Shown here one piece after another: positions 1 to 64,000 of a DNA stretch of 64,000 nt (positions within the stretch are counted from its first letter, which is position 1; every line of letters begins with the position of its first letter). Location: the IMG/VR virus record IMGVR_UViG_3300021091_000016. One strand, written 5' to 3'. The stretch is from a virus. The position numbers and the translations under genes were made by a program. The notes beneath the pieces were generated by a model. It was not told the DNA's origin. It did not search any database and worked only from the letters and a program-made list of their open reading frames with translations.

Positions 1-6
1 GGGCAG

Positions 7-813
7 TTGCTTGCCTTGCTTGTGTCAATGATTATCCTATGGGAGATTCTCCCTGGGGTATTCTTACCCTTGTCTTCATTTTGCTTCCTCCTTTACAAGA
101 GGATCGATGAAGATGACCCTGAGTACAGTTATGTGAAAGGTTGGGGGTATAGCTTCTTGGTGCTATCCCTGATGTATCACGGCTGCCAACCCCAACGCGT
201 CCCTCTAAATCTGCCTGGCAAAACAATTCAAGAATCTTTTGAGTTCAATGACTACTTGCTTTCCAAGCAAGAGCTCTTGACTCATTACAAGAGCAATTGG
301 AAAGTTACGCGTGGATTGAATTTGGAGAGGAATCTCAAAGCGGATATTCTAGAGCATCCCGCTCGAAAATACCTGTTAGAGAATCCAGCCGTGTGTGTCT
401 TGCATGTAGGCGAACTGTCCAGCCTGGACTTCGCTACATATAGGACCAACAGTTTGTTGCTGAGTGTCCCACAAGCCTTCTATTCCAATAGGAGGTTTAC
501 CTGTCGAATTGCCATTGTCTACGGACATGGTGATTCCAAGGGTGGGATTCACGGACATTTAACGCATGCTCTTAACGGTGAACCCACGAGGTTTACTGAG
601 GAAGAGCTAAGACTGGCTTACCCCCAGTTAGAGTTAATGTTCGTGAAATGTAGGGGTGGTCGTAGCTATGACTACAGCTATCCCCTATACGCTCAAGATG
701 GGAGCTTCTTTACAGCCGAAGAAGGCCAGTCCACCTATGGTGACTGGTTCTTTGAGGCTTGGAAAAGGAGGGCCCTGAAGCAATTCTTTGACCTTTACAG
801 GTACGAGGAATAA
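7..813 (+). CDS. hypothetical membrane-anchored protein (start uncertain, may extend off the window)
   Basis: 268-aa ORF with hydrophobic N-terminal segments. Confidence 0.6.
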   Translation: MLALLVSMIILWEILPGVFLPLSSFCFLLYKRIDEDDPEYSYVKGWGYSFLVLSLMYHGCQPQRVPLNLPGKTIQESFEFNDYLLSKQELLTHYKSNWKVTRGLNLERNLKADILEHPARKYLLENPAVCVLHVGELSSLDFATYRTNSLLLSVPQAFYSNRRFTCRIAIVYGHGDSKGGIHGHLTHALNGEPTRFTEEELRLAYPQLELMFVKCRGGRSYDYSYPLYAQDGSFFTAEEGQSTYGDWFFEAWKRRALKQFFDLYRYEE

Positions 814-850
814 ATAACAAAACAGGGGTAGCGTCCCTTTAAGCCACGCC

Positions 851-906
851 ATGGTCTACAGGGTTGTCCCTGTACTGATGATGGGCCAATTGAGGCCCGA
901 AACCAT
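851..906 (+). ncRNA. type III hammerhead ribozyme HH1
   Basis: ATGG-TC^ TACAGGG/CCCTGTA (stem I), CTGATGA, extra T, GGGCC/GGCCC (stem II), GAAA-CCAT; predicted cut after C856. Confidence 0.9.
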
Positions 907-985
907 TTAACTGTAATAGTGCTTTCTATTCAGCACTTAAATATGAATATAAGCAAAATGGGTCTAATCTCATCCAATCTATCAA

Positions 986-1048
986 TGACAAGATACATAG
1001 CGTTCGATGCTATGCTGATGAGACCTAATTCGGGGTCGAAATCTGTCA
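986..1048 (+). ncRNA. type III hammerhead ribozyme HH2
   Basis: TGACAAGA-TA^ CATAGC/GCTATG, CTGATGA, GACC/GGTC, GAAA-TCTGTCA; predicted cut after A995. Confidence 0.9.
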
Positions 1049-1161
1049 AGAGATATCTAAAAAACATTTCTCATCAATACTGGTGGATTAACCGCTTAAT
1101 GAATCAAGCTTAGAGCCTCAGCTGCTCTATATTTCTCTTGGTTTATTTTTAATCCTGTAGT

Positions 1162-1170
1162 GACGAGACG
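1162..1170 (+). promoter_or_regulatory. GACGAGACG motif, putative phage RNAP promoter
   Basis: Repeated 9-mer downstream of a hairpin/T-tract and upstream of RBS AAGGAG and ATG 1198. Confidence 0.6.
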
Positions 1171-1197
1171 TCAAAGCCGACATAAAAGGAGATTCTT

Positions 1198-1971
1198 ATG
1201 TCAAATTGTAAACGAGGGATATTCCCTCAAGTCTGGCCAGCACAACTGGCTAATCCAGCTGGTTGCTGGAAAAGTGTTAAGGTGGAGCGTGCTCCATCAG
1301 TTTTACCAATGATTGTTTTAATGATTGTTGGTATCCTTGGTTTAATTTTGGGTTCATTCCTGGTGGAACCTAAAGCTACTCCTTTTTCAGGCTTGCAAAT
1401 CTGTAAGCCACAGCCTCAACCCATTCCTCAGCCTCAGCCTGAACCTGAACCTCAGATTGAGCCACAGCCTGAGCCTAAAGCCGAACCTAAAACCGAAGTT
1501 AAACCTAACCTAATTGATGCTGCTATCGCTGTAGCAAAAGCGCAAGAGTTTGTTTCCTCGTCTAACGAGGAGACTATGCGTTTGAGTTTGCAAACCGCAA
1601 TTGAACACTGGGAGTCTCTAGGGGAAACCCAAGATGACATCCAAAACCTAGTAGCGCTATATTACGTGGAAACACGTTATGGCGTGAAAGGGAAGATTTG
1701 CAGGGACGATACTGGCGCTTGTGGTCATTTCCAGATTGTCCCAAAGGTGTGGAAAAAGTTATTCGGCCAGCTCAAAGATGATATCGAGTCTCAAGCAGAA
1801 ATGCTTATCGATATTAGGGAACACCTAAAGACATATAGCGCTGATAGGTGGAAGGCTTATTATGCGCTATCATTCAAAGGTGCTCAAGCCGCTATCAAAA
1901 GCGGTAAATTGAGTGCCTATGAAGTAAGAAACAATAAAATTGAGAGCGAAATAAAGGCTCTCTTAAAATAA
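1198..1971 (+). CDS. membrane-anchored lytic transglycosylase/lysozyme-fold protein with PQ/PE linker
   Basis: TM helix, PQPEPE repeats, SLT-like YVETRYG...GACGHFQI motif. Confidence 0.6.
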   Translation: MSNCKRGIFPQVWPAQLANPAGCWKSVKVERAPSVLPMIVLMIVGILGLILGSFLVEPKATPFSGLQICKPQPQPIPQPQPEPEPQIEPQPEPKAEPKTEVKPNLIDAAIAVAKAQEFVSSSNEETMRLSLQTAIEHWESLGETQDDIQNLVALYYVETRYGVKGKICRDDTGACGHFQIVPKVWKKLFGQLKDDIESQAEMLIDIREHLKTYSADRWKAYYALSFKGAQAAIKSGKLSAYEVRNNKIESEIKALLK

Positions 1972-2012
1972 AATAACAATCATAAATACTAATACTAATT
2001 ATAATAACTAAA

Positions 2013-2070
2013 TCTTATATAGAGGGTTTCTCCCTCTACTGATGAGGCCTAATTGACGGCCGAAATAAGA
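2013..2070 (+). ncRNA. type III hammerhead ribozyme HH3
   Basis: TCTTA-TA^ TAGAGGG/CCCTCTA, CTGATGA, GGCC/GGCC, GAAA-TAAGA; predicted cut after A2019. Confidence 0.92.
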
Positions 2071-2131
2071 ACATCAGTTTGTATCATATCTTTTCTGTCA
2101 TTCTCGCTGTGAATAAATAAATAAGACATTA

Positions 2132-2156
2132 ACAAGACTTTCATTAGTCTTTTTTT
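2132..2156 (+). terminator. intrinsic terminator-like hairpin
   Basis: AAGACT-TTCATT-AGTCTT followed by a T run. Confidence 0.55.
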
Positions 2157-2183
2157 GTGCTTCATTTTTTAAACACCTGTAAT

Positions 2184-2192
2184 GACGAGACG
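2184..2192 (+). promoter_or_regulatory. GACGAGACG motif
   Basis: Context CCTGTAATGACGAGACG after terminator. Confidence 0.6.
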
Positions 2193-2197
2193 ATTTC

Positions 2198-2243
2198 AAC
2201 TCTAGCATGGCGCATTTTCTAGGTTCGATTCCTAGATAGAGTT
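2198..2243 (+). ncRNA. tRNA-like minihelix (acceptor stem + T-arm only)
   Basis: AACTCTA/TAGAGTT 7-bp stem stacked on CTAGG-TTCGATT-CCTAG T-arm. Confidence 0.55.
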
Positions 2244-2360
2244 TTAGACCAATTATGGTCGAGCTGGGTTTAGTACAACCCTCCAAAAGTACTCTTAAGC
2301 TAATACAATTCCGTATAAAGCTTTCGTATTTTAACAATCCCAATGTAAGGAGAATGCATC

Positions 2361-2696
2361 ATGGGAAAGTTCAATTTCAAAATTAACAAAGCCATCAAGG
2401 CTGAGTTGATTACACGAGGGTTGTTACCCTTATTCGTTAAGGCCGTAAAAGGTCTGGTAAATCAAGGCGTCGTTGTCACTGACAACAGTAGCGTCTTGTT
2501 GGCTCTTATTTCCTTCATGAAGGATAATAAAGGGTTTTTCACAAGAAAGCAATTGCTAGTAGTGTTGCTAGCATTGTTCCAAAAAGCGAGCTTTCTCTGT
2601 AGGACCGGTTGGTCCGCAGGTGGAGAAAGCTTCCTCGTTGACACAGAGAATGGGACTCTCTATGTCAATCTAAGCCAAGTCCAATTCTACTTCTAG
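2361..2696 (+). CDS. hypothetical protein
   Basis: 111-aa ORF with AAGGAG RBS. Confidence 0.75.
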   Translation: MGKFNFKINKAIKAELITRGLLPLFVKAVKGLVNQGVVVTDNSSVLLALISFMKDNKGFFTRKQLLVVLLALFQKASFLCRTGWSAGGESFLVDTENGTLYVNLSQVQFYF

Positions 2697-2990
2697 TAGA
2701 GAAAGGTAGCTATCATGCTAATTGATTCGTCCTAAACGAATTTGCGTCTAAAGTGCAGGTGTAATTCCTGTTAATCCCAAACCCCCAAACCCCAACCCTC
2801 ACCCAATGGAGATTATTATGGATACGTCCTAAAATCCCAGAGAGATGCTATTCGTTAGCTTAAACATCTCTCTTAACGCAAGCTAACAAGCGCACACGTC
2901 CCGTGGCTATCCAATAGCCATTACCCGAAGCCCAGAACGTCAACCCTCTCATTCACCTGTTTTGTCTGTCACCATTCTCCTATATATCGG

Positions 2991-3030
2991 ATAAGCCAAA
3001 GCGCTTCGGCGTGGTCTTGGTTTATTTTTT
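2991..3030 (+). terminator. intrinsic terminator-like hairpin
   Basis: ATAAGCCAA...GCGC-TTCG-GCGT...TTGGTTTAT then T run. Confidence 0.55.
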
Positions 3031-3056
3031 CCGCTATATATTTTGTGACTTGTAAT

Positions 3057-3085
3057 GACGAGACGAAAAATGACGAGACGAGACG
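3057..3085 (+). promoter_or_regulatory. tandem GACGAGACG motifs upstream of the RNAP gene
   Basis: Copies at 3057, 3072 and an overlapping copy at 3077. Confidence 0.65.
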
Positions 3086-3127
3086 AACTCGGTAAAATCA
3101 ATTGTACAACTGCATAAGGAGATTACC

Positions 3128-6100
3128 ATGCAGCAAGTAACTATTAAGGGGATTTTTGACCCCATATACGACCGCAACGTAAGTTTGGGTCGTGACATTC
3201 TAGCTTTGGCGTTAAAAAACGTTAAAGCAATTGCTTCAACCCAAGCCAAGGTTCAAACCAAGGCTAATTTCAAGATTAAAGCTAAGGTTAAAACCAAGGT
3301 CCAAGCAGAAGTCGTACGCGCTGAAAGAGCTGCAGCTAAGGCTAAAGCTCGTAAGGGTTATGATGTAGCTAGAGCCGCTCTCTGTTACCTATTAGGTGGC
3401 GGAAAGATTTTCAAAGACACTTTAGAAGCAGCAAGACTGTTTCTAAGAGGTGGAGTTGAAGCTCTCGGCTTGAATGGCATGCCCAGTAACGATGCTGGTG
3501 TTTATTATGCCTCGAGCTTGAATGCTGTACAAATGGTGTTGGCTGAGAAAATCGGTTTACTCAGCAGACCAGGGAAAGCCTTAAGCTCTGCAGCAAATTA
3601 TGATCAATATCGTGATTTATTGGAGAAGGTAATTCATGATGCTTTTCCTAAGAACGGGTTACAGCTTGATGAAGTCCAAATGAAAAGGGAATGGTTTAAG
3701 AATCTAACTGGCACTGCCGATTTAGATTCTGCTATCGGAGACTTTTTGGATGATGCAAGAAGAGCTGTCATGAGTCTAGATTGGGTGGGTCTGGATAATG
3801 GGGGGCTTGCGGTAAGAGTGAGTGGTCGTTTGATTACGGTGCTCAAACCACAAGTCAACTCCTTAAGGAGAAAGAGCGAGAGCAAGGTTTCGAAGGCTGG
3901 GAGCTCTATTAAGTTCGATCAAACGAACAATAGAGATGGTTCTCAGCTAATTGGAGAGTTAGTGGTGCTCCCAACTGGAGTTAAGAGTGAAACAAAAGCT
4001 GAAGGTTATGTAACTGAATCAAACAGCGACACAACCTTTGGTGTAATCACAAAGGTAAACTCAAGCTGGAATTCCAGTTTATTCCCTCTTTGTGAGGCGT
4101 TTGGAATTCAAATTGACCCAATCAAAGACGTAATTAAGATTACGTCTAAGGACCTGACGGAGGGTAACAAATCTAGAGCAAACGAAGGTTTGTTGGCTTT
4201 AGGCTACCTTCCTGTTACGGAAGGTGTTTATCTAAGGGAAGAAATTTGGGAAAAAGTAATGGGTGTCTTTGCTAAAGTATTTGGTGAGCTCAAAGATATA
4301 AGAAGCTATGGTAGGAGCTTCATAAGCACCCCAGCCTTGACGGCGTTCAAGGAGTATCAAAACATCCCAGTATTCCTTGCTGGTGATGATTTGCTGGGGT
4401 GGGAAGGGAATGATGGTGCTGGGTTGGTAACCGCAGGTACCATCATGGATAAGGGTTTCCAATTTAGATATATTGGAAATGGGCGGTTCGGTAAGGGATT
4501 AATTGCTAGATCCCATTATTTAGTGAAGGAACTGGAAGGAAAGTATAGCTTGGTAAGCTACAAAGATGATCTTAAACCAAGCGAATTCAATAAGATTCAA
4601 GAGTGGTTAAGCGATCTCGCTTGCTCAACTGGGTATTCAATAGAAAGTGAAAATGGGGGGACTTATCATAAGGCATTAATTCTAACGCCTTCAACCCTCA
4701 AGGGAATCAATAAAAAGATTCCCAAAGGTGGAGAATTTTTCCAAGGGGATGTGAATAGATTGACAACGATTATCGGCAAGGATGCTGATAAGCAAAAAAC
4801 TAGTAATAACTGGCAAATCGCTCAGCTATTACAAGCGTTGTCAAACCCCTCTCAGGATAAGGGATTTCTTCAGTTGAAGGATCATTTCTTTAAGGCCTTG
4901 GATAAAAAGGTAGGAAAGGCGATTGAGAAAGGGTTAAATTTGAGGGACAAAGGTGGCAACATGGATCTAATCCAATTGGCCACTTTTTTCAGCAGTGAGA
5001 AATATGCTCATCTGTTGAATACCTTCAATACCAAGGCCGAAAGTCGTTATGTCAACATGATGACGTTCGGTGGGGATGGTGTCTATGGAAATGGTGTGAT
5101 CCTAAAAGCATTCAGCAACGCTCACAAGGATAAGCTGGTGCTTAACAGCGTGTTAACACGCACGCCAAACCAAGATAGTCAATCTGTCCAGCTGCAGGAT
5201 AAAATCAATCCGGCTAAGTTGAGAGAGGTTCTGGATAGGTTAAAGCTGAATGGTTGGAACCGTAGCACATTAAAGACCTCAGAGGAGATTGAGGTAATCA
5301 ATAAAGTACTTGGCAATTGGAGTGCTGAGGAATGTGATAGATTCTTAGAGTTTTTCAAGAATGTAATATCACCCCAAATCAAGGATGGTTTGATTTGGGT
5401 CTCCAGTAATCTGCAAGGTATGATTACAGGAGATAATGATGGCGATAGAGATATCATTACTGATGACCCCTTATGGATTGCCATGGGAGAACTGATAGCT
5501 CTCAATACGGATGAGCGTCCGGTGAAGGAGAGCTTAAAGGCCTTTGTGCTTAAAGCAAAGGTCATACATGGGGATGGTAACGAGGTCGAATTGATGGTGG
5601 GAATGATGGATGATGAAAGTAGGAAGCCTGAACTTCTGAAATGTCTCAACTATCTGACTGCTAAAAATAGTGGTCAATTGAATGTAGGAGCAATCACAAA
5701 TGGTGCTGCGATAGCAACCACCTATTTTGATCCTATATTTGATGAGGATGGGACGTTTAGGATGAAGGAATGGGTAAGAAGATACTTCTTTACTTGTTTC
5801 GACATTCAGCAAGTAAGTATCGACAGGCAGAAATATGCCTATGTCATCCCGTCGTTGAGATACTTCCATCTCAATAAGGGTTTTTATCTACTTGATAATG
5901 GGAATGCCTTAATCATCCCAGGGTTAAGCTTTGTACCTGCGGGTATGCACAAGCTCAAACAAGTCCAGGGTGGACTTAAGGATGAGACGGAGGCAATCGA
6001 ATTTTTCAAGAAGGAATTTGGAAATTTTGAAGATGGCATAGAACATATGCCAGATCTAGAGCTGGGTGCAAAGCAAGTACAGATCACGGACCCCGTGCAA

Positions 6101-8659
6101 GGGTTTAGCGTGATTGGTGTGTACACATGGGCGCAATTTGTGCTCATGAGCTTCAAGCTTTGCGAAGCTCTAGGCGTGGATGAAATGAAATGGGGAGAGG
6201 TGTATGAGAAGCTCCTGACATCGCAAGATTTTGTTGGTTTCTTTAACGCAGATGGCAGGGATAAAGCAGGGCTTGCAACAAACTTAATTACTCTCTTGGA
6301 TGATTTAGTAGAGGTAAATGATCCTGCAAAGTCTTTGTTGGAGTTAACCCTAATCAGCAAAAAGGATATGTTGGGGTGGTTGGATGACGCAAATGCTATA
6401 AATCGTCCAGCACATATGCAACTCATCAAAGACAAAATTGATGGGATTGTGTTAAGTGCCTTGGATGATTGTAATATCAAAGCTCCTGATGTCAAGGACT
6501 TAGAAGCAGCGTTCCATACCGCTATAGGATCTCAATATGAGAGTTTAAGCTTCATCACCAACTATGAGGGTCATCAGATTGATCCTCAAGCCCACATGCG
6601 TGTCTTTAGTGATGCGCTAGCTAAGGCCAAAGAGGTCATGGCAAGAGAGGCAGAGGGTACTGCACAGAGCGTGAGGAAGCAGAGCTCTGCAGATAGCAGT
6701 ACTAAGGTCCTCTCTAAGGTAGCCAGCGCCTTTGGTGAAGCCTGGTATTTGGGTGGAGAGAGGGTAAGTGAGGAGGAGAAGGTGATGCAGAGTTTCTCTA
6801 ATAGTGTCTCGAAAGCACTATTGAACTCACAGGTCAATACAGCTAGCCGTAAGGATTATCTGGATAGATTTGAAGAAGCTGTTCAAAAGACAGCTTCTCA
6901 CGTCGTACTTAACGCAAATAAGTATGATAATGTGGGTGAGTTTATTGCATTCCTTGCGGAATGCATGGAGGCAATTGGAGAAGCAAGAACCAATACAGAT
7001 CGTTTAGATTTTCATGGTGAAAACCTAAAGGTGGATCTTATTGCTTTCTTCAATAAGCTGAACATGCATTCCGACCTCAAAACCCAAATAAATGCCTTAT
7101 ACAACCAGGTGTTTAAGAAGGGAGTAGAGGCTCTTTGGGACGGGATGGGGGACAAGGAAAAGGCTGTTCAAATTCTGGGACTTAAGCCAGGCACCAACCC
7201 AAGCTTTGATCAAAAGCTCTATTTGGTAAAGTTTAGTGCTTCGTATCAATTCTTTGAGAACAGCCTGGCTGTAATCAACAGATTGTATAAAGCAATAAGC
7301 TTTTATCCATCTGATTCTTCCTTGAAGGATAAGATGAAAGCTACAGTGCTGAGAAGCATTAAAAGCTTTGATAGAAACGCAAACCAATGGGTTGATGAGT
7401 TGGTAGTTGCTCCTGTAGCTGATTTCCAGCTCCCATTGGAATTCTGGGCTGAAAAGTTGATGGTTCTGCTTAACAGTGGAATCAATATCAACTTGAGGCT
7501 TAAGAAAGCTAAAAGGATCAAGACCCTAGATAACGGATATGATTTTTTCAAGAGTGATGATTGGGTCATGTACTCAAGCGTCATGCTGAAGTATCTGTCT
7601 GCTTTGGGGATTGATGTAAACCAATACCTCAGGACCGACCTAGAAATAGGTTTTGGTCATGTTTGGGGTTTAGCGGATTACCTCACTCTCTTACTAGGAG
7701 AGGCTGATACCAAGGGGAAGTTGGTAGGACATGCAGATGCAGCCGATGAGGCCGCCATTCAAGATATCTTTAAATCCAAAGGCTTAAATCTAGATGAATA
7801 TCGAAAGGCGCTTAATGTGCTCAAAGATAGCTCATTTAGCTTAAGTGGTGAGTGGAACCAAAAGATGAAAAATGGCGGAGAGACCCTTGTCGCAAATGAA
7901 ATGTATGTTGCGTTTCCTCTGATGTTAGTCAATAGCTTGGTTAAAAAATCAAGGAGAGATTCCAAACTTGACATCATGGATTATAATTATACCACAGCGT
8001 TGCGTGTTTCATTACACAATGCGTTGGGGGTAGAAATGGATAATTCAAGTGTTGGTGGGAATCAAGTTGATTTCGACCGAGTCCTAAAGGCTTTGTGGCC
8101 AGATAGAGTCCAGGAAGTCCTGGAATACTCTGGTTTTGGCCGTATTGCGTTTAGCAATTATCAGCCAAAAGAGTATATCTATGGCGGGTACCAGGTTGCT
8201 AGGTCTGTTGGTAAAGTCTTTGGTAAGGTCGCACAGGAGAAAACAGCTTACCAAAAGCTGAAAGAATCCAGACCTGTCGGGGGTTACGACCGCATAGAGT
8301 ACCAAGAGGAGTGGACCATGCAGACGCTCTTTGAAGCTCTAGCCCCTGAAGTACTTGAGAGTAACAAAAATTACAATCAAGACAAAAAGGGTTTAGTCTC
8401 TCTACTAGGTGTGATGTTGCTACAAAGCGATTTCATTACCTTAACAGAGATTGCCTTAGGGCTCAATAAGTTTGACGGTTCTGAAAGTCTTGTCGATCCA
8501 TGTTATTTCAGCTTGTACAGAAAAATCTCCAACAGAGATTTTCGAAGTTTACTGGCTTTGATTAAATATGGACAGCAAGGCAATAAGACCTTAAGCAAGT
8601 GGAATCTTCAGGTAAACCCAAAGCTTGACATCAAAGGCTTACTAAAAGCCTTCAATTAA
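3128..8659 (+). CDS. single-chain two-barrel (DPBB) RNA polymerase, YonO/QDE-1-like
   Basis: Ordered motifs FQFRY..G..GKG, TRTP, catalytic GDNDGD (DxDGD), VGAITN, SIDRQK match the cellular RdRP/YonO family order. Confidence 0.8.
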   Translation: MQQVTIKGIFDPIYDRNVSLGRDILALALKNVKAIASTQAKVQTKANFKIKAKVKTKVQAEVVRAERAAAKAKARKGYDVARAALCYLLGGGKIFKDTLEAARLFLRGGVEALGLNGMPSNDAGVYYASSLNAVQMVLAEKIGLLSRPGKALSSAANYDQYRDLLEKVIHDAFPKNGLQLDEVQMKREWFKNLTGTADLDSAIGDFLDDARRAVMSLDWVGLDNGGLAVRVSGRLITVLKPQVNSLRRKSESKVSKAGSSIKFDQTNNRDGSQLIGELVVLPTGVKSETKAEGYVTESNSDTTFGVITKVNSSWNSSLFPLCEAFGIQIDPIKDVIKITSKDLTEGNKSRANEGLLALGYLPVTEGVYLREEIWEKVMGVFAKVFGELKDIRSYGRSFISTPALTAFKEYQNIPVFLAGDDLLGWEGNDGAGLVTAGTIMDKGFQFRYIGNGRFGKGLIARSHYLVKELEGKYSLVSYKDDLKPSEFNKIQEWLSDLACSTGYSIESENGGTYHKALILTPSTLKGINKKIPKGGEFFQGDVNRLTTIIGKDADKQKTSNNWQIAQLLQALSNPSQDKGFLQLKDHFFKALDKKVGKAIEKGLNLRDKGGNMDLIQLATFFSSEKYAHLLNTFNTKAESRYVNMMTFGGDGVYGNGVILKAFSNAHKDKLVLNSVLTRTPNQDSQSVQLQDKINPAKLREVLDRLKLNGWNRSTLKTSEEIEVINKVLGNWSAEECDRFLEFFKNVISPQIKDGLIWVSSNLQGMITGDNDGDRDIITDDPLWIAMGELIALNTDERPVKESLKAFVLKAKVIHGDGNEVELMVGMMDDESRKPELLKCLNYLTAKNSGQLNVGAITNGAAIATTYFDPIFDEDGTFRMKEWVRRYFFTCFDIQQVSIDRQKYAYVIPSLRYFHLNKGFYLLDNGNALIIPGLSFVPAGMHKLKQVQGGLKDETEAIEFFKKEFGNFEDGIEHMPDLELGAKQVQITDPVQGFSVIGVYTWAQFVLMSFKLCEALGVDEMKWGEVYEKLLTSQDFVGFFNADGRDKAGLATNLITLLDDLVEVNDPAKSLLELTLISKKDMLGWLDDANAINRPAHMQLIKDKIDGIVLSALDDCNIKAPDVKDLEAAFHTAIGSQYESLSFITNYEGHQIDPQAHMRVFSDALAKAKEVMAREAEGTAQSVRKQSSADSSTKVLSKVASAFGEAWYLGGERVSEEEKVMQSFSNSVSKALLNSQVNTASRKDYLDRFEEAVQKTASHVVLNANKYDNVGEFIAFLAECMEAIGEARTNTDRLDFHGENLKVDLIAFFNKLNMHSDLKTQINALYNQVFKKGVEALWDGMGDKEKAVQILGLKPGTNPSFDQKLYLVKFSASYQFFENSLAVINRLYKAISFYPSDSSLKDKMKATVLRSIKSFDRNANQWVDELVVAPVADFQLPLEFWAEKLMVLLNSGININLRLKKAKRIKTLDNGYDFFKSDDWVMYSSVMLKYLSALGIDVNQYLRTDLEIGFGHVWGLADYLTLLLGEADTKGKLVGHADAADEAAIQDIFKSKGLNLDEYRKALNVLKDSSFSLSGEWNQKMKNGGETLVANEMYVAFPLMLVNSLVKKSRRDSKLDIMDYNYTTALRVSLHNALGVEMDNSSVGGNQVDFDRVLKALWPDRVQEVLEYSGFGRIAFSNYQPKEYIYGGYQVARSVGKVFGKVAQEKTAYQKLKESRPVGGYDRIEYQEEWTMQTLFEALAPEVLESNKNYNQDKKGLVSLLGVMLLQSDFITLTEIALGLNKFDGSESLVDPCYFSLYRKISNRDFRSLLALIKYGQQGNKTLSKWNLQVNPKLDIKGLLKAFN

Positions 8660-8750
8660 CAATTAACACAAAACCCCCACATCGGGGCTACTAAAGTGAA
8701 TAGTTTAAGCTAATCATTTTAAAAGTCCCGTATGTGGGAGAAAGGTATTT

Positions 8751-9209
8751 ATGGACCTAAATGAATACAAAGCTTTCCTAGATGAGCTTAAACAACTAGG
8801 GGTTGAAGAATATATCATGGCGGATATCTTGTTCGAAAAAGGATACACTTCACCGTATCAGTTGGCACGTGCTGGTGTGTCAAGCGCGATTATACATGGA
8901 GTGAGGATTCTTATGTCACAAAAGGCTGCTAGCCAAACTGGCAGTCAGATAAATGTTACTATTGGGAATATTTATGTTCTTGATGGTAAGACTGACCTCA
9001 AAACAATGCTGGCTTTAGCTGGTATCAATGGGGTTGACCCAAAGCAGATAACTTCCTCGCCAAAAGTATCTGTTAAAGCTACCCCGGTAACACCAACTCC
9101 TAGCACAGTGGTGATACCTCCCCTCAAAGCTCCTGCTACATCTAATAAGTTCGCAAACCTCTCCAACGATGACGATGAGGATGATGAGACTGATTATGAT
9201 GACAATTAA
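8751..9209 (+). CDS. hypothetical protein, acidic C-tail
   Basis: 152-aa ORF with RBS. Confidence 0.75.
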   Translation: MDLNEYKAFLDELKQLGVEEYIMADILFEKGYTSPYQLARAGVSSAIIHGVRILMSQKAASQTGSQINVTIGNIYVLDGKTDLKTMLALAGINGVDPKQITSSPKVSVKATPVTPTPSTVVIPPLKAPATSNKFANLSNDDDEDDETDYDDN

Positions 9210-9214
9210 CGAAA

Positions 9215-9276
9215 GGAACTGATGAGCCTCCCGGGAGTGGGAGGCGAAACCTAGGGCTAACCCCCGATGGTCTTCC
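9215..9276 (+). ncRNA. type I hammerhead ribozyme HH4
   Basis: GGAA CTGATGA GCCTCCC/GGGAGGC GAAA CC-TAG..CGAT-GG TC^ TTCC; cut after C9272. Confidence 0.9.
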
Positions 9277-9388
9277 ATTGCTCCAACCCTTTTTATACAC
9301 ATACTATAGTGTTTCGATGCGGACTCCGCCTGAAGAAAACTCCACTATAGCAGATGGTATTCTAACACTTTTTTAAAGGAGTATAAAT

Positions 9389-9760
9389 ATGTTAGACACA
9401 GACAGTTTACTAGACGCCGCCCAGAAAGCTACTCTTGATATTCTTCCCGATGATCAAAAAGCAGTAATCAAGGCACTGTTAACAACGCAAGCCCAACTAC
9501 AAGCCAGGAATTTAATTCTCGGTGAGTTCAGCAAGGCAACGGCACTGGCACTTCCCTATGGGAAGGAAGTCAAGGCTTTAACGCATATTGTTAATACGCA
9601 AGCGGACCTAGCCACGCTAAGTGATTTTATCACAAAAGCAATGGCTTTAGGTTGTGGCTTCTCGCTAGTTATCCAAGCACCCCAAGGTGATTTGTTCCAG
9701 AAATGGAATAAAGATATCCACAAAGGTGTAGTTGGACTAAAATCCGAGCTTAGTAAGTAA
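9389..9760 (+). CDS. hypothetical protein
   Basis: 123-aa ORF with AAGGAG RBS. Confidence 0.75.
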   Translation: MLDTDSLLDAAQKATLDILPDDQKAVIKALLTTQAQLQARNLILGEFSKATALALPYGKEVKALTHIVNTQADLATLSDFITKAMALGCGFSLVIQAPQGDLFQKWNKDIHKGVVGLKSELSK

Positions 9761-9808
9761 GGGTTTTTAGGACCGGTTAGGTTCTTTTTTTCTAAACCTT
9801 GCAGTCGA

Positions 9809-9817
9809 GACGAGACG
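9809..9817 (+). promoter_or_regulatory. GACGAGACG motif
   Basis: CGAGACGAGACG after a T-tract. Confidence 0.6.
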
Positions 9818-9930
9818 GCAAAAATAGAGTCTACTTGTAAAAATCAGAATACCATCCGTGGAGCTTCACGTAAAAGAGCTAGACCTTGACTCGAGGTCGT
9901 CTTAACTGTTTTGCATCAAAGGAAACTATC

Positions 9931-10071
9931 ATGTTCTATTCAATAGAAATCGCAATCAAATATTTAAGCTGTCTCCCCTACAATGTTAACACTTCTGTTG
10001 ATGTTGTATTACTCGATAAAACCTTTTGCGTTAGTAAAAGATACGCAATCATAACTGTAAAGGAAGTCTAA
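9931..10071 (+). CDS. small hypothetical protein
   Basis: ATG 9931 behind AAGGA, in frame with track ORF 9886..10071. Confidence 0.5.
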   Translation: MFYSIEIAIKYLSCLPYNVNTSVDVVLLDKTFCVSKRYAIITVKEV

Positions 10072-10072
10072 A

Positions 10073-10219
10073 ATGAAGTTATTTACTGTATTATTAAATA
10101 ATGGTCAGGTAGAAAGTATTAAGTGCCGCGATCAACAAATGGTTGGCGGTATTATTTCGGAGCTCACAGGTGGTGAGTTATATGTAGTTGCCATTTTAAA
10201 TGAGCAACAATTGGGCTAA
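10073..10219 (+). CDS. small hypothetical protein (48 aa, not in track)
   Basis: MKLFTVLLNNGQVESIKC...QQLG*; AAGGA RBS; stop overlaps HH5. Confidence 0.6.
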   Translation: MKLFTVLLNNGQVESIKCRDQQMVGGIISELTGGELYVVAILNEQQLG

Positions 10220-10268
10220 CTGATGAGTTCTTAAGAACGAAACCTAGGGTAAAACCGATGGTCTTAGT
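10215..10268 (+). ncRNA. type I hammerhead ribozyme HH5
   Basis: GCTAA CTGATGA GTTC/GAAC GAAA CC-TAG..CGAT-GG TC^ TTAGT; cut after C10263. Confidence 0.9.
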
Positions 10269-10299
10269 ATAAACACAACACAACACAAGGAGATCAAAC

Positions 10300-10476
10300 A
10301 TGCTAAAGTTTGTTATCAGGCAATTAGAGGTACCAGATTGGGATCCTCTTAGGTGGGAAGTCGCGGTGTATAGGAATGGTGTCGAGGTGTATAATGATAT
10401 TGATACCAAGGAGAATCTCGTAGGTTTATTTGAACACTTTGTTCAGAAGGAGAATCAAAATGAGATTGGAGATTGA
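10300..10476 (+). CDS. small hypothetical protein (58 aa, not in track)
   Basis: MLKFVIRQLEVPDWDPLRWEVAVY...; AAGGAG RBS. Confidence 0.65.
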   Translation: MLKFVIRQLEVPDWDPLRWEVAVYRNGVEVYNDIDTKENLVGLFEHFVQKENQNEIGD

Positions 10477-10603
10477 AGTATGGGATAAGGAGCATTGGGA
10501 AGTTAAGGTTATGGATGAGAGTCAAGTCATGTATCATGACGTAATTTATTGGACTCAATTAGAGGGTTTAATTGCGGAATTGAAATTGAAATATAATTTT
10601 TGA
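10460..10603 (+). CDS. small hypothetical protein (47 aa, not in track), likely paralog of upstream ORF
   Basis: MRLEIEVWDKEHWEVKVM...; AAGGAG RBS; shared WEV-x-V...V-x-Y/Y-x-D pattern. Confidence 0.65.
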   Translation: MRLEIEVWDKEHWEVKVMDESQVMYHDVIYWTQLEGLIAELKLKYNF

Positions 10604-10801
10604 TGGGGCGCCATTATTACGCGGTCTCTTATTGTCTGGTCTTACAATAAAAGGCTATGGTAGTCAAGTTTGATTACCAGAATAGACCTATATATTTTTT
10701 AATATCTTGGATCGGCATCCAAGCGAAATTATACGCCGTAGACAGTGAAAGGTCGCATTAAACCTTTCTTTGTTAACAAGAGCAAAAATTAATGCCGTCC
10801 A

Positions 10802-10874
10802 GCCAACTGATGAGGACGTTAAACTTAGACCCTTGAACAAGGTCGAAACCTAGGGGAAACCCGATGGTCTTGGT
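10802..10874 (+). ncRNA. type I hammerhead ribozyme HH6 with 14-nt core insertion
   Basis: GCCAA CTGATGA [GGACGTTAAACTTA] GACC/GGTC GAAA CC-TAG..CGAT-GG TC^ TTGGT. Confidence 0.75.
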
Positions 10875-10949
10875 AGTTTAATAGTAGTATGTTGCTATTA
10901 TTGAATTGGTTTTTTAAAACCAATCTTTTTTTAAAACCCTTTCTTTTCC

Positions 10950-10973
10950 GACGAGACGTCACCTGACGAGACG
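10950..10973 (+). promoter_or_regulatory. two GACGAGACG motifs
   Basis: GACGAGACGTC at 10950 and 10965, after TTGGTTTT/AAAACCAA hairpin + T run, before RBS of 11000. Confidence 0.65.
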
Positions 10974-10999
10974 TCGCTGTACAATAGGAGATTTTTAAT

Positions 11000-11254
11000 A
11001 TGCAAGAATTTTTAAGTTTTGTTGAGAGCCAAAAACAAGTAACAAGAAACAGAAACTCTACAAATAGCATTGTTGAGAATGTTGCCAAGCTACTTGAAGC
11101 AAACATTACACATCTATTAAAGGATCATCATGCTATATATCAAATTTCCCCTGATCCATTAGAATATGGAAAAGTATTTATTAATAAGACAGTTTATCAA
11201 ATTGTAGATACTGAAAATAGAAAAGCATTATTAATTTATAATTTATATAACTAG
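11000..11254 (+). CDS. hypothetical protein
   Basis: 84-aa ORF, AGGAG RBS. Confidence 0.7.
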   Translation: MQEFLSFVESQKQVTRNRNSTNSIVENVAKLLEANITHLLKDHHAIYQISPDPLEYGKVFINKTVYQIVDTENRKALLIYNLYN

Positions 11255-11313
11255 CCAACTGATGAGACCTTTAGCATGGTCGAAACCTAGAAGTGATTCG
11301 ATGGTCTTGGTAG
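11251..11313 (+). ncRNA. type I hammerhead ribozyme HH7
   Basis: GCCAA CTGATGA GACC/GGTC GAAA CC-TAG..CGAT-GG TC^ TTGGT; cut after C11306. Confidence 0.9.
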
Positions 11314-11342
11314 CTTTAACCGTAACAAGAAGGAGACTCATT

Positions 11343-11648
11343 ATGAGTATTGTAGAAATAAATATTATTGCGGCGATTATTTGTATATGTATCGCAACAA
11401 TATATAACCTACTCACTGATTTTAAACGATTCAATGATGTAGCTGTAGTAGCATGGTCTATATTAGAAGTGCTGGGATTCAAAAGAGAGTACCATTGGAG
11501 CGGTAATATTATTGCATTCGTTCTTAACCAAGTAGTGAATGTAGTAGTATTTATGTATTTGCCAGGACTATTCCTAATCTGTGCTATATCCTATATTATT
11601 GTAGGATTAAATAGCATATCAGAGGAGTTGAATGCAAATGAGCTTTAA
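11343..11648 (+). CDS. hypothetical membrane protein
   Basis: AAGGAG RBS favours ATG 11343 over 11262 (which lies inside HH7); hydrophobic. Confidence 0.65.
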   Translation: MSIVEINIIAAIICICIATIYNLLTDFKRFNDVAVVAWSILEVLGFKREYHWSGNIIAFVLNQVVNVVVFMYLPGLFLICAISYIIVGLNSISEELNANEL

Positions 11649-11868
11649 TATTGCTTTATGTATCTTTTCATCCTGGTTGTTCGTAGACGAAATGCAATTC
11701 TTAAACGCAACACTTAACCAAACGCTTAGACTCGATATAAAGATTCTAATGCATATGATTACCTTAACTGTACTTTCAATGAATGCATCAATGATGCTAT
11801 CCATGCCACAAAGCTACACTCTATTCGGAGTAGTAGCTATCATAACCTATATCATCTACAAAGGATAA
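11632..11868 (+). CDS. hypothetical membrane protein
   Basis: Hydrophobic 78-aa ORF. Confidence 0.6.
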   Translation: MQMSFNIALCIFSSWLFVDEMQFLNATLNQTLRLDIKILMHMITLTVLSMNASMMLSMPQSYTLFGVVAIITYIIYKG

Positions 11869-11873
11869 CTGTA

Positions 11874-12200
11874 ATGTTAGAAGAACACTATCAAGGCTCA
11901 GCATTTAGAGAATGCCAAACCACTGACAATGAAATGTATTGTCAAACAAACAAATTTATTACTAGAGATGATAAGGTAATTGAGTATGTCGAAAGATATT
12001 ATAAGAAAACCTCATCGTTCTTGGTAATGTTCAATCCCTCAAATATCCCACTATTTGAGGATAGGGTCATGGTCTATGCAGAACAAATTCAATTTGCTAA
12101 GAACCTAGACATGGATATTAAATTTAAGAAGGATAAAAGACATCCAGATTTATATGTAGTACATATCGACCCAAAGAGTGAGATAAACACTACATGTTAG
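11874..12200 (+). CDS. hypothetical protein
   Basis: 108-aa ORF in a tight gene chain. Confidence 0.65.
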   Translation: MLEEHYQGSAFRECQTTDNEMYCQTNKFITRDDKVIEYVERYYKKTSSFLVMFNPSNIPLFEDRVMVYAEQIQFAKNLDMDIKFKKDKRHPDLYVVHIDPKSEINTTC

Positions 12201-12436
12201 ATTTGTATATTAGCTGTTGGATATTCAGCAGTATCTTTTTTATTGGTTATATATTGGTAAAGAGAGATGAGATAGAAGCTGTTAATGTGCCGTTTGATTT
12301 AGAATTTATTAAATCGGTAATAGGCTTTTACTTCATGTCATTCTTTACCTGGCATATGCTAGTGGCTCTATTAGTCACAGACCCAAAAGGATTTGATAAT
12401 GAAATTAAGAAATCAGTCCAAAACTACTCAAAATAA
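12194..12436 (+). CDS. hypothetical membrane protein
   Basis: 80-aa ORF, two hydrophobic segments. Confidence 0.6.
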   Translation: MLDLYISCWIFSSIFFIGYILVKRDEIEAVNVPFDLEFIKSVIGFYFMSFFTWHMLVALLVTDPKGFDNEIKKSVQNYSK

Positions 12437-12449
12437 AGGAACACAAAAA

Positions 12450-12830
12450 ATGAGCAATCAAGACACAACAACAGAGACTCCTAAGGTAGATACACCTAAG
12501 GTAGAAGCTCCAAAAGAAGAAACTCCCAAAGTGGAGACTCCTAAGACAGAAGTAAAAAGCTTTAATGAAATCTATAAGGACTTACCTAGATGGTCTAAGA
12601 TATTACTCTCGTTAGTAGTAATTAGTGCAATTTATAAGTTCGTCCCAATTGTGGAGCTATTGACATTGTTTTTCTGGGCTGTAATGGTTCCAGTAGTATT
12701 TCTATTTATGTTAGGCGTTATTAGTAGTGAGACCTATGATTCCATTTGTGATGGAATCACTGGTATTAAGAAAGCCGTCAAAACAAAGCTAGAAGAAGAA
12801 AAAACACAAGCTCCTCAGAATGCATCGTAG
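12450..12830 (+). CDS. membrane protein with ETPKV repeats
   Basis: AAGGA RBS before ATG 12450; TPKV repeats and two TM helices. Confidence 0.65.
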   Translation: MSNQDTTTETPKVDTPKVEAPKEETPKVETPKTEVKSFNEIYKDLPRWSKILLSLVVISAIYKFVPIVELLTLFFWAVMVPVVFLFMLGVISSETYDSICDGITGIKKAVKTKLEEEKTQAPQNAS

Positions 12831-12914
12831 TGCGTGTACTGAACACAACTACAGTCTTTTACCCCTAGAAAACCTAATCCCCCCTATCTCGAAAAGAGAG
12901 AAAGTACTTAACAA

Positions 12915-13478
12915 ATGTTTAGTAAAGTATCAAATGTAATCACAGTTTTTAAAGCATTTTGCCACAATCCAAGCATTCAAGGAGAATTGATGGACAGCTT
13001 AAGAAAGAAAGTAGTAGAAAGCTCAATGAATCTCATCACTGTATATAGTGCAGTAATTGATGAAAGACATAAGGTAATCGAGACTTTATCTAAATTAGAG
13101 GATACTGTTAATCTTATTGAGGAAAGATGGAACCTACATGTAACAGATGTAGCTACATATAAGAATACAAAGATTGGTAAAGCAGTAAAGGCAATTATTG
13201 AATCAGATTCTGAGATTGATAGCAGGGTAATTAATAAGCTAGAATCAGCAATCGACGATGTGAATCCAAGAAAAATTATCAATGTTTACAAGGCTTTAGA
13301 TACTGGTAGTCTCGAGAGAAGGCTTGATGCACTACAGGAACAATATGAGGAGATTCAAGGAATTAATGGTATTGCTGCTAGAGATACAGAGGTACTAGTC
13401 AAGCATCATATGCAACTAGTAGAGATGGTATTGGCAGAAAGGAAATGTGAATCCACACAAGAAGAATATAATTTTTAA
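12915..13478 (+). CDS. hypothetical coiled-coil protein
   Basis: 187-aa helical ORF. Confidence 0.65.
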   Translation: MFSKVSNVITVFKAFCHNPSIQGELMDSLRKKVVESSMNLITVYSAVIDERHKVIETLSKLEDTVNLIEERWNLHVTDVATYKNTKIGKAVKAIIESDSEIDSRVINKLESAIDDVNPRKIINVYKALDTGSLERRLDALQEQYEEIQGINGIAARDTEVLVKHHMQLVEMVLAERKCESTQEEYNF

Positions 13479-13720
13479 AAATATTTAAATATTTTTCTTG
13501 ATTTTCCGTTGTTACTTGTGTAATCTCAAATATGTGAGATGAGGTCGCAACGTTGCAGTTGCTTGGGTTGTTTGTGTTCAGTCCTAATTTATCGATTTTA
13601 TCGATACTTTAGGATTGCCTCTTGACTTAGTATACATAATATATGTATATATAAGTTATATACCCCCGACAGGGGGTAAGTCCTTCTGACTATAAAAGAA
13701 AAAAAGAAAAGAGATAAGAT

Positions 13721-13890
13721 GACGAGACGGCCCTAGTCTATTAGGTCAAATCAAACTCTAGTCTATTAGCAAACACTAAGGCCAAAACTCAGCTCGACTA
13801 GAGCTCACTCTATTGAGTCAAACTCAAATCAAACCCTAGTCTACTAAGGCAAACACTAAGTCAAACTCGAATCAAGCCATTCAAATCGAA
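13721..13890 (+). repeat. GACGAGACG followed by degenerate short direct repeats (CTAGTCTAYTA, GCAAACACTAAG, TCAAA)
   Basis: CTAGTCTATTAG at ~13733 and ~13758, CTAGTCTACTAA at ~13836; GCAAACACTAAG twice. Confidence 0.65.
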
Positions 13891-14013
13891 CGTAGCCTTT
13901 ATACTATTTTTTACGTCGTTGCTTAATCCCCAGAAATCCGTTAATCCCAAGATGCTCTGTAACGTCGACAATACCACACTATTCCCAATAACCAAGCAAG
14001 CGAGTAATACACT

Positions 14014-14250
14014 ATGCTATCCGAGCTTACAATCAACGGTAAAACACATTATTTTACCCGTACTGACTTTGACTCAGAGTCAAGAATGTTTCCATCTACA
14101 TTAGCTAGATTACTTAATAGAGGCTTTACTGATTTAGAAGTAATTAATCTATTAGGTGCTAGTGATGTTAGATATTGTGATGATTTTGTTCCCCCACCAG
14201 GGGGGTGGGATGAACAAATCCAAGATAAGGAAAATAAAGAATATGTCTAA
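14014..14250 (+). CDS. hypothetical protein
   Basis: 78-aa ORF. Confidence 0.55.
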   Translation: MLSELTINGKTHYFTRTDFDSESRMFPSTLARLLNRGFTDLEVINLLGASDVRYCDDFVPPPGGWDEQIQDKENKEYV

Positions 14251-14533
14251 TAGATATGTATATGATATTAGTTGTATACAGGGATTATTAAAGCCTGGAT
14301 ATAATGTAATATATTGTGGCGCGGAAAAAAATAGAGATAACATTCTTTACGACTTTAATATTGAAATGAATCAAGCTGTGCTATTTAGATTTAGATTATT
14401 AGATAATACTAATTTAGGTATTGCTGATTCATATCTTATTAATAGCTATGAGTATGTAGATGTTATTGATTCAAATATATTAGGCGCGTTTAAAACACTA
14501 ATTGGTAAAGAGAAACTATTCCTACTTAATTAA
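14243..14533 (+). CDS. hypothetical protein
   Basis: Likely start MSNRY overlapping previous stop. Confidence 0.55.
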   Translation: MSNRYVYDISCIQGLLKPGYNVIYCGAEKNRDNILYDFNIEMNQAVLFRFRLLDNTNLGIADSYLINSYEYVDVIDSNILGAFKTLIGKEKLFLLN

Positions 14534-14542
14534 GGATATACA

Positions 14543-14899
14543 ATGAAATATATTTATAATGAAATATCATTCCTTTTAGAGAATGACATTTACAGACTTC
14601 ATTTGACTAGAGAATGCTTTAATTCTGATAAGGAAATACTATTATCCGCCGCGAGAATTATAGATGACATGCTCAGTCAGAATCTACAGACAACAGGCTA
14701 TATGAATTTAGAGAATGATATCAACGATATCCCAGCACAAGACTTTCTTATATACCTAGAGCATAAATATCAGCTTAATTTAGCTGTTAGATTATGCACT
14801 GATTTTGAAACTGTATTACCCTTAAGTATTACTAAGGAAAAATACATTCCACCAACTAAGGATGATGAATGCAATACAGAAGTATCCATCCTAAAATAA
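14543..14899 (+). CDS. hypothetical protein
   Basis: 118-aa ORF, AAGGA RBS. Confidence 0.65.
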   Translation: MKYIYNEISFLLENDIYRLHLTRECFNSDKEILLSAARIIDDMLSQNLQTTGYMNLENDINDIPAQDFLIYLEHKYQLNLAVRLCTDFETVLPLSITKEKYIPPTKDDECNTEVSILK

Positions 14900-15231
14900 A
14901 TGAATATGATAATTATAGATTATATTTAGCGGCGCAAAGCTTAATAGAAAAATATGTACATAGAACTCCATTCCTATTATCACATTTAGAGGAGAGTACT
15001 AGGTTAGATATTCAAAAGGATTTATGCTTTGACTCAAATCAATATTATGTTATATATAACAGCTACCTTGCTAAGCTTATGCAAGAGCTAGGTGAGCCGA
15101 TTTCAAATAGATTGTTATATCCTATTTGGCAACGCAGATATACTAACCCTGAGATTTTAGATGACCTTATCTTTCAAAGGATAGAGGCACATGAAGTACA
15201 TAAAATACCACTTGAAGAGTTAAGAGAATGA
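14869..15231 (+). CDS. hypothetical protein
   Basis: 120-aa ORF. Confidence 0.6.
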   Translation: MQYRSIHPKINEYDNYRLYLAAQSLIEKYVHRTPFLLSHLEESTRLDIQKDLCFDSNQYYVIYNSYLAKLMQELGEPISNRLLYPIWQRRYTNPEILDDLIFQRIEAHEVHKIPLEELRE

Positions 15232-15560
15232 CTGAAAAGAAGCCAGCTCCTCCATTTCCTGAAATGGCAACCTATCAAAAGCTAGCAATGGATATTGCTA
15301 CGTTACTACAACAAAAGAATGCAGCTTATGGTAGTGCGTTTGAAAAATCTACAGAAATACTAAAGCTATTATATCCTAAAGGGATTCCATTGGATTCATA
15401 TAAGGATGTACATGTAATAGTTAGAGTATTAGATAAGCTAAGTAGAATTGCACAGAATAATGATCCATTTGGAGAGGATCCATGGATGGATATTTGTGGA
15501 TATTCTATATTAGCTCAAACAGAAAATCTTAAATTAAGAAAGAAAAAGAATGAATCTTAG
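15228..15560 (+). CDS. DUF1599/nucleotide-modification-associated (Nmad1-like) protein
   Basis: KNAAYGSAF...DKLSRI...EDPWMDICGYSIL pattern. Confidence 0.7.
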   Translation: MTEKKPAPPFPEMATYQKLAMDIATLLQQKNAAYGSAFEKSTEILKLLYPKGIPLDSYKDVHVIVRVLDKLSRIAQNNDPFGEDPWMDICGYSILAQTENLKLRKKKNES

Positions 15561-16056
15561 AAAGTATATTAATATTGCGCGCGGATTTTTTAATCTTGAT
15601 GCTAAACAAAAAATACAAACAATGTTTCATAAGCTTGCTGATGATTTAAAGATAAATGTAAGCTACGATAGCGATTATTCAAAAAGATTCTTTCAAGAAA
15701 ACAAGCATCTCTTTAATGATGAAACAAATATAAGAGAGCTTCAAGAAAAGTTCGAAGCATTCTTTTGGTCTAAGCAAAAGGAATACGAGCAAAAGGTAAT
15801 CGCTCAAACCTTTCTATTAAGAGAGCAAATTATACTACTCCAGGATTCAGATTTACAATGGTATACCGAATCCTATATGCAATACGAAGAAGAAGTCTTT
15901 AGATATCTTAACAAGCTATATTCTAGATATACAAACGATTTAAAGGATGTATATCTATCAAGCATTATGTCTGAAACCATTAATGAATTCTTTAGTAATA
16001 TACAAGATGATGATGAAGACAATGATGCGCCACCTAAAAAGAAGAGGTATCAATGA
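15550..16056 (+). CDS. hypothetical protein
   Basis: 168-aa ORF. Confidence 0.65.
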   Translation: MNLRKYINIARGFFNLDAKQKIQTMFHKLADDLKINVSYDSDYSKRFFQENKHLFNDETNIRELQEKFEAFFWSKQKEYEQKVIAQTFLLREQIILLQDSDLQWYTESYMQYEEEVFRYLNKLYSRYTNDLKDVYLSSIMSETINEFFSNIQDDDEDNDAPPKKKRYQ

Positions 16057-16349
16057 ATGCATTTGTGTTTTTCCTAGCCTGTTATGGTTTAGCATGGATT
16101 ATTAGCTATGGTAAAATAACACTACCATTTAGAGAATATTTATATGCGCAAAAAGATAATGTAGCTTGCTTCTTTCTATACGAGCTAACAAAATGTGTAG
16201 TATGCACATCGTGGTGGGTTGGATTAGTAAGTCTAGCTACTGGATTCCCACAATATGTATTTAATTATGAATACTCATTAATGTATTTATATTTACCATT
16301 TGCAGTATCTGGACTAACTGCATTGATTATTGAATTATCAGAAGAATAA
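16053..16349 (+). CDS. DUF1360-like membrane protein
   Basis: IT-x-PFRE...EL-x-x-CVVCTSWW motif with TM helices. Confidence 0.65.
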   Translation: MNAFVFFLACYGLAWIISYGKITLPFREYLYAQKDNVACFFLYELTKCVVCTSWWVGLVSLATGFPQYVFNYEYSLMYLYLPFAVSGLTALIIELSEE

Positions 16350-16350
16350 A

Positions 16351-16412
16351 TGTCATTTTTAGCTTAAAAATTAATGTCAAAAATAACACTAAAAAAACTG
16401 TCAAAAATGACA
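16351..16412. repeat. 62-bp element of TGTCA-N4-TGACA boxes, inverted copy of 33827-33888
   Basis: Reverse complement matches 33827-33888 at 55/62 positions. Confidence 0.8.
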
Positions 16413-16467
16413 TTAATTTTTGACCAATTATTGACACTTCCAACATCAAACCTGTAAAAGAATAAGC

Positions 16468-16665
16468 ATGAGATACGAAATTAAGTTTGATTATAAATCA
16501 GACGAATTGACGATTACTAAAACCAGAAGAAAAGTAGATACATTTAGAAAGTCTAGAGTAGCTAAGAAATACTTGAATCAATTGAGAAAAAACATCGAAA
16601 GATTAGAATCAATTGAAGTAGGATTTTTAAGCGACGAAGAGCTTTTAAATCATCTACTAGGATAG
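16468..16665 (+). CDS. hypothetical protein
   Basis: 65-aa ORF. Confidence 0.55.
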   Translation: MRYEIKFDYKSDELTITKTRRKVDTFRKSRVAKKYLNQLRKNIERLESIEVGFLSDEELLNHLLG

Positions 16666-16668
16666 CAA

Positions 16669-16836
16669 ATGGTACCGATATCAAAAGAAGTATACAAACA
16701 AAGAATAAAAATCTGTACAGAATGTGAAAGCTACAATGCTACATTACATCAATGTAAAGAATGTGGCTGCCTACTTCTATTAAAAGCATTTTTAAAAATC
16801 TCTGAATGTCCATTGAATAAATGGCCAAAGCAATAA
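16669..16836 (+). CDS. small Cys-rich DUF6171-like protein (55 aa, not in track)
   Basis: YKQRIKICTEC...CKECGC...KA...CPLNKW. Confidence 0.7.
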   Translation: MVPISKEVYKQRIKICTECESYNATLHQCKECGCLLLLKAFLKISECPLNKWPKQ

Positions 16837-16845
16837 AGGACTAGC

Positions 16846-17205
16846 ATGAATTTTAAAGCATATTTGAAACAATTAACACCACTTGCGTTACTTAAGCTTG
16901 CCTTTCAAGACCACCTTGAGTCTTTAGGCTACAATAAAATTTCAGATACACTTTATATTCAGAATAATATCTCAATAGAGCTTCAAATGAATTCATTTGA
17001 ACCAACTATTGTTATACACGATAGGTCTACCAATACTGTTACTAGCTATTTATTCGAACCAAACATTATGTATAAGGACTCTGCAATCATTAAAACAGAA
17101 AGATTAGATGATGTATATTTCGTTGATGATTATATAGATCCAGTAAATGCATACACTCTATTGAAAATGATTACAGATAAAAAAGAGGAATTAGAATTAG
17201 AATGA
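16846..17205 (+). CDS. hypothetical protein
   Basis: 119-aa ORF, AAGGA RBS. Confidence 0.65.
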   Translation: MNFKAYLKQLTPLALLKLAFQDHLESLGYNKISDTLYIQNNISIELQMNSFEPTIVIHDRSTNTVTSYLFEPNIMYKDSAIIKTERLDDVYFVDDYIDPVNAYTLLKMITDKKEELELE

Positions 17206-18386
17206 TTACATCTATAGTAGGCGCTCAATTTGGAGATGAAGGCAAAGGTAAAATTACAGATTATTTAGCTAGTGAATTAAACAATCCCACTGTAGTTAGA
17301 TGGTCTGGTGGTTCAAATGCTGGACATACTATTCAAGTATATGAGCGCGAATACAAATTAAAGCTAGTGCCATCTGGAGCTTTAAATAAAAATGCCACAC
17401 TGATTATTACTGGCAGCTGTTTAATTGACCTGACTAAGTTAATAAACGAGTTGGAATATTTGAAGAACAAATGGCTCGAACCAAAGCTAATTATTGATAA
17501 GGAATGTATATTAACATTACCTCTACATAAAGAATTAGACGTTAAAAATGATTCCGTACTAAATATTGGTACTACAAAATCAGGAATCGGTCCTACTGCA
17601 AGTGATTATGTAAACAGATTAGGAATCTCAATTAGAGATGTATTAAATGAAGAACATGTGGAGAGATTATTAAACGTAATTAAGCTACATGGTATTGGCG
17701 ATTTAGATGAAAATCTAAAGGAACTAAATTTAATACACGCCTTAAAAATATACTCAAATGTTACACTGCTATCTAGAAAAGAAGTGATTAAATTAATTAA
17801 GCAATCAAGCAATGTAATCTTTGAAGGTGCACAAGGTTCACTACTAGATATAAACCATGGCACATATCCCTTCTGTACTAGTACCCCCTGCCTGGCTTCA
17901 GCAATTCCTTATGTAACTGGAATTGGAAATCTAAGAATAGATAAAAATATAGGCGTTTTTAAAGCCTATGTTACTAGAGTCGGTAATGGAGAATTTAGAA
18001 CAGAGCTATTAGAAGGTAGTGTTAAAGAACACCTTCAATCTAAAGGAAAAGAAATAGGAACAAATACAGGACGTACTCGTAGAGTAGGCTGGTTAAACAT
18101 ACCAAATTTAATAGAAGCATGTGAGTTAAATAACTTTAATGAATTAGCTCTAGTAAAGATAGATGTGTTAACCGGATTAGATACTGTAGCAATCCTAGAC
18201 AAAGAGAATAATTGGTGGACTTTTGATGGTTGGAACGATGAAATCTCTAGCTGCAAATCTAAACATGAATTACCTAAACAAGTAATTCAAATTATAGAGT
18301 TTATCGAAAGCCAAACTAAATTACCTGTAACAATAATTTCTGTCGGACCAGACAGAAATCAAACAATAAGGATTCAAAATGATTGA
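17202..18386 (+). CDS. purA: adenylosuccinate synthetase
   Basis: GAQFGDEGKGK, GGSNAGHT, EGAQG, GTYPFCTS, TGRTRRVGW. Confidence 0.97.
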   Translation: MITSIVGAQFGDEGKGKITDYLASELNNPTVVRWSGGSNAGHTIQVYEREYKLKLVPSGALNKNATLIITGSCLIDLTKLINELEYLKNKWLEPKLIIDKECILTLPLHKELDVKNDSVLNIGTTKSGIGPTASDYVNRLGISIRDVLNEEHVERLLNVIKLHGIGDLDENLKELNLIHALKIYSNVTLLSRKEVIKLIKQSSNVIFEGAQGSLLDINHGTYPFCTSTPCLASAIPYVTGIGNLRIDKNIGVFKAYVTRVGNGEFRTELLEGSVKEHLQSKGKEIGTNTGRTRRVGWLNIPNLIEACELNNFNELALVKIDVLTGLDTVAILDKENNWWTFDGWNDEISSCKSKHELPKQVIQIIEFIESQTKLPVTIISVGPDRNQTIRIQND

Positions 18387-19542
18387 ACGTTATTCCGATG
18401 CTTTTATTAGTTATTTATTTTCCGATACTCAAAAATTTCAAATTCATGCAAACATTGAAATTGAACTAATAAGAGCGTTAGAAAAAAACCCTAACATTAA
18501 ATATCTACAAATTACTGATTCAGACGTAGTAAATATTAGAAATCTAGAAAAAACAACTAAACATGAAACAGCAGCATTTGTACAATACCTAGGTAAGTTA
18601 ATTGAAACAAACAAATACTTACATTATGGCTTAACTAGTAGTGACCTTTTAGATACTACATTAAGTGTACAATTAAAGGGTGCGTTAAACTATACTAAAA
18701 TTAATGTCGATAGAATCTCAAAACGATTAAAGGATTTATCTAATACAGATTTAAAAATCATGGGTAGAACTCATGGACAACATGCTCAAGTAATTAATCT
18801 AAAAAGCTTTTTTATGAATCATTTGTTAGAATTTGAAAGAGCATTTAATGACTTAGATGAACTAGGCAAATCCTTGACTGGAAAGCTTTCTGGTGCAGTC
18901 GGTAACAATACTTTTATCAGTCCAGATATCGAAGCATCAATTTTAGAAAAATTCTTTTTACAAAGAGAAGAGTTTGCTACACAAATTATTCCTAGAGATA
19001 AAATTGCAAGAATTCTAAATGCATTAGCACTTACTGCTTGTGCTGTTGAAAGATTAGCCTTAAATATTAGGCTTTATCAACAGACCGAAATCAATGAGTT
19101 ATCTGAAAGCTTTAATATGAATCAGGTAGGTTCATCTGCGATGCCACATAAAAAGAATCCAATTGATTCAGAAAAACTATGCGGACTATCTAGATTAGTA
19201 AGAAGCAATGCAGGTGCTGCATATGAAAACATTTGCTTATGGCAGCAAAGAGACATGAGTCATTCTAGCGTAGAAAGAATCATTATCCCTGATAGCTTTC
19301 ATTTAGTAGTACATATGTTAACTACTTTAAATAATGTATTATCTAAGCTAGTAATCAATGAAGAGGCAATTAAAAACAATTGCAATGATATTGAACTATC
19401 TCAAAAGCTACATCATCAATTAAGCTTTTTGAATTATAAAAACGCTTATAAGAAAGCTCAAGAGCTTGCACTTAGAGCTCAAAACGAAAACAAACCATTA
19501 AAAGAACTAGTAAAAGAACAACTAGGATTATCTTTAGAATGA
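18379..19542 (+). CDS. purB: adenylosuccinate lyase
   Basis: MIERY, HYGLTSSD, GRTHGQHA, GSSAMPHKKNP. Confidence 0.95.
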   Translation: MIERYSDAFISYLFSDTQKFQIHANIEIELIRALEKNPNIKYLQITDSDVVNIRNLEKTTKHETAAFVQYLGKLIETNKYLHYGLTSSDLLDTTLSVQLKGALNYTKINVDRISKRLKDLSNTDLKIMGRTHGQHAQVINLKSFFMNHLLEFERAFNDLDELGKSLTGKLSGAVGNNTFISPDIEASILEKFFLQREEFATQIIPRDKIARILNALALTACAVERLALNIRLYQQTEINELSESFNMNQVGSSAMPHKKNPIDSEKLCGLSRLVRSNAGAAYENICLWQQRDMSHSSVERIIIPDSFHLVVHMLTTLNNVLSKLVINEEAIKNNCNDIELSQKLHHQLSFLNYKNAYKKAQELALRAQNENKPLKELVKEQLGLSLE

Positions 19543-20111
19543 AATCACACGTAGATTACTACGAAAGCTTTGTACCTGTAGAATATGCTAACAATTTATT
19601 TAATCTACTCAAATCGCAAATACCTTGGCGACAAATTATCTATTCTAAAAAAGACCGCAGTAATGTGGTTACTCCAAGATTAACCTATGTAACTGGTAAT
19701 TATTATTATAACCAAGGTACTCCTCATCCTGAATGGATATTAAAGCTAAAAGAAAATGTAGAGATACAAACTCAAACAGAATTTAATTTTATATTATATG
19801 GATATTATAGAGATGGAAACGATTCTATAACCTGGCATTCAGATGATGAAAACTTTTTAGGTCCAAATAGTACTATCGCAGGTGTATCATTTGGAGAACC
19901 TAGAGAGTTTTTATTAAGAAACAAAACAACAAAAGAAAAAGAAACCTTTAATATGCATTCTGGGGATATGATTGTAATGAAAAACAACTGTCAATCAGAC
20001 TACGAGCATGCGGTATTAAAAACAAAAGAAAATGTAGGCGAGAGAATTTCACTTACATTTAGAAAAGCAATAACAAGCTATGCAAATAGCAATTACTATA
20101 AATACAACTGA
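19539..20111 (+). CDS. AlkB-family 2OG-Fe(II) dioxygenase
   Basis: YRDGNDSITWHSDDE, HAV, RISLTFR. Confidence 0.9.
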   Translation: MKSHVDYYESFVPVEYANNLFNLLKSQIPWRQIIYSKKDRSNVVTPRLTYVTGNYYYNQGTPHPEWILKLKENVEIQTQTEFNFILYGYYRDGNDSITWHSDDENFLGPNSTIAGVSFGEPREFLLRNKTTKEKETFNMHSGDMIVMKNNCQSDYEHAVLKTKENVGERISLTFRKAITSYANSNYYKYN

Positions 20112-20122
20112 TAGGAGCTAAT

Positions 20123-20422
20123 ATGTTTCAATTAGAATTAACTCAACAAGATGTTGCTTCAATGAGAAGTATCATGAATCTGTTTGAAGATATTAATCTC
20201 GCGCTTTCTCAAAATGATAAAATTCAACTTAGCTTTAGAGAACTAAACTTTACTCCTACTATTGCTTTGAATCTAGTATTAAATAATTTATATGATTTAT
20301 ATTCAATCAAAATGCTAAAAGAAAGAATTGAATTAACAGAAGTAACTGCAGAAACAGAGGAAGTATATAATCAAATTTTAAATTCACTAGATTCACATAT
20401 CAAAGTATATGATGAGCTATAA
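20123..20422 (+). CDS. hypothetical protein
   Basis: 99-aa ORF, AGGAG RBS. Confidence 0.6.
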   Translation: MFQLELTQQDVASMRSIMNLFEDINLALSQNDKIQLSFRELNFTPTIALNLVLNNLYDLYSIKMLKERIELTEVTAETEEVYNQILNSLDSHIKVYDEL

Positions 20423-20867
20423 TGTAATTATTTATACAGATGGTGCATGTAACAAACAAAGAATTGGTGGTTACGGTGCTTATCTAAAGCATGATTCAAA
20501 TGAATTAAAGCTATCTGGATACGAAACAGATACTACTAATAACAGAATGGAATTAATGGGTGTTATTGTGGCTTTAGAAACATTAAAGGAAAGCTGCAAT
20601 ATAAATCTTTATACCGATTCTGTTTATGTAAAAGAAGGTATTTCTAATTGGATTAACAAATGGAAAATTAACAATTGGAAAACCGCAAATAGAAAAGACG
20701 TATTAAATAAAGACCTATGGTTAAGACTTGATGACGTCGTTAAAAAGCACAACATAGAATGGCACTGGGTGAAGGGTCATTCTGGAGTTGAAGGAAATGA
20801 AATCTGTGACAAGCTTGCTACAGATGCAATTAAAAAATATCTAGAAAATTCATTTGCAAACAAATAA
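20409..20867 (+). CDS. rnhA: ribonuclease HI
   Basis: IYTDGAC, TTNNRMEL, TDS, WVKGHSG..GNE..DKLA. Confidence 0.96.
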   Translation: MMSYNVIIYTDGACNKQRIGGYGAYLKHDSNELKLSGYETDTTNNRMELMGVIVALETLKESCNINLYTDSVYVKEGISNWINKWKINNWKTANRKDVLNKDLWLRLDDVVKKHNIEWHWVKGHSGVEGNEICDKLATDAIKKYLENSFANK

Positions 20868-20895
20868 TTTACAGGATATAAATAAATAGAACTAA

Positions 20896-20969
20896 GGGCC
20901 TGTAGCTCAGTTGGTTAGAGCAGCGGTCTCATAAACCGCGGGTCAACGGTTCAAGCCCGTTCGGGCCCA
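20896..20969 (+). tRNA. tRNA with CAT anticodon (Ile2 or elongator Met)
   Basis: Cloverleaf GGGCCTG/CGGGCCC, anticodon arm GCGGT-CTCATAA-ACCGC, GGTTCAAG T-loop; no encoded CCA. Confidence 0.93.
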
Positions 20970-20977
20970 TGAAATTT

Positions 20978-21053
20978 GTCTAAGATATTTTAATAGTAAA
21001 ATGCCAAATTTATCCTTTTATAGGCGATGTAGGTGCAACTCCTACTCTTAGAC
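20978..21053 (+). ncRNA. atypical tRNA-like element / pseudo-tRNA
   Basis: GTCTAAGA/TCTTAGAC acceptor, ATTT/AAAT D-arm, GTAGG-TGCAACT-CCTAC T-arm, non-canonical anticodon arm. Confidence 0.55.
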
Positions 21054-21194
21054 TTAAGCAGTTGCTGTTACTGTCAACAGTTCTTCCGCACCCGCCACAG
21101 GTGTACTGCGAATGTGGCATTTTATCTTAATCTTGTAAACATTTATTTTTTATGTTAAATTTCTAATATTTGATTAACTAAACAAAGGAAAATA

Positions 21195-21686
21195 ATGATT
21201 GATTCAAAATCCTTATGCTTAATGTGGCAGCTAATTGTGGCTGAAGACCCATCAGTGCAATTGTATGACTATCAAGTAAATGCTGCCTGTGAACATAGCA
21301 TTGATATAATTGAGTCAGCCAATAAATATGCAATAGACCCATTTATTCTATCTGCAATAGTGTATAACGAATCTAGATGGACTAAAGATATTAAAAACAA
21401 AGAAGGCGCATGTGGATTGGCTCAGGTTGTATATAAGTATAATCCTGAAAACGAAAGTAGAAAAAAATGTAATAAACTTTTAGAACCTAAAATAAACCTA
21501 AATACTTCAGCTAAAATAATAGCTAGTTATTATTCCAAAAGTAAGGACTACTACAAAGCATTAGCTTGCTATGCAAGCGGACCAAAATGCACCTACAAAA
21601 AATATGGAAACATAATTGTTGGCTTTGCCAATAAATTAAAAAGATACTATTCGAAAGTGAAACCAAATGTACAAAGCTCAAATTAA
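21195..21686 (+). CDS. SLT-domain lytic transglycosylase
   Basis: AIVYNESRW, GACGLAQV, ALACY. Confidence 0.8.
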   Translation: MIDSKSLCLMWQLIVAEDPSVQLYDYQVNAACEHSIDIIESANKYAIDPFILSAIVYNESRWTKDIKNKEGACGLAQVVYKYNPENESRKKCNKLLEPKINLNTSAKIIASYYSKSKDYYKALACYASGPKCTYKKYGNIIVGFANKLKRYYSKVKPNVQSSN

Positions 21687-22296
21687 TCTAACCAGAACAA
21701 CCTGGGCTACTTATAGACAAATGTATCAAAGCATAATCTATGAAGAGGTAGAAGATGCTTATAGAATTGGATTAGCAATGTATAACAATCCAGAGATTTA
21801 CAGCTTAGATTCAATAACATCAGCTAACTTTAACGAAATATGTGAGAAGCACAATATTAATGAATTTAAAAAAATGTTAATTAATATCAATTGCTTTAAC
21901 ATCAGCAATCCTAAAAAGTTTTATAAGCCTACTAAAGGTTTTTTCGATAGCATGATGCCTAAGACTAACTTTGAAGCATTAGGAGTAAAGCTAACACTAG
22001 AACCAAATCAATATCAAATTGGCTTGGAAATAAGTAACAATCCTCTTACGAATCCACTATATAAAATATTCGTAGAATGCATGGAAAATTTAATTTTTCC
22101 AAATCGCTCAGATTCCAAAATTAAAGGTTTATCTTGCTGGGATGAAAGTAATAAAATCTTAATAACAAAATCAGGTCCTAATCCATACCTTCCTGAGTTT
22201 GCTAAAAAAGAAGAAAAACAAGTAATCAAAACGTTTCTTGCAAAAGAAACGCATACACAAACAGTGGCTACTACAGATGATAAATTTTTATTTTAA
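21667..22296 (+). CDS. hypothetical protein
   Basis: 209-aa ORF. Confidence 0.65.
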   Translation: MYKAQINLTRTTWATYRQMYQSIIYEEVEDAYRIGLAMYNNPEIYSLDSITSANFNEICEKHNINEFKKMLININCFNISNPKKFYKPTKGFFDSMMPKTNFEALGVKLTLEPNQYQIGLEISNNPLTNPLYKIFVECMENLIFPNRSDSKIKGLSCWDESNKILITKSGPNPYLPEFAKKEEKQVIKTFLAKETHTQTVATTDDKFLF

Positions 22297-22383
22297 AGTA
22301 TTTTTAATCATATTTATTAATCAAGAACCTAATATTAGAGATGGAATATATCTCTATTCAACAACAACAGATAAGGTATTAGT

Positions 22384-23214
22384 ATGGAATATACAGGACT
22401 TAGAAAGCAAATCTACCTAGAACAAGGTGATGAAATTGGCTATGTAGATTTAATTCAAAGCATGGGTACTGACTTAACAATTGTTAATGCGGCGCGCGCT
22501 ACATATGATAAGTACAAACCAATTACAGATGAACAGCTTCCCGATGAAGATAAAAGACTAATTAAATATTTAATTAGTCACAAACATACTAGTACCTTAG
22601 AACATAATATCGCTACATTTCGATTCAAGGTGCCATTGTTTGTAGCTAAGCAACATATGCGTCATAGAACATGGTCATTTAACGAAATGTCTCGACGCCA
22701 TACATCAGAAAATATTGAATTCTGGACTCCAAATAAATATAGAGTCCCAGACCCAAAGAACAGACAACAATCAATTAATACAAATGATTTCAATCCAGTA
22801 GTACATATAACTCATGGAGAATTTAATTCCTATGAATGTAAAGCATCTGAGCTACAATTACAGCATGCTAAAGATTCATTAGAAAGATATAATGCATTAA
22901 TCGATGCTGGAGTAGCCAGAGAACAAGCCAGAGCATTACTTCCAGAAATGCTTTACACTACTTATTGGGGTACTATCGACCTTAACAATTTAGTAAAGTT
23001 TTTAGATTTAAGAGAAGGTGGAGATGCTCAATGGGAAATTTCTCAAGTAGCCATTGCAGTGCATGAATTTGCAAATATGCTATGGCCAGAAACCATGAAA
23101 AACTATAAGACTCCAGAGCAAAGAAAACTAGAAGAAGAAAAAAGAATTCAATTAGAAGTAGAAAAAAGAGTAAAACAAGAACTACTCAATTATCAATTAA
23201 CAAATAAAGGTTAA
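22384..23214 (+). CDS. thyX: flavin-dependent thymidylate synthase
   Basis: VNAAR, HTSTLEH, RHRTWSFNEMSRR, AREQARALLP, AQWEI. Confidence 0.95.
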   Translation: MEYTGLRKQIYLEQGDEIGYVDLIQSMGTDLTIVNAARATYDKYKPITDEQLPDEDKRLIKYLISHKHTSTLEHNIATFRFKVPLFVAKQHMRHRTWSFNEMSRRHTSENIEFWTPNKYRVPDPKNRQQSINTNDFNPVVHITHGEFNSYECKASELQLQHAKDSLERYNALIDAGVAREQARALLPEMLYTTYWGTIDLNNLVKFLDLREGGDAQWEISQVAIAVHEFANMLWPETMKNYKTPEQRKLEEEKRIQLEVEKRVKQELLNYQLTNKG

Positions 23215-23218
23215 AGCA

Positions 23219-23599
23219 ATGAGCAAAACTGTAAATGAATGGGTTGGAGAAGGTTATATCGCTACAGATTTATTACTTAGACATACTACAGATTCTGCAA
23301 GGTCTGTAACTAATTTTGTATTTCTAATTGATATGCCTTACAAGGCTAAAAAGGGACAAGAAGAAACAGTAATTAAAAAACGAGTAGAAAAGATTCCTGT
23401 GACTGCTTGGACTGGTGTTGCAGAAAATATTTGCAACACACTAGTAAAAGGTGATAAAGTGCGCTTAAAAGGCGCAATAAGAACCAAATTGATTAAAGAT
23501 AAACAAAACATTACCTTTAGTTCATTTGAGATTATTGCGTCAGAAGCAACTCTTATCTCGAGAAAAACAAACAAAAATGACGACAAAGAATCTGAATGA
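23219..23599 (+). CDS. ssb: single-stranded DNA-binding protein
   Basis: N-x-x-x-x-x-G..., VTAW..AE..L.KGD.V...G.IRT OB-fold pattern. Confidence 0.8.
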   Translation: MSKTVNEWVGEGYIATDLLLRHTTDSARSVTNFVFLIDMPYKAKKGQEETVIKKRVEKIPVTAWTGVAENICNTLVKGDKVRLKGAIRTKLIKDKQNITFSSFEIIASEATLISRKTNKNDDKESE

Positions 23600-24317
23600 A
23601 ATTAGTGAGCTTTTAACATCTTTAAGAGAATTAAAATGGGATCCTAATTGGTTGAACTGTAAGAAAGTAGATGACGGATTAATAAACGCCATAAAAGACT
23701 TTCAATCACAGCATTTTCTAGAGCCTACAGGAATAATAGATTCTGTTACATATAGAATACTTTATAACTTGTATGGAATTAAAAAACATTCAGCATCAAA
23801 AAACAAAAAAGAATTAGAAGCAAGTAAACATTTATTTTATAATTCTAAACCATTGAATTCTAGAATATTAGTATATAATCATGTTTATAATACTTGCTTA
23901 AAACCGAATGCATCAAGCTTTGACCCTTATGACGACCATAAGCAAAGAGATATAAGTCAAATAAATGTAATATATGATTACTGTTTAAATACAGAAATAG
24001 ACACTTATTTGTCTTTACACTTGAAGCATTCAACGCACTTTCAAATTGATAACGATGGTTCTATTTATCAAAATTTAGATTTACATTGTATACCCTTTAA
24101 CAGAATGCCATACTTAACAGTAGATGAAAGAATTACTATATCTATTGCAAATATAGTAATTCCAGCTATGCTTTCATGGTATGAAAAAAACGATATTCCT
24201 AGAGAGATATACAAAAATAAAATACAAATGAACCACAAACAAAATTTTAGTTTAAATCAGCTATTAGATACTCTTAATAAATATTTTTCTATAAAAAATA
24301 CAAATTATTGCTACTAG
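23577..24317 (+). CDS. peptidoglycan-binding domain + degenerate amidase-like domain
   Basis: AIKDFQ..HFLEPTGIID; STHFQIDNDGSIYQ.LDL. Confidence 0.7.
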   Translation: MTTKNLNEISELLTSLRELKWDPNWLNCKKVDDGLINAIKDFQSQHFLEPTGIIDSVTYRILYNLYGIKKHSASKNKKELEASKHLFYNSKPLNSRILVYNHVYNTCLKPNASSFDPYDDHKQRDISQINVIYDYCLNTEIDTYLSLHLKHSTHFQIDNDGSIYQNLDLHCIPFNRMPYLTVDERITISIANIVIPAMLSWYEKNDIPREIYKNKIQMNHKQNFSLNQLLDTLNKYFSIKNTNYCY

Positions 24318-24467
24318 CAATAGAAAGTATAAAGTGCCAAATTGATTTAATCATTTTGGTCCAGCTGCAACCCTTAAACTAAGAGAGAAGATTATGTTTA
24401 CAAACATTCAAAAGATTTACAAGACTACTATAGCATTATACATGTTTATAGTAACACTGGTGCAAAT

Positions 24468-24740
24468 ATGGACATAGTTTATTATCTACCAAACTGGTTA
24501 GCAACTACAGTATTTATAATTGGATTCTATTCTAGCGGCGTAATATTGGTAAAAAGCTTTGAAGTGATAACTCATTACTTAAAGTTCAAACAATACCCAT
24601 TACACCCTATAGAATACAAATACATAAATATTCTAGAGGAAAATAAAATCCTAAAACAAAAAATATCTCAACATGAAGCTCAACAAGAAGAAATCTTTGA
24701 GCAAATGATTGAACAACTTAAAGGAAAAAATTATGAATAA
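24468..24740 (+). CDS. hypothetical membrane protein
   Basis: TM + coiled coil. Confidence 0.6.
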   Translation: MDIVYYLPNWLATTVFIIGFYSSGVILVKSFEVITHYLKFKQYPLHPIEYKYINILEENKILKQKISQHEAQQEEIFEQMIEQLKGKNYE

Positions 24741-25149
24741 GTATACATTTAGTCTACGTTTGACCTCTTCTTATAATCACGTAGAGGTAATCGCAGATGA
24801 TAGAGATGAAGCATTGTCTTTAGTTTGGGATAGAATCAATGATAAAGAAATCGATGTGGATGACGAAACAATCGAAGTTTACGATGAATCTGAAGAACCA
24901 ATTGAAGCTCAACAAAGCGGTTATACTCCTATGAGTGCATTAAACGCACAACAACCTCAACCAGAACTCGATAATGGTTATGTACCTATGGTTGCTGTCT
25001 CTAATCAAGACAATGATTTGCTAGCTCAAATTGCAACCCTACTAAGAACTATTGAGGATTGCGCTGCAAAGGTTGAGGAGCTAAGAGCAACTCAAGAGCC
25101 AGAAGTATTGCCTAACGGTTATAGACCCTTAGCAAGCAATAAAAGATAG
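24733..25149 (+). CDS. hypothetical protein with internal (N/S)GY-x-P(M/L) repeats
   Basis: AAGGA RBS before MNKYTF; three GY.P motifs. Confidence 0.65.
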   Translation: MNKYTFSLRLTSSYNHVEVIADDRDEALSLVWDRINDKEIDVDDETIEVYDESEEPIEAQQSGYTPMSALNAQQPQPELDNGYVPMVAVSNQDNDLLAQIATLLRTIEDCAAKVEELRATQEPEVLPNGYRPLASNKR

Positions 25150-25166
25150 GAGTTGAGAGTTTATCT

Positions 25167-26807
25167 ATGAGTAATGTAAATTATGATAGTAATAGCGAAT
25201 CAAGGTTTAACTTTATGCATGAACTACCATATATACTTATAGATAAATCTCAATTAGTTCCTCTTCCTGGCAATTCTTATCATCTAGAAATTAATAAAAG
25301 TACATTAGTAGAAACTGCTGGCTTGGTAACAGAGCAAGAAATTTATACAAATATATTCGCTTATTGTTTTAAAGATGGATCATCTGTACTTCCTTTCGGT
25401 GTTATATGCTCCGTAAATGAACAAAAACTGTGCGACGGGAAACTAAGCTTATACTTTAGCTGTATAAGAAAAATTGAATCAATAGAAAAGAAATCTGATA
25501 GTAAATGTACTTTTTATATGTCAAAAACAACTCTTAAAAAGGACTCCTATCAATTTGTTAAATTATTTTTAGAGAATGCGCAGAAAAATCCCAATTTAAA
25601 AGACGTGATTGACACAAACGGTTCAATATTCTCAGATATTGTAAATGTCAATCGCTGCCTAGATATCATGGAACCTGATAAAGATTTATTAATTAGGTAT
25701 TTAAGTAGTTCTTCATGGTTCGAAAAGCTATGTGTTGCCGAATATATTCTTTCAGAATACAACTTAAAATTCGAAACAAATACAACGTACAAAAAAGTAA
25801 TCAAACAAGATTCTCCTGTATCTGAAAAGATACTAATGGAAAAGAAAAGATTGAGCTCTATACCTCAATCATCTGCAGAACATGCAGCGACTCAAGATTA
25901 CTTGCAAATATTAGAAAGCTTACCATTCGGTAAAGAAAATGAAGAAACTATTAATGTAGAAAATATTAAGAAAGAACTTAATGAATCTCATTATGGTTTG
26001 GAAAAAATTAAAGACGAAATACTAGATTTCTATGCCTTAAAGCAATTGACAGGTGTAGAAGCCTCTAGTCCTTTTCTCTTAAGTGGGCCTCCAGGTACTG
26101 GTAAAACTACAATAGTTAAAGCTATTGCAAAGGCTACAGGTAGAGACTTTATCTCTATTGCTTTGGGTGGTGTATCTGACGAATCAGAATTTCGTGGACA
26201 TAGACGCACATATGTAGGCGCTAGACCTGGTAGAATTATTAGCGCACTATCAAAATGTAAATCAATGAATCCTATTATCCTACTAGACGAAATTGATAAA
26301 ATTTCTACTAACGGAAACAAAGGAGACCCATTTGGTGCTTTGTTGGAAATTCTAGACCCAGAACAAAACAAAGCATTCATTGATAGATTCTTAGAAATTC
26401 CTATCGATTTATCTAAATGTACATTCTTTTGTACTGCAAATGATACAAATTATATTCCATTAGCAGTGATGGACAGATTAGATGAAATAAAATTTGTTGA
26501 TTATACATCTGAACAAAAAACGCACATTATTAAGAATTACATATTCAATAAAATTAAAACCAATTATAATATGTCAAAATACGATATCGAACTAGAGGAA
26601 AAGCTAATTAATTTTCTTGCTTGTGAGTATAATTTGCGTAAAATTAATAGAGAGATAGAACGTATTTTTAGAAAAAGTGCCTCTAAAATCCTATCAGGAA
26701 AATCCGTTAGCTTAGTAACTATGGATGATTATGATGACATGGATACAGAGGATATACCTATTCAAAAACATAATTCAAATAAAAAGAAAATCGGTTTTTA
26801 CTTATGA
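25167..26807 (+). CDS. Lon-family AAA+ ATPase lacking the C-terminal protease domain
   Basis: HYGLEKIK, GPPGTGKT, RGHRRTYVGARPG, LLDEIDK, LLEILDPEQN; ORF ends shortly after the AAA module. Confidence 0.88.
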   Translation: MSNVNYDSNSESRFNFMHELPYILIDKSQLVPLPGNSYHLEINKSTLVETAGLVTEQEIYTNIFAYCFKDGSSVLPFGVICSVNEQKLCDGKLSLYFSCIRKIESIEKKSDSKCTFYMSKTTLKKDSYQFVKLFLENAQKNPNLKDVIDTNGSIFSDIVNVNRCLDIMEPDKDLLIRYLSSSSWFEKLCVAEYILSEYNLKFETNTTYKKVIKQDSPVSEKILMEKKRLSSIPQSSAEHAATQDYLQILESLPFGKENEETINVENIKKELNESHYGLEKIKDEILDFYALKQLTGVEASSPFLLSGPPGTGKTTIVKAIAKATGRDFISIALGGVSDESEFRGHRRTYVGARPGRIISALSKCKSMNPIILLDEIDKISTNGNKGDPFGALLEILDPEQNKAFIDRFLEIPIDLSKCTFFCTANDTNYIPLAVMDRLDEIKFVDYTSEQKTHIIKNYIFNKIKTNYNMSKYDIELEEKLINFLACEYNLRKINREIERIFRKSASKILSGKSVSLVTMDDYDDMDTEDIPIQKHNSNKKKIGFYL

Positions 26808-27040
26808 AATTAATATGCTTAGATGTAGATAACTGTGGATATTCCACAATGTCAATAACAGATAATTTAGAATACAATATAGATATAAACCAAAACGTTC
26901 AAATGTGCCCTGAATGTAAAGACAGTTTAGCTATGTTAGTAGATGATTTCTTTCATTTTGATACTCTACATCCAGCAGAAAGAAAAAGAATTCAAATTTT
27001 AGAATTTGTAAAAGCCTTAGAGGAAAAAATAAAATTGTAA
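26804..27040 (+). CDS. small zinc-ribbon protein
   Basis: C-x5-CGY...CPEC. Confidence 0.6.
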   Translation: MKLICLDVDNCGYSTMSITDNLEYNIDINQNVQMCPECKDSLAMLVDDFFHFDTLHPAERKRIQILEFVKALEEKIKL

Positions 27041-27064
27041 TAAAAACTAAAAGGAGAATTAGCT

Positions 27065-27871
27065 TTGGAATTTGAAAGCTTTAGCCTTGACGAAGCGTAT
27101 GATGAGAACCATATAAACTCGTATAAAAAAATAGTATCATTATTAAACAAAATAGATGATAAAATTATGAATTATAAATTTATATTATCTGGCGGATTTT
27201 TAATTTTTCATATGCTTGAAACACATAACGAAAATCGTAAATACAACGATATAGATTTATTTTTCGAATCAAAAGAAGACTTCAATAAATTAAATTCATA
27301 TTTATTAGAGTCTTTCGCTAACAAACAAATTGTATACACAGAATACAAAACAAACAATGCAAACACTTATTCCTTTCAAATTGATTCCAAGGATGTCAAG
27401 CTTCAATTAATTCAAAGTATTTTTGAATCAAAGGAAAAAACCATAGCTTCCTTTGATTTACAAAATTGTCAAATTGCTTTAGATAATAAAGGCGAACTAT
27501 GTATGAATAAAGATTTTGAGAATCTTTATTGGCGAAAAGAATTAAGAGTAAACAAGCTTGTAATCAAATATTTAGAGGAACGCGGCCCTGGTTATCTATT
27601 TACCTTACTGAATAGATTTAAAAAATATCAATGGAGATATAATTTAATAAATTTAAATGAATCTACCATTAAGATAATAGAACAAATAGAACAAGATTAT
27701 TCTCAAGAGATAACAAAAGATAAAACTATAACATGTGTGATTACAACATCCGGAGAATCAGAAGAAGAGATTACAAAAAATCTTTTTGAAGAATGGACTA
27801 GCTTCTTTATTGCATTCTTTAAAGAATATGTAAAAGAAAGCAACTGGATTATAACTAAAACTCAGCTTTAA
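27065..27871 (+). CDS. Pol-beta superfamily nucleotidyltransferase
   Basis: LSGGF...DIDLFF, QLI, FDL..CQIA; TTG start with AAGGAG. Confidence 0.75.
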   Translation: MEFESFSLDEAYDENHINSYKKIVSLLNKIDDKIMNYKFILSGGFLIFHMLETHNENRKYNDIDLFFESKEDFNKLNSYLLESFANKQIVYTEYKTNNANTYSFQIDSKDVKLQLIQSIFESKEKTIASFDLQNCQIALDNKGELCMNKDFENLYWRKELRVNKLVIKYLEERGPGYLFTLLNRFKKYQWRYNLINLNESTIKIIEQIEQDYSQEITKDKTITCVITTSGESEEEITKNLFEEWTSFFIAFFKEYVKESNWIITKTQL

Positions 27872-27889
27872 ATTGTAAAGGAAATCATT

Positions 27890-30800
27890 ATGATTATCTC
27901 CATTCCAAACAAAACTACCTGTATGCCAAAGGAAAAATATGAGCTATTAACAAGCCTTAATAGCTATGGTTCACTTAGCAACGAATTCTTAAATGAATTA
28001 GAGCAACAAAAGGTTTACAAAATCGATAATGTAAACTCTGTTATCAGTTCAATTGACAGAAGATATGCTCTATCAAAAAACTTATTTAACAATTTGACTT
28101 ATAAATCAAGACTTAGAAATCAATTGTTTTATCAACAGAATAATGCCTATTTAAATAAATTCTTGACTGTTTTTATAGTTGAAAATTGGCATGACAAAAA
28201 CCAAACATACTTAATTGAAAATATAGTTGCTAACTCTTGTACCCCATTTAAAAATCCTTTCATTCGTAACTTTAATGAATCTAACTTAATGAGATTGCCT
28301 AATCATCTATCAGATCAATATGCTAATTGTAATGGCTTAGAAATTAAAGACATCTATAATATGTGGCGTGCCTCTGATTCCCCAGATGAATTCAATGAAG
28401 TGCTTAAGCAATTAGCAAATGAAAATAAAATTAATCCATTTTATATTTATGCTAATGCAAGTGAGGAAACGATTCGTCAATTAATTGACGAATCAAATTC
28501 AGTTACAAAATCTAATATGAGATCAGATACAATCAGCACTTCAGATGTAAAGAGTATCATAAATAGTGGGGTGCTTGGTTTAAAATATCTCTCTAATTTT
28601 ATTTATGCATATTTATTATGTATCACTAAAGATTCGTTATTACTAGATGTAGAAAATGAATTGCTGACTACTAATAATGGAGAGTATAATTTTATAAATT
28701 TACTTTTTGATTTTTCTGGAATGAATCAAAATACAATTATGGGTGACCAATTCTCTATTACTTCTATGAACTTTGACGGATTTAAATATAGTCCAATTTC
28801 AAGCACAGAAGAAAAACAGTACAAGCTTATTAAAAAATATCATCAATATAAAGTCAGCAATGCAAAGCAAATTGCAACTCAGAATGAACTTCCAGTATTT
28901 TCATGCTTTCCAAAAGAGTGGCTAGATTCTATTGGAATTAATTATTTTGAAAATAATATCAAGGTAGAACCCTCTCTACCTATAGGCTTTGTATACACTA
29001 AGCTCGACAATTATATGTTTAATGTTACAGAGACATCTACCTTAGGTGATTTTTCATTTGTAGGAGATTATACCTTATCTAAGGTTAAAGCTAAAAATGA
29101 AATCGTTAATCTTGTAAACGATAGTCAAAAATCCGTAATTGAAATAGTTGAAAGTGCTTTCAACTTCGAAGTTGAAAAGATTAATTTAAAGGAAGCATTT
29201 TTACAAACACTCACATTTACTAATAATAAGATTAAAGCATTAGTGCTTAACAATTTTACTTCTGGTTCTCAACCATTCAATATGGAAGTAAAACAACTAA
29301 CAAAAAATCAATTGATTCAATCAAACAATGCATTCGTACCAATTGCATTCAAAACAACAAAGATAAATCAATTCACAGGCGAAAAAGAAGAAATTTATTT
29401 TGTAAGCTTAGTTAACTTCCAGCCATTAAGTAGCTTTAGAAAATATACAAAATCTCAAAGATATCTCCAATATCTGAATAATTTGATTGAGTATGATTCT
29501 ATTCAAGACCCATCTATTTATGACCAAATTCTTGTTAAAAGATTTGGAAATACAATTAAATACAATTTAGCAAATCAAGAAGTATACGAAAGCTTTGGAG
29601 AGGATTTCGTTATGAAAATAACTGAGCAAGACGTAAAAGAAATGCAGGTTATTGATAATGAAAAACTAGCTTTTTTAAATGGTAGTTTGAATATAGATGA
29701 AAAGTTAATTACTAAATTCAAAGCCTTAAAAGATAAACAAGATATAATCTTAGCTAAATACACTGAAGAAGATAAAAGACTTACTGATTTAATTGATTCA
29801 AGCATTTTAAATGACAGATATATTGAAGATGATAAAATTCAATTACAATCAATTACAGCTAGATTGAATGAAAGACTTCAACTAAAGGAAACATTTCCTA
29901 CAAAAATTCAATTACAAGAAAAAGTATCCAGTGACCAAAGAGCTTTATTCGAATCAATCTCTAAAGAAGTACAAAAGCTAAATGAAATTCAAATAGAAGC
30001 TAAAAGAGATGCAATTGAAAATAAAAATTATATTCCCGATAGTTTTTTTACTGGGTTAAAAACAAGAGGTATTTACATTCAAGAAATTGAGTATCTGGAT
30101 CAAAATCAAAATACTTTTAAATTTAACGCTAAGAACTTTAATAAGTTGAGTCTTGATAACATTCAAGATTTCACTCTAAGCTCTTTAAGTTTTATCGTTA
30201 ACAAACCATTTAAGATTAAAGTAGATGGAGATGCTGCAAATATCATTTACGCAGGACCAATGAAGGTTCAAATAACAAATTCAAGTATCTCTGTTGGTGC
30301 TTTAAATTCATCTACTATCTTAGGCTTTCTTGATAATAGAAACGCAATGGTACATCCACATTCATCTCCTATGAATTTGAGTAGCAATTTTGTAGCAACC
30401 GAATTCTTTTCATATAGAAGGGGATGCTTAGGCGAATCATCACCATATATTTACAATGCATTTAGCTCTACGTCTCCTTTAAAGAATGTTTTAGTAAATG
30501 CATTCATTTGGTTATCTAGTGCAAATAGTTCAGATCATTGGGGCAGAAATTACAAATTCTTCCCAAGATATGGCAGTACATCACTAGTTAACCTAGAAGA
30601 GGAAGCAATTAACTTAATTACCATCAATGAATATATTGAATCAGAGGAACCATTATTAAAACCTAAAAAACAATGTGAACATGAATATGAAAATTCTATA
30701 TGTATTCATTGTGGATTAGAATGTGTTGACCATAATTACGATTACGATGGTATTTGTACTATATGTGGGCATTACAATTCACGTTATGATGATTCAGATG

Positions 30801-30901
30801 AAGAAGATGAAATCTATGACGAAGAGATAACACCAGAACAAGTAAATACAGCTCCAAATGTATATACACCCTACTCTCCATTAACAAACAATAATAACTA
30901 A
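27890..30901 (+). CDS. large protein with C-terminal prokaryotic E2-like domain and Cys/His tail
   Basis: HPH...RGCLG...N..D.WG near C-terminus; coiled coil; CEH..CIHCG..C..H..CTICGH tail; adjacent to JAB and E1. Confidence 0.65.
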   Translation: MIISIPNKTTCMPKEKYELLTSLNSYGSLSNEFLNELEQQKVYKIDNVNSVISSIDRRYALSKNLFNNLTYKSRLRNQLFYQQNNAYLNKFLTVFIVENWHDKNQTYLIENIVANSCTPFKNPFIRNFNESNLMRLPNHLSDQYANCNGLEIKDIYNMWRASDSPDEFNEVLKQLANENKINPFYIYANASEETIRQLIDESNSVTKSNMRSDTISTSDVKSIINSGVLGLKYLSNFIYAYLLCITKDSLLLDVENELLTTNNGEYNFINLLFDFSGMNQNTIMGDQFSITSMNFDGFKYSPISSTEEKQYKLIKKYHQYKVSNAKQIATQNELPVFSCFPKEWLDSIGINYFENNIKVEPSLPIGFVYTKLDNYMFNVTETSTLGDFSFVGDYTLSKVKAKNEIVNLVNDSQKSVIEIVESAFNFEVEKINLKEAFLQTLTFTNNKIKALVLNNFTSGSQPFNMEVKQLTKNQLIQSNNAFVPIAFKTTKINQFTGEKEEIYFVSLVNFQPLSSFRKYTKSQRYLQYLNNLIEYDSIQDPSIYDQILVKRFGNTIKYNLANQEVYESFGEDFVMKITEQDVKEMQVIDNEKLAFLNGSLNIDEKLITKFKALKDKQDIILAKYTEEDKRLTDLIDSSILNDRYIEDDKIQLQSITARLNERLQLKETFPTKIQLQEKVSSDQRALFESISKEVQKLNEIQIEAKRDAIENKNYIPDSFFTGLKTRGIYIQEIEYLDQNQNTFKFNAKNFNKLSLDNIQDFTLSSLSFIVNKPFKIKVDGDAANIIYAGPMKVQITNSSISVGALNSSTILGFLDNRNAMVHPHSSPMNLSSNFVATEFFSYRRGCLGESSPYIYNAFSSTSPLKNVLVNAFIWLSSANSSDHWGRNYKFFPRYGSTSLVNLEEEAINLITINEYIESEEPLLKPKKQCEHEYENSICIHCGLECVDHNYDYDGICTICGHYNSRYDDSDEEDEIYDEEITPEQVNTAPNVYTPYSPLTNNNN

Positions 30902-30912
30902 GGATTAAAGAT

Positions 30913-32037
30913 ATGAAATCTGTAAATTCATTTAAAATCTTAACACAATCATCTGTAGAACCTTTTATCTCTATGGATTATGATTTAATGCAACAAATTC
31001 AACATATTGTTGAAATCGCACCAAAAGAAGCTCAATGGTTTCATCTAATGGAACAAATTGATTCAGCAGAATTTAGAATCTCAGAGATGTTTATTCCAGA
31101 ACAAATCTGTAGTTCCGTAGAAGTAGATACTGATAGTCAAATGATGGTACGCTTTTGGAATGAACTAAAAGAAAAATATGGCGTAGTAGAAGCCTCTAAT
31201 AAGTTAACTGTAATGACTGTTTGGTGTCACAGTCATCACAATATGGCGCCTAGTCCTAGCGCTCAAGATAATACTCAATTCTATCAATTAGTTAAACAAC
31301 AGAAGGATGCTGGGACTAATAAACCAGTACTTATGTTTATCTTTAATAAACGTAATGAATATTATTCTAGATTATGGGATCCAAAAACTAATTTAGTATA
31401 TGAAGGCTTAGATATCGTTTATACTCATTACGATATGTCTTGGATTGACGCAGAAGCTAAAAAGAAATTTAAAGAACCACCAATCGTACCTAAGAGTTTT
31501 TTAGGTACAACTCCAGCAAATACAAAAGCAACATCTTATTATTGGACGAATCCATTAAAAGATGTACCAGCATATAGCTATACTGGAAAAGCAAATGGCA
31601 ATCATTTAACTGCAAGCACATCATCAAAAATGGCTATTTCAGATTGTTTTGGAGTGACTTACAATGAATTCAATGTAATCACCCAACCAATGGCAGATGA
31701 ATTTGCAAGCTATGTTTCAGATGAATTAGAATCTCAAGAAAAATATATTTTGGCTTCGTTATTAAGAAAAGATAAAAACTTTTACAATAAAGCTTTAGAA
31801 GCAAAGAATAAGAAAATCGCTCCTAAACCATTCAAAGAAACAATTATCAAAGCTATTACCTCTAATAAAATGACAATTGGATTACTAGAATGCATTTTGA
31901 CAAATGTATTTGAAATGTATGACCAATTATTAATAGAGGATAAAGAAAGCTTTGATGTCTGGACAACAGATGTTATCGATATGATGGAAGAAACACTAAC
32001 AGAACCAAAACCTCAATATACCTTGTTCTCTAAATAA
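30913..32037 (+). CDS. JAB/MPN metallopeptidase (Ubl-processing)
   Basis: E..W, PEQ, WCHSHHNMAPSPSAQD (HxH-x7-S-x2-D). Confidence 0.88.
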   Translation: MKSVNSFKILTQSSVEPFISMDYDLMQQIQHIVEIAPKEAQWFHLMEQIDSAEFRISEMFIPEQICSSVEVDTDSQMMVRFWNELKEKYGVVEASNKLTVMTVWCHSHHNMAPSPSAQDNTQFYQLVKQQKDAGTNKPVLMFIFNKRNEYYSRLWDPKTNLVYEGLDIVYTHYDMSWIDAEAKKKFKEPPIVPKSFLGTTPANTKATSYYWTNPLKDVPAYSYTGKANGNHLTASTSSKMAISDCFGVTYNEFNVITQPMADEFASYVSDELESQEKYILASLLRKDKNFYNKALEAKNKKIAPKPFKETIIKAITSNKMTIGLLECILTNVFEMYDQLLIEDKESFDVWTTDVIDMMEETLTEPKPQYTLFSK

Positions 32038-32046
32038 AGGATAAAA

Positions 32047-32736
32047 ATGTCTGTATCATTTCTTAGACACAGTGCATTCTTTGGGCCAGAGGATGCAAAT
32101 CAATATGTATTAAATATCATTGGAGTAGGTGCAACAGGCTCTTGGATTGCTATGCTAGCTGCCAGAATGGGTTGGCACAAGTTTAGAGTATGGGATTTAG
32201 ATATTGTAGAATCTCACAATTTACCTAATCAAGCATATACCCATGATGATATTGGTAAGAAAAAAGTAATCGCGCTTAAGGAACAACTACTTAGATTCAA
32301 TCCAGAAATTGAAATTGAAACACATGATTATTTCTTTGAATCAGAAAAGCATAAAGAATTACTAGACGGGCCAGTTATCATTACTGTTGATTCACTATCT
32401 GCAAGAAAGGATATTGCAGAAGCAATTAAAGGTAATTGGAATGTCATGCATGCATTTGAAACTCGTATGGGATTTACTCATGCAGAAATCAATTACCTAG
32501 ATTGTTTAAACATCCAATCAGTAGAAAACTTTCAAAACTTACTTAAAAGCGATTCTGAAGTAACTGAAGCTGCATGTAATGAAAGAATTATCACAACTCT
32601 CACTTGCCAAGTTGCAGCAACTGTGGTACATTATTTATGTGCTTTAGTTACCAAAGATAGAAACAAGAACGAAGTACAAATTAGAAACAAAACTATTTTT
32701 ACAAATACACCCACACTTTCCGTGTTTGGTATGTAG
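32047..32736 (+). CDS. ThiF/E1-like Ubl-activating enzyme
   Basis: IIGVGATGS, DLDIVESHNLPNQ, GKKKV, VDS..AR, candidate catalytic Cys in AAC. Confidence 0.92.
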   Translation: MSVSFLRHSAFFGPEDANQYVLNIIGVGATGSWIAMLAARMGWHKFRVWDLDIVESHNLPNQAYTHDDIGKKKVIALKEQLLRFNPEIEIETHDYFFESEKHKELLDGPVIITVDSLSARKDIAEAIKGNWNVMHAFETRMGFTHAEINYLDCLNIQSVENFQNLLKSDSEVTEAACNERIITTLTCQVAATVVHYLCALVTKDRNKNEVQIRNKTIFTNTPTLSVFGM

Positions 32737-32745
32737 GAGAAACAA

Positions 32746-32973
32746 ATGCAAGAACAAGAGTTCAAATTACAAGATGAATTAACTCAATTGAGTCAAACAT
32801 TAGCAGCCTTGCAAATTGATGCTCAGAAGTTTGATGATGGTAATGGTGCGGCTGGTAGACGTGCTAGGTCTTACTTAGCAAGTTTAAGAACAAGTATGCA
32901 GTCATTGCGTTTCAAGATTCAAGAAGTAAAAAATCAAAGAATTGCACAAAAGAAAACCCAAGTTACTGAATAA
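32746..32973 (+). CDS. histone H1-like (Hc1-type) protein
   Basis: DAQKFDDGNGAAGRRAR...LR..IQ..KN. Confidence 0.75.
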   Translation: MQEQEFKLQDELTQLSQTLAALQIDAQKFDDGNGAAGRRARSYLASLRTSMQSLRFKIQEVKNQRIAQKKTQVTE

Positions 32974-32982
32974 GGAAATAAA

Positions 32983-33198
32983 ATGAGAAACATTACATTA
33001 GTAATCGTGCCAGGCACAGGCGCAAAACAAATCCAGGTAGAAGACACAATGACCGTAGCAGAGCTTGTTGCTCGTGAATCTCTATTTGGTAGAGACATCA
33101 TTGTAAATGGTGTTGGAGTACAAGCCACACAATTTAATACTCAAACCTTAGCAGGTGCAATTGAAGTATTTGCTACAGGGAGTGTTAAGGGCAATTAA
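32983..33198 (+). CDS. ubiquitin-like (beta-grasp) protein
   Basis: 71 aa, MTVAELV, IIVNG, C-terminal SVKG-N. Confidence 0.85.
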   Translation: MRNITLVIVPGTGAKQIQVEDTMTVAELVARESLFGRDIIVNGVGVQATQFNTQTLAGAIEVFATGSVKGN

Positions 33199-33348
33199 AT
33201 GGATTGGTGGAATAAAAATTCTGACGATCCAATTATTAATCTAATAGTAGGTGTTGGATTTATTATCTATGCAATCATTGTAAGCCTATATAATCCGCTA
33301 TATCTTATTATTTATTGCTTATTAACTATAATTTACTATTTGATTTAA
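33199..33348 (+). CDS. small membrane protein (49 aa, not in track)
   Basis: MDWWNKNSDDPIINLIVGVGFIIY...; immediately follows Ubl stop. Confidence 0.5.
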   Translation: MDWWNKNSDDPIINLIVGVGFIIYAIIVSLYNPLYLIIYCLLTIIYYLI

Positions 33349-33401
33349 AAGATAAAAAATAAAAAGATTTAATCGATTACCTAATACAAAAGGATAATCT
33401 T

Positions 33402-33815
33402 ATGTCTACAACAGTAATTGTTATCAAAGGCAACTCTTCTCAAAGCTTATTAAATAGAATTGCACAAGCTTTAACAGATGAAGATAGAAATGCTCAAACT
33501 ACAGAAATCAAACAAAATCTAGTAAGAGCTTTTTCAGATGCAACTCAATTAAAAACAGAAGAAAATAAAAAAGAACGCAAAAAGCATGAAATGACTTATA
33601 GATTTGATTCAAATCAAGAAAAGCTAGTAAGGGCGTTTATCAATAAGAACCCAAGCTTTACTTTTAATCAAGTCTGTAACTTTTTAAGGAATGCAGGATA
33701 TGAAAAGGTATATTTCAGAGATTTAAAAATTTGTTTAACAAAGTTTAATGCTACCTGTAGTATCGATTCAATAACCAGAAAGCATACCTGGATTGTAAAA
33801 AATGTCAGAAAATAG
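33402..33815 (+). CDS. hypothetical protein
   Basis: 137-aa ORF, AAGGA RBS. Confidence 0.65.
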   Translation: MSTTVIVIKGNSSQSLLNRIAQALTDEDRNAQTTEIKQNLVRAFSDATQLKTEENKKERKKHEMTYRFDSNQEKLVRAFINKNPSFTFNQVCNFLRNAGYEKVYFRDLKICLTKFNATCSIDSITRKHTWIVKNVRK

Positions 33816-33826
33816 TTAAATATTTC

Positions 33827-33888
33827 TGTCATTTTTGACACTTTTTTTCATGTCATTTTTGACATTAATTTTTAACCAAAAAATAACA
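33827..33888. repeat. 62-bp element of TGTCA-N4-TGACA boxes, inverted copy of 16351-16412
   Basis: TGTCATTTTTGACA at 33827 and 33851; upstream of poly-Ubl gene. Confidence 0.8.
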
Positions 33889-33956
33889 CTTTTAAAGATA
33901 ATAAGAACAAAAATCTAAAGAATTGTAAGAGTCTAACAAATTTTAGGAGAATTTAT

Positions 33957-35108
33957 ATGACTACACGTAATCTTACCCTCGTTGTTGTCCCTGGTACTGG
34001 CGCACGTTCTATCTCTGTAGATACTACTATGACCGTTGCTGATCTAGTTTGTCGTGAGAATTTACACGGTAGAGATATCATTATTAACGGTGTTGGTGTC
34101 AATCCACAATCCTGGAATACCACAACACTTCAAGATGCAGTAGAAGTATTTGCAACTGGTAGTGTTAAAGGTAATGTTGATAGAACTGTAACTTTAGTAG
34201 TAGTTCCAGGTACAGGTGCTAGACAAACAACAATTCCTTCTCAAATGACCGTAGCAGATTTTGTTTGTAGAGAGAATCTCCATGGCCGTGATATTATTAT
34301 TAACGGTGTAGGTTGCGCACCAACACAATGGAATACTACAACTTTAGATGAAGCTGTTGAGATTTTCGCAACAGGCTCTGTGAAAGGTAATGTTCCACAA
34401 ACTGGAGTACTTGTTGTAGTTCCTGGAACTGGAGCAAGACAAGTAAGCTTTGATTCAGAATCTACAATTGCTGATTTCGTATGTGCTAATAATCTACATG
34501 GTAGAGATATCATTTTAGATGGCGTTGGCGTTAGTCCTACACAATGGAATAGTACTCAATTAGGTCAAGCAAGAGAAATCTTTGCAACCGGCAGTGTGAA
34601 GGGTAATGCTACTCGTACTGCAACATTAGTTGTTGTGCCAGGTACTGGTGCAAGACAGGTACAAATTGATACAGAAATGACTGTAGCTGATTTTGTATGT
34701 CGTGAGAACTTACATGGACGTGACATTATTCTTAATGGCGTAGGTGTAGCTCCACAGCAATGGAATCAGACAACACTAAATGACACTGTAGAAATCTTTG
34801 CTACAGGTTCTGTTAAAGGTAATGGCGCTGAAGGGTTTATTGAAGTGACTTATGGAAATGATGCAAAAACTTGCTTTAAGAGCTTAGTAGATACAGCTAT
34901 TTACAAGCATGGTCATAATCCTTATAGCGGTACTATTGCTACTGTATCAAGCTTTAAACTTGAAGAAACAGAGTTTCAAAATGAAGAAGCTGCATTGGCT
35001 TATGCAGATGATAAAATCGAGGACTTAGAGAAAAGAGAATGCAGAGCAGTAAGCTTTGTAGAAAATAACAAAAGAGGCTTTGTCTTTTATGGTTGGGCTG
35101 CCTGTTAA
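33957..35108 (+). CDS. poly-ubiquitin-like precursor: 4 tandem 72-aa Ubl units + C-terminal fusion domain
   Basis: Four repeats each ending FATGSVKG-N; tail domain with GHNPYSGTIA...FYGWA. Confidence 0.88.
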   Translation: MTTRNLTLVVVPGTGARSISVDTTMTVADLVCRENLHGRDIIINGVGVNPQSWNTTTLQDAVEVFATGSVKGNVDRTVTLVVVPGTGARQTTIPSQMTVADFVCRENLHGRDIIINGVGCAPTQWNTTTLDEAVEIFATGSVKGNVPQTGVLVVVPGTGARQVSFDSESTIADFVCANNLHGRDIILDGVGVSPTQWNSTQLGQAREIFATGSVKGNATRTATLVVVPGTGARQVQIDTEMTVADFVCRENLHGRDIILNGVGVAPQQWNQTTLNDTVEIFATGSVKGNGAEGFIEVTYGNDAKTCFKSLVDTAIYKHGHNPYSGTIATVSSFKLEETEFQNEEAALAYADDKIEDLEKRECRAVSFVENNKRGFVFYGWAAC

Positions 35109-35488
35109 TGCTTATTCAAATCGTTGGACTGCCAGGTGTAGGTAAAACAACGCTTATAAATAAATTTAAAAATCAATCAACTGTAGATTTCAAAACACTA
35201 GACATTAGAAGCTTTCATGCTCCAAATAGAGAAGAAAAACTAATCAATAGCATCTGTAATAAACAAACAAAATATATTATTGAATCAGCTTGCGGCATTG
35301 ATATTGAACCTTCTATAGTTATATTAATTAAACAGAAAAAGTTTAATCATAAAAAACAATTGCAAAGTAGAGGTGAAGTTTACAACGAGTATGATCTACA
35401 AGCAATTGATGATCAAATTATTCCAGCAAACTACACGGTATACAATTCAAAAGTATTTTGTGAATTACTTAACTATTTACTAAGATAA
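35108..35488 (+). CDS. P-loop kinase-like protein
   Basis: IVGLPGVGKTT; ATG overlaps previous stop. Confidence 0.7.
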   Translation: MLIQIVGLPGVGKTTLINKFKNQSTVDFKTLDIRSFHAPNREEKLINSICNKQTKYIIESACGIDIEPSIVILIKQKKFNHKKQLQSRGEVYNEYDLQAIDDQIIPANYTVYNSKVFCELLNYLLR

Positions 35489-35498
35489 CGGAGTATTT

Positions 35499-36380
35499 AT
35501 GCTGGATTCTAAAGAGTACAAGCTAGACGATTATTCAATTGATGAGCTCTATTTCAAAAAACAAGTTCCCATTGAAGAGCTATTTGAATCAAATGTGCCT
35601 AATGGTGAATATGTTATTTTTCAATCCGAGGAGGATGAAAAGAAAACTGCCGTCATGTATTCATGTAAAGGTCAATTGAAGCTTATAAATAATAAAAAGA
35701 TAAGCGCTAGTGGTTTCTATCCTAAAGATATTAACCAAAGTGTTTATATGAATTTATTAAAGGATGAAGATTTCATAATCGTTTGTGCTTTAGGTCCAGC
35801 AGGTACAGGAAAGACCACAATAGCTATTGCTCAAGCTGTTGAAGATATGTCTAAATTAAAAAGAAACATAATACTAACAAAATCTACTAACATGGTACAG
35901 GGCAAGGATAGTAATGCGTTTGGTCCAGTTCCTGGAGATGTAAAAGAAAAGTATGCACCATATATAGATTCCTTTCAAATAGCTCTAACTAAAATTTTAG
36001 GTGGAGATGAAAGTAAATCCTATTTACAATTACTACTAGATAAAGAAAAGATAAAATTCTTACCAATTGAATTTACTAGAGGATGTACCTTTGAAAATTG
36101 TACAATCATTCTAGATGAGGCACAAAATTTAACCTGGCATGAATTAAAAACCTTGATGAGTCGAGTAGGTGAAAATAGTAAATTAATTATATGCGGCGAC
36201 CCACATCAGATTGATGCTAATTTACATTGGAGAGATACTGGTTTATGCACACTGTTAAATTCAGATGCATTCAAAAATTCTTATATATCAGGTAGCATTC
36301 ATTTGACAAAATGCTACAGAGGTCCTATACCAGAGTTAGTTTATCAGGTCGATAAACAGTTGACAGAAAGAATAATTTGA
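35499..36380 (+). CDS. phoH: PhoH-family ATPase
   Basis: GPAGTGKT, PGDVKEK, RGCTF, ILDEAQN, GDPHQID. Confidence 0.9.
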   Translation: MLDSKEYKLDDYSIDELYFKKQVPIEELFESNVPNGEYVIFQSEEDEKKTAVMYSCKGQLKLINNKKISASGFYPKDINQSVYMNLLKDEDFIIVCALGPAGTGKTTIAIAQAVEDMSKLKRNIILTKSTNMVQGKDSNAFGPVPGDVKEKYAPYIDSFQIALTKILGGDESKSYLQLLLDKEKIKFLPIEFTRGCTFENCTIILDEAQNLTWHELKTLMSRVGENSKLIICGDPHQIDANLHWRDTGLCTLLNSDAFKNSYISGSIHLTKCYRGPIPELVYQVDKQLTERII

Positions 36381-36802
36381 TGAGCTATCCTACATCATTT
36401 TCAGTATATAAGAAAAGTGCAGCAGCACAATTTAACCTAATTTTACCACGTCGTAATGAAAAAGGTCGTGTAGAAAAAGAAGGTGCAGTTCTAATTGAAG
36501 TAACTAAAGCTTCTGGAGAAAAGCAATATGATTGGTCTAAAAAGATTGTATTTGCTTTTGGAATGAATGACCTTTGTCAGTTCTTTGATAATCCAGAGAA
36601 TCCTCCTAGGTTAATTCATAAGCTAGATGAAGTTACTAAAAGCTTAGAATTCAAGCAAGGTGAAAATCAATACGCTGGTACTTATATGTTAAGTCTAGCA
36701 GATGGAACAAATAAAATCTCTGTACCTTTATCAGGTGGAGAATATGCAGTTGTTTCTAGATTATTTAGCTGCGCAATTCCAAAAATTATCGGATGGGAAT
36801 AA
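36377..36802 (+). CDS. Whirly-like ssDNA-binding protein
   Basis: FSVYK..AA, EG.VLIE, QYDWSKK..F, VPLS.GE resemble the plant Whirly domain. Confidence 0.7.
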   Translation: MMSYPTSFSVYKKSAAAQFNLILPRRNEKGRVEKEGAVLIEVTKASGEKQYDWSKKIVFAFGMNDLCQFFDNPENPPRLIHKLDEVTKSLEFKQGENQYAGTYMLSLADGTNKISVPLSGGEYAVVSRLFSCAIPKIIGWE

Positions 36803-37095
36803 TGTTTGAAGTTAAAAGTAAAGACGGCTCCGTTATTAAAATTGAACCTCAAATGCTATTCACACTTTTTCTAAAGGATGTAAATGAAAACAAACCAGAA
36901 CTGTTAAATGAAGTAGAAAAATTAGAAAAGCATTTTTTCAACCTATTTGATGAGTCAGCTTTATTCAACTCTCCCTTAATCAAAATCATGAATCTATTTT
37001 TTATACTTGGATATCAATATTCAAAGTTTAAGGATAAAAATGAAGCAAAGCTCAATGATTCAGATTCAACAGACACCGGCACAGAAGGCATTTAA
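36802..37095 (+). CDS. hypothetical protein
   Basis: ORF coupled to previous stop. Confidence 0.6.
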   Translation: MFEVKSKDGSVIKIEPQMLFTLFLKDVNENKPELLNEVEKLEKHFFNLFDESALFNSPLIKIMNLFFILGYQYSKFKDKNEAKLNDSDSTDTGTEGI

Positions 37096-37175
37096 TTTTT
37101 TCTGTGATGGATTATTAGATTTAACAGTAAGAACAATTATTATTTACAACCAAGCAAAACAAGAGGAAAAAAAGT

Positions 37176-37598
37176 ATGTTCAGTTACGAAGTGAAAGTTA
37201 GACAAGTAAATGCTGGTAAGATGAAGGGTGTTGCTAGCGTAGTCGTGGATGGTTTAATTGAAGTAGAAGGCTTCAAGATTTATGAAGGCTCTAAAGGGCT
37301 ATTCGTATCTAACCCATCTCATAAAGGTAAGGGCAAGGACGAGCAAGGTAATGAAATCGAAAAATATTACGATGACGTCAGAGCAGTTGGTGACCAAGGC
37401 GAAGAGCTTTTAGAAGAGATTAAACAAGAGATGCTCAAACAATATGCAGGACTCACTAACTCACCTCAAGCTGCAAGACAACAATCTGTAAATACTAGAG
37501 GTAATGCAGCAGCTGCAGTTACTGCAAAACAAACTACTACTGTAAAAGCTCAAGAACCTACATCTACACCTCCAAAACCAAAAAAGCCACTTTGGTAA
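37176..37598 (+). CDS. SpoVG-family nucleic-acid-binding protein
   Basis: KGVASVVVD...KIYEGSKGLFVSNPS...YYD. Confidence 0.85.
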   Translation: MFSYEVKVRQVNAGKMKGVASVVVDGLIEVEGFKIYEGSKGLFVSNPSHKGKGKDEQGNEIEKYYDDVRAVGDQGEELLEEIKQEMLKQYAGLTNSPQAARQQSVNTRGNAAAAVTAKQTTTVKAQEPTSTPPKPKKPLW

Positions 37599-37602
37599 AT
37601 AA

Positions 37603-38163
37603 ATGATTGAAGAACAGCAAGAAGAAAAAGAACCAATCGTCTCTTTTTCTAACTCAGAAGTAATGGATTCAATTATTGAAGGTGCCGAGCTTTACACTCA
37701 AGCAACAGAATCATTTATTAAAGAGTTTATCTTTTATGATAAAACTCTTTACGAATGGGCTTCTGAAATGATGGTAGACATTCCATCTAGTAAAAACTTA
37801 GACCCGGATAAATATAGAGAAATTCTTCTGACCCTAGCTAGAAACATACAAATTGCATCAAATTATTTATCTGTTGCAAGTAGTATGGTTGATGCTATTA
37901 GCGGAGGCAGTGATGTAAAACGGTCTTCATTGATAAATGAGATTGTAAATAATTATGCTAAAAAAGGCGCTAAAAGACCTGCAGCTACAGTAATTGAACA
38001 GATGGCAGATAGCTATCTAAACAATACTGTTTCTGCTAGCATTGCTGCTAAAATAGTAAAAAACTTTTGGAAACAAAGGTTGGATACATTATTAGATATT
38101 AGAAAAGTTTTTGAACAGATAGGGATGTCCTTACATGTGGAATTAAAAATAACTTCAACATAA
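37603..38163 (+). CDS. hypothetical helical protein
   Basis: 186-aa ORF. Confidence 0.65.
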   Translation: MIEEQQEEKEPIVSFSNSEVMDSIIEGAELYTQATESFIKEFIFYDKTLYEWASEMMVDIPSSKNLDPDKYREILLTLARNIQIASNYLSVASSMVDAISGGSDVKRSSLINEIVNNYAKKGAKRPAATVIEQMADSYLNNTVSASIAAKIVKNFWKQRLDTLLDIRKVFEQIGMSLHVELKITST

Positions 38164-38173
38164 GGATATTAAT

Positions 38174-38464
38174 ATGGCAGAAGGAGTTGCATTAGGATTA
38201 ATTGTATGGATTGGCTATATGTTTTTATGGTCAAACCTACCTGGAACTGTTACGTTGTTTGAATCTAAAATAAATTGGAAAGCACTTCTATTACAAAAAA
38301 AATATTTTGTTTGGTTAGAGCTAATCTTACTAGTGCTTAACATTATTAATATTACTGGCATCACTCAATCTATTGCAGGTGCTTTTGCAAGCGGGATTTG
38401 CAGTATGATGATTAACATTAGTTATAGAATCTATACTGCAATGAGCCCTCAAAATACAAATTGA
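38174..38464 (+). CDS. hypothetical membrane protein
   Basis: Three hydrophobic segments. Confidence 0.6.
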   Translation: MAEGVALGLIVWIGYMFLWSNLPGTVTLFESKINWKALLLQKKYFVWLELILLVLNIINITGITQSIAGAFASGICSMMINISYRIYTAMSPQNTN

Positions 38465-38528
38465 AAGAAAAAAAAGAAAAAGATAGAATTGCAAAACTCA
38501 CTTTTGAGTTTAGACATCAAGGATTAAA

Positions 38529-40250
38529 ATGACTTATCAATATTCAGAACATGCAATTAGTTTATTAAAAAATTTCTACATGTTAAATGACGAGACAAAA
38601 CCAGAGGAAGCGTTAAAAAGAGCTGCATATGCATATTCTGCGGGAGACAATGAATTAGCAGAGCGTATATTTCAATACGCTCTTGATGGTTGGTTTATGT
38701 TTTCAAGTCCAATATTAAGTAATGCAAGACTGGATAATTCTAAAACAGGATTACCTATTAGCTGTTTTTTAACTTATGTACCTGATACTGTTGAAGGCTT
38801 AATCGAGCATTCAACTGAATTAAGATGGATGAGCGTAATGGGTGGCGGAGTAGGCGGACATTGGTCTGACGTTAGGTCTGTATCTAATAAAGCTCCTGGT
38901 CCAATTCCATTTATTAAAACTGTAGACAGTGACATGCAAGCCTGGAAGCAAGGAGTCACTAGAAAGGGTAGCTATGCTGCTTACATTGACGTTAGTCATC
39001 CTGATATTATTGAATTTATTAATATTAGGGTGCCTACTGGTGGTGATACGAATAGAAAGTGCTTTACTATTAATAATGCTGTCTGTCTTACGGACAAATT
39101 CATGAATGCAGTTGCCGATGGCTTAGACTGGCAATTAATAGATCCTGCATCAAATGAAGTGAAGGAAACTATGCCAGCTAGAGAGCTTTGGCAAAGAATC
39201 CTTGAAGTTAGATTTAGAACTGGAGAACCATATTTCTTCTTTACAGACACTGCTAACAAGCATTTACCACAATCACTCAAAGAAAAAGGTCTTAAAATTC
39301 ATGGTTCAAATTTGTGTAATGAGATTTTTCTTTGCACAGATGAAAATAGATCTGCTGTATGCTGTTTATCATCGTTAAATCTTGAGTATTTTGACGAATG
39401 GAAAAATACAACAATTGTTGAGGACTGCATTACCTTCTTAGATAATGTACTACAATACTTTATCGAGAACGCACCAAAGCAATTACACAGAGCTATTTAC
39501 TCTGCAATTCAAGAACGCTCACTAGGACTAGGAGCAATGGGTTTCCATTCGTTACTTCAAAGAAATAATATAGCCTGGGAATCTCCTATGGCTAAAGGTT
39601 TAAATAGAAGAGTGTTTAAGCTAATTCAAGAGCGCGCAATTAAACAAACAGAATTGTTAGCTGCTGAACGTGGGGAATACTTAGATGGTATTGGATATGG
39701 TAGAAGGAATAGTCATCTACTTGCAATAGCACCTAATGCTAATAGTAGTATTATCTTAGATACATCTCCTAGTATTGAACCTTGGAAATCAAATGCCTTT
39801 ACACACCGTACTAGAGCAGGTAGCTTCTTACAAAAAAACAAATATCTAGATGGACTTCTTTTAAAGGTATTCGCAAATGACGAAACAAAATATAACGAAG
39901 CATGGCAATCAATTGTTTTGAATCAAGGCTCTGTACAACACTTAGATTGTTTAAACGAATACCAAAAGGGAGTATTTAAAACAGCGTTTGAAATTAATCA
40001 AGCTTGGTTAATTGAACATGCTGCGGATAGACAAGAATTTATCTGTCAAGGACAATCCTTAAATCTTTTCTTTCCAGCTGGAAGTGATAAAGCGTATGTT
40101 AATTACGTACATATTTTAGCTTGGAAAAAAGGATTAAAAGGATTATATTACCTTCGAACAAATTCTGGTGCTAAATTAGAAAAGATTTCTGAAAAAATCG
40201 AACGAAAAGCACTTAAGGATTATGACGAATGTGTTTCTTGCCAAGGATAA
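38529..40250 (+). CDS. nrdA: ribonucleotide reductase class Ia alpha subunit (no ATP cone)
   Basis: SSPIL, PISCF, GSNLCNEI, IAPNA, YYLR, C-terminal CVSCQG. Confidence 0.96.
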   Translation: MTYQYSEHAISLLKNFYMLNDETKPEEALKRAAYAYSAGDNELAERIFQYALDGWFMFSSPILSNARLDNSKTGLPISCFLTYVPDTVEGLIEHSTELRWMSVMGGGVGGHWSDVRSVSNKAPGPIPFIKTVDSDMQAWKQGVTRKGSYAAYIDVSHPDIIEFINIRVPTGGDTNRKCFTINNAVCLTDKFMNAVADGLDWQLIDPASNEVKETMPARELWQRILEVRFRTGEPYFFFTDTANKHLPQSLKEKGLKIHGSNLCNEIFLCTDENRSAVCCLSSLNLEYFDEWKNTTIVEDCITFLDNVLQYFIENAPKQLHRAIYSAIQERSLGLGAMGFHSLLQRNNIAWESPMAKGLNRRVFKLIQERAIKQTELLAAERGEYLDGIGYGRRNSHLLAIAPNANSSIILDTSPSIEPWKSNAFTHRTRAGSFLQKNKYLDGLLLKVFANDETKYNEAWQSIVLNQGSVQHLDCLNEYQKGVFKTAFEINQAWLIEHAADRQEFICQGQSLNLFFPAGSDKAYVNYVHILAWKKGLKGLYYLRTNSGAKLEKISEKIERKALKDYDECVSCQG

Positions 40251-40254
40251 TCAA

Positions 40255-40479
40255 ATGAAAATAATTTCTGACGTATATATTGTTTCTGCGCTACATTTAT
40301 TTACTTTAAATAAAGATGAATATTTAAAGCTTGAAGATAAATTAGATGTAACAAAAGCTGATTTAAATAAACCTGTATTCATTAAAAGCTCAGGTAAAAT
40401 TATTGAAGGCTGGGAAACATTAAAATACGTTTTAGATTCAAATTCTTTTATAAACCTCTATTACCAAGTAATAGAATAA
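40255..40479 (+). CDS. hypothetical protein
   Basis: AAGGA RBS before MKIISD. Confidence 0.5.
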   Translation: MKIISDVYIVSALHLFTLNKDEYLKLEDKLDVTKADLNKPVFIKSSGKIIEGWETLKYVLDSNSFINLYYQVIE

Positions 40480-40487
40480 AGGACAAA

Positions 40488-40928
40488 ATGAGTAACTCTT
40501 ATTATACTAGTAATGAAAATAGAATCATAGACATGATGTTTGAAAGAGCTTTAAAAAAAGATCATCCAAGATATCAAACTCAACAAGATTTTATTGAATT
40601 TGCTCAGGTTTACCCAGAAGTGAACCTGCATATGTCAGATTTGTATAATAATGGCGGTTGCGTTTCATTTCATTTTGCAAATGATGAATTCATTATTGTA
40701 TGTGATGTAGACGCTATGGAAATTGAATCTAGTATTTTAGTAGATTATGAGGGTGCTTCGTTTAATGTAATTGAAACTATTCCATTTAATTGGGAATCAT
40801 TAAAGCTTAGATTAAATGATATGATTTCAATTGCACCTTGGACTGAAAGCTTTAAAAATTGCAAGAGTGTAGATGAAGCTAGACAAAAAGCAACAGACTA
40901 TTTAAAAGACAAATGGAAAACAAAATGA
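40488..40928 (+). CDS. hypothetical protein
   Basis: 146-aa ORF, AAGGA RBS. Confidence 0.65.
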   Translation: MSNSYYTSNENRIIDMMFERALKKDHPRYQTQQDFIEFAQVYPEVNLHMSDLYNNGGCVSFHFANDEFIIVCDVDAMEIESSILVDYEGASFNVIETIPFNWESLKLRLNDMISIAPWTESFKNCKSVDEARQKATDYLKDKWKTK

Positions 40929-41893
40929 GTTTATTAGAGCCTAATAAAGCATACAAACCTTTTTCATATCCATGGGCTATGGAATTAGCAGAGGAACATG
41001 AAAAAATGCATTGGGGAACCTGGGAAGCTAAATTACAGGATGATGTTAATCAATGGAAAAACTCAGGATTGCTGCCTGAGGAAAAAGCTCATATTACACA
41101 AATTCTAAGAATTTTTACTCAAAGTGATTGTGTAGTTGCAAGTAATTATATTGACCAATTCTTACCTGTATTTAAAAACAATGAAATTAGAAATATGCTT
41201 CTTTCATTTGCCAATAGAGAAGGTACTCATCAAAGAGCTTATGCTTTATTGAATGATACTCTTGGTTTAGCAGAACAAGAATATTCAGCGTTCCTGCAAT
41301 ATGATCAAATGCGCAATAAATTAGACTTTATGCAATCTCAAAACATTGAAAACATGAGAGGCGCTAATAGAAAAACAGCAGTATTATTAGCTCAATCAGT
41401 TTGTAATGAAGGCATGAGTTTATTCTCTGCATTTGTAATGCTTTTAAATTATCAACGTTTTGGTAAGATGAAAGGTATGTGTGAAATTGTTGAGTGGTCT
41501 ATTCGTGATGAAACTAGTCACGTAAATGCAATGACTAAATTATTTTCTACCTTCTGTGAGGAACATCCAGATGTTGTAAATAATGATTTAAAGGCGCATA
41601 TTTATACTAATTATACTAAAGCAGTTGAACTCGAAGATGCTTTGATTGACTTAGTATACCAAGACAAAGATTCAATCTGTGAGCTATCAAAAAAAGATAT
41701 CAAAACCTATGTAAGATATTTAGCTGATAGACGCTTATTGCAATTAGGCTTAAAGCCACAATTTAAACAAAAAGACAACCCTTTACCATGGTTAGATTGG
41801 ATTGTAAGTGGAGACTCCTTTAAGAATTTCTTTGAAGGAGTAGTCACTGATTACAATGCATCTGGTATGACTGGCGACTGGGGTTGGGAGTAA
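40913..41893 (+). CDS. nrdB: ribonucleotide reductase class Ia beta subunit
   Basis: YKPFSYPWA, REGTHQRAY, RDETSH, NFFEG.VTDY. Confidence 0.96.
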   Translation: MENKMSLLEPNKAYKPFSYPWAMELAEEHEKMHWGTWEAKLQDDVNQWKNSGLLPEEKAHITQILRIFTQSDCVVASNYIDQFLPVFKNNEIRNMLLSFANREGTHQRAYALLNDTLGLAEQEYSAFLQYDQMRNKLDFMQSQNIENMRGANRKTAVLLAQSVCNEGMSLFSAFVMLLNYQRFGKMKGMCEIVEWSIRDETSHVNAMTKLFSTFCEEHPDVVNNDLKAHIYTNYTKAVELEDALIDLVYQDKDSICELSKKDIKTYVRYLADRRLLQLGLKPQFKQKDNPLPWLDWIVSGDSFKNFFEGVVTDYNASGMTGDWGWE

Positions 41894-41897
41894 AATT

Positions 41898-42254
41898 ATG
41901 TTAACTGAAGAACAAATACTTGAAAAAACATCAAGTATTCTCCAAACAGAGCTTTTATGTCGCGCACCAAAAGAACTGATTGACGCTTTAGAAGGCACAA
42001 AGCTTTTTTCAGAGTTATATACAGTAGTAGATGAAACGGCAGATTTAGAAGAAGATTCACGAGACAAAACCTTTAAAGAACCATTAGAATTTTATCTTGT
42101 TTCTAATTGGCTTGGAAACAAACTGCTAAACTTAAATCAACCGGTAATTAAACTATCTACTGCAAGCTTATGGGGTAGATGTACTACTGGACAATATATT
42201 ATAGAAGACGGTTTGATTCAGAAAATCGTAGAAAGAGCAGAAAATGCAAATTAA
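41898..42254 (+). CDS. hypothetical protein
   Basis: EF..VS.WL..KL...WGRCTTGQ, a recurring phage/bacterial hypothetical pattern. Confidence 0.65.
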   Translation: MLTEEQILEKTSSILQTELLCRAPKELIDALEGTKLFSELYTVVDETADLEEDSRDKTFKEPLEFYLVSNWLGNKLLNLNQPVIKLSTASLWGRCTTGQYIIEDGLIQKIVERAENAN

Positions 42255-42570
42255 TGAATTAGTACAAACAGCATATGAAAACGCAAAATCAAAGGGTTGG
42301 CATGATAAACCAAGAACAATCGGTGAGCTTATTTGTCTTATGCATAGCGAATTAAGTGAAGCATTTGAGGAACATCGTGCTGGACACGCTGTAGATGAAA
42401 TCTATGAAAAAGATGGGAAGCCAGAAGGAATTCCAGTAGAGCTTGCAGATACAATCATTAGAATTGCAGATTTCTGTGGACTACATGGAATTAATCTTCA
42501 AGAAGCAATTGACATTAAACTAGAATATAATAAAACTCGTAGCTATAGACACGGAAACAAAACTGTGTAA
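42244..42570 (+). CDS. MazG-like nucleotide pyrophosphohydrolase
   Basis: HSELSEAFE...ELADTIIRI..K..YN..R.YRHG. Confidence 0.85.
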   Translation: MQINELVQTAYENAKSKGWHDKPRTIGELICLMHSELSEAFEEHRAGHAVDEIYEKDGKPEGIPVELADTIIRIADFCGLHGINLQEAIDIKLEYNKTRSYRHGNKTV

Positions 42571-42636
42571 TATTTGTTGACAGATTAATTAAAAGACATA
42601 AAACTCGTAGCTAATACCTGATTAATGCGAGGAAAC

Positions 42637-43269
42637 ATGTCAAATGACAAATCTGAATACAAAGCTATAGTTAAAGCAATTATAGACAATGCTTTAGTAG
42701 ATTACGTAAAGCTACAGCATCCAAACAATAGAAAAAAGAAATTTTTACAAAACGCATATATAAATTCCATAGCATTACTTTTTGATAGCTCATTTAAATT
42801 TGATTTTTCATCTCAGTATACTGGAGATTTATTAAAATTAGATGAAGCATTAGCAATGCTCATGGATGGACAATTAGCTTCAATTCCTAAAACTAGACAG
42901 CATGTAGTATCAGAAACAGTAGAGTATTGGACTGAAAAACACTTTCAAGATTTAGTAATACCAAAAACAGTAAACGTATGTGGATACGTTTACTTTATAA
43001 GATATTTAGAAGTAGAAAAGTCTTATATAGATAAAGAAAAATTCTTAATAGTGCTTGTTAAGAATTCAAAAGACAATGATAGGTATTTTGTTAAACATGT
43101 TATTGATTTAATTTTATACCAAGCAAATATAGAGATTAATAGAAGTGAAGTAATCGAGCTCCAAAAATATATATATTTATTTTTGAAAGTAAATGGTTGC
43201 TTTTCTAATAAGTCAGAAGATTTAGACCCCGAAATACAAAAGAGAATAGACGAATATGGAACAGAGTGA
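42637..43269 (+). CDS. hypothetical protein
   Basis: GAGG RBS before MSNDK. Confidence 0.65.
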   Translation: MSNDKSEYKAIVKAIIDNALVDYVKLQHPNNRKKKFLQNAYINSIALLFDSSFKFDFSSQYTGDLLKLDEALAMLMDGQLASIPKTRQHVVSETVEYWTEKHFQDLVIPKTVNVCGYVYFIRYLEVEKSYIDKEKFLIVLVKNSKDNDRYFVKHVIDLILYQANIEINRSEVIELQKYIYLFLKVNGCFSNKSEDLDPEIQKRIDEYGTE

Positions 43270-43584
43270 ATCCTTTATTCTTGAATATGAAATGAGATTG
43301 CACGAATTAACATTATTAAAGGAAGTAGCAGAAAAAATCCTATCAGAACCAGATACGATTAGCTTCCTTATGTGGTGTAATCCATTGATTCAATTCTATA
43401 AAACAAAATTAGATGAGCTTCAAAATGCTTGAAGCTAGCCTTGAGATTTGCAATAGCTTCTATACTTATCTATTAGATTATCATTTATGGAATGATAGCT
43501 TAAGTATAGATCAATATTTATTTATGAAGTTACCAATAGATTCCTTTTGTTATTCAATTGGATACATTCCAGAAAGCTGCTAAT

Positions 43585-43977
43585 ATGCAAAGTAAGAAAG
43601 AAACTATCGAATCCTTTTTGCAAAAAGGAAAGACTATAATTTATGTAGATTCAAGAAAAGAAAATGTAATGCTACCTGATTATTTAATGGGGCTGATTCA
43701 AGTAAAGCTATCCTTAAGCTACAAGTATCCTCATAACGTTTTTCTATTAACAGATGAATTTTTAAAAATTGATTTATCATTTAATCAAAACAAATTTGTA
43801 TGTGACATTCCTTTAGATGCAATTTATCTAGTAGCGTCATCAGATGATGTATCTGATTTGGTTACATTCTTTGAATCAGTGCCAGAAATCTTTATTCAGA
43901 TTGCTGAGGATATACAAACCTTAAAAGAATCTACAAATGAAATCGATTTTGAAGGATTTTTTAAAAGCCATGATTGA
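43585..43977 (+). CDS. SspB-like ClpXP adaptor
   Basis: VDSR...V.LP..L...L.LSY...LSFN...C.IP.DAIY pattern. Confidence 0.65.
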   Translation: MQSKKETIESFLQKGKTIIYVDSRKENVMLPDYLMGLIQVKLSLSYKYPHNVFLLTDEFLKIDLSFNQNKFVCDIPLDAIYLVASSDDVSDLVTFFESVPEIFIQIAEDIQTLKESTNEIDFEGFFKSHD

Positions 43978-44380
43978 AAACAAACATTTACATGCTGGCA
44001 AAGTCATGTATAAATTTTACCATGGATACAATATAAATCCACTTTTAGAAATGATGAAACAATTCAATTACACTTTTTCTACCCTTTATCAAAGCTCTGG
44101 TCTATTTAGACTTTGGTTTGTTAATAATTTTAATCCAGCAAAAAGAATGATGATTACAGAGTACCCTCGTTATAAAAATTTAGAAATTTCTTTGTTTATA
44201 ATAGACGAGGAAACAGGTTTCTCTAAAAAAAAGGCATTTCGTAATATTGACAATTATTGGCAAACAAGCGTAATAGATGGTCTGCATTATATTAATATGC
44301 AGGCTATTCTAGAAAACTATCAAGCCGTAGAAGAAGAAATAAATAAAAAACAATGCGAACCTGGAACAATTACTTTATAG
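43970..44380 (+). CDS. hypothetical protein
   Basis: ORF overlapping previous stop. Confidence 0.6.
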   Translation: MIENKHLHAGKVMYKFYHGYNINPLLEMMKQFNYTFSTLYQSSGLFRLWFVNNFNPAKRMMITEYPRYKNLEISLFIIDEETGFSKKKAFRNIDNYWQTSVIDGLHYINMQAILENYQAVEEEINKKQCEPGTITL

Positions 44381-44781
44381 AATTAACAAAGCATGTATCA
44401 ACTAGAAGTACTTGCGATAGAAAGCATGTTGGCTGCGTTATTGTTCGTGATAACAATATTCTTGCTACTGGGTATAATGGTTCTCTTACTAAAGATGATC
44501 ATTGCGATGATGCTGGACATTTAATAGTAGATAATCATTGTATTCGTACAGTGCATGCAGAAAGAAATGCAGTATTCCAAGCTGCTAAAAATGGCGTAAG
44601 TTTGAAAGATTCTACTGCATATGTTAATGTAGAACCATGTTGGGAATGCTTTAAAAGTTTAATTAGTAGCGGCGTTATTAATATCTACTATGAAAGTGAT
44701 TATCCAAACTCAAGTAATGTCTACATTAAAGAATACTTAACTAAAAACAAAAACATAACCTTTATAAAGATAGGAGATTAA
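44353..44781 (+). CDS. dCMP deaminase
   Basis: RSTC...VG, TGYNG, HAE, PCWEC. Confidence 0.92.
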   Translation: MRTWNNYFIELTKHVSTRSTCDRKHVGCVIVRDNNILATGYNGSLTKDDHCDDAGHLIVDNHCIRTVHAERNAVFQAAKNGVSLKDSTAYVNVEPCWECFKSLISSGVINIYYESDYPNSSNVYIKEYLTKNKNITFIKIGD

Positions 44782-44783
44782 TT

Positions 44784-45212
44784 ATGGCAATAGAATCTTA
44801 TCAATATCTTCTTGGCGCATTTAAATGCGCAGAATTAATACATCATCGCAATCATTTAATTGCTAAAGGAAATTATTCAGATCACCTTTTGCTAGGTGAA
44901 ATTTACGAATCCTATACAAAGTATTTTGATTCTTTTGCGGAAAAAGGAATTGTAATATATGGAGAAGAAGTAGTAAATTTAGAAATCATTTTGAAAATGC
45001 AAATGATGTGCTATCAAAATCAAAATGTGACAACAGATGTAATTAAAACCTCTTTATCTATTGAAGAATATATCGTTTCCGAATTAGATGAACTATATGA
45101 AGAATTAAAGCAATCTGATAATCTAACATTAGGATTAGACGATTTGATAATGTCCACATCAAGCGAAGTAGAGGACAATATTTATTTATTGACTCAACGC
45201 TCTAAGGGGTAA
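44784..45212 (+). CDS. ferritin/Dps-like protein
   Basis: HH..H...G.Y.DH.LL..IY...D..AEK; YLL at end. Confidence 0.7.
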   Translation: MAIESYQYLLGAFKCAELIHHRNHLIAKGNYSDHLLLGEIYESYTKYFDSFAEKGIVIYGEEVVNLEIILKMQMMCYQNQNVTTDVIKTSLSIEEYIVSELDELYEELKQSDNLTLGLDDLIMSTSSEVEDNIYLLTQRSKG

Positions 45213-45284
45213 TATGGATCAAGATGATGACTTATTCTCTGTAATATTTTTTTTAACAATAATCCTTTATGTAATTGTAAATTG

Positions 45285-46343
45285 ATGCAAAATAAAAACT
45301 TTAATAAATATTTAAAACTTCTAACTGACAAAACATACGAAAACATTAATGAATCTCAAACAATTGATTGGCTAATTGCACCAATGTTAAGAGATTTATT
45401 TGAATGGGATCGTGAAGACCCAGAAGAAGTAAAAGCACAATGGCGAAAGCTTACAGATGGTGAAAGAGAAAACCCTGTAGACTTTGCTTTATTTGTACCT
45501 AATCAAACTAAACCAATTGCTTTAGTAGAAGCTAAAAGATTAAATGAAAAGCTAGTAGGTAAACCAGTTAGTCAGGCAATCTCGTATTGTATCTCTGCTA
45601 ATGTGCGTTGGGCTATTTTGACAAACGGATTAGAATGGAAGGTCTATGACGCGTTAGACCTATCAAAAGATGAATTAACAGATAGATTATTATTTCAAGT
45701 TAACATTTTAGATTTTATTGAAAATAGATCTGAAATGAATAACGTAGATTTAATTTCAAAAACAAAAATAGAATCATTAGAACAAATCATTCAAAATCAA
45801 AAGATCAAAGCAACTGTAGAATCATTCTTTGATTTAGATTTACATTTAAACTTATTCAGCGAGTTCATTAGTAATCAAACTAAATATAAAGTAGATTCTG
45901 TAAAAGAAATATTAAAAGATTATTGCGTCGAATTAAAAAAGAAACAAGCTGCACCAGTTAAAATATTGAATTGGCAAAGAGTAACTCAAGAATTAGATCC
46001 AAATACTAAATTAACTTCTTTAAGAGTAAAAACAAAAGATGATGATTATGTATTTGATTTTAAGAATTGGACACAAGCACTAGAGAATACTGTATCTTTC
46101 TTGTTCGACAGATATGATAAACTTCAAATGCTTTATTCAAATGAAAATCTTAAACAATATATTTCTACAAACAAACAAACATTACAAAAAGACTATGTAC
46201 TAGATTCATCTATTAAACAAATTAAAGGTGGATTTTTAAGTACACATTCAGCAACACAAACAAAACTAAAGTTAATTATTGCATTGAAAGATTATTTAAA
46301 TAGCGCTAATGAAACTGTAGATTGCTTTTATTTAGAAAGTTAA
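45285..46343 (+). CDS. HsdR_N-like PD-(D/E)xK restriction nuclease domain protein
   Basis: E..T...LI.P.L, VDFAL, VEAKR, QA.SY, ILTNG..W..YD. Confidence 0.8.
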   Translation: MQNKNFNKYLKLLTDKTYENINESQTIDWLIAPMLRDLFEWDREDPEEVKAQWRKLTDGERENPVDFALFVPNQTKPIALVEAKRLNEKLVGKPVSQAISYCISANVRWAILTNGLEWKVYDALDLSKDELTDRLLFQVNILDFIENRSEMNNVDLISKTKIESLEQIIQNQKIKATVESFFDLDLHLNLFSEFISNQTKYKVDSVKEILKDYCVELKKKQAAPVKILNWQRVTQELDPNTKLTSLRVKTKDDDYVFDFKNWTQALENTVSFLFDRYDKLQMLYSNENLKQYISTNKQTLQKDYVLDSSIKQIKGGFLSTHSATQTKLKLIIALKDYLNSANETVDCFYLES

Positions 46344-46346
46344 TAA

Positions 46347-48833
46347 ATGAATATAGATGAGTTTGCACAAAGACTTGCAGAACAAACAAAAGTATTAAAA
46401 CAAAATCTAATTAAAGATTTAAATGAATCTGAAACTTTAAGTGAGCTTAGAGATAGTATTCAAAAGAATTTAATTGCAGATATTAATGACGAATCGTTTT
46501 CTGATTTATTTGCGCAAACCATTTCTTATTCAATGTTTGCTGCAAAACAGATTTATAACGAATCAAATAAAGATTCAGATAAATTTACATTTGAGGATAT
46601 TATTTTTTATATGCCTCAATCTAATCCATTCTTAAAACAATTCTTTTATATTTTAGAAGAGAATAGTAAAATCTTAAATCAAAATATTTTTGATTCAATT
46701 AATCAGATATTTAATTTAGTTAAAGAAAATGATTTATCAATTACAGAACATCAACGTGGTGATTTGCTAATTCATTTTTATGAAGATTTTTTACAATACT
46801 ATTCACCTGAAACAAGAAAGAATCTTGGAGTATGGTACACTCCAGAACCAATCGTAGATTACATGATTGATATGTCACAATTGTTTTTAAAAGATAAATT
46901 AAATATTAATGGTGGTTTTTTAAACAATGAATATTGTGACGAAAAATATAGTAAAGTTCAAGTATTAGATCCTGCAACTGGTACTGGTAATTTTCTAGTA
47001 AGAATTGCAACAAGAATTTGCGATTCAATTGAAAATAGTAAAAAACGTTTTGAATATATTAGAGATCATTTAATTAATAAACTAAATGGCTTTGAATTAT
47101 TAATGACGTCTTATACTATTGCTAATTTTAAATTAGATCAGTTATTTAGACACTATGGTTACAAAGTAAAAACTAGTAATGGTCGCCAAAGAACAAACAT
47201 ATACTTAACTAATACCTTAGATAAAGTTTCAGTAAATGAAATTTTACTTGAAAAAGATAACTTTGTAGGTTTACTTGCAAGAGAAACTGAAGGAGCTAAT
47301 CAAGTAAAAGAAAATAAACCAGTATTTGTTGTAATTGGTAACCCACCATACAACCGTAATAGTAAAAACAACTCTAAATTTATTACTGATTTAATGCAAA
47401 CGTATAAAGCAGATTTCAATACCGCTGGTGGTTTAAATGACGATTATATTAAATTCTTTAGATACGCTCATGATTTAATTAGTAGGCAAGAAACAGGTTT
47501 AATTTCATTTATTACTAGTAATAGCTTTATCAAATCTCAGGCTTGTCAACAAATGAGAGTTTCGCTTCTGAAAGATTTTGATGAAATTTATATTTTAAAT
47601 TTAAACGGTGATAAAACAAAAGAAGATAAAAACGTTTTTGATATCAAAACGAATGTATGTATCACTTTTTTAATCAAAACAGGATTAAAAGAAAAGTATG
47701 ATTTTGGAGAAGTATTCTATGCAGATTTAATTGGTAGTAAGTGGTTCAAATTTCAATGTTTACAAAATAAAGATATTCATTTTCAAAAGCTAACACTTGA
47801 AGCACCTAATTATTTCTTTATTCCTTTAGATAATGAATTATTAAAAATTTATAATGAAGGATTTTCGCTAGGAGATATATTTAAAGTTAAAGGTGCTGGA
47901 GTACTAACAGCAACTGATGAATTATTAGTAAATACTAAACTCGATAAATTAAAATCAAATATCAAGCTTCATTTAGAATCACAGAATAGTCCATTTAAAG
48001 GAGTCTCTCTAAACAAAAAAGAAAAAGACGCAAATGGTACCTACAAGACTTTTGCTTATAGACCATTTGATAATCGTTATTATTATGATTCAAAGATGAC
48101 AGAAGGAAAAAGATTAGAGCTTGTAAAGCATGAATCAATTCAAGATAATTTCTATTTTAATTTCACTGCATCAGTAAGAGATAGTAGTGATTTTAAACAT
48201 GTTGTACTTACAAAAGGTACTCCAGAGTTTGCTTTTTTTACAGGAAAAGCAAACACGCATTCTGCACCACTATATATCTATAACGAACAAAATAAAGTAG
48301 AATCTAATATAAAAGAATCATTTATAAAAGAAATAAATGATTGTCTAGGCGATACAGAAATAGAAGCAAAACATATTATGGACTATATATATGGTTATTT
48401 AAATATGCCTAGTTATGTAGAGAAGTTCAATGGTTTACTTAAACAGAATTATCCAAGAGTACCATATCCAAAAGACTATGATGAGTTTTATAGAATAGCT
48501 AATATTGGCGCGCAACTAAGACAACATCATTTGTTCTCTTTCGAAATAGACTCTTTTGAAATAGAAACGACTGTGTTTGCAAATGTAAAGTTTCCATGCA
48601 AAATAAATGTCAATAATAAGCTAGAAATTAATGTCATTAATGACATTAATTTTCAATTAAAAAATGACATTTGGGAATTCAAGATTGGTGCCTGTCAGAT
48701 TTTAAAGAACTGGATTAAAGCTAGAGTAAATGAAGAAATTACATTTGAAGAGTTTTTGCATTTTCTAAAAATGATTAATGCAATCGAAGAAACTATTAAA
48801 CTTAGAAATAAGCTTAATGAAACAAAGGATTAA
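46347..48833 (+). CDS. N6-adenine DNA methyltransferase with type ISP/IIG-like specificity domain
   Basis: GVWYTP, LDPATGTG, GNPPY, YRPFD, YPRVP, F.IG..Q.L..W.K.R. Confidence 0.9.
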   Translation: MNIDEFAQRLAEQTKVLKQNLIKDLNESETLSELRDSIQKNLIADINDESFSDLFAQTISYSMFAAKQIYNESNKDSDKFTFEDIIFYMPQSNPFLKQFFYILEENSKILNQNIFDSINQIFNLVKENDLSITEHQRGDLLIHFYEDFLQYYSPETRKNLGVWYTPEPIVDYMIDMSQLFLKDKLNINGGFLNNEYCDEKYSKVQVLDPATGTGNFLVRIATRICDSIENSKKRFEYIRDHLINKLNGFELLMTSYTIANFKLDQLFRHYGYKVKTSNGRQRTNIYLTNTLDKVSVNEILLEKDNFVGLLARETEGANQVKENKPVFVVIGNPPYNRNSKNNSKFITDLMQTYKADFNTAGGLNDDYIKFFRYAHDLISRQETGLISFITSNSFIKSQACQQMRVSLLKDFDEIYILNLNGDKTKEDKNVFDIKTNVCITFLIKTGLKEKYDFGEVFYADLIGSKWFKFQCLQNKDIHFQKLTLEAPNYFFIPLDNELLKIYNEGFSLGDIFKVKGAGVLTATDELLVNTKLDKLKSNIKLHLESQNSPFKGVSLNKKEKDANGTYKTFAYRPFDNRYYYDSKMTEGKRLELVKHESIQDNFYFNFTASVRDSSDFKHVVLTKGTPEFAFFTGKANTHSAPLYIYNEQNKVESNIKESFIKEINDCLGDTEIEAKHIMDYIYGYLNMPSYVEKFNGLLKQNYPRVPYPKDYDEFYRIANIGAQLRQHHLFSFEIDSFEIETTVFANVKFPCKINVNNKLEINVINDINFQLKNDIWEFKIGACQILKNWIKARVNEEITFEEFLHFLKMINAIEETIKLRNKLNETKD

Positions 48834-48835
48834 AA

Positions 48836-49462
48836 ATGGCAATTAAAAAACTAACTGGTATTCCAGAAATTGATGCAATTGCATCAGCCTTTACTAAGAA
48901 ATATGGTAAAGAAGAAATTCTATCTATGGGCCCTAAGTACGAGAAAGTAGAGCCTATTTCTACTGGCTCTGTATCTTTAGATGCTGTACTTGGTATTGGT
49001 GGCGTACCAGATGATAGAGTAATTGAAATATTCGGTCCACCTTCTGCTGGTAAAACATCCTTATGTTTGCAGATTGTACGTAATTATGTTCAAGCAAAAG
49101 GATATACAAAGCCACCAGTATGGATCGACTTAGAAAGAACTACAGGTTTAGATCTTGTAGAATCTATGGGTTTAGATCCAGATAAAATGATTTTTGTTTA
49201 TCCAGATACGGCAGAGGAAGCATTACAACTAGCACAAGACTTAGGCAAGACTGGTAAAGTTGGTGTTGTAGTATTTGATAGTATTGATGCCGCACAATCA
49301 GAAAAAGAAACCAAACGTAATATGAACGAGGTTGGCGTTGCTGATTTGCCAAGACTACTGTCTAAAGCCTTACGTTCTATTAGTAAAATCAGTGTAGATA
49401 ATAAAGTCTGTTATTTGTTTATTAATCAAGTGCGTACTAATATTGGCGTCATGTATGGAAAT
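48836..49462 (+). CDS. recA: RecA exon 1
   Basis: STGS..LD..LGIGG.P, EIFGPPSAGKT, DS, FINQVR.NIGVMYGN. Confidence 0.93.
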
Positions 49463-50402
49463 TAACTTGAAGTTACAACGATTTTATGTAAAATATTTTT
49501 AGATCAAATACAAGGATTTAAAAATGGCATTAACTATAAATGGAATGACTTTTAACAAGATGACAATGGAACAAGTTGATTTTGTTAAAGAAAACTTTTC
49601 AACAATGAAAATGAAAGATATTTGTGAACAAGCAGGCATTTGTGATGAAACGTTTTATCGTTTATTAAAAGCTTTAAAATTAAAACGCGAGCGAATGTGG
49701 TATCACAAAATACCAAAGACAGAAGAAGCTTTAAATATTTTAAAAGATCCTTACATAAGTCATGTAAAGGCTGCAGAAATATTTGGAGTTAGTGAATCTG
49801 CCGTAGGTCACCTTAGAAAATCTTTAAATGTTTCTGTAAGAAGAAATTTCTCAATGAACTTAATAGAAGAAAAAGTATCTAAAATATTAGATGAATTAGA
49901 CTATGCTTATATTTATGAAAAAAGAATAGCTCAATGGTCTATTGATTTTTATTTAGGTCAAAAAATATGTATAGATGTTCATGGAGTTTGGTCTCATTCT
50001 TTTGAAAAACAAAAGGAAAGAGATTCAAGGAAAGAAATTTTTCTCAAAGAAAACGGATACAAATATTTAGTAATTCATGAATCAGAATTAAGTAATGCTA
50101 AACAAAAAATCGAACAATTTCTAATCGGTTTCCCTCAATAGTGATATTGAGTAAAAAACCTTGTGAACCATGTCCATGGGTGTTATGTAAAAACATAGCT
50201 AACGGTGAAACCCTTCAATAATTGGGCAATACCGTGCCAAGACTCTTTAGAGTAAGGTGTAGAGACTATCGAAAACCTATGAATAATAGAAGTGAGTAGA
50301 GTAGAGATTGAGATAGACACAATCTCCAAGCGCAAGGCTCTCAGTAAAATGAGATGAAGATATAGTCCTTTCCATAGAAATGATAAATTTATGGGTAAAA
50401 AG
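49463..50402 (+). mobile_element. group I intron in recA
   Basis: Removal joins GVMYGN|PETTSGG; exon ends in T, intron ends in G; P7 GACTAT(50264)/ATAGTC(50362), P3 CCTTG/CAAGG. Confidence 0.9.
49524..50141 (+). CDS. intron-encoded Vsr-like/DUF559 (EDxHD-type) homing endonuclease
   Basis: N-terminal HTH-like repeats; IDFY...IDVHG.W.H...RD..K...GY..L.I.E. Confidence 0.82.
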   Translation: MALTINGMTFNKMTMEQVDFVKENFSTMKMKDICEQAGICDETFYRLLKALKLKRERMWYHKIPKTEEALNILKDPYISHVKAAEIFGVSESAVGHLRKSLNVSVRRNFSMNLIEEKVSKILDELDYAYIYEKRIAQWSIDFYLGQKICIDVHGVWSHSFEKQKERDSRKEIFLKENGYKYLVIHESELSNAKQKIEQFLIGFPQ

Positions 50403-50849
50403 CCAGAAACAACAAGCGGTGGTAATGCAATTCCATTCTATGCTTCTGTACGCTTAAGGGTTTCATCAAAGCCATCACAAGATCAAGAAAATGCTTTGAC
50501 AATGCGTGTTAAAGTAGTAAAGAATAAATGCGCACCAGCATTAAGTAAAGAGGCTAGCTTTGATTTTGTACCAGGTATTGGTACTGATAAATTTCTTGAC
50601 GCAGTTAACTATTGTAAGGATAATGGGCTCGTTAGATTTGCAGGCTCTAGTGTTAAGTATACAAATCCAAACACTGGAGAAGAAACAAGTCTTTGTAATG
50701 GCGGGAGAATGGGTATGAGAGATTATCTTGTATCTAATCCCGAATTCTTTGAAAAGCTAAAGGATCAAATATTAAATGCTAACAAAAGAAGAGAAACAGG
50801 CGATATATCAAGCACTGAATCTGAACCAACCAGCGACAGTGAAGAGTAA
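50403..50849 (+). CDS. recA: RecA exon 2
   Basis: PETTSGGNAIPFYASVRL, VKVVKNKCAP. Confidence 0.93.
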   Translation, partial: PETTSGGNAIPFYASVRLRVSSKPSQDQENALTMRVKVVKNKCAPALSKEASFDFVPGIGTDKFLDAVNYCKDNGLVRFAGSSVKYTNPNTGEETSLCNGGRMGMRDYLVSNPEFFEKLKDQILNANKRRETGDISSTESEPTSDSEE

Positions 50850-51216
50850 TCCGTATACTGATGGTGCTAGATTATATTATCAAAAGATATCTGATATCCT
50901 ACCTTATATGATTAGTGCTGCAATATACGAACCATTATTAGCTGATTATTTAATGCATATGCTTCAAAGACATTATTTGGAGCTAAATGCATTTATAGAT
51001 GCCAATTATGGAAGATGTAAAAACTGCAATAAAGTTTATTATGAGCATTCTTTATGCTCTAAATTTGAATACAAAGAAAAATGTGTGCAAGAAATAAAGG
51101 ATGACTTTCCTATATTTTGCGTCCCAGAAATGCCATTGTCATCTCCTAAAAGCTTAGACGATATTCAAACATGGCGTAATTATTTAGATCAATTAGAATA
51201 CTTATTAAAGGATTAA
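50776..51216 (+). CDS. hypothetical protein
   Basis: 146-aa ORF with CKNC. Confidence 0.55.
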   Translation: MLTKEEKQAIYQALNLNQPATVKSNPYTDGARLYYQKISDILPYMISAAIYEPLLADYLMHMLQRHYLELNAFIDANYGRCKNCNKVYYEHSLCSKFEYKEKCVQEIKDDFPIFCVPEMPLSSPKSLDDIQTWRNYLDQLEYLLKD

Positions 51217-51217
51217 A

Positions 51218-52477
51218 ATGAGTTTTGTTCATTTACATGTACACACCGAATATTCATTATTGGATGGTATCAATAGAGTAGATACATTACCAAAACATGT
51301 TAAAGATATTAACCAAACAGCAATTGCTATGACTGATCATGGTAGTGTCAGTGGTTCGTACAAATTTTTTAAACATTGTAAAAGTAATGGCGTACAGCCA
51401 ATTATTGGAATGGAAGCATATTATACTTGCGCTGACAGAACTGTAAGAGAAAAAGATGATTTAGAAGAAAATTATTATCATCTTGTTTTGCTTGCAATGA
51501 ACAATAAAGGTCTACACAACTTATATAAATTATCTACATTCTCTTATACAGAAGGAATGTATCACAAACCTAGAGTTGATGATGATTTACTTGCTCAATA
51601 TAGTGAAGGCATTATTGCTACTACTGCATGCTTGGGTGGTAGGGTTGGTCAACTCATATTGCGTGGTAGATCAAATGATGCAGCCAAACTTATTGATCAT
51701 CATAGGGCTATCTTTAATAACAGACTACTTATCGAGCTACAGCTTCATCATAACGAGGAACAAAGATTAGTTAACCAAGAACTAATTAAAATTGCCAACC
51801 GATATGATTATCCTATTATTTGTACTAACGATTGTCATTATACGCATGAGCATGATAAGCATCATCATGAGGCGGCGTTATGCTTACAAACAAAAACAAA
51901 ACTTTCAGATCCTAAAAGATTTACTTTTGGTGAAATCAAAGTACATGTCGCTGACCATGACTGGATGTGGCAGGAAGCACAGCACCTAGGGTTACCATAT
52001 GATGCTATCTCTAATACTGTAGAGGTTGCTAAAATGATTAATTCTGACGACTATTTTTCAGATAGAATGAATCGCTATCCAAAGTTTAAAGAGCTTAACG
52101 GTATGCAAAGCTTTGAGTATTTAGAGGTTGAAGCTAAACAAGGCTTATGGGAAAGATTTCAAAGTATGCCTCCTCAAGAATACAGAGATAGACTTGACCA
52201 TGAACTTACTGCAATTAAACGCATGGGGTTCTCAGATTACATGCTAGTAGTTGCTCAATTTATGGATGGTGCAAGAGAACGTGGAGTTTTACATGGTCCA
52301 GGTCGAGGTTCTGCTGCAGGCAGTCTTGTAGCCTGGGCACTTAAGATTACTGAAGTAGACCCAGTTAAATACAATTTGATATTTTCTAGATTTTTAAATG
52401 AGGGACGTGGTGCAACTCCCTTGATTTTTACACCAGAAATGAGTATAGAAGCTAGTAAGTTTATTATGCCATTTTAA
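51218..52477 (+). CDS. dnaE: DNA polymerase III alpha, fragment 1 (PHP domain + start of palm)
   Basis: FVHLHVHTEYSLLDG, TDHG, TND.HY, GPGRGSAAGSLV, FSRFLN. Confidence 0.93.
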   Translation: MSFVHLHVHTEYSLLDGINRVDTLPKHVKDINQTAIAMTDHGSVSGSYKFFKHCKSNGVQPIIGMEAYYTCADRTVREKDDLEENYYHLVLLAMNNKGLHNLYKLSTFSYTEGMYHKPRVDDDLLAQYSEGIIATTACLGGRVGQLILRGRSNDAAKLIDHHRAIFNNRLLIELQLHHNEEQRLVNQELIKIANRYDYPIICTNDCHYTHEHDKHHHEAALCLQTKTKLSDPKRFTFGEIKVHVADHDWMWQEAQHLGLPYDAISNTVEVAKMINSDDYFSDRMNRYPKFKELNGMQSFEYLEVEAKQGLWERFQSMPPQEYRDRLDHELTAIKRMGFSDYMLVVAQFMDGARERGVLHGPGRGSAAGSLVAWALKITEVDPVKYNLIFSRFLNEGRGATPLIFTPEMSIEASKFIMPF

Positions 52478-52490
52478 AATAGGAGCAATC

Positions 52491-52853
52491 ATGCTAGAGC
52501 ATAAACATATTATTATTCGTGCAGAGGTAGAAGAACCACCCTCTGATGTTGTTAAAACCGCGCAATGGTTTAAAGACCTAGTGGAAGCAATTGATATGAA
52601 AATTCTTATGGGTCCCCACGTCGTTTACTTAGACAAAGAAGGAAACCGTGGACTTACTGGTGTTTGTGTAATCGAAACATCTCATATGGCAATGCATGTC
52701 TGGGATGAAACAAATCCAGGCTTAATTGAGCTAGATGTCTATTCGTGTAAAACCTTTAATCCAGAAATTGTTTTACAAGCTTTACAGCAATTCAAACCAA
52801 CAAAAGTAGAGCATATTTTACTTGATAGAAAAGATACTATCGAACTTCTATAA
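52491..52853 (+). CDS. speD: pyruvoyl-dependent S-adenosylmethionine decarboxylase-like protein
   Basis: G.TG...IETSH...H.W.E...LDVYSCK. Confidence 0.8.
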   Translation: MLEHKHIIIRAEVEEPPSDVVKTAQWFKDLVEAIDMKILMGPHVVYLDKEGNRGLTGVCVIETSHMAMHVWDETNPGLIELDVYSCKTFNPEIVLQALQQFKPTKVEHILLDRKDTIELL

Positions 52854-52857
52854 AAAT

Positions 52858-53208
52858 ATGGATGATGAAAAATATACAGAATCGTATCTTAATTTAATTG
52901 ATTCTATGCCTGAAAACAAATCCTCTAAAAAGGAAATGCCGTTTATAAAAATGATGCTAATATCATTTACGCTTTCATTTATAGGAGATATGGTAAACTC
53001 ATTTGACCATTATGCAGTTACACATGATTGGATAACTACTCAAATATTTTCAGGACTACTTGCATCTGCAATATGGACTACAAATGGTATTATACTTATG
53101 GGTATGGATACTACTAAAGAAAGAATAAAATTTAGTATATGTAATGCATTAGGCTACACCACAGGTAGTACTATAATGCTTATGTATATAAAACCCTTAT
53201 TTGTTTAA
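52858..53208 (+). CDS. hypothetical membrane protein
   Basis: Three hydrophobic segments. Confidence 0.6.
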   Translation: MDDEKYTESYLNLIDSMPENKSSKKEMPFIKMMLISFTLSFIGDMVNSFDHYAVTHDWITTQIFSGLLASAIWTTNGIILMGMDTTKERIKFSICNALGYTTGSTIMLMYIKPLFV

Positions 53209-53219
53209 AAGGAATTAAA

Positions 53220-53477
53220 ATGATTGTATTTATTGATAGAGCAAAAAAGCTTTTGCATCAGATTGATGTAAGCTTAATGGAAGAAGAGTATGATTTAGTA
53301 GAACTTAATGTACAGGTATTATTAAATCTTTTAAAAGAAAAAACACAAGAAGCCTTAAAACATAAAATCTTTCTAGAAAACAAGATTTTATATTTAGATA
53401 AGATGACTTCTAGATACAAAGAACAAACTCAAGAAATACTAAAGATACTTAACAGCCTCCTTTGCAATGAGCAATAG
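53220..53477 (+). CDS. hypothetical coiled-coil protein
   Basis: 85-aa ORF, AAGGA RBS. Confidence 0.6.
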   Translation: MIVFIDRAKKLLHQIDVSLMEEEYDLVELNVQVLLNLLKEKTQEALKHKIFLENKILYLDKMTSRYKEQTQEILKILNSLLCNEQ

Positions 53478-53528
53478 GTCTTAACATGTATTTAAAAAAT
53501 AATTTAAATGTAATCATAGGTACTCCTA

Positions 53529-55139
53529 ATGTTTGATAGAAAAAAATGGTTATTAGAGGAAATAAGAAAATATGTTTCTGATGAAAGAGTAGAACAAGTA
53601 GATTATGATTTCTTAATGTATGAAATTTCTACTTTATCTGAAAATGAGCTAGACTTATTATTTGGCGCATGTTTGATGCAAGATGACAATCATAATAGGA
53701 TTAAATTTAAAGAAAATCCTCATAATTCTATTCTGCTCTATGTAACAGAATGTACTGACCAATTTGATTTTACTAAAGCTAGGTCTAATATGATTAATGG
53801 TAGCGCGCCAGACGTAGACATTGACCATGACGCTTTAGATAGAGAAAAAGCAATTGAATGGTGTGTAGATTATTGGGGCAGAGATAATGTAGCAAATATT
53901 ATCACTCATGGTACGTTTAAACCTAAATCATTAGCTAGATCCTATTATCGCATTACTGAAGGCAATATGGATGACCTTGATGATTTGCTAAAAAAAATTC
54001 CGCCACCTAAATTTGGTAAAGAAGCTACACTTACTGAAATCCTGGAATTGAATCAAGATTTAAAGGAAGAACCTAAATATGAAAAGTTCTTAGACTTTGC
54101 GTCTAAAATTGAGGATATGGTTTCGACCTATGGTATTCATGCAGCCGGCGTTATTATATCTGACTTTCCTATACATGATGTAATTCCATTATGGAAAAAT
54201 GGTAAAGCAGATCGTATTACTCAATTTGATAAAGATGAATGTGAAGAGCTTGGTTTGCTTAAGTTTGACTTCTTAGGCATTGACTCTTTGTCAGTAATTA
54301 AAGAATGTACAAAATTAATTAAACAAGAAAAAGGCTTAGATATTGAACCTTATAAAATTCCAGATGGTGATAAGCTTACCTATGATCAAATGAATAAAGG
54401 ACATCTTACTGGTGTGTTTCAAATGGAGACTTCTGGTATGGCAAAGAAGCTTATTGTAGAATGTAAACCAGAATCTATTGAAGACTTAAGTGCTATTACA
54501 GCACTTAATCGACCAGGTCCTTTACAAGCTGGCTTCGATATACAATACATTACTAATAAAAAGAATAATTTTGCGCCAATTGATTTACCAGAATCATTAG
54601 CTGAAATTTTAAAGGCTTCTTATTGGACTTTACTATATCAAGAGCAAGTAATGGAAATATGTTCTAAGATTGCAGGTTTTACTCCTAAGGAGGCAGATGA
54701 TGTAAGACGTGCGATGGGTAAGAAAAAGCATGATGTACTTAATGCTTACAAGGAACAATTCTTAAAAGGTGCTATTGATTCTAATCAGCTTACTAAAGAA
54801 TATGCAGAGAAGCTTTGGGAAGAGCTAGTAGGCTTTGCAGATTATTGTTTATCTGGCGATACTAAAGTAAAAACCAATTTAGGCTCACTTACTATTCTTG
54901 AAATAAAAGATTTACTACTTAAAGGAATTGAAGTCTACACCTACGATAGAGATTTAAAGCCTTCTAAAGTTATTGATTATTTTAATAAAGGAATAAAAGA
55001 CACATACAAATATGTATTTGAAAACGGCGCATATATAAAATCTACTAAAGAACATAAAATATTAACATCAAGCCTTGAATTAGAAATAATTGATAAAGTA
55101 TATTCAAGTAAACTATCAACAAACCTAGGAGAAAACTAA
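53529..55139 (+). CDS. dnaE: DNA polymerase III alpha, fragment 2, ending in split-intein N half
   Basis: PDVDID, GIHAAGVII, LLKFDFLG, GVFQME, RPGPL, YQEQVM, RRAMGKKK, FADY|CL. Confidence 0.93.
   Translation: MFDRKKWLLEEIRKYVSDERVEQVDYDFLMYEISTLSENELDLLFGACLMQDDNHNRIKFKENPHNSILLYVTECTDQFDFTKARSNMINGSAPDVDIDHDALDREKAIEWCVDYWGRDNVANIITHGTFKPKSLARSYYRITEGNMDDLDDLLKKIPPPKFGKEATLTEILELNQDLKEEPKYEKFLDFASKIEDMVSTYGIHAAGVIISDFPIHDVIPLWKNGKADRITQFDKDECEELGLLKFDFLGIDSLSVIKECTKLIKQEKGLDIEPYKIPDGDKLTYDQMNKGHLTGVFQMETSGMAKKLIVECKPESIEDLSAITALNRPGPLQAGFDIQYITNKKNNFAPIDLPESLAEILKASYWTLLYQEQVMEICSKIAGFTPKEADDVRRAMGKKKHDVLNAYKEQFLKGAIDSNQLTKEYAEKLWEELVGFADYCLSGDTKVKTNLGSLTILEIKDLLLKGIEVYTYDRDLKPSKVIDYFNKGIKDTYKYVFENGAYIKSTKEHKILTSSLELEIIDKVYSSKLSTNLGEN
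54846..55136 (+). mobile_element. split intein N-fragment (97 aa)
   Basis: Block A CLSGDTKV, block B TKEHKILT; no C-terminal HN/block G before stop. Confidence 0.85.
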
Positions 55140-55140
55140 T

Positions 55141-55557
55141 ATGGCAACAGGAGCAGATGTTAGAAAAAGCGGAATTGACAGAAGTTCTATAGATGCTATT
55201 GTATTTGATGGTTTCGTAAAATCAGTAGATAATACATTATATGTTACTAACAGTGTTACTGGTGACGAAACGGTTTCAATCGACCCAGGCAATATAGACC
55301 TTCCTTCTCAACTATGGAAAACATATACCATAAATCCTACCAATCCAATTATCAATCCATATTCATTTATTAATTCTGAAAATATAAAGAAAGATGACCA
55401 AAATCATTGGCTTATAAGAATTTTAATGAATGGTATAGAATTAGATTCAGATGAATTTACAATCAATGTAAATAAACGTACAGTTACACTAAATCTTCCA
55501 AACGGATTAACTATTGACAACACAGATGAACTTAAAATCTGGTATGTAAAAGAATAA
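55141..55557 (+). CDS. putative virion structural protein
   Basis: Beta-rich, NG...D.L.IWY C-terminus; start of structural block. Confidence 0.6.
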   Translation: MATGADVRKSGIDRSSIDAIVFDGFVKSVDNTLYVTNSVTGDETVSIDPGNIDLPSQLWKTYTINPTNPIINPYSFINSENIKKDDQNHWLIRILMNGIELDSDEFTINVNKRTVTLNLPNGLTIDNTDELKIWYVKE

Positions 55558-55568
55558 GGAGAATCAAT

Positions 55569-57128
55569 ATGGCTCTTATTAAAGGCAAACAAATCGCAGC
55601 TAATAGCATTGCATTAAACAGACTTCCAAAACAAGACTCTGGCAAAATTCTTGTTGGTCAAGGCGCACTCGCAGATATTGATTTTAAAACACTTTCTGGT
55701 GATGCTACACTTGCAGATACAGGTGCTTTAAGTATTGCAGCAAATGCAATTATTGAAAGTAAAATCGCAAACGATGCTATCTCTACTGCAAAAATACAAA
55801 ATGATGCAATTGATAACTCTAAAATTGCAGACAACGCTGTTCAAGAGCTTCAAATTGCAGACAACGCTGTAACTGAAAACAAAATTGCAAACCTAAGTGT
55901 AAGCGCAAATAAACTACAAGACCTATCAGTTTCTACAGGTAAGCTAATAAATAACTCTGTTAATTTTGCAAAATTGAATGCTGATGTTTGGTCTGATGCT
56001 GTTGACCTTAGCAATAATGATAAACTTCCTACATCTCTTGCTGTTAAAACATATATTACTAATAATACTACTGCGTTAGCTAATACAGATGCTTTAGCAG
56101 AAGGTAATACTAATTTATATTTTACAAATGCTAGAGCTCAAGCAGCAGCAGTAGTTGATTCAACTGCAGGTTCTGAAACTACACAAGCTCCCTCTGTTTC
56201 TGCAATTAAATCATATGTTGATGGAAAATTCGAAACAGCAGTACAAGGTTTAGATTTTCGTGCTGCATGTAAAACTGCAAGTACTGATAATGTAAACTTA
56301 GCTACTCCAGGCGCATCAATTAATGGTTTTACATTTACTGCTGGTGGCGAAAGGGTGTTGTTAAAGAATCAAGATGATGCAAAACAAAATGGTATCTATA
56401 ATTGGAATGGCGTCGCTGTTCCTTTAACAAGAAGTCCAGACAGTGACGATGATCCTGATGGTGAAGTAACCGGCGGTATGCTTACATTTATTGAAGCTGG
56501 TAATCTTGCAGGTACATCTTGGGTATTAAATTCGCCAGCTGGTGGTGTGGTTTTCGGTACAGATAATCTCGAATTTGTACAATTCTCTTCAGGTGCTGCA
56601 TATCAAGCTGGTTCTGGTATTGCTATTTCTGGTCTTTCAATTTCTTTGAACCTTAGCAATTTAGCTGATGTAGATGCTTTAGCTAAAGAAGATAAACTTA
56701 GTTTAACAGATGCAAGCGATTCAAGTGTTGGTAAGTTAGTAAGTGTTGCTGATCTCGCTACTTTCTTGGCAGATGGAAGCACAGTTACTGCAACTAATGG
56801 AAAGTTAACCTCTACTGCCACTGGTGGAACCTTAAAGAGAGATATTTCTACAAATCCAACTGCTGTTGCTGCTAGTGCAACCGGTTCTACAGGTTTAACT
56901 ATTAGTTCTACTCCATCCTCAGATGGCCATGTACAAGTATTTATTAATGGATTGTCATATAATATAGGTTCTGCAACTAATTCTGAAGTGTTCTTTAGTA
57001 ATGATAACGGCACTACAGCTAAAACAATTGTTAATATTGCTTCCGGCGATACACTATTTTTCTCAGGAACTACTTCTGGGCATTCTTTAGAAATTGATGA
57101 TGTAATTCAGATTGTATATCAAGCTTAA
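55569..57128 (+). CDS. tail fibre / virion structural protein with 10-aa (A/D)NA(I/V)xxxKI repeats
   Basis: Repeats, EG.TNLYFT.AR, RVLLKNQ..AKQNGIY motifs typical of phage fibres. Confidence 0.75.
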   Translation: MALIKGKQIAANSIALNRLPKQDSGKILVGQGALADIDFKTLSGDATLADTGALSIAANAIIESKIANDAISTAKIQNDAIDNSKIADNAVQELQIADNAVTENKIANLSVSANKLQDLSVSTGKLINNSVNFAKLNADVWSDAVDLSNNDKLPTSLAVKTYITNNTTALANTDALAEGNTNLYFTNARAQAAAVVDSTAGSETTQAPSVSAIKSYVDGKFETAVQGLDFRAACKTASTDNVNLATPGASINGFTFTAGGERVLLKNQDDAKQNGIYNWNGVAVPLTRSPDSDDDPDGEVTGGMLTFIEAGNLAGTSWVLNSPAGGVVFGTDNLEFVQFSSGAAYQAGSGIAISGLSISLNLSNLADVDALAKEDKLSLTDASDSSVGKLVSVADLATFLADGSTVTATNGKLTSTATGGTLKRDISTNPTAVAASATGSTGLTISSTPSSDGHVQVFINGLSYNIGSATNSEVFFSNDNGTTAKTIVNIASGDTLFFSGTTSGHSLEIDDVIQIVYQA

Positions 57129-57160
57129 TATGTGATATACCTCTTTTTAGGAGGTATATC

Positions 57161-57445
57161 ATGAAACCTATTTTATTTATTTTATTAAGTATTTTAATTG
57201 GATGTTCTTCTTTAGGAACAAAACCAACATGTAATAAACCATTAAAATTAGATTATAATTACTCTAATTCTGCTTGTAAAAATGAATTGCAATTATGTCA
57301 AATGGAAATGTATAAAAAACAAGTAGACTTAGAAAAATGCAATAATGATCATAAATGGATCGCTGATGCAATTGTTAATGTTGGAGTTGCTGGACTAGGT
57401 GTACTAACTGGGTATTTATACGCAACTAAGAAAGAAGAAAAATAA
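57161..57445 (+). CDS. lipoprotein with C-terminal TM (spanin-like candidate)
   Basis: Lipobox ILIGC, coiled coil, C-terminal hydrophobic helix. Confidence 0.55.
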   Translation: MKPILFILLSILIGCSSLGTKPTCNKPLKLDYNYSNSACKNELQLCQMEMYKKQVDLEKCNNDHKWIADAIVNVGVAGLGVLTGYLYATKKEEK

Positions 57446-57942
57446 TGTCTAAAATTAAATCAAAACAAATATCAGATATAAGTTCTACTATTACAAGTAT
57501 AATAAATGAAACATCAATTAATGCTTTATTAGATGTAAACACAGTAACCACTACGCCTACAAACGGGCAGGCCTTAGCGTGGAATGGGTCTAATTGGACT
57601 CCTACCACGATTTCTGGAGGGGGTGGAGGGAGCTCTTTAAATTTCCACGTAAACGTAACAAGCAACAATACTGTGTTGACTCTAACAGATGCAGAGACCT
57701 TTGTATTAGTAAAAAATGGAAGCACAGCGTTTAACGTGTACCTGCCTCCTATATCTGGTAAAAATACAAAAAAGGTGCACATAAAGAGACTCGGTACGGC
57801 TTATGTTGCAGTTAATGTAAATAGTAGTGATACAGGGAAGTTCATAGATTTTAGTGGCACCACTTCTTTTATATTGTCTATTACAGGTACAACGCTAACA
57901 CTTGTCGCAAATGAGGCTGACGGTGCTTGGTACATCATGTAA
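57445..57942 (+). CDS. tail-fibre-like protein, MSKIKxKQI family 1
   Basis: L.DV...P.NGQALAWNG..W motif. Confidence 0.7.
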   Translation: MSKIKSKQISDISSTITSIINETSINALLDVNTVTTTPTNGQALAWNGSNWTPTTISGGGGGSSLNFHVNVTSNNTVLTLTDAETFVLVKNGSTAFNVYLPPISGKNTKKVHIKRLGTAYVAVNVNSSDTGKFIDFSGTTSFILSITGTTLTLVANEADGAWYIM

Positions 57943-57957
57943 TAGAAAGGATTAAAA

Positions 57958-58404
57958 ATGAGTTATTTAGCTAAAACTATTATTCAACCCGTATTAGGTC
58001 AATATCTGTTCAGCTATCCCGCAAGTACTGCTGTTTTAAATCACATCTACACACCAATATATAATAATGGAACTAGCACATTCACCAGCTATGCATCTAT
58101 ATCAGGAAATGGAATAATCTTACAACCTGGAGATTATTTTATTGAATGTTATTTAGGTGGTGTAAAGAATGCTTTCAATAATTATGTATGGTATAATCTA
58201 GTGATTGATGGTGTAGATGCCGTAGCACCTAAAGGTCGGGGATTTATTACGGGATATCCTTATGGGACTACTCAAGACGGTTTTCAATACGATTTGACAG
58301 TAAACGAAGGCGCTACAAAAACTATTCAAGTCAGAGCAAATGCTGTTTCCGGAACGGTCACCTATAACACCAACAACGGCACTATGCTAATTTGGAGACT
58401 TTAA
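57958..58404 (+). CDS. small beta-rich fibre-associated protein
   Basis: 148 aa, LQPGDY, ends IWRL. Confidence 0.6.
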   Translation: MSYLAKTIIQPVLGQYLFSYPASTAVLNHIYTPIYNNGTSTFTSYASISGNGIILQPGDYFIECYLGGVKNAFNNYVWYNLVIDGVDAVAPKGRGFITGYPYGTTQDGFQYDLTVNEGATKTIQVRANAVSGTVTYNTNNGTMLIWRL

Positions 58405-58406
58405 AA

Positions 58407-58880
58407 ATGACTTATATTCCTAGCACACCTATTAAATATGTGAAGGCAGATTCAACAGCCACCGCTACCGGCTTTGGGACTCATTTGTGGGACTTTGCGT
58501 CTAATCAAGATGCAGAATTTTGTAGAAAAGCTACCGCTAGTTACGATAACACTAAACTTAAAGGTTTATATTTTTCTAATTGGCATTTCAATATTGGAGC
58601 ATTCTCATTAGATTATCAATATAATGTGTTTTATAACACACTTGGAGATAATATCACTGTATCAAATTATACAGGAAATCAATCTTATAAAAATGCCTAT
58701 GTCGGTAGTATGACACAGATTTACTCTGTTGCACCCTGGTGGAATAGTATTGTTGCTTTAGGTGCTCCTAAATATGGTATAAATAGTTCGGGAACTAAGA
58801 ACTCTGTTGGCGCCGCTAGATCAACCTCAAGAAATCTTAATAGTCATATTTTTATGTTACCCATAGCTGAGAATAAATAA
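58407..58880 (+). CDS. small beta-rich fibre-associated protein
   Basis: MTYIPS start. Confidence 0.6.
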   Translation: MTYIPSTPIKYVKADSTATATGFGTHLWDFASNQDAEFCRKATASYDNTKLKGLYFSNWHFNIGAFSLDYQYNVFYNTLGDNITVSNYTGNQSYKNAYVGSMTQIYSVAPWWNSIVALGAPKYGINSSGTKNSVGAARSTSRNLNSHIFMLPIAENK

Positions 58881-59372
58881 ATGTACATACCTTCAAATAT
58901 CATTAGAATGCCTAGTGTTCTACTTTTTCCTGACCAATTAAATACAGGTGGTGCAAATACCAAAGCCACCTTCACTAATGCAAGTACAAATCCCAACTAT
59001 AAATTTTTTGATTTAGAACAAAACACCAATTATTCAATAAATAATCTTGATACCTCCGTAATAACAGTAACTAAGAAAACCTTAATTAGAGCTACATTAA
59101 GGCAAGCAACAGCGGCTCAAAATCAGGGATATCTTTATGGGATTTTTGATAGCACTACTAATTTGCAATTAGGTTGTCAAGGAGGATATGGGTATTTAAG
59201 CAATTCATATGCATCACCAAATGGTGGAGCATTACATCAGTATCATAATTCTGCAGATGCAATTTTAGATGCAAATACATCGTTTTATTTAAAGATTGTT
59301 TCTGTTACTCCGTCTGGCGGAGGAATATCTACTCAAGCAAGCAAGATATATCTTTTTAATTTAGAAGCATAA
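58881..59372 (+). CDS. small beta-rich fibre-associated protein
   Basis: MYIPS start. Confidence 0.6.
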   Translation: MYIPSNIIRMPSVLLFPDQLNTGGANTKATFTNASTNPNYKFFDLEQNTNYSINNLDTSVITVTKKTLIRATLRQATAAQNQGYLYGIFDSTTNLQLGCQGGYGYLSNSYASPNGGALHQYHNSADAILDANTSFYLKIVSVTPSGGGISTQASKIYLFNLEA

Positions 59373-59429
59373 TTGAATTATATAAAAATCAAATGATATA
59401 TTACATACATGCCTAACGTGGAGTATATC

Positions 59430-59834
59430 ATGGAAATAAATGAACAATTAATAGAAGCTATCATTATGTCTGCTACTGCAGGTCAATTCGGTACTCAAAT
59501 CGTAGAAGAAAGCTTTAAGCTTTCAATTAATGCCTTAAGTGCAGCCAAAAAACAGTTATTCTTACATGTATGTAGTGGCCTTGTAGCTTTAACTGTATAC
59601 ATATTTACTAATCAAAGCTTTGTGCTTAAAGCAGGACTACTTGCTTTCTTATCTGGTATGTTTGCAGAAGCTGCATTAAAGCTATTAAAGAGAAAGAATC
59701 AAGCTGCTGTAGAAAAGTCTATGGAGCTAGCAATTAAGCTTGAACAAAAGGAACGCGAAGAGCTAGAAGAAGAAGTAAAGGCTTTAAGAGAAATGGTTAA
59801 AAAAATTCAGGAGTCTCAAAATGCTCGAACATGA
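59430..59834 (+). CDS. membrane protein with coiled-coil tail (holin-like candidate)
   Basis: GGAG RBS; 2-3 TM segments upstream of endolysin. Confidence 0.5.
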   Translation: MEINEQLIEAIIMSATAGQFGTQIVEESFKLSINALSAAKKQLFLHVCSGLVALTVYIFTNQSFVLKAGLLAFLSGMFAEAALKLLKRKNQAAVEKSMELAIKLEQKEREELEEEVKALREMVKKIQESQNART

Positions 59835-59958
59835 TTGTGAATTAGAAAATTGCTCATGCACAATACCTTTATTTATAACATGTACTTGCTGTGAAGAAGG
59901 TGAATGCAGCTGTGATGATTGTGATATTTGCGAATCAGAATTAGAAACAAAGGATTAA
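59821..59958 (+). CDS. metallothionein-like Cys-rich peptide (45 aa, not in track)
   Basis: MLEHDCELENCSCTIPLFITCTCCEEGECSCDDCDICESELETKD; AGGAG RBS; 10 Cys. Confidence 0.65.
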   Translation: MLEHDCELENCSCTIPLFITCTCCEEGECSCDDCDICESELETKD

Positions 59959-59966
59959 AGATTTTT

Positions 59967-60374
59967 ATGTTAAAAAAAGAACAGAAAACAAATCTTCAAG
60001 TTACAAAAAACTTTAATATTTCAGAATTAGAATATTATGATGCTGTACCTACTACACTTGTAGCAAATGCAACAGAGCTATTACAAAATCTTCAAGTATT
60101 AAGGGATGCATGTGGAAAGCCTATTACTATTATTTCAGGATATAGATCTCCTGAACGCAACAAAGCTGTTGGTGGGAGTACTATGTCTCAGCATATGTTT
60201 GCTAATGCAGCAGATATTCAAATAAAAGGTATGACTCCACAACAAATGTATGATCTTGTTGAAAAATTAATTAAAGAGGGTAAAATGAAACAAGGTGGTC
60301 TAGGTTTATATCCTAGAGAAGGTGGTTGGATTCACTATGATACTCGTGGCGTTAAAGCCAGATGGAATGGTTAA
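59967..60374 (+). CDS. peptidase M15 endolysin
   Basis: ISGYRS..RN..VGG...SQH...AADI, W.H.D.RG. Confidence 0.9.
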   Translation: MLKKEQKTNLQVTKNFNISELEYYDAVPTTLVANATELLQNLQVLRDACGKPITIISGYRSPERNKAVGGSTMSQHMFANAADIQIKGMTPQQMYDLVEKLIKEGKMKQGGLGLYPREGGWIHYDTRGVKARWNG

Positions 60375-60376
60375 TT

Positions 60377-60931
60377 ATGTCTAAAATTAAAACAAAACAA
60401 ATCAATAATTTTACATCCGATGTTCGAAGTCAATTTACTCCTGGAGCTGGAATTTCTATTAATTCTGGCGCGATTGCATCAACTATCACACAGTACACTG
60501 ATGTTTTAGCAAAAACTGCAGCTGTAGTTAATTCAATGGCTGGATCTCAACAGGATCAAGCTGCTTCAGTTTCCTCAGTAAAGGCTTATTATACAGGCGG
60601 AACAGGTATATCAGTTGTTAATGGTGTGATTGCTTCTACAGCTAGTGGTGGCAGTGGTTCGGTACCAGCATTCGTTACGGTAGCTCCAGTTGCAAATGAT
60701 TTTTCAACAACAAATACTGTTGTTTGGGTAATTAATGGAAATGTAACCTTACCTAATCCAAATATAGCTTCTGTAGGGCAGATTCTATTTATAAAAAATT
60801 CTACTCAAAATAATATTGTAATAACTACATCTACTTATATGTTAGAAGCCCCGTCTGGAACCTTTAATTTAAATGGATATTATAGTTCATTAGGATTAAT
60901 AAAATACAACAATCAATGGATGGTTTTATAA
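60377..60931 (+). CDS. tail-fibre-like protein, MSKIKxKQI family 2
   Basis: GAGISI/GTGISV repeats, VTLP..GQ..FIKN C-domain. Confidence 0.7.
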   Translation: MSKIKTKQINNFTSDVRSQFTPGAGISINSGAIASTITQYTDVLAKTAAVVNSMAGSQQDQAASVSSVKAYYTGGTGISVVNGVIASTASGGSGSVPAFVTVAPVANDFSTTNTVVWVINGNVTLPNPNIASVGQILFIKNSTQNNIVITTSTYMLEAPSGTFNLNGYYSSLGLIKYNNQWMVL

Positions 60932-60932
60932 A

Positions 60933-61601
60933 ATGACATGGCTGAATATACTTGATTCTGAAAAAACTCAAAAAAAAATAAATATAGATATAATTAAATT
61001 TAGTTATGATGGACCTGCATATACAGTAAGCAATGCAAATGGTGGAACTCATGCATTTGACAAAGGATATTGTCCTTTACTACTACCTAATAAAACTGTT
61101 ATATGTGGAACTGATTTTCTTACCTTGTCTACTGCTGTTTCAAATGGAGTTACTGTTCAAGCTTTTAATTTACCAAATTTCGATCATGCAAATTACATAT
61201 ATTTAATTGATTATAGTTTTGGATATTTTGGACATTCTGCAAACGAACTCAATGGTTATTATGTAAACCTAGTTAGGTCGTCGACTTTACTAAATTGTTT
61301 CAATGTAGGAGCATTCCCCTCTACCATAAGAACTGTAGGATTTTACAATTCAACAACAGGCCCAATTCGATCTACTAATTTTTTTGTATCTTCGGGAACA
61401 ACAAATTATACTGCAGATTTATCAAATGCAGAAAGCACTAGAGGAAATCTTATTATTCATGAAGGTGTTGCTGCATATGCTTTGACTGGATTTGGTGCAA
61501 TTGTTGTAAGACCAGTATTATCTTCAACAACATCTCTCAATCCTACCGGGCATAAAATTGCAAATGTAGAAATGATAATAAAAAGGATAGCAAAAGTATG
61601 A
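60933..61601 (+). CDS. beta-rich fibre-associated protein
   Basis: 222-aa ORF in cassette. Confidence 0.6.
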   Translation: MTWLNILDSEKTQKKINIDIIKFSYDGPAYTVSNANGGTHAFDKGYCPLLLPNKTVICGTDFLTLSTAVSNGVTVQAFNLPNFDHANYIYLIDYSFGYFGHSANELNGYYVNLVRSSTLLNCFNVGAFPSTIRTVGFYNSTTGPIRSTNFFVSSGTTNYTADLSNAESTRGNLIIHEGVAAYALTGFGAIVVRPVLSSTTSLNPTGHKIANVEMIIKRIAKV

Positions 61602-61975
61602 CATTTATAAATGAAAGAGAAGTAAAAGATACTTCCGTTAATCCAAAAATATTAGTTATACATAGAAATAATTTAACGCCAACAACAATGCAAGCCTACA
61701 ACAATATTCCTCTTGCAATTACTGATACTACAGGGGGTAATACTGTAGCTGCTTTGCCTGGAAATTATTATTATTTTGTAGAGTTTCATCATGCACAAAA
61801 TGTTTCTGTAACATCAGGAACTATAGGTGGTAAAAATTTAGTTTTTAAGCAGTCCTTAGATGCAGGATATTCTTGTTGTTCATTTGAATTACTTAGCTCC
61901 AGCACTCTAATAATAACCAGACTTAATGCAATCATTCCTCATGAATGGATTGTTATCTATGCAGTGAGTATATAA
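61598..61975 (+). CDS. small fibre-associated protein
   Basis: MTFIN start. Confidence 0.6.
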   Translation: MTFINEREVKDTSVNPKILVIHRNNLTPTTMQAYNNIPLAITDTTGGNTVAALPGNYYYFVEFHHAQNVSVTSGTIGGKNLVFKQSLDAGYSCCSFELLSSSTLIITRLNAIIPHEWIVIYAVSI

Positions 61976-62371
61976 ATGACATTCGTAAATAAAACTTATG
62001 AAAAATCTCCATTTCAAATTATTGAAGTAAATACAACTACTTCAGATGAAGTGTCAAATGAATTAACTTGGGACACAACAGCATATAATTTTAACGTTAC
62101 ATCTGCTAATCAAAAATTTCTTATAATTAGAAGGTTTGAAGCAACACCAGCAACAAATACAACCTTAGATGTAATTCAAAATAACAATGGAAGTAAAACA
62201 TTTTTCAATGGAACGAATACATATGTAAAAGCAAATGGAGAGCTTTACACTGTGGGAGTAGGAGATTACGGAACAACACAGTCTAATATTTCAAATACAG
62301 TCTCTCATTCAGTTATTGAAGCCACCACAAATTACACTAAAAAATTATACACTTTAATGAGAATAAATTAA
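61976..62371 (+). CDS. small fibre-associated protein
   Basis: MTFVN start. Confidence 0.6.
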   Translation: MTFVNKTYEKSPFQIIEVNTTTSDEVSNELTWDTTAYNFNVTSANQKFLIIRRFEATPATNTTLDVIQNNNGSKTFFNGTNTYVKANGELYTVGVGDYGTTQSNISNTVSHSVIEATTNYTKKLYTLMRIN

Positions 62372-62372
62372 A

Positions 62373-63023
62373 ATGTCTAAAATTAAAACAAAACAAATAA
62401 ATGACTTCACTAATGCTGTTAGAAATCAAATTTCTGCTAGCACTGGAATTACCATAATAAATGGAGAAATAGCTTCTAGTATCACGCAGTACACTGATGA
62501 GCTCGCTCAGGACGCCTCAGCATCTCTGCTCACTACGGGCACTCATACAGGCATCAGTTACTCCTATGTGGACGGATCAGATAGGATCGATTCTACCGTC
62601 TCTCTAGCAGGTTTTAGCATTGATGCCTTGAGCGATGTCGACACAAGCACAACGCCTCCGACTAGCGGTCAAGCCTTGGCGTGGGATGAGACAAGCAAGT
62701 GGGTCCCCACATCGATCACAGGTGGCAGTCGCCCATCATATACTACTGTTAGCTCATTCCCATTGACCATCTCTGCCCCTGCTTCTAGCGTGGTAAAAGC
62801 AAGATACTATCTCAATAATGGTACCAGTGCAGTCACTGTCAATCTGCCCGCTGTCGCCTCATGCGATGGCCTAGAGGTTGTCATCAAATTGCTTGGCACT
62901 GGCACTGCTACCATTGACGCAAACGCAAGCGAGACTATCGATGGGGCATTGACTTTTGCACTATCCCTGCAAAATTCATCGGTCAATTTGATCGCTACCT
63001 CTGCAGGGTGGAGGATAGAATAA
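62373..63023 (+). CDS. tail-fibre-like protein, MSKIKxKQI family 3
   Basis: YTDELAQDA, LSDVD...GQALAWD, TV.LPA...ETIDG. Confidence 0.72.
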   Translation: MSKIKTKQINDFTNAVRNQISASTGITIINGEIASSITQYTDELAQDASASLLTTGTHTGISYSYVDGSDRIDSTVSLAGFSIDALSDVDTSTTPPTSGQALAWDETSKWVPTSITGGSRPSYTTVSSFPLTISAPASSVVKARYYLNNGTSAVTVNLPAVASCDGLEVVIKLLGTGTATIDANASETIDGALTFALSLQNSSVNLIATSAGWRIE

Positions 63024-63409
63024 TGTCATATAATGTCGCTAGACAGGTCAGCCCACAGGTTGCCATCCTGTCATTCTCATCTGCAGGGGCGGGAAATGTC
63101 GATTTTGCATCGGTAAACGGCCAATTCTCCACTACTGGAATCGGTACTAGTACGCTACAACTGGAAGCAGGGTATGAGTATTTTCTGATATCATCGCCGG
63201 TCACTGCATCAGCAACGGGCGCAACATTTTATCATATAGTCAATGGGGTCAATAGGACTTCATATAGCATAGTATCCACGAGCGTTACAAGCGGACTAGA
63301 TCAACAGATTGAATCCATTCAAAGTGACTCAACGACAACTTTTTCTTTGCATTGCAGTCAAGCCACATCGAGCAACTCAAGGCTCGAAGTTTGGAGGATG
63401 CCTTTATGA
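63023..63409 (+). CDS. small fibre-associated protein
   Basis: MSYN start, LEAGYEY, ends VWRMPL (parallels 57958). Confidence 0.6.
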   Translation: MSYNVARQVSPQVAILSFSSAGAGNVDFASVNGQFSTTGIGTSTLQLEAGYEYFLISSPVTASATGATFYHIVNGVNRTSYSIVSTSVTSGLDQQIESIQSDSTTTFSLHCSQATSSNSRLEVWRMPL

Positions 63410-63783
63410 GTCACGACCCCAGTGCGAACGCAGGTATAAGGTCAATTCAAGTTGATATAGATGGGGCATCGATTGTGAGTGATGATATAGCAACTCATAC
63501 AAAAACTACATTCAATGCATCATCAGTTTATTTTATAGATCACCGATATTTTTATACTACCAGTAGTTCCAGTGCAGGTAAGATCGTATACACAAGTTTA
63601 TCTGGATTTGGCTTTATGGGGGGAATCACTAGATCAAATGCGGTTACTGGATTAAGTACGATAACCGATAGTTTATTTTGTGGGGTAAATACCAGAAACC
63701 AAAATTTAACTAATGTGGAAACGAGTCAAGGGTCGGGGACTTTAACCTCAACTACCTTTAGATCATATTGGAGGATTTTATGA
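63406..63783 (+). CDS. small fibre-associated protein
   Basis: MSHDP start overlapping previous stop. Confidence 0.6.
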   Translation: MSHDPSANAGIRSIQVDIDGASIVSDDIATHTKTTFNASSVYFIDHRYFYTTSSSSAGKIVYTSLSGFGFMGGITRSNAVTGLSTITDSLFCGVNTRNQNLTNVETSQGSGTLTSTTFRSYWRIL

Positions 63784-64000
63784 GCTACTTTGGATCAGAA
63801 AAAAGGCTACTCCTATCAATATCGGCTCTATCATCAACGGCAACTCAAGCAATTGGATTAACTGAAACTGATGTCACCGTCTTTAATGGACAGAGCTTGA
63901 CACAACTGGTATCATCTATCGGCTATCCCAGTATATCATCAGCATCTCAGCAGATCACTCTTGAGGCGGGATGGTACTATCTGTTATCTGTCAGAATCAA
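63780..64000 (+). CDS. small fibre-associated protein (runs off window)
   Basis: MSYFGS...LEAGWYY, open at window end. Confidence 0.55.
   Translation, partial: MSYFGSEKRLLLSISALSSTATQAIGLTETDVTVFNGQSLTQLVSSIGYPSISSASQQITLEAGWYYLLSVRI

What the first reader, a model, noticed from the sequence alone, without database searches (positions are those of the whole stretch)
33957..35108. Head-to-tail poly-Ubl precursor with a fused cargo domain, like eukaryotic polyubiquitin and Ub-fusion genes
Seen: four 72-aa units, each keeping the full FATGSVKG-N end, the same junction as the stand-alone Ubl at 32983. The units are well conserved in protein but differ at many synonymous sites, which implies purifying selection on every unit. 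After the fourth KG comes a ~94-aa domain (NGAEGF...GHNPYSGTIA...FYGWAAC) that resembles a family I recall as stand-alone small phage proteins beginning MGA. Inference: JAB cleaves at each G|N, releasing four conjugatable Ubls plus a cargo protein. This differs from multi-domain bacterial Ubls, where generally only the last domain carries the reactive Gly.
Basis: partly seen in the sequence, partly recalled or inferred. Interest (0 to 1): 0.9.

Follow-up and report, generated by a model that had tools for sequence, protein, structure and literature searches.

The report
Phage polyubiquitin-like precursor with fused cargo
An uncultured ~150-kb phage carries a gene built like eukaryotic polyubiquitin: four head-to-tail ubiquitin-like units, each with its own conserved tail, plus a fused unrelated small protein. 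It sits beside the phage's own activating enzyme and trimming peptidase, and the cutting itself is inferred, not shown.

Summary
ORF 33957-35108 (+) encodes four 72-aa units, each ending FATGSVKG-N, followed by a 95-aa domain. The stand-alone Ubl at 32983-33198 ends the same way.

- **Selection:** the units share 61-74% nucleotide identity. dS is saturated and dN/dS is 0.10-0.32 between units, and 0.18-0.29 for each unit against its ortholog.
- **Fold:** AF2 gives four beta-grasp beads with disordered junctions. The best PDB match is linear tetra-ubiquitin (E 6e-14).
- **Relatives:** these ~150-160-kb phage contigs carry 2, 3 or 4 units plus the same cargo, 3 units plus a short tail, or three separate Ubl genes. 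Different units are missing in different proteins, and all 128 junctions read SVKG-N.
- **Cargo:** it belongs to an unannotated, mostly viral family of ~100-aa proteins that start MGA. In one sister lineage it is a separate gene at the same position.
- **Peptidase:** a complex prediction places the Ubl tail in the JAMM site (0.61 against a best control of 0.00).

The polyubiquitin/Ub-fusion reading is therefore well supported by comparison, but cleavage is not shown. One problem remains: Asn follows Gly in 120 of 120 stand-alone Ubls, 52 end exactly at Asn, and none ends at Gly. The scissile bond (G|N or after N) and the activated residue are therefore open. The E2 assignment is untested.

Unchecked notes from this scan report similar phage poly-Ubl genes on other DNA. 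I found no paper describing this.

The parts
33957..35108 (+). Poly-Ubl-cargo gene: 383 aa, made of four Ubl units plus a 95-aa cargo domain
33957..34172 (+). Ubl unit 1 (aa 1-72, ends SVKG)
   Evidence: Ortholog dN/dS is 0.29.
34173..34388 (+). Ubl unit 2 (aa 73-144; begins with the invariant Asn, ends SVKG)
   Evidence: Ortholog dN/dS is 0.18.
34389..34604 (+). Ubl unit 3 (aa 145-216). It is the most divergent unit class and is recognisable in orthologs.
   Evidence: Ortholog dN/dS is 0.27.
34605..34820 (+). Ubl unit 4 (aa 217-288)
   Evidence: Ortholog dN/dS is 0.20.
34821..35105 (+). Cargo domain (aa 289-383; starts NGAEGF, ends GWAAC). It belongs to an unannotated, mostly viral family of small proteins that start MGA.
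   Evidence: for homologs. The AF2 model has pLDDT 92.5. No clear PDB fold match was found, and there is no Pfam family.
33945..33949 (+). Shine-Dalgarno AGGAG, 7 nt before the ATG
32983..33198 (+). Stand-alone Ubl, 71 aa, ending SVKGN-stop
30913..32037 (+). JAB/JAMM peptidase. The catalytic domain is about aa 1-190 (E39, H106, H108, S116, D119), followed by a C-terminal helical part.
   Evidence: Pfam Prok-JAB E 1.3e-5; PADLOC JAB; invariant motif residues; complex prediction
32047..32736 (+). ThiF/E1-like adenylating enzyme, 229 aa
   Evidence: Pfam ThiF E 5.9e-24; NCBIfam and PADLOC hits; nearest PDB relatives
32746..32973 (+). Hc1-like (histone H1-like) 75-aa basic protein. It lies between E1 and the Ubl in all five related locus types read (L001, L002/L003, L004-L006, L010, L011).
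   Evidence: Pfam Hc1 E 1.1e-11; synteny
27890..30901 (+). 1003-aa protein whose conserved C-terminal domain carries HPH...CLGE. It is a candidate E2-like enzyme and this is unconfirmed.
   Evidence: Conserved motifs. No Pfam or PDB sequence match. The only lead is a weak language-model hit.
33402..33815 (+). 137-aa ORF between the two Ubl genes. A weakly similar domain is fused behind a Ubl unit in another phage (P0041 / L011).
   Evidence: hhalign probability only 12.6%, so inconclusive
35093..35488 (+). P-loop NTPase/kinase-like gene. It directly follows the cargo in two lineages, whether the cargo is fused (window, L001) or free (L004).

Best explanation
The gene encodes a precursor polyprotein that works like a eukaryotic polyubiquitin gene joined to a ubiquitin-fusion gene. 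One mRNA with one ribosome-binding site yields four beta-grasp Ubl units strung together by exposed, disordered ...ATGSVKG-N tails, and then an unrelated 95-aa protein.

I infer that the phage's own JAMM peptidase (30913-32037) binds each unit, takes its tail into the metal site and cuts at every junction. This would release four slightly different Ubl monomers and the free cargo protein. It would trim the stand-alone Ubl (32983-33198) in the same way.

I further infer that the released Ubls are adenylated at their new C-terminus by the ThiF/E1-like enzyme (32047-32736) and passed on to targets, probably through the E2-like C-terminal domain of the 1003-aa protein.

Shown here by computation: the repeat anatomy, purifying selection on every unit, the beta-grasp fold, the flexible junctions, the copy-number variation and split forms in relatives, the independent existence of the cargo, and a predicted JAB-tail interface.

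Inferred only: that cleavage happens, that JAB performs it, which peptide bond is cut, and that the units are conjugated to proteins.
For: 1. **Anatomy and selection.** Four 72-aa units each carry the full tail. Paralog dN/dS is 0.10-0.32 with saturated dS. Ortholog dN/dS per unit is 0.18-0.29, and the junction is encoded by different codons.
2. **Fold.** AF2 gives four bb-a-bb-b units at pLDDT 70-90. The junctions at 69-73, 141-145, 213-216 and 285-291 fall below 50, and pTM is 0.29, so the units are beads on a string. The Foldseek top hits are linear tetra-ubiquitin 7eb9_A (E 6e-14) and 7yui_A, then linear di-ubiquitin and ISG15. There is a weak ThiS HMM hit.
3. **Relatives.** There are 10 clusters with 4 units plus cargo, 19 with 3 plus cargo, 2 with 2 plus cargo, and 8 with 3 units plus a 1-12-aa tail after the Asn. 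All 128 junctions read SVKG-N. In the unit tree the 3-unit proteins lack different units (u2, u3 or u4) and 2-unit proteins such as P0027 are u1+u4, which indicates repeated unit-precise gain and loss.
4. **Split forms.** In L010 the same locus has three separate Ubl genes. In L004 the cargo homolog is its own gene (9591-9899, starting MGAQTF) at the same position before the P-loop gene.
5. **Cargo family.** There are 156 representatives at E<1e-3, mostly stand-alone proteins of about 100 aa that align from residue 2.
6. **Synteny.** The order JAB - ThiF - Hc1 - Ubl - polyUbl is conserved. The JAMM residues are invariant.
7. **Complex prediction, JAB(1-195) with the Ubl.** The median score is 0.61 and the best of 3 controls is 0.00. 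This mark was reached by 58 of 80 solved complexes and 2 of 110 mismatched pairs. The runs agree in at least 43% of contacts and the partner's pLDDT is at least 85. The interface joins JAB residues 39, 41, 104, 106, 108, 116 and 118-119 to Ubl tail residues 65-71. JAMM-Ub complexes have been solved, so this pass may partly reflect likeness to known structures.
8. **Need for removal.** A C-terminal cargo blocks the last unit's tail. In characterised bacterial Ubls, the extra domains described lie N-terminal to the beta-grasp domains (PMC11601603).
Against: - There is no protein-level evidence of cleavage.
- Asn after Gly is invariant at all 128 junctions and in 120 of 120 stand-alone Ubls. Of those, 52 end exactly at Asn and none ends at Gly. 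This is unexpected if Asn were merely the first residue of a disposable extension. The cut may therefore lie after Asn, or Asn may belong to the activated end.
- The units are not homogenised as in true polyubiquitin (61-79% identity, with stable unit classes). They could therefore have distinct roles.
- Bacterial Ubl2/Ubl3 proteins function intact.
- The E2-like assignment has no Pfam or PDB support.
- The Ubl profile finds no solved relative by sequence.
Confidence: 0.62

Rival explanations
1. The protein is still a precursor, but the functional C-terminus is Asn and not Gly. The cut would fall after the invariant Asn (KGN|x), either by the JAB or by Asn cyclisation. Alternatively the Gly-Asn end is what the ThiF-like enzyme activates, as MccB does with the C-terminal Asn of MccA through a succinimide intermediate.
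For: - All 120 stand-alone Ubls keep Asn after Gly. Of these, 52 end exactly at Asn, none ends at Gly, and the extensions after Asn vary freely in length and sequence.
- P2' is variable and P1' Asn is invariant at all 128 junctions.
- ThiF-like MccB enzymes act on peptides with a C-terminal Asn and form a succinimide (PMC4010828).
- By sequence, the nearest solved relatives of the E1 include the RiPP enzymes PaaA (7.5e-10) and MccB (1e-5) alongside UBA5.
- In stand-alone cargo proteins, Gly2 directly follows Met1 and is invariant.
Against: - From established knowledge of the family, JAMM peptidases normally cut directly after the Ubl's terminal Gly, and Lys-Gly is also invariant here.
- The 229-aa E1 seems too short to hold the N-terminal peptide-clamp domain that I recall MccB having. 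This was not tested.
- The E1's matches to PaaA and MccB cover only the generic nucleotide-binding region.
- Some cargo-family members carry long N-terminal extensions, so a free N-terminal Gly is not required.
- The predicted interface includes both G70 and N71 and cannot tell the two bonds apart.
Confidence: 0.13
2. The protein acts intact as a multi-domain Ubl scaffold and is never cut between units. This would resemble bacterial Ubl2/Ubl3 or ISG15. It might present four Ubl surfaces together with the cargo domain, or act as a decoy for host Ubl or deubiquitinase-type defence enzymes.
For: - Bacterial Bil/Bub Ubls with two or three beta-grasp domains are used intact, and some form filaments (PMC11601603).
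- The units have diverged into stable classes and are not kept identical.
Against: - Every unit keeps the complete tail of the stand-alone Ubl.
- Copy number varies from 2 to 4 among close relatives, with different units missing.
- A sister lineage has separate Ubl genes.
- The cargo is a separate gene elsewhere.
- There is no confident inter-unit packing (pTM 0.29, junction pLDDT below 50).
Confidence: 0.1
3. The units are released, but they serve as ThiS/MoaD-type sulfur carriers and not as protein modifiers. The E1 would thiocarboxylate them for a phage-directed thiolation reaction, and the JAB would only trim precursors, as in the CysO/Mec+ and QbsE/QbsD pathways (from my own knowledge).
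For: - The best HMM hits are ThiS for the units (TIGR01683, E 2.9e-9, 37.2 bits against a cut-off of 37.45) and ThiF for the E1.
- JGI annotates several homologs as ThiS.
- The E2 assignment is unconfirmed.
Against: - No ThiG/ThiH/MoaE-type or other sulfur-acceptor enzyme and no rhodanese or cysteine desulfurase turned up in the genes scanned around the locus.
- The tail is K-G-N and not the G-G of sulfur carriers.
- A large conserved protein with an HPH...C motif always precedes the JAB.
- Four to five carrier copies per genome is hard to rationalise for a cofactor pathway.
Confidence: 0.1

Closest known systems
Eukaryotic polyubiquitin genes (UBI4/UBB/UBC type) and ubiquitin-ribosomal-protein fusion genes (UBA52/RPS27A type)
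   Same: - Units are joined head to tail with no spacer, and each has a complete C-terminal tail.
- Copy number varies between relatives.
- The last unit is capped by extra residues. In relatives without cargo this cap is a 1-12-aa tail after the Asn, and the stand-alone Ubl ends in a single Asn.
- In other genes a Ubl is fused in front of an unrelated protein that also exists on its own.
- A dedicated peptidase is encoded alongside.
- The best structural match is linear tetra-ubiquitin.
   Different: - There is no detectable sequence homology to ubiquitin. The units are closer to ThiS than to ubiquitin by HMM, and the tail is K-G-N and not G-G.
- The units are 61-79% identical and form stable classes, so they are not homogenised by concerted evolution.
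- The presumed processing enzyme is a JAMM metallopeptidase.
- Poly-units and cargo are combined in one gene.
- The cargo is not a ribosomal protein.
- The gene is carried by a phage.
Bacterial poly-Ubl proteins of Bub/Bil operons (operon type 6e of Iyer, Burroughs and Aravind 2006, PMC1779556; Ubl2/Ubl3 of Gong et al. 2024, PMC11601603)
   Same: Two to three tandem beta-grasp domains sit in one protein, next to E1-, E2- and JAB-type genes. [quoted passage not shown]
   Different: - The bacterial proteins are described as intact modifiers or filaments, and their extra domains are N-terminal.
- Here every unit repeats the full tail and junction of the stand-alone Ubl.
- A cargo domain follows the last tail.
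- Relatives split the units into separate genes.
- The JAB and E1 are separate proteins, and no DUF6527 protease was seen among the neighbours scanned.
BilABCD (bacterial ISG15-like anti-phage system)
   Same: The gene set is Ubl + (candidate) E2 + JAB + E1, and the Ubl is made with a C-terminal extension that must be removed.
   Different: - The locus lies in a phage genome among replication and nucleotide-metabolism genes, and not in a bacterial defence island.
- The Ubl tail is K-G-N.
- The E2 is unconfirmed and sits at the end of a protein of about 800-1100 aa in the relatives read.
- The locus includes an Hc1-like protein, which is not listed among the Bil genes.
- PADLOC gives only generic E1-E2 and JAB hits.
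MccA/MccB and related ThiF-like RiPP systems
   Same: A ThiF-family adenylating enzyme acts on a ribosomal product whose C-terminal residue is an obligatory Asn (PMC4010828). Here 52 of 120 stand-alone Ubls end in Asn and none in Gly.
   Different: - The substrate here is a folded 70-aa beta-grasp protein and not a short peptide.
- No export, immunity or modification genes of mcc clusters were seen.
- I do not expect the MccB N-terminal clamp domain in a 229-aa E1, but this was not tested.

Membership tests
Ubiquitin-like beta-grasp superfamily (Ub/ThiS/MoaD) | Beta-grasp fold (b-b-a-b-b-b) | tested here: met
   In the AF2 model each unit reads E-E-H-E-E-E at pLDDT 70-90. Foldseek matches linear tetra-, tri- and di-ubiquitin and ISG15, with a best E of 6e-14.
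Ubiquitin-like beta-grasp superfamily (Ub/ThiS/MoaD) | Flexible C-terminal tail ending in Gly, which is the activated residue | tested here: inconclusive
   The tail ATGSVKG is invariant and disordered. However, Gly is always followed by Asn and no homolog ends at Gly.
Ubiquitin-like beta-grasp superfamily (Ub/ThiS/MoaD) | Sequence-profile match to a curated Ubl family | tested here: inconclusive
   TIGR01683 (ThiS) gives E 2.9e-9 and 37.2 bits, just under its 37.45 cut-off, and only for the four-unit protein. Pfam has no hit for a single unit. The PDB profile search found nothing.
Polyubiquitin-type precursor gene | Head-to-tail units without spacer, each with the complete C-terminal tail | tested here: met
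Polyubiquitin-type precursor gene | Copy number varies between related genomes by whole units | tested here: met
   Relatives have 2, 3 or 4 units, and different units are missing in different proteins.
Polyubiquitin-type precursor gene | Units kept (near) identical in protein by concerted evolution | tested here: not met
   Units are 61-79% identical and stable unit classes persist across phages.
Polyubiquitin-type precursor gene | Units are homologous in sequence to ubiquitin | tested here: not met
   No ubiquitin-family Pfam hit was found. Identity to ubiquitin chains in the structural alignments is about 10%.
Polyubiquitin-type precursor gene | Cut into monomers by a dedicated peptidase | not testable with these tools
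   The only support is a predicted JAB-tail interface: score 0.61 against a best control of 0.00, a mark reached by 58 of 80 solved complexes and 2 of 110 mismatched pairs.
Ubiquitin-fusion (Ub-cargo) gene | The fused C-terminal partner is an independent protein elsewhere | tested here: met
   It is a separate gene at L004:9591-9899 in the syntenic position. There are 156 representative relatives, mostly stand-alone.
BilABCD / bacterial E1-E2-JAB-Ubl conjugation operons | ThiF-type E1 with adenylation motifs | tested here: met
   PF00899 E 5.9e-24; PADLOC E1-E2 1.2e-13
BilABCD / bacterial E1-E2-JAB-Ubl conjugation operons | JAMM peptidase with E...HxH...S..D | tested here: met
   PF14464 gives 25.5 bits against a cut-off of 25. 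E39, H106, H108, S116 and D119 are invariant in 4 lineages.
BilABCD / bacterial E1-E2-JAB-Ubl conjugation operons | E2 (UBC-fold) enzyme with a catalytic Cys | tested here: inconclusive
   A conserved HPH...CLGE motif is present in the 1003-aa protein. There is no Pfam or PDB sequence match. The only lead is a language-model hit at 0.82 to a cluster in which 11% of members carry Prok-E2_D.
BilABCD / bacterial E1-E2-JAB-Ubl conjugation operons | Encoded by the bacterium as an anti-phage defence locus | tested here: not met
   The locus lies in ~150-160-kb phage-like contigs between a Lon-like AAA+ gene and PhoH/Whirly/SpoVG/RNR genes, with conserved synteny.
Bub / 6e poly-Ubl (Ubl2/Ubl3) | Several beta-grasp domains acting as one intact modifier, with JAB-E1 or E2-E1 fusions and a DUF6527 protease | tested here: not met
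   The JAB and E1 are separate genes, and no DUF6527 hit was found among the proteins scanned. Every unit carries its own tail. Whether the protein acts intact was not testable.
PRTRC cassette (operon type 6d) | Matches to the PRTRC ThiF, JAB, E2 and Ubl models | tested here: not met
   Only TIGR03736 (PRTRC_ThiF) matched, at 28.7 bits against a cut-off of 144.75. No PRTRC hit was found for the JAB, the Ubl or the large protein.
MccB-type ThiF-like enzyme with an Asn-terminated substrate | The substrate's obligatory C-terminal residue is Asn | tested here: inconclusive
   Of 120 stand-alone Ubls, 52 end at Asn, none ends at Gly, and the rest carry extensions after Asn. The mature end is unknown.

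The most novel reading that the evidence does not exclude
The invariant Gly-Asn is not just a cleavage site. It is the chemistry of the system. The mature Ubl would end in Asn. The ThiF-like enzyme would activate it as MccB does, by adenylation followed by an Asn succinimide. That activated end would then be captured by a target amine or a nucleotide. This would make it a ubiquitin-like tagging pathway that runs on an Asn terminus and not on a Gly terminus. The poly-Ubl gene would be its multi-copy substrate supply.
Probability: 0.1. Interest if true: 0.92.

Novelty: new variant of a known kind. Interest (0 to 1): 0.75.

Why it matters
To my knowledge, the polyubiquitin and ubiquitin-fusion gene layouts (many modifier copies, or a modifier plus another protein, made as one chain and cut apart) are usually regarded as eukaryotic features. 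Bacterial multi-domain Ubls studied so far are used intact.

Here a family of uncultured ~150-160-kb phages shows the whole set:
- a capped single Ubl;
- 2-4-unit precursors whose copy number changes by whole units;
- Ubl-cargo fusions with at least two different cargo types;
- split versions of the same units in sister phages.

All of these lie beside the phage's own E1 and JAMM peptidase. If cleavage is confirmed, this layout has arisen independently, or very early, outside eukaryotes. It would also show that a virus of bacteria runs its own Ubl system, where the characterised bacterial systems act against phages.

The finding offers a compact, expressible test case of about 4 kb. It could address how JAMM peptidases read linear junctions, what the obligatory Asn is for, and what a phage tags with a Ubl. 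It also gives a first functional handle on a large unannotated viral protein family, the MGA...GWA 'cargo' family.

Tried and rejected
- **GenBank phages.** megablast of the locus and tblastn of the protein found nothing. The nearest GenBank phage ThiF-like genes (Flavobacterium FpV4, Xanthomonas PhiXhv-15) have different neighbours, and the small ORF after the Xanthomonas ThiF is not a Ubl.
- **IMG/VR.** The scan with the single protein found no relative. The scan with an alignment found one locus.
- **Ubl profile against PDB sequences.** No meaningful hit.
- **Cargo profile against PDB sequences.** Only sub-threshold matches to lambda-type tip attachment protein J (E 0.15-0.64). I do not count these as evidence.
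- **Cargo fold search.** Foldseek on the PDB gave a best E of 0.024. VIA-align wide gave a best Z of 4.5 (rmsd 4.2 A, 74 residues aligned) to thiolase and condensation-type domains, which is within the noise range stated by the tool. Pfam gave nothing, and PHROGs gave only a weak hit for 5 of 60 members to an unnamed family.
- **E2-like domain.** Pfam at E<=10, PDB sequences and the atlas feature search gave no usable confirmation. JAB profile against PDB sequences: no hit.
- **P0041 cargo versus the window's 137-aa ORF.** BLASTP gave E 0.067 and hhalign gave probability 12.6%, so homology is not established.
- **P0042.** This is a capsid-like N-terminal part joined to half a Ubl on an 890-nt contig. 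The capsid-like part has no match in the window, and I treat it as a possible assembly chimera.
- **Whole genome.** Not held.
- **Free N-terminal Gly on the cargo.** I considered and dropped the idea that the cargo needs one, which would have argued for a cut after Asn. Several family members have long N-terminal extensions.
Full report
**Observation.** The ORF at 33957-35108 (+) has a strong Shine-Dalgarno (AGGAG at 33945-33949) and encodes 383 aa. The motif SVKGN occurs four times at a 72-residue period, so the protein is four units of exactly 72 aa (Gly at 72, 144, 216 and 288) followed by 95 aa. Tandem Repeats Finder sees the 216-nt period. The stand-alone 71-aa gene at 32983-33198 has the same body and ends SVKGN-stop.

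Pairwise, the units are 61-74% identical in DNA and 61-79% in protein. dS is saturated (1.1-2.2) and dN/dS is 0.15-0.31. Against the stand-alone copy, dN/dS is 0.10-0.32. Each unit compared with its ortholog in a related phage (L002) gives dN/dS 0.18-0.29. The junction residues are written with different codons, including both Ser codon families, so the conservation acts on protein and is not recent gene conversion.

**Fold.** An AF2 model of the whole protein (21-sequence alignment, mean pLDDT 76) gives four b-b-a-b-b-b units at pLDDT 70-90. Confidence falls below 50 exactly at the four junctions (69-73, 141-145, 213-216, 285-291) and pTM is 0.29, so the units behave as beads on a string with no fixed packing. 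Foldseek against the PDB returns linear (head-to-tail) tetra-ubiquitin as the best match (7eb9_A, E 6e-14; 7yui_A), followed by linear di-ubiquitin, a Naegleria polyubiquitin and ISG15. Sequence profiles are weak. ThiS TIGR01683 scores 37.2 bits, just under its cut-off. Pfam and PDB sequence searches find nothing for a single unit.

**Neighbours.** Upstream lie five genes:
- a 1003-aa protein;
- a JAB/JAMM peptidase (Prok-JAB; E39, H106, H108, S116 and D119 invariant in four lineages);
- a 229-aa ThiF/E1-like enzyme (E 5.9e-24);
- an Hc1-like basic protein;
- the stand-alone Ubl.

This order is conserved in related contigs of about 150-160 kb and in shorter fragments (L001-L006, L010, L011). 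The surrounding genes are phage-like: AAA+, PhoH, Whirly, SpoVG, RNR, a DnaE-type polymerase and a PurA-like gene. GenBank phages hold no relative of the poly-Ubl gene, and only distant (about 30% identical) relatives of the E1.

**Comparative evidence for a precursor.** Forty related proteins fall into four groups:
- 10 clusters with four units plus the same C-terminal domain;
- 19 with three units plus that domain;
- 2 with two units plus that domain;
- 8 with three units followed only by 1-12 residues after the Asn.

All 128 junctions read SVKG-N, while the next residue varies. A tree of the units recovers unit classes. It shows that three-unit proteins lack different units (u2, u3 or u4) and that two-unit proteins such as P0027 are u1+u4, so units have been gained or lost repeatedly and always in register.

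In L010 the same locus has three separate Ubl genes in a row. One ends at Asn, one has a 9-residue tail after the Asn, and one has a 41-residue Gly/Arg-rich tail. In L011 a single unit is fused through the same SVKG-N junction to a different 145-aa domain.

Monomers encoded as separate genes in one lineage and as a chain in another, always with the same tail, are what a precursor-and-processing model expects. An obligatory intact scaffold would not predict this pattern.

**The cargo.** The last 95 residues have no Pfam family. A full HMMER scan of 1.84 billion representatives finds 156 relatives at E<1e-3. Most are stand-alone proteins of 90-110 aa that align from their residue 2 to residue 2 of the fused domain. 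They begin MGA, share a GH.GY.GTI motif and end ..FGWA.. at the very C-terminus. In the fused form the junction Asn therefore sits where the initiator Met sits in the free form.

In L004, whose poly-Ubl has no cargo, the cargo homolog is a separate gene (9591-9899) directly before the same P-loop gene that follows the fused cargo in the window. The domain folds confidently (pLDDT 92.5, b-a-b-a-b-b). It has no convincing solved relative (Foldseek best E 0.024; VIA best Z 4.5, rmsd 4.2 A, 74 aligned). Its nearest predicted structures are unnamed, mostly viral clusters. BFVD contains a 311-aa uncharacterised three-unit-plus-cargo homolog from an uncultured Caudovirales phage. The cargo's function remains unknown.

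**JAB and the tail.** A complex prediction of JAB residues 1-195 with the stand-alone Ubl gave a median score of 0.61 against a best control of 0.00. This mark was reached by 58 of 80 solved complexes and 2 of 110 mismatched pairs. The runs agree in at least 43% of contacts and the partner's pLDDT is at least 85. The confident interface joins JAB residues 39, 41, 104, 106, 108, 116 and 118-119, which form the JAMM site, to Ubl residues 65-71, which form the tail. Because JAMM-ubiquitin complexes are solved, this pass may partly reflect likeness. It supports binding and does not show cleavage.

**What does not fit neatly.** Among 120 stand-alone Ubl homologs, all have Asn after the tail Gly. 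Of these, 52 end exactly at that Asn and none ends at Gly. The rest carry extensions of 1 to 41 further residues of unrelated sequence. If Asn were only the first residue of a throw-away cap, some genes should end at Gly.

There are two possible explanations. Asn may be an obligatory P1' determinant for the peptidase, in which case processing is compulsory even for the single-unit gene. Or Asn may belong to the mature, activated end. The second possibility has a precedent in the same enzyme superfamily: MccB, a ThiF-like enzyme, acts on peptides with an obligatory C-terminal Asn through a succinimide (PMC4010828). By sequence, the nearest solved relatives of the E1 are a mix of RiPP enzymes (PaaA, MccB) and Ubl E1s (UBA5), matched only over the nucleotide-binding part. 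I cannot decide between the two with these tools. I give the Asn-terminus version about 0.13.

**Conjugation.** That the released units are attached to proteins is an inference. The E1 has the adenylation motifs, and a Cys in an ACNxR motif is conserved in the lineages I read. The proposed E2 is a conserved C-terminal domain of the large upstream protein, with HPH followed by CLGE. It has no Pfam or PDB sequence match, and the only lead is a weak language-model hit to Prok-E2_D. A sulfur-carrier role is therefore kept as a rival, although no acceptor enzyme was seen nearby.

**Comparison with what is known.** Iyer, Burroughs and Aravind (2006) described bacterial operons with two to three tandem Ubl domains and called them reminiscent of polyubiquitin (PMC1779556). 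Later work shows that such Bil/Bub Ubl2/Ubl3 proteins act intact, with additional domains at the N-terminus, and that some form Ca-dependent filaments (PMC11601603).

The phage gene differs in four ways. Each unit repeats the whole tail and junction of the monomer. A foreign domain follows the last tail. Copy number changes by whole units. Sister phages split the chain into genes. In function it resembles eukaryotic polyubiquitin plus Ub-fusion genes. It is not a member of that family, because there is no sequence homology to ubiquitin, the tail is K-G-N, and the units are not homogenised. It is not a Bil, Bub or PRTRC member by the tests listed in the membership table.

My literature searches found no description of a phage-encoded poly-Ubl precursor. 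Unchecked notes from this scan report similar tandem Ubl genes in other phages, including K-G-N tails. The phenomenon is therefore probably wider than this lineage.

**Verdict.** The polyubiquitin/Ub-fusion reading is supported by fold, selection and above all by comparative anatomy. Cleavage, the exact bond and conjugation remain to be shown. I class it as a new variant of a known kind and rate interest at 0.75.

Noticed in passing
window 33827-33840 and 33851-33864: Two perfect TGTCATTTTTGACA palindromes lie 24 nt apart in the 141-nt gap just upstream of the poly-Ubl gene. They look like an operator. The poly-Ubl gene may therefore be regulated separately from the stand-alone Ubl.
   Followed up: partly
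window 32746-32973; L002 6767-6988; L004 7462-7656; L010 5744-5929; L011 2205-2432: A small Hc1-like (histone H1-like) basic protein is always encoded between the E1 and the first Ubl gene. It could be a partner or a target of the system.
   Followed up: no
L010 6275-6517 and 6822-7160; proteins P0033-P0039: The extensions after the KG-N tail are not random. Several end in a shared ..NFTM(HLL) motif, both on single Ubls and on three-unit proteins. Others are 25-41-aa Gly/Arg-rich tails (GRPSGGGRGNN) that resemble RGG nucleic-acid-binding tails.
   Followed up: no
L011 2716-3369 (P0041) and window 33402-33815: One Ubl unit is fused through SVKG-N to a different ~145-aa domain. That domain sits where the window has a free 137-aa ORF. 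Similarity between the two is weak (hhalign probability 12.6%).
   Followed up: partly
protein P0042 (890-nt ENA contig): An ORF joins a capsid-like N-terminal part (precomputed Pfam hit PF13252) to the second half of a Ubl ending SVKGN. It is either an assembly chimera or a natural structural-protein-Ubl fusion.
   Followed up: partly
window 17202-18386 and 18379-19542: An adenylosuccinate synthetase-like gene (PurA/PurZ-type, E 4.6e-110) lies next to an adenylosuccinate lyase-like gene. In phages such PurA homologs can mark 2-aminoadenine (Z-base) DNA synthesis.
   Followed up: no
window 51218-52477 and 53529-55139: A DnaE-type Pol III alpha is split into two ORFs about 1 kb apart: PHP plus the start of the NTPase domain, then the rest plus the finger domain. 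This suggests an intervening element or a naturally split polymerase.
   Followed up: no
window 45282-48833: An HSDR_N-like ORF is followed by an 828-aa Type ISP/MmeI-like methyltransferase-specificity protein, all inside the phage.
   Followed up: no
L002 12562-15390 compared with window 38529-40250: The class I RNR large subunit of the related phage carries an intein with a LAGLIDADG endonuclease (942 aa). The window's copy (573 aa) lacks it.
   Followed up: no
window 1-10000: GC content is about 0.42 over the first 10 kb, which includes an 1843-aa ORF at 3128-8659 with no Pfam hit. The rest of the window is about 0.30.
   Followed up: no
proteins P0046 (3579 aa, 18 matched stretches) and P0077 (1897 aa, 4 stretches): The cargo (MGA...GWA) domain also occurs as a many-fold repeat inside giant proteins, and with large insertions before its last strand (for example P0061 and P0049).
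   Followed up: no
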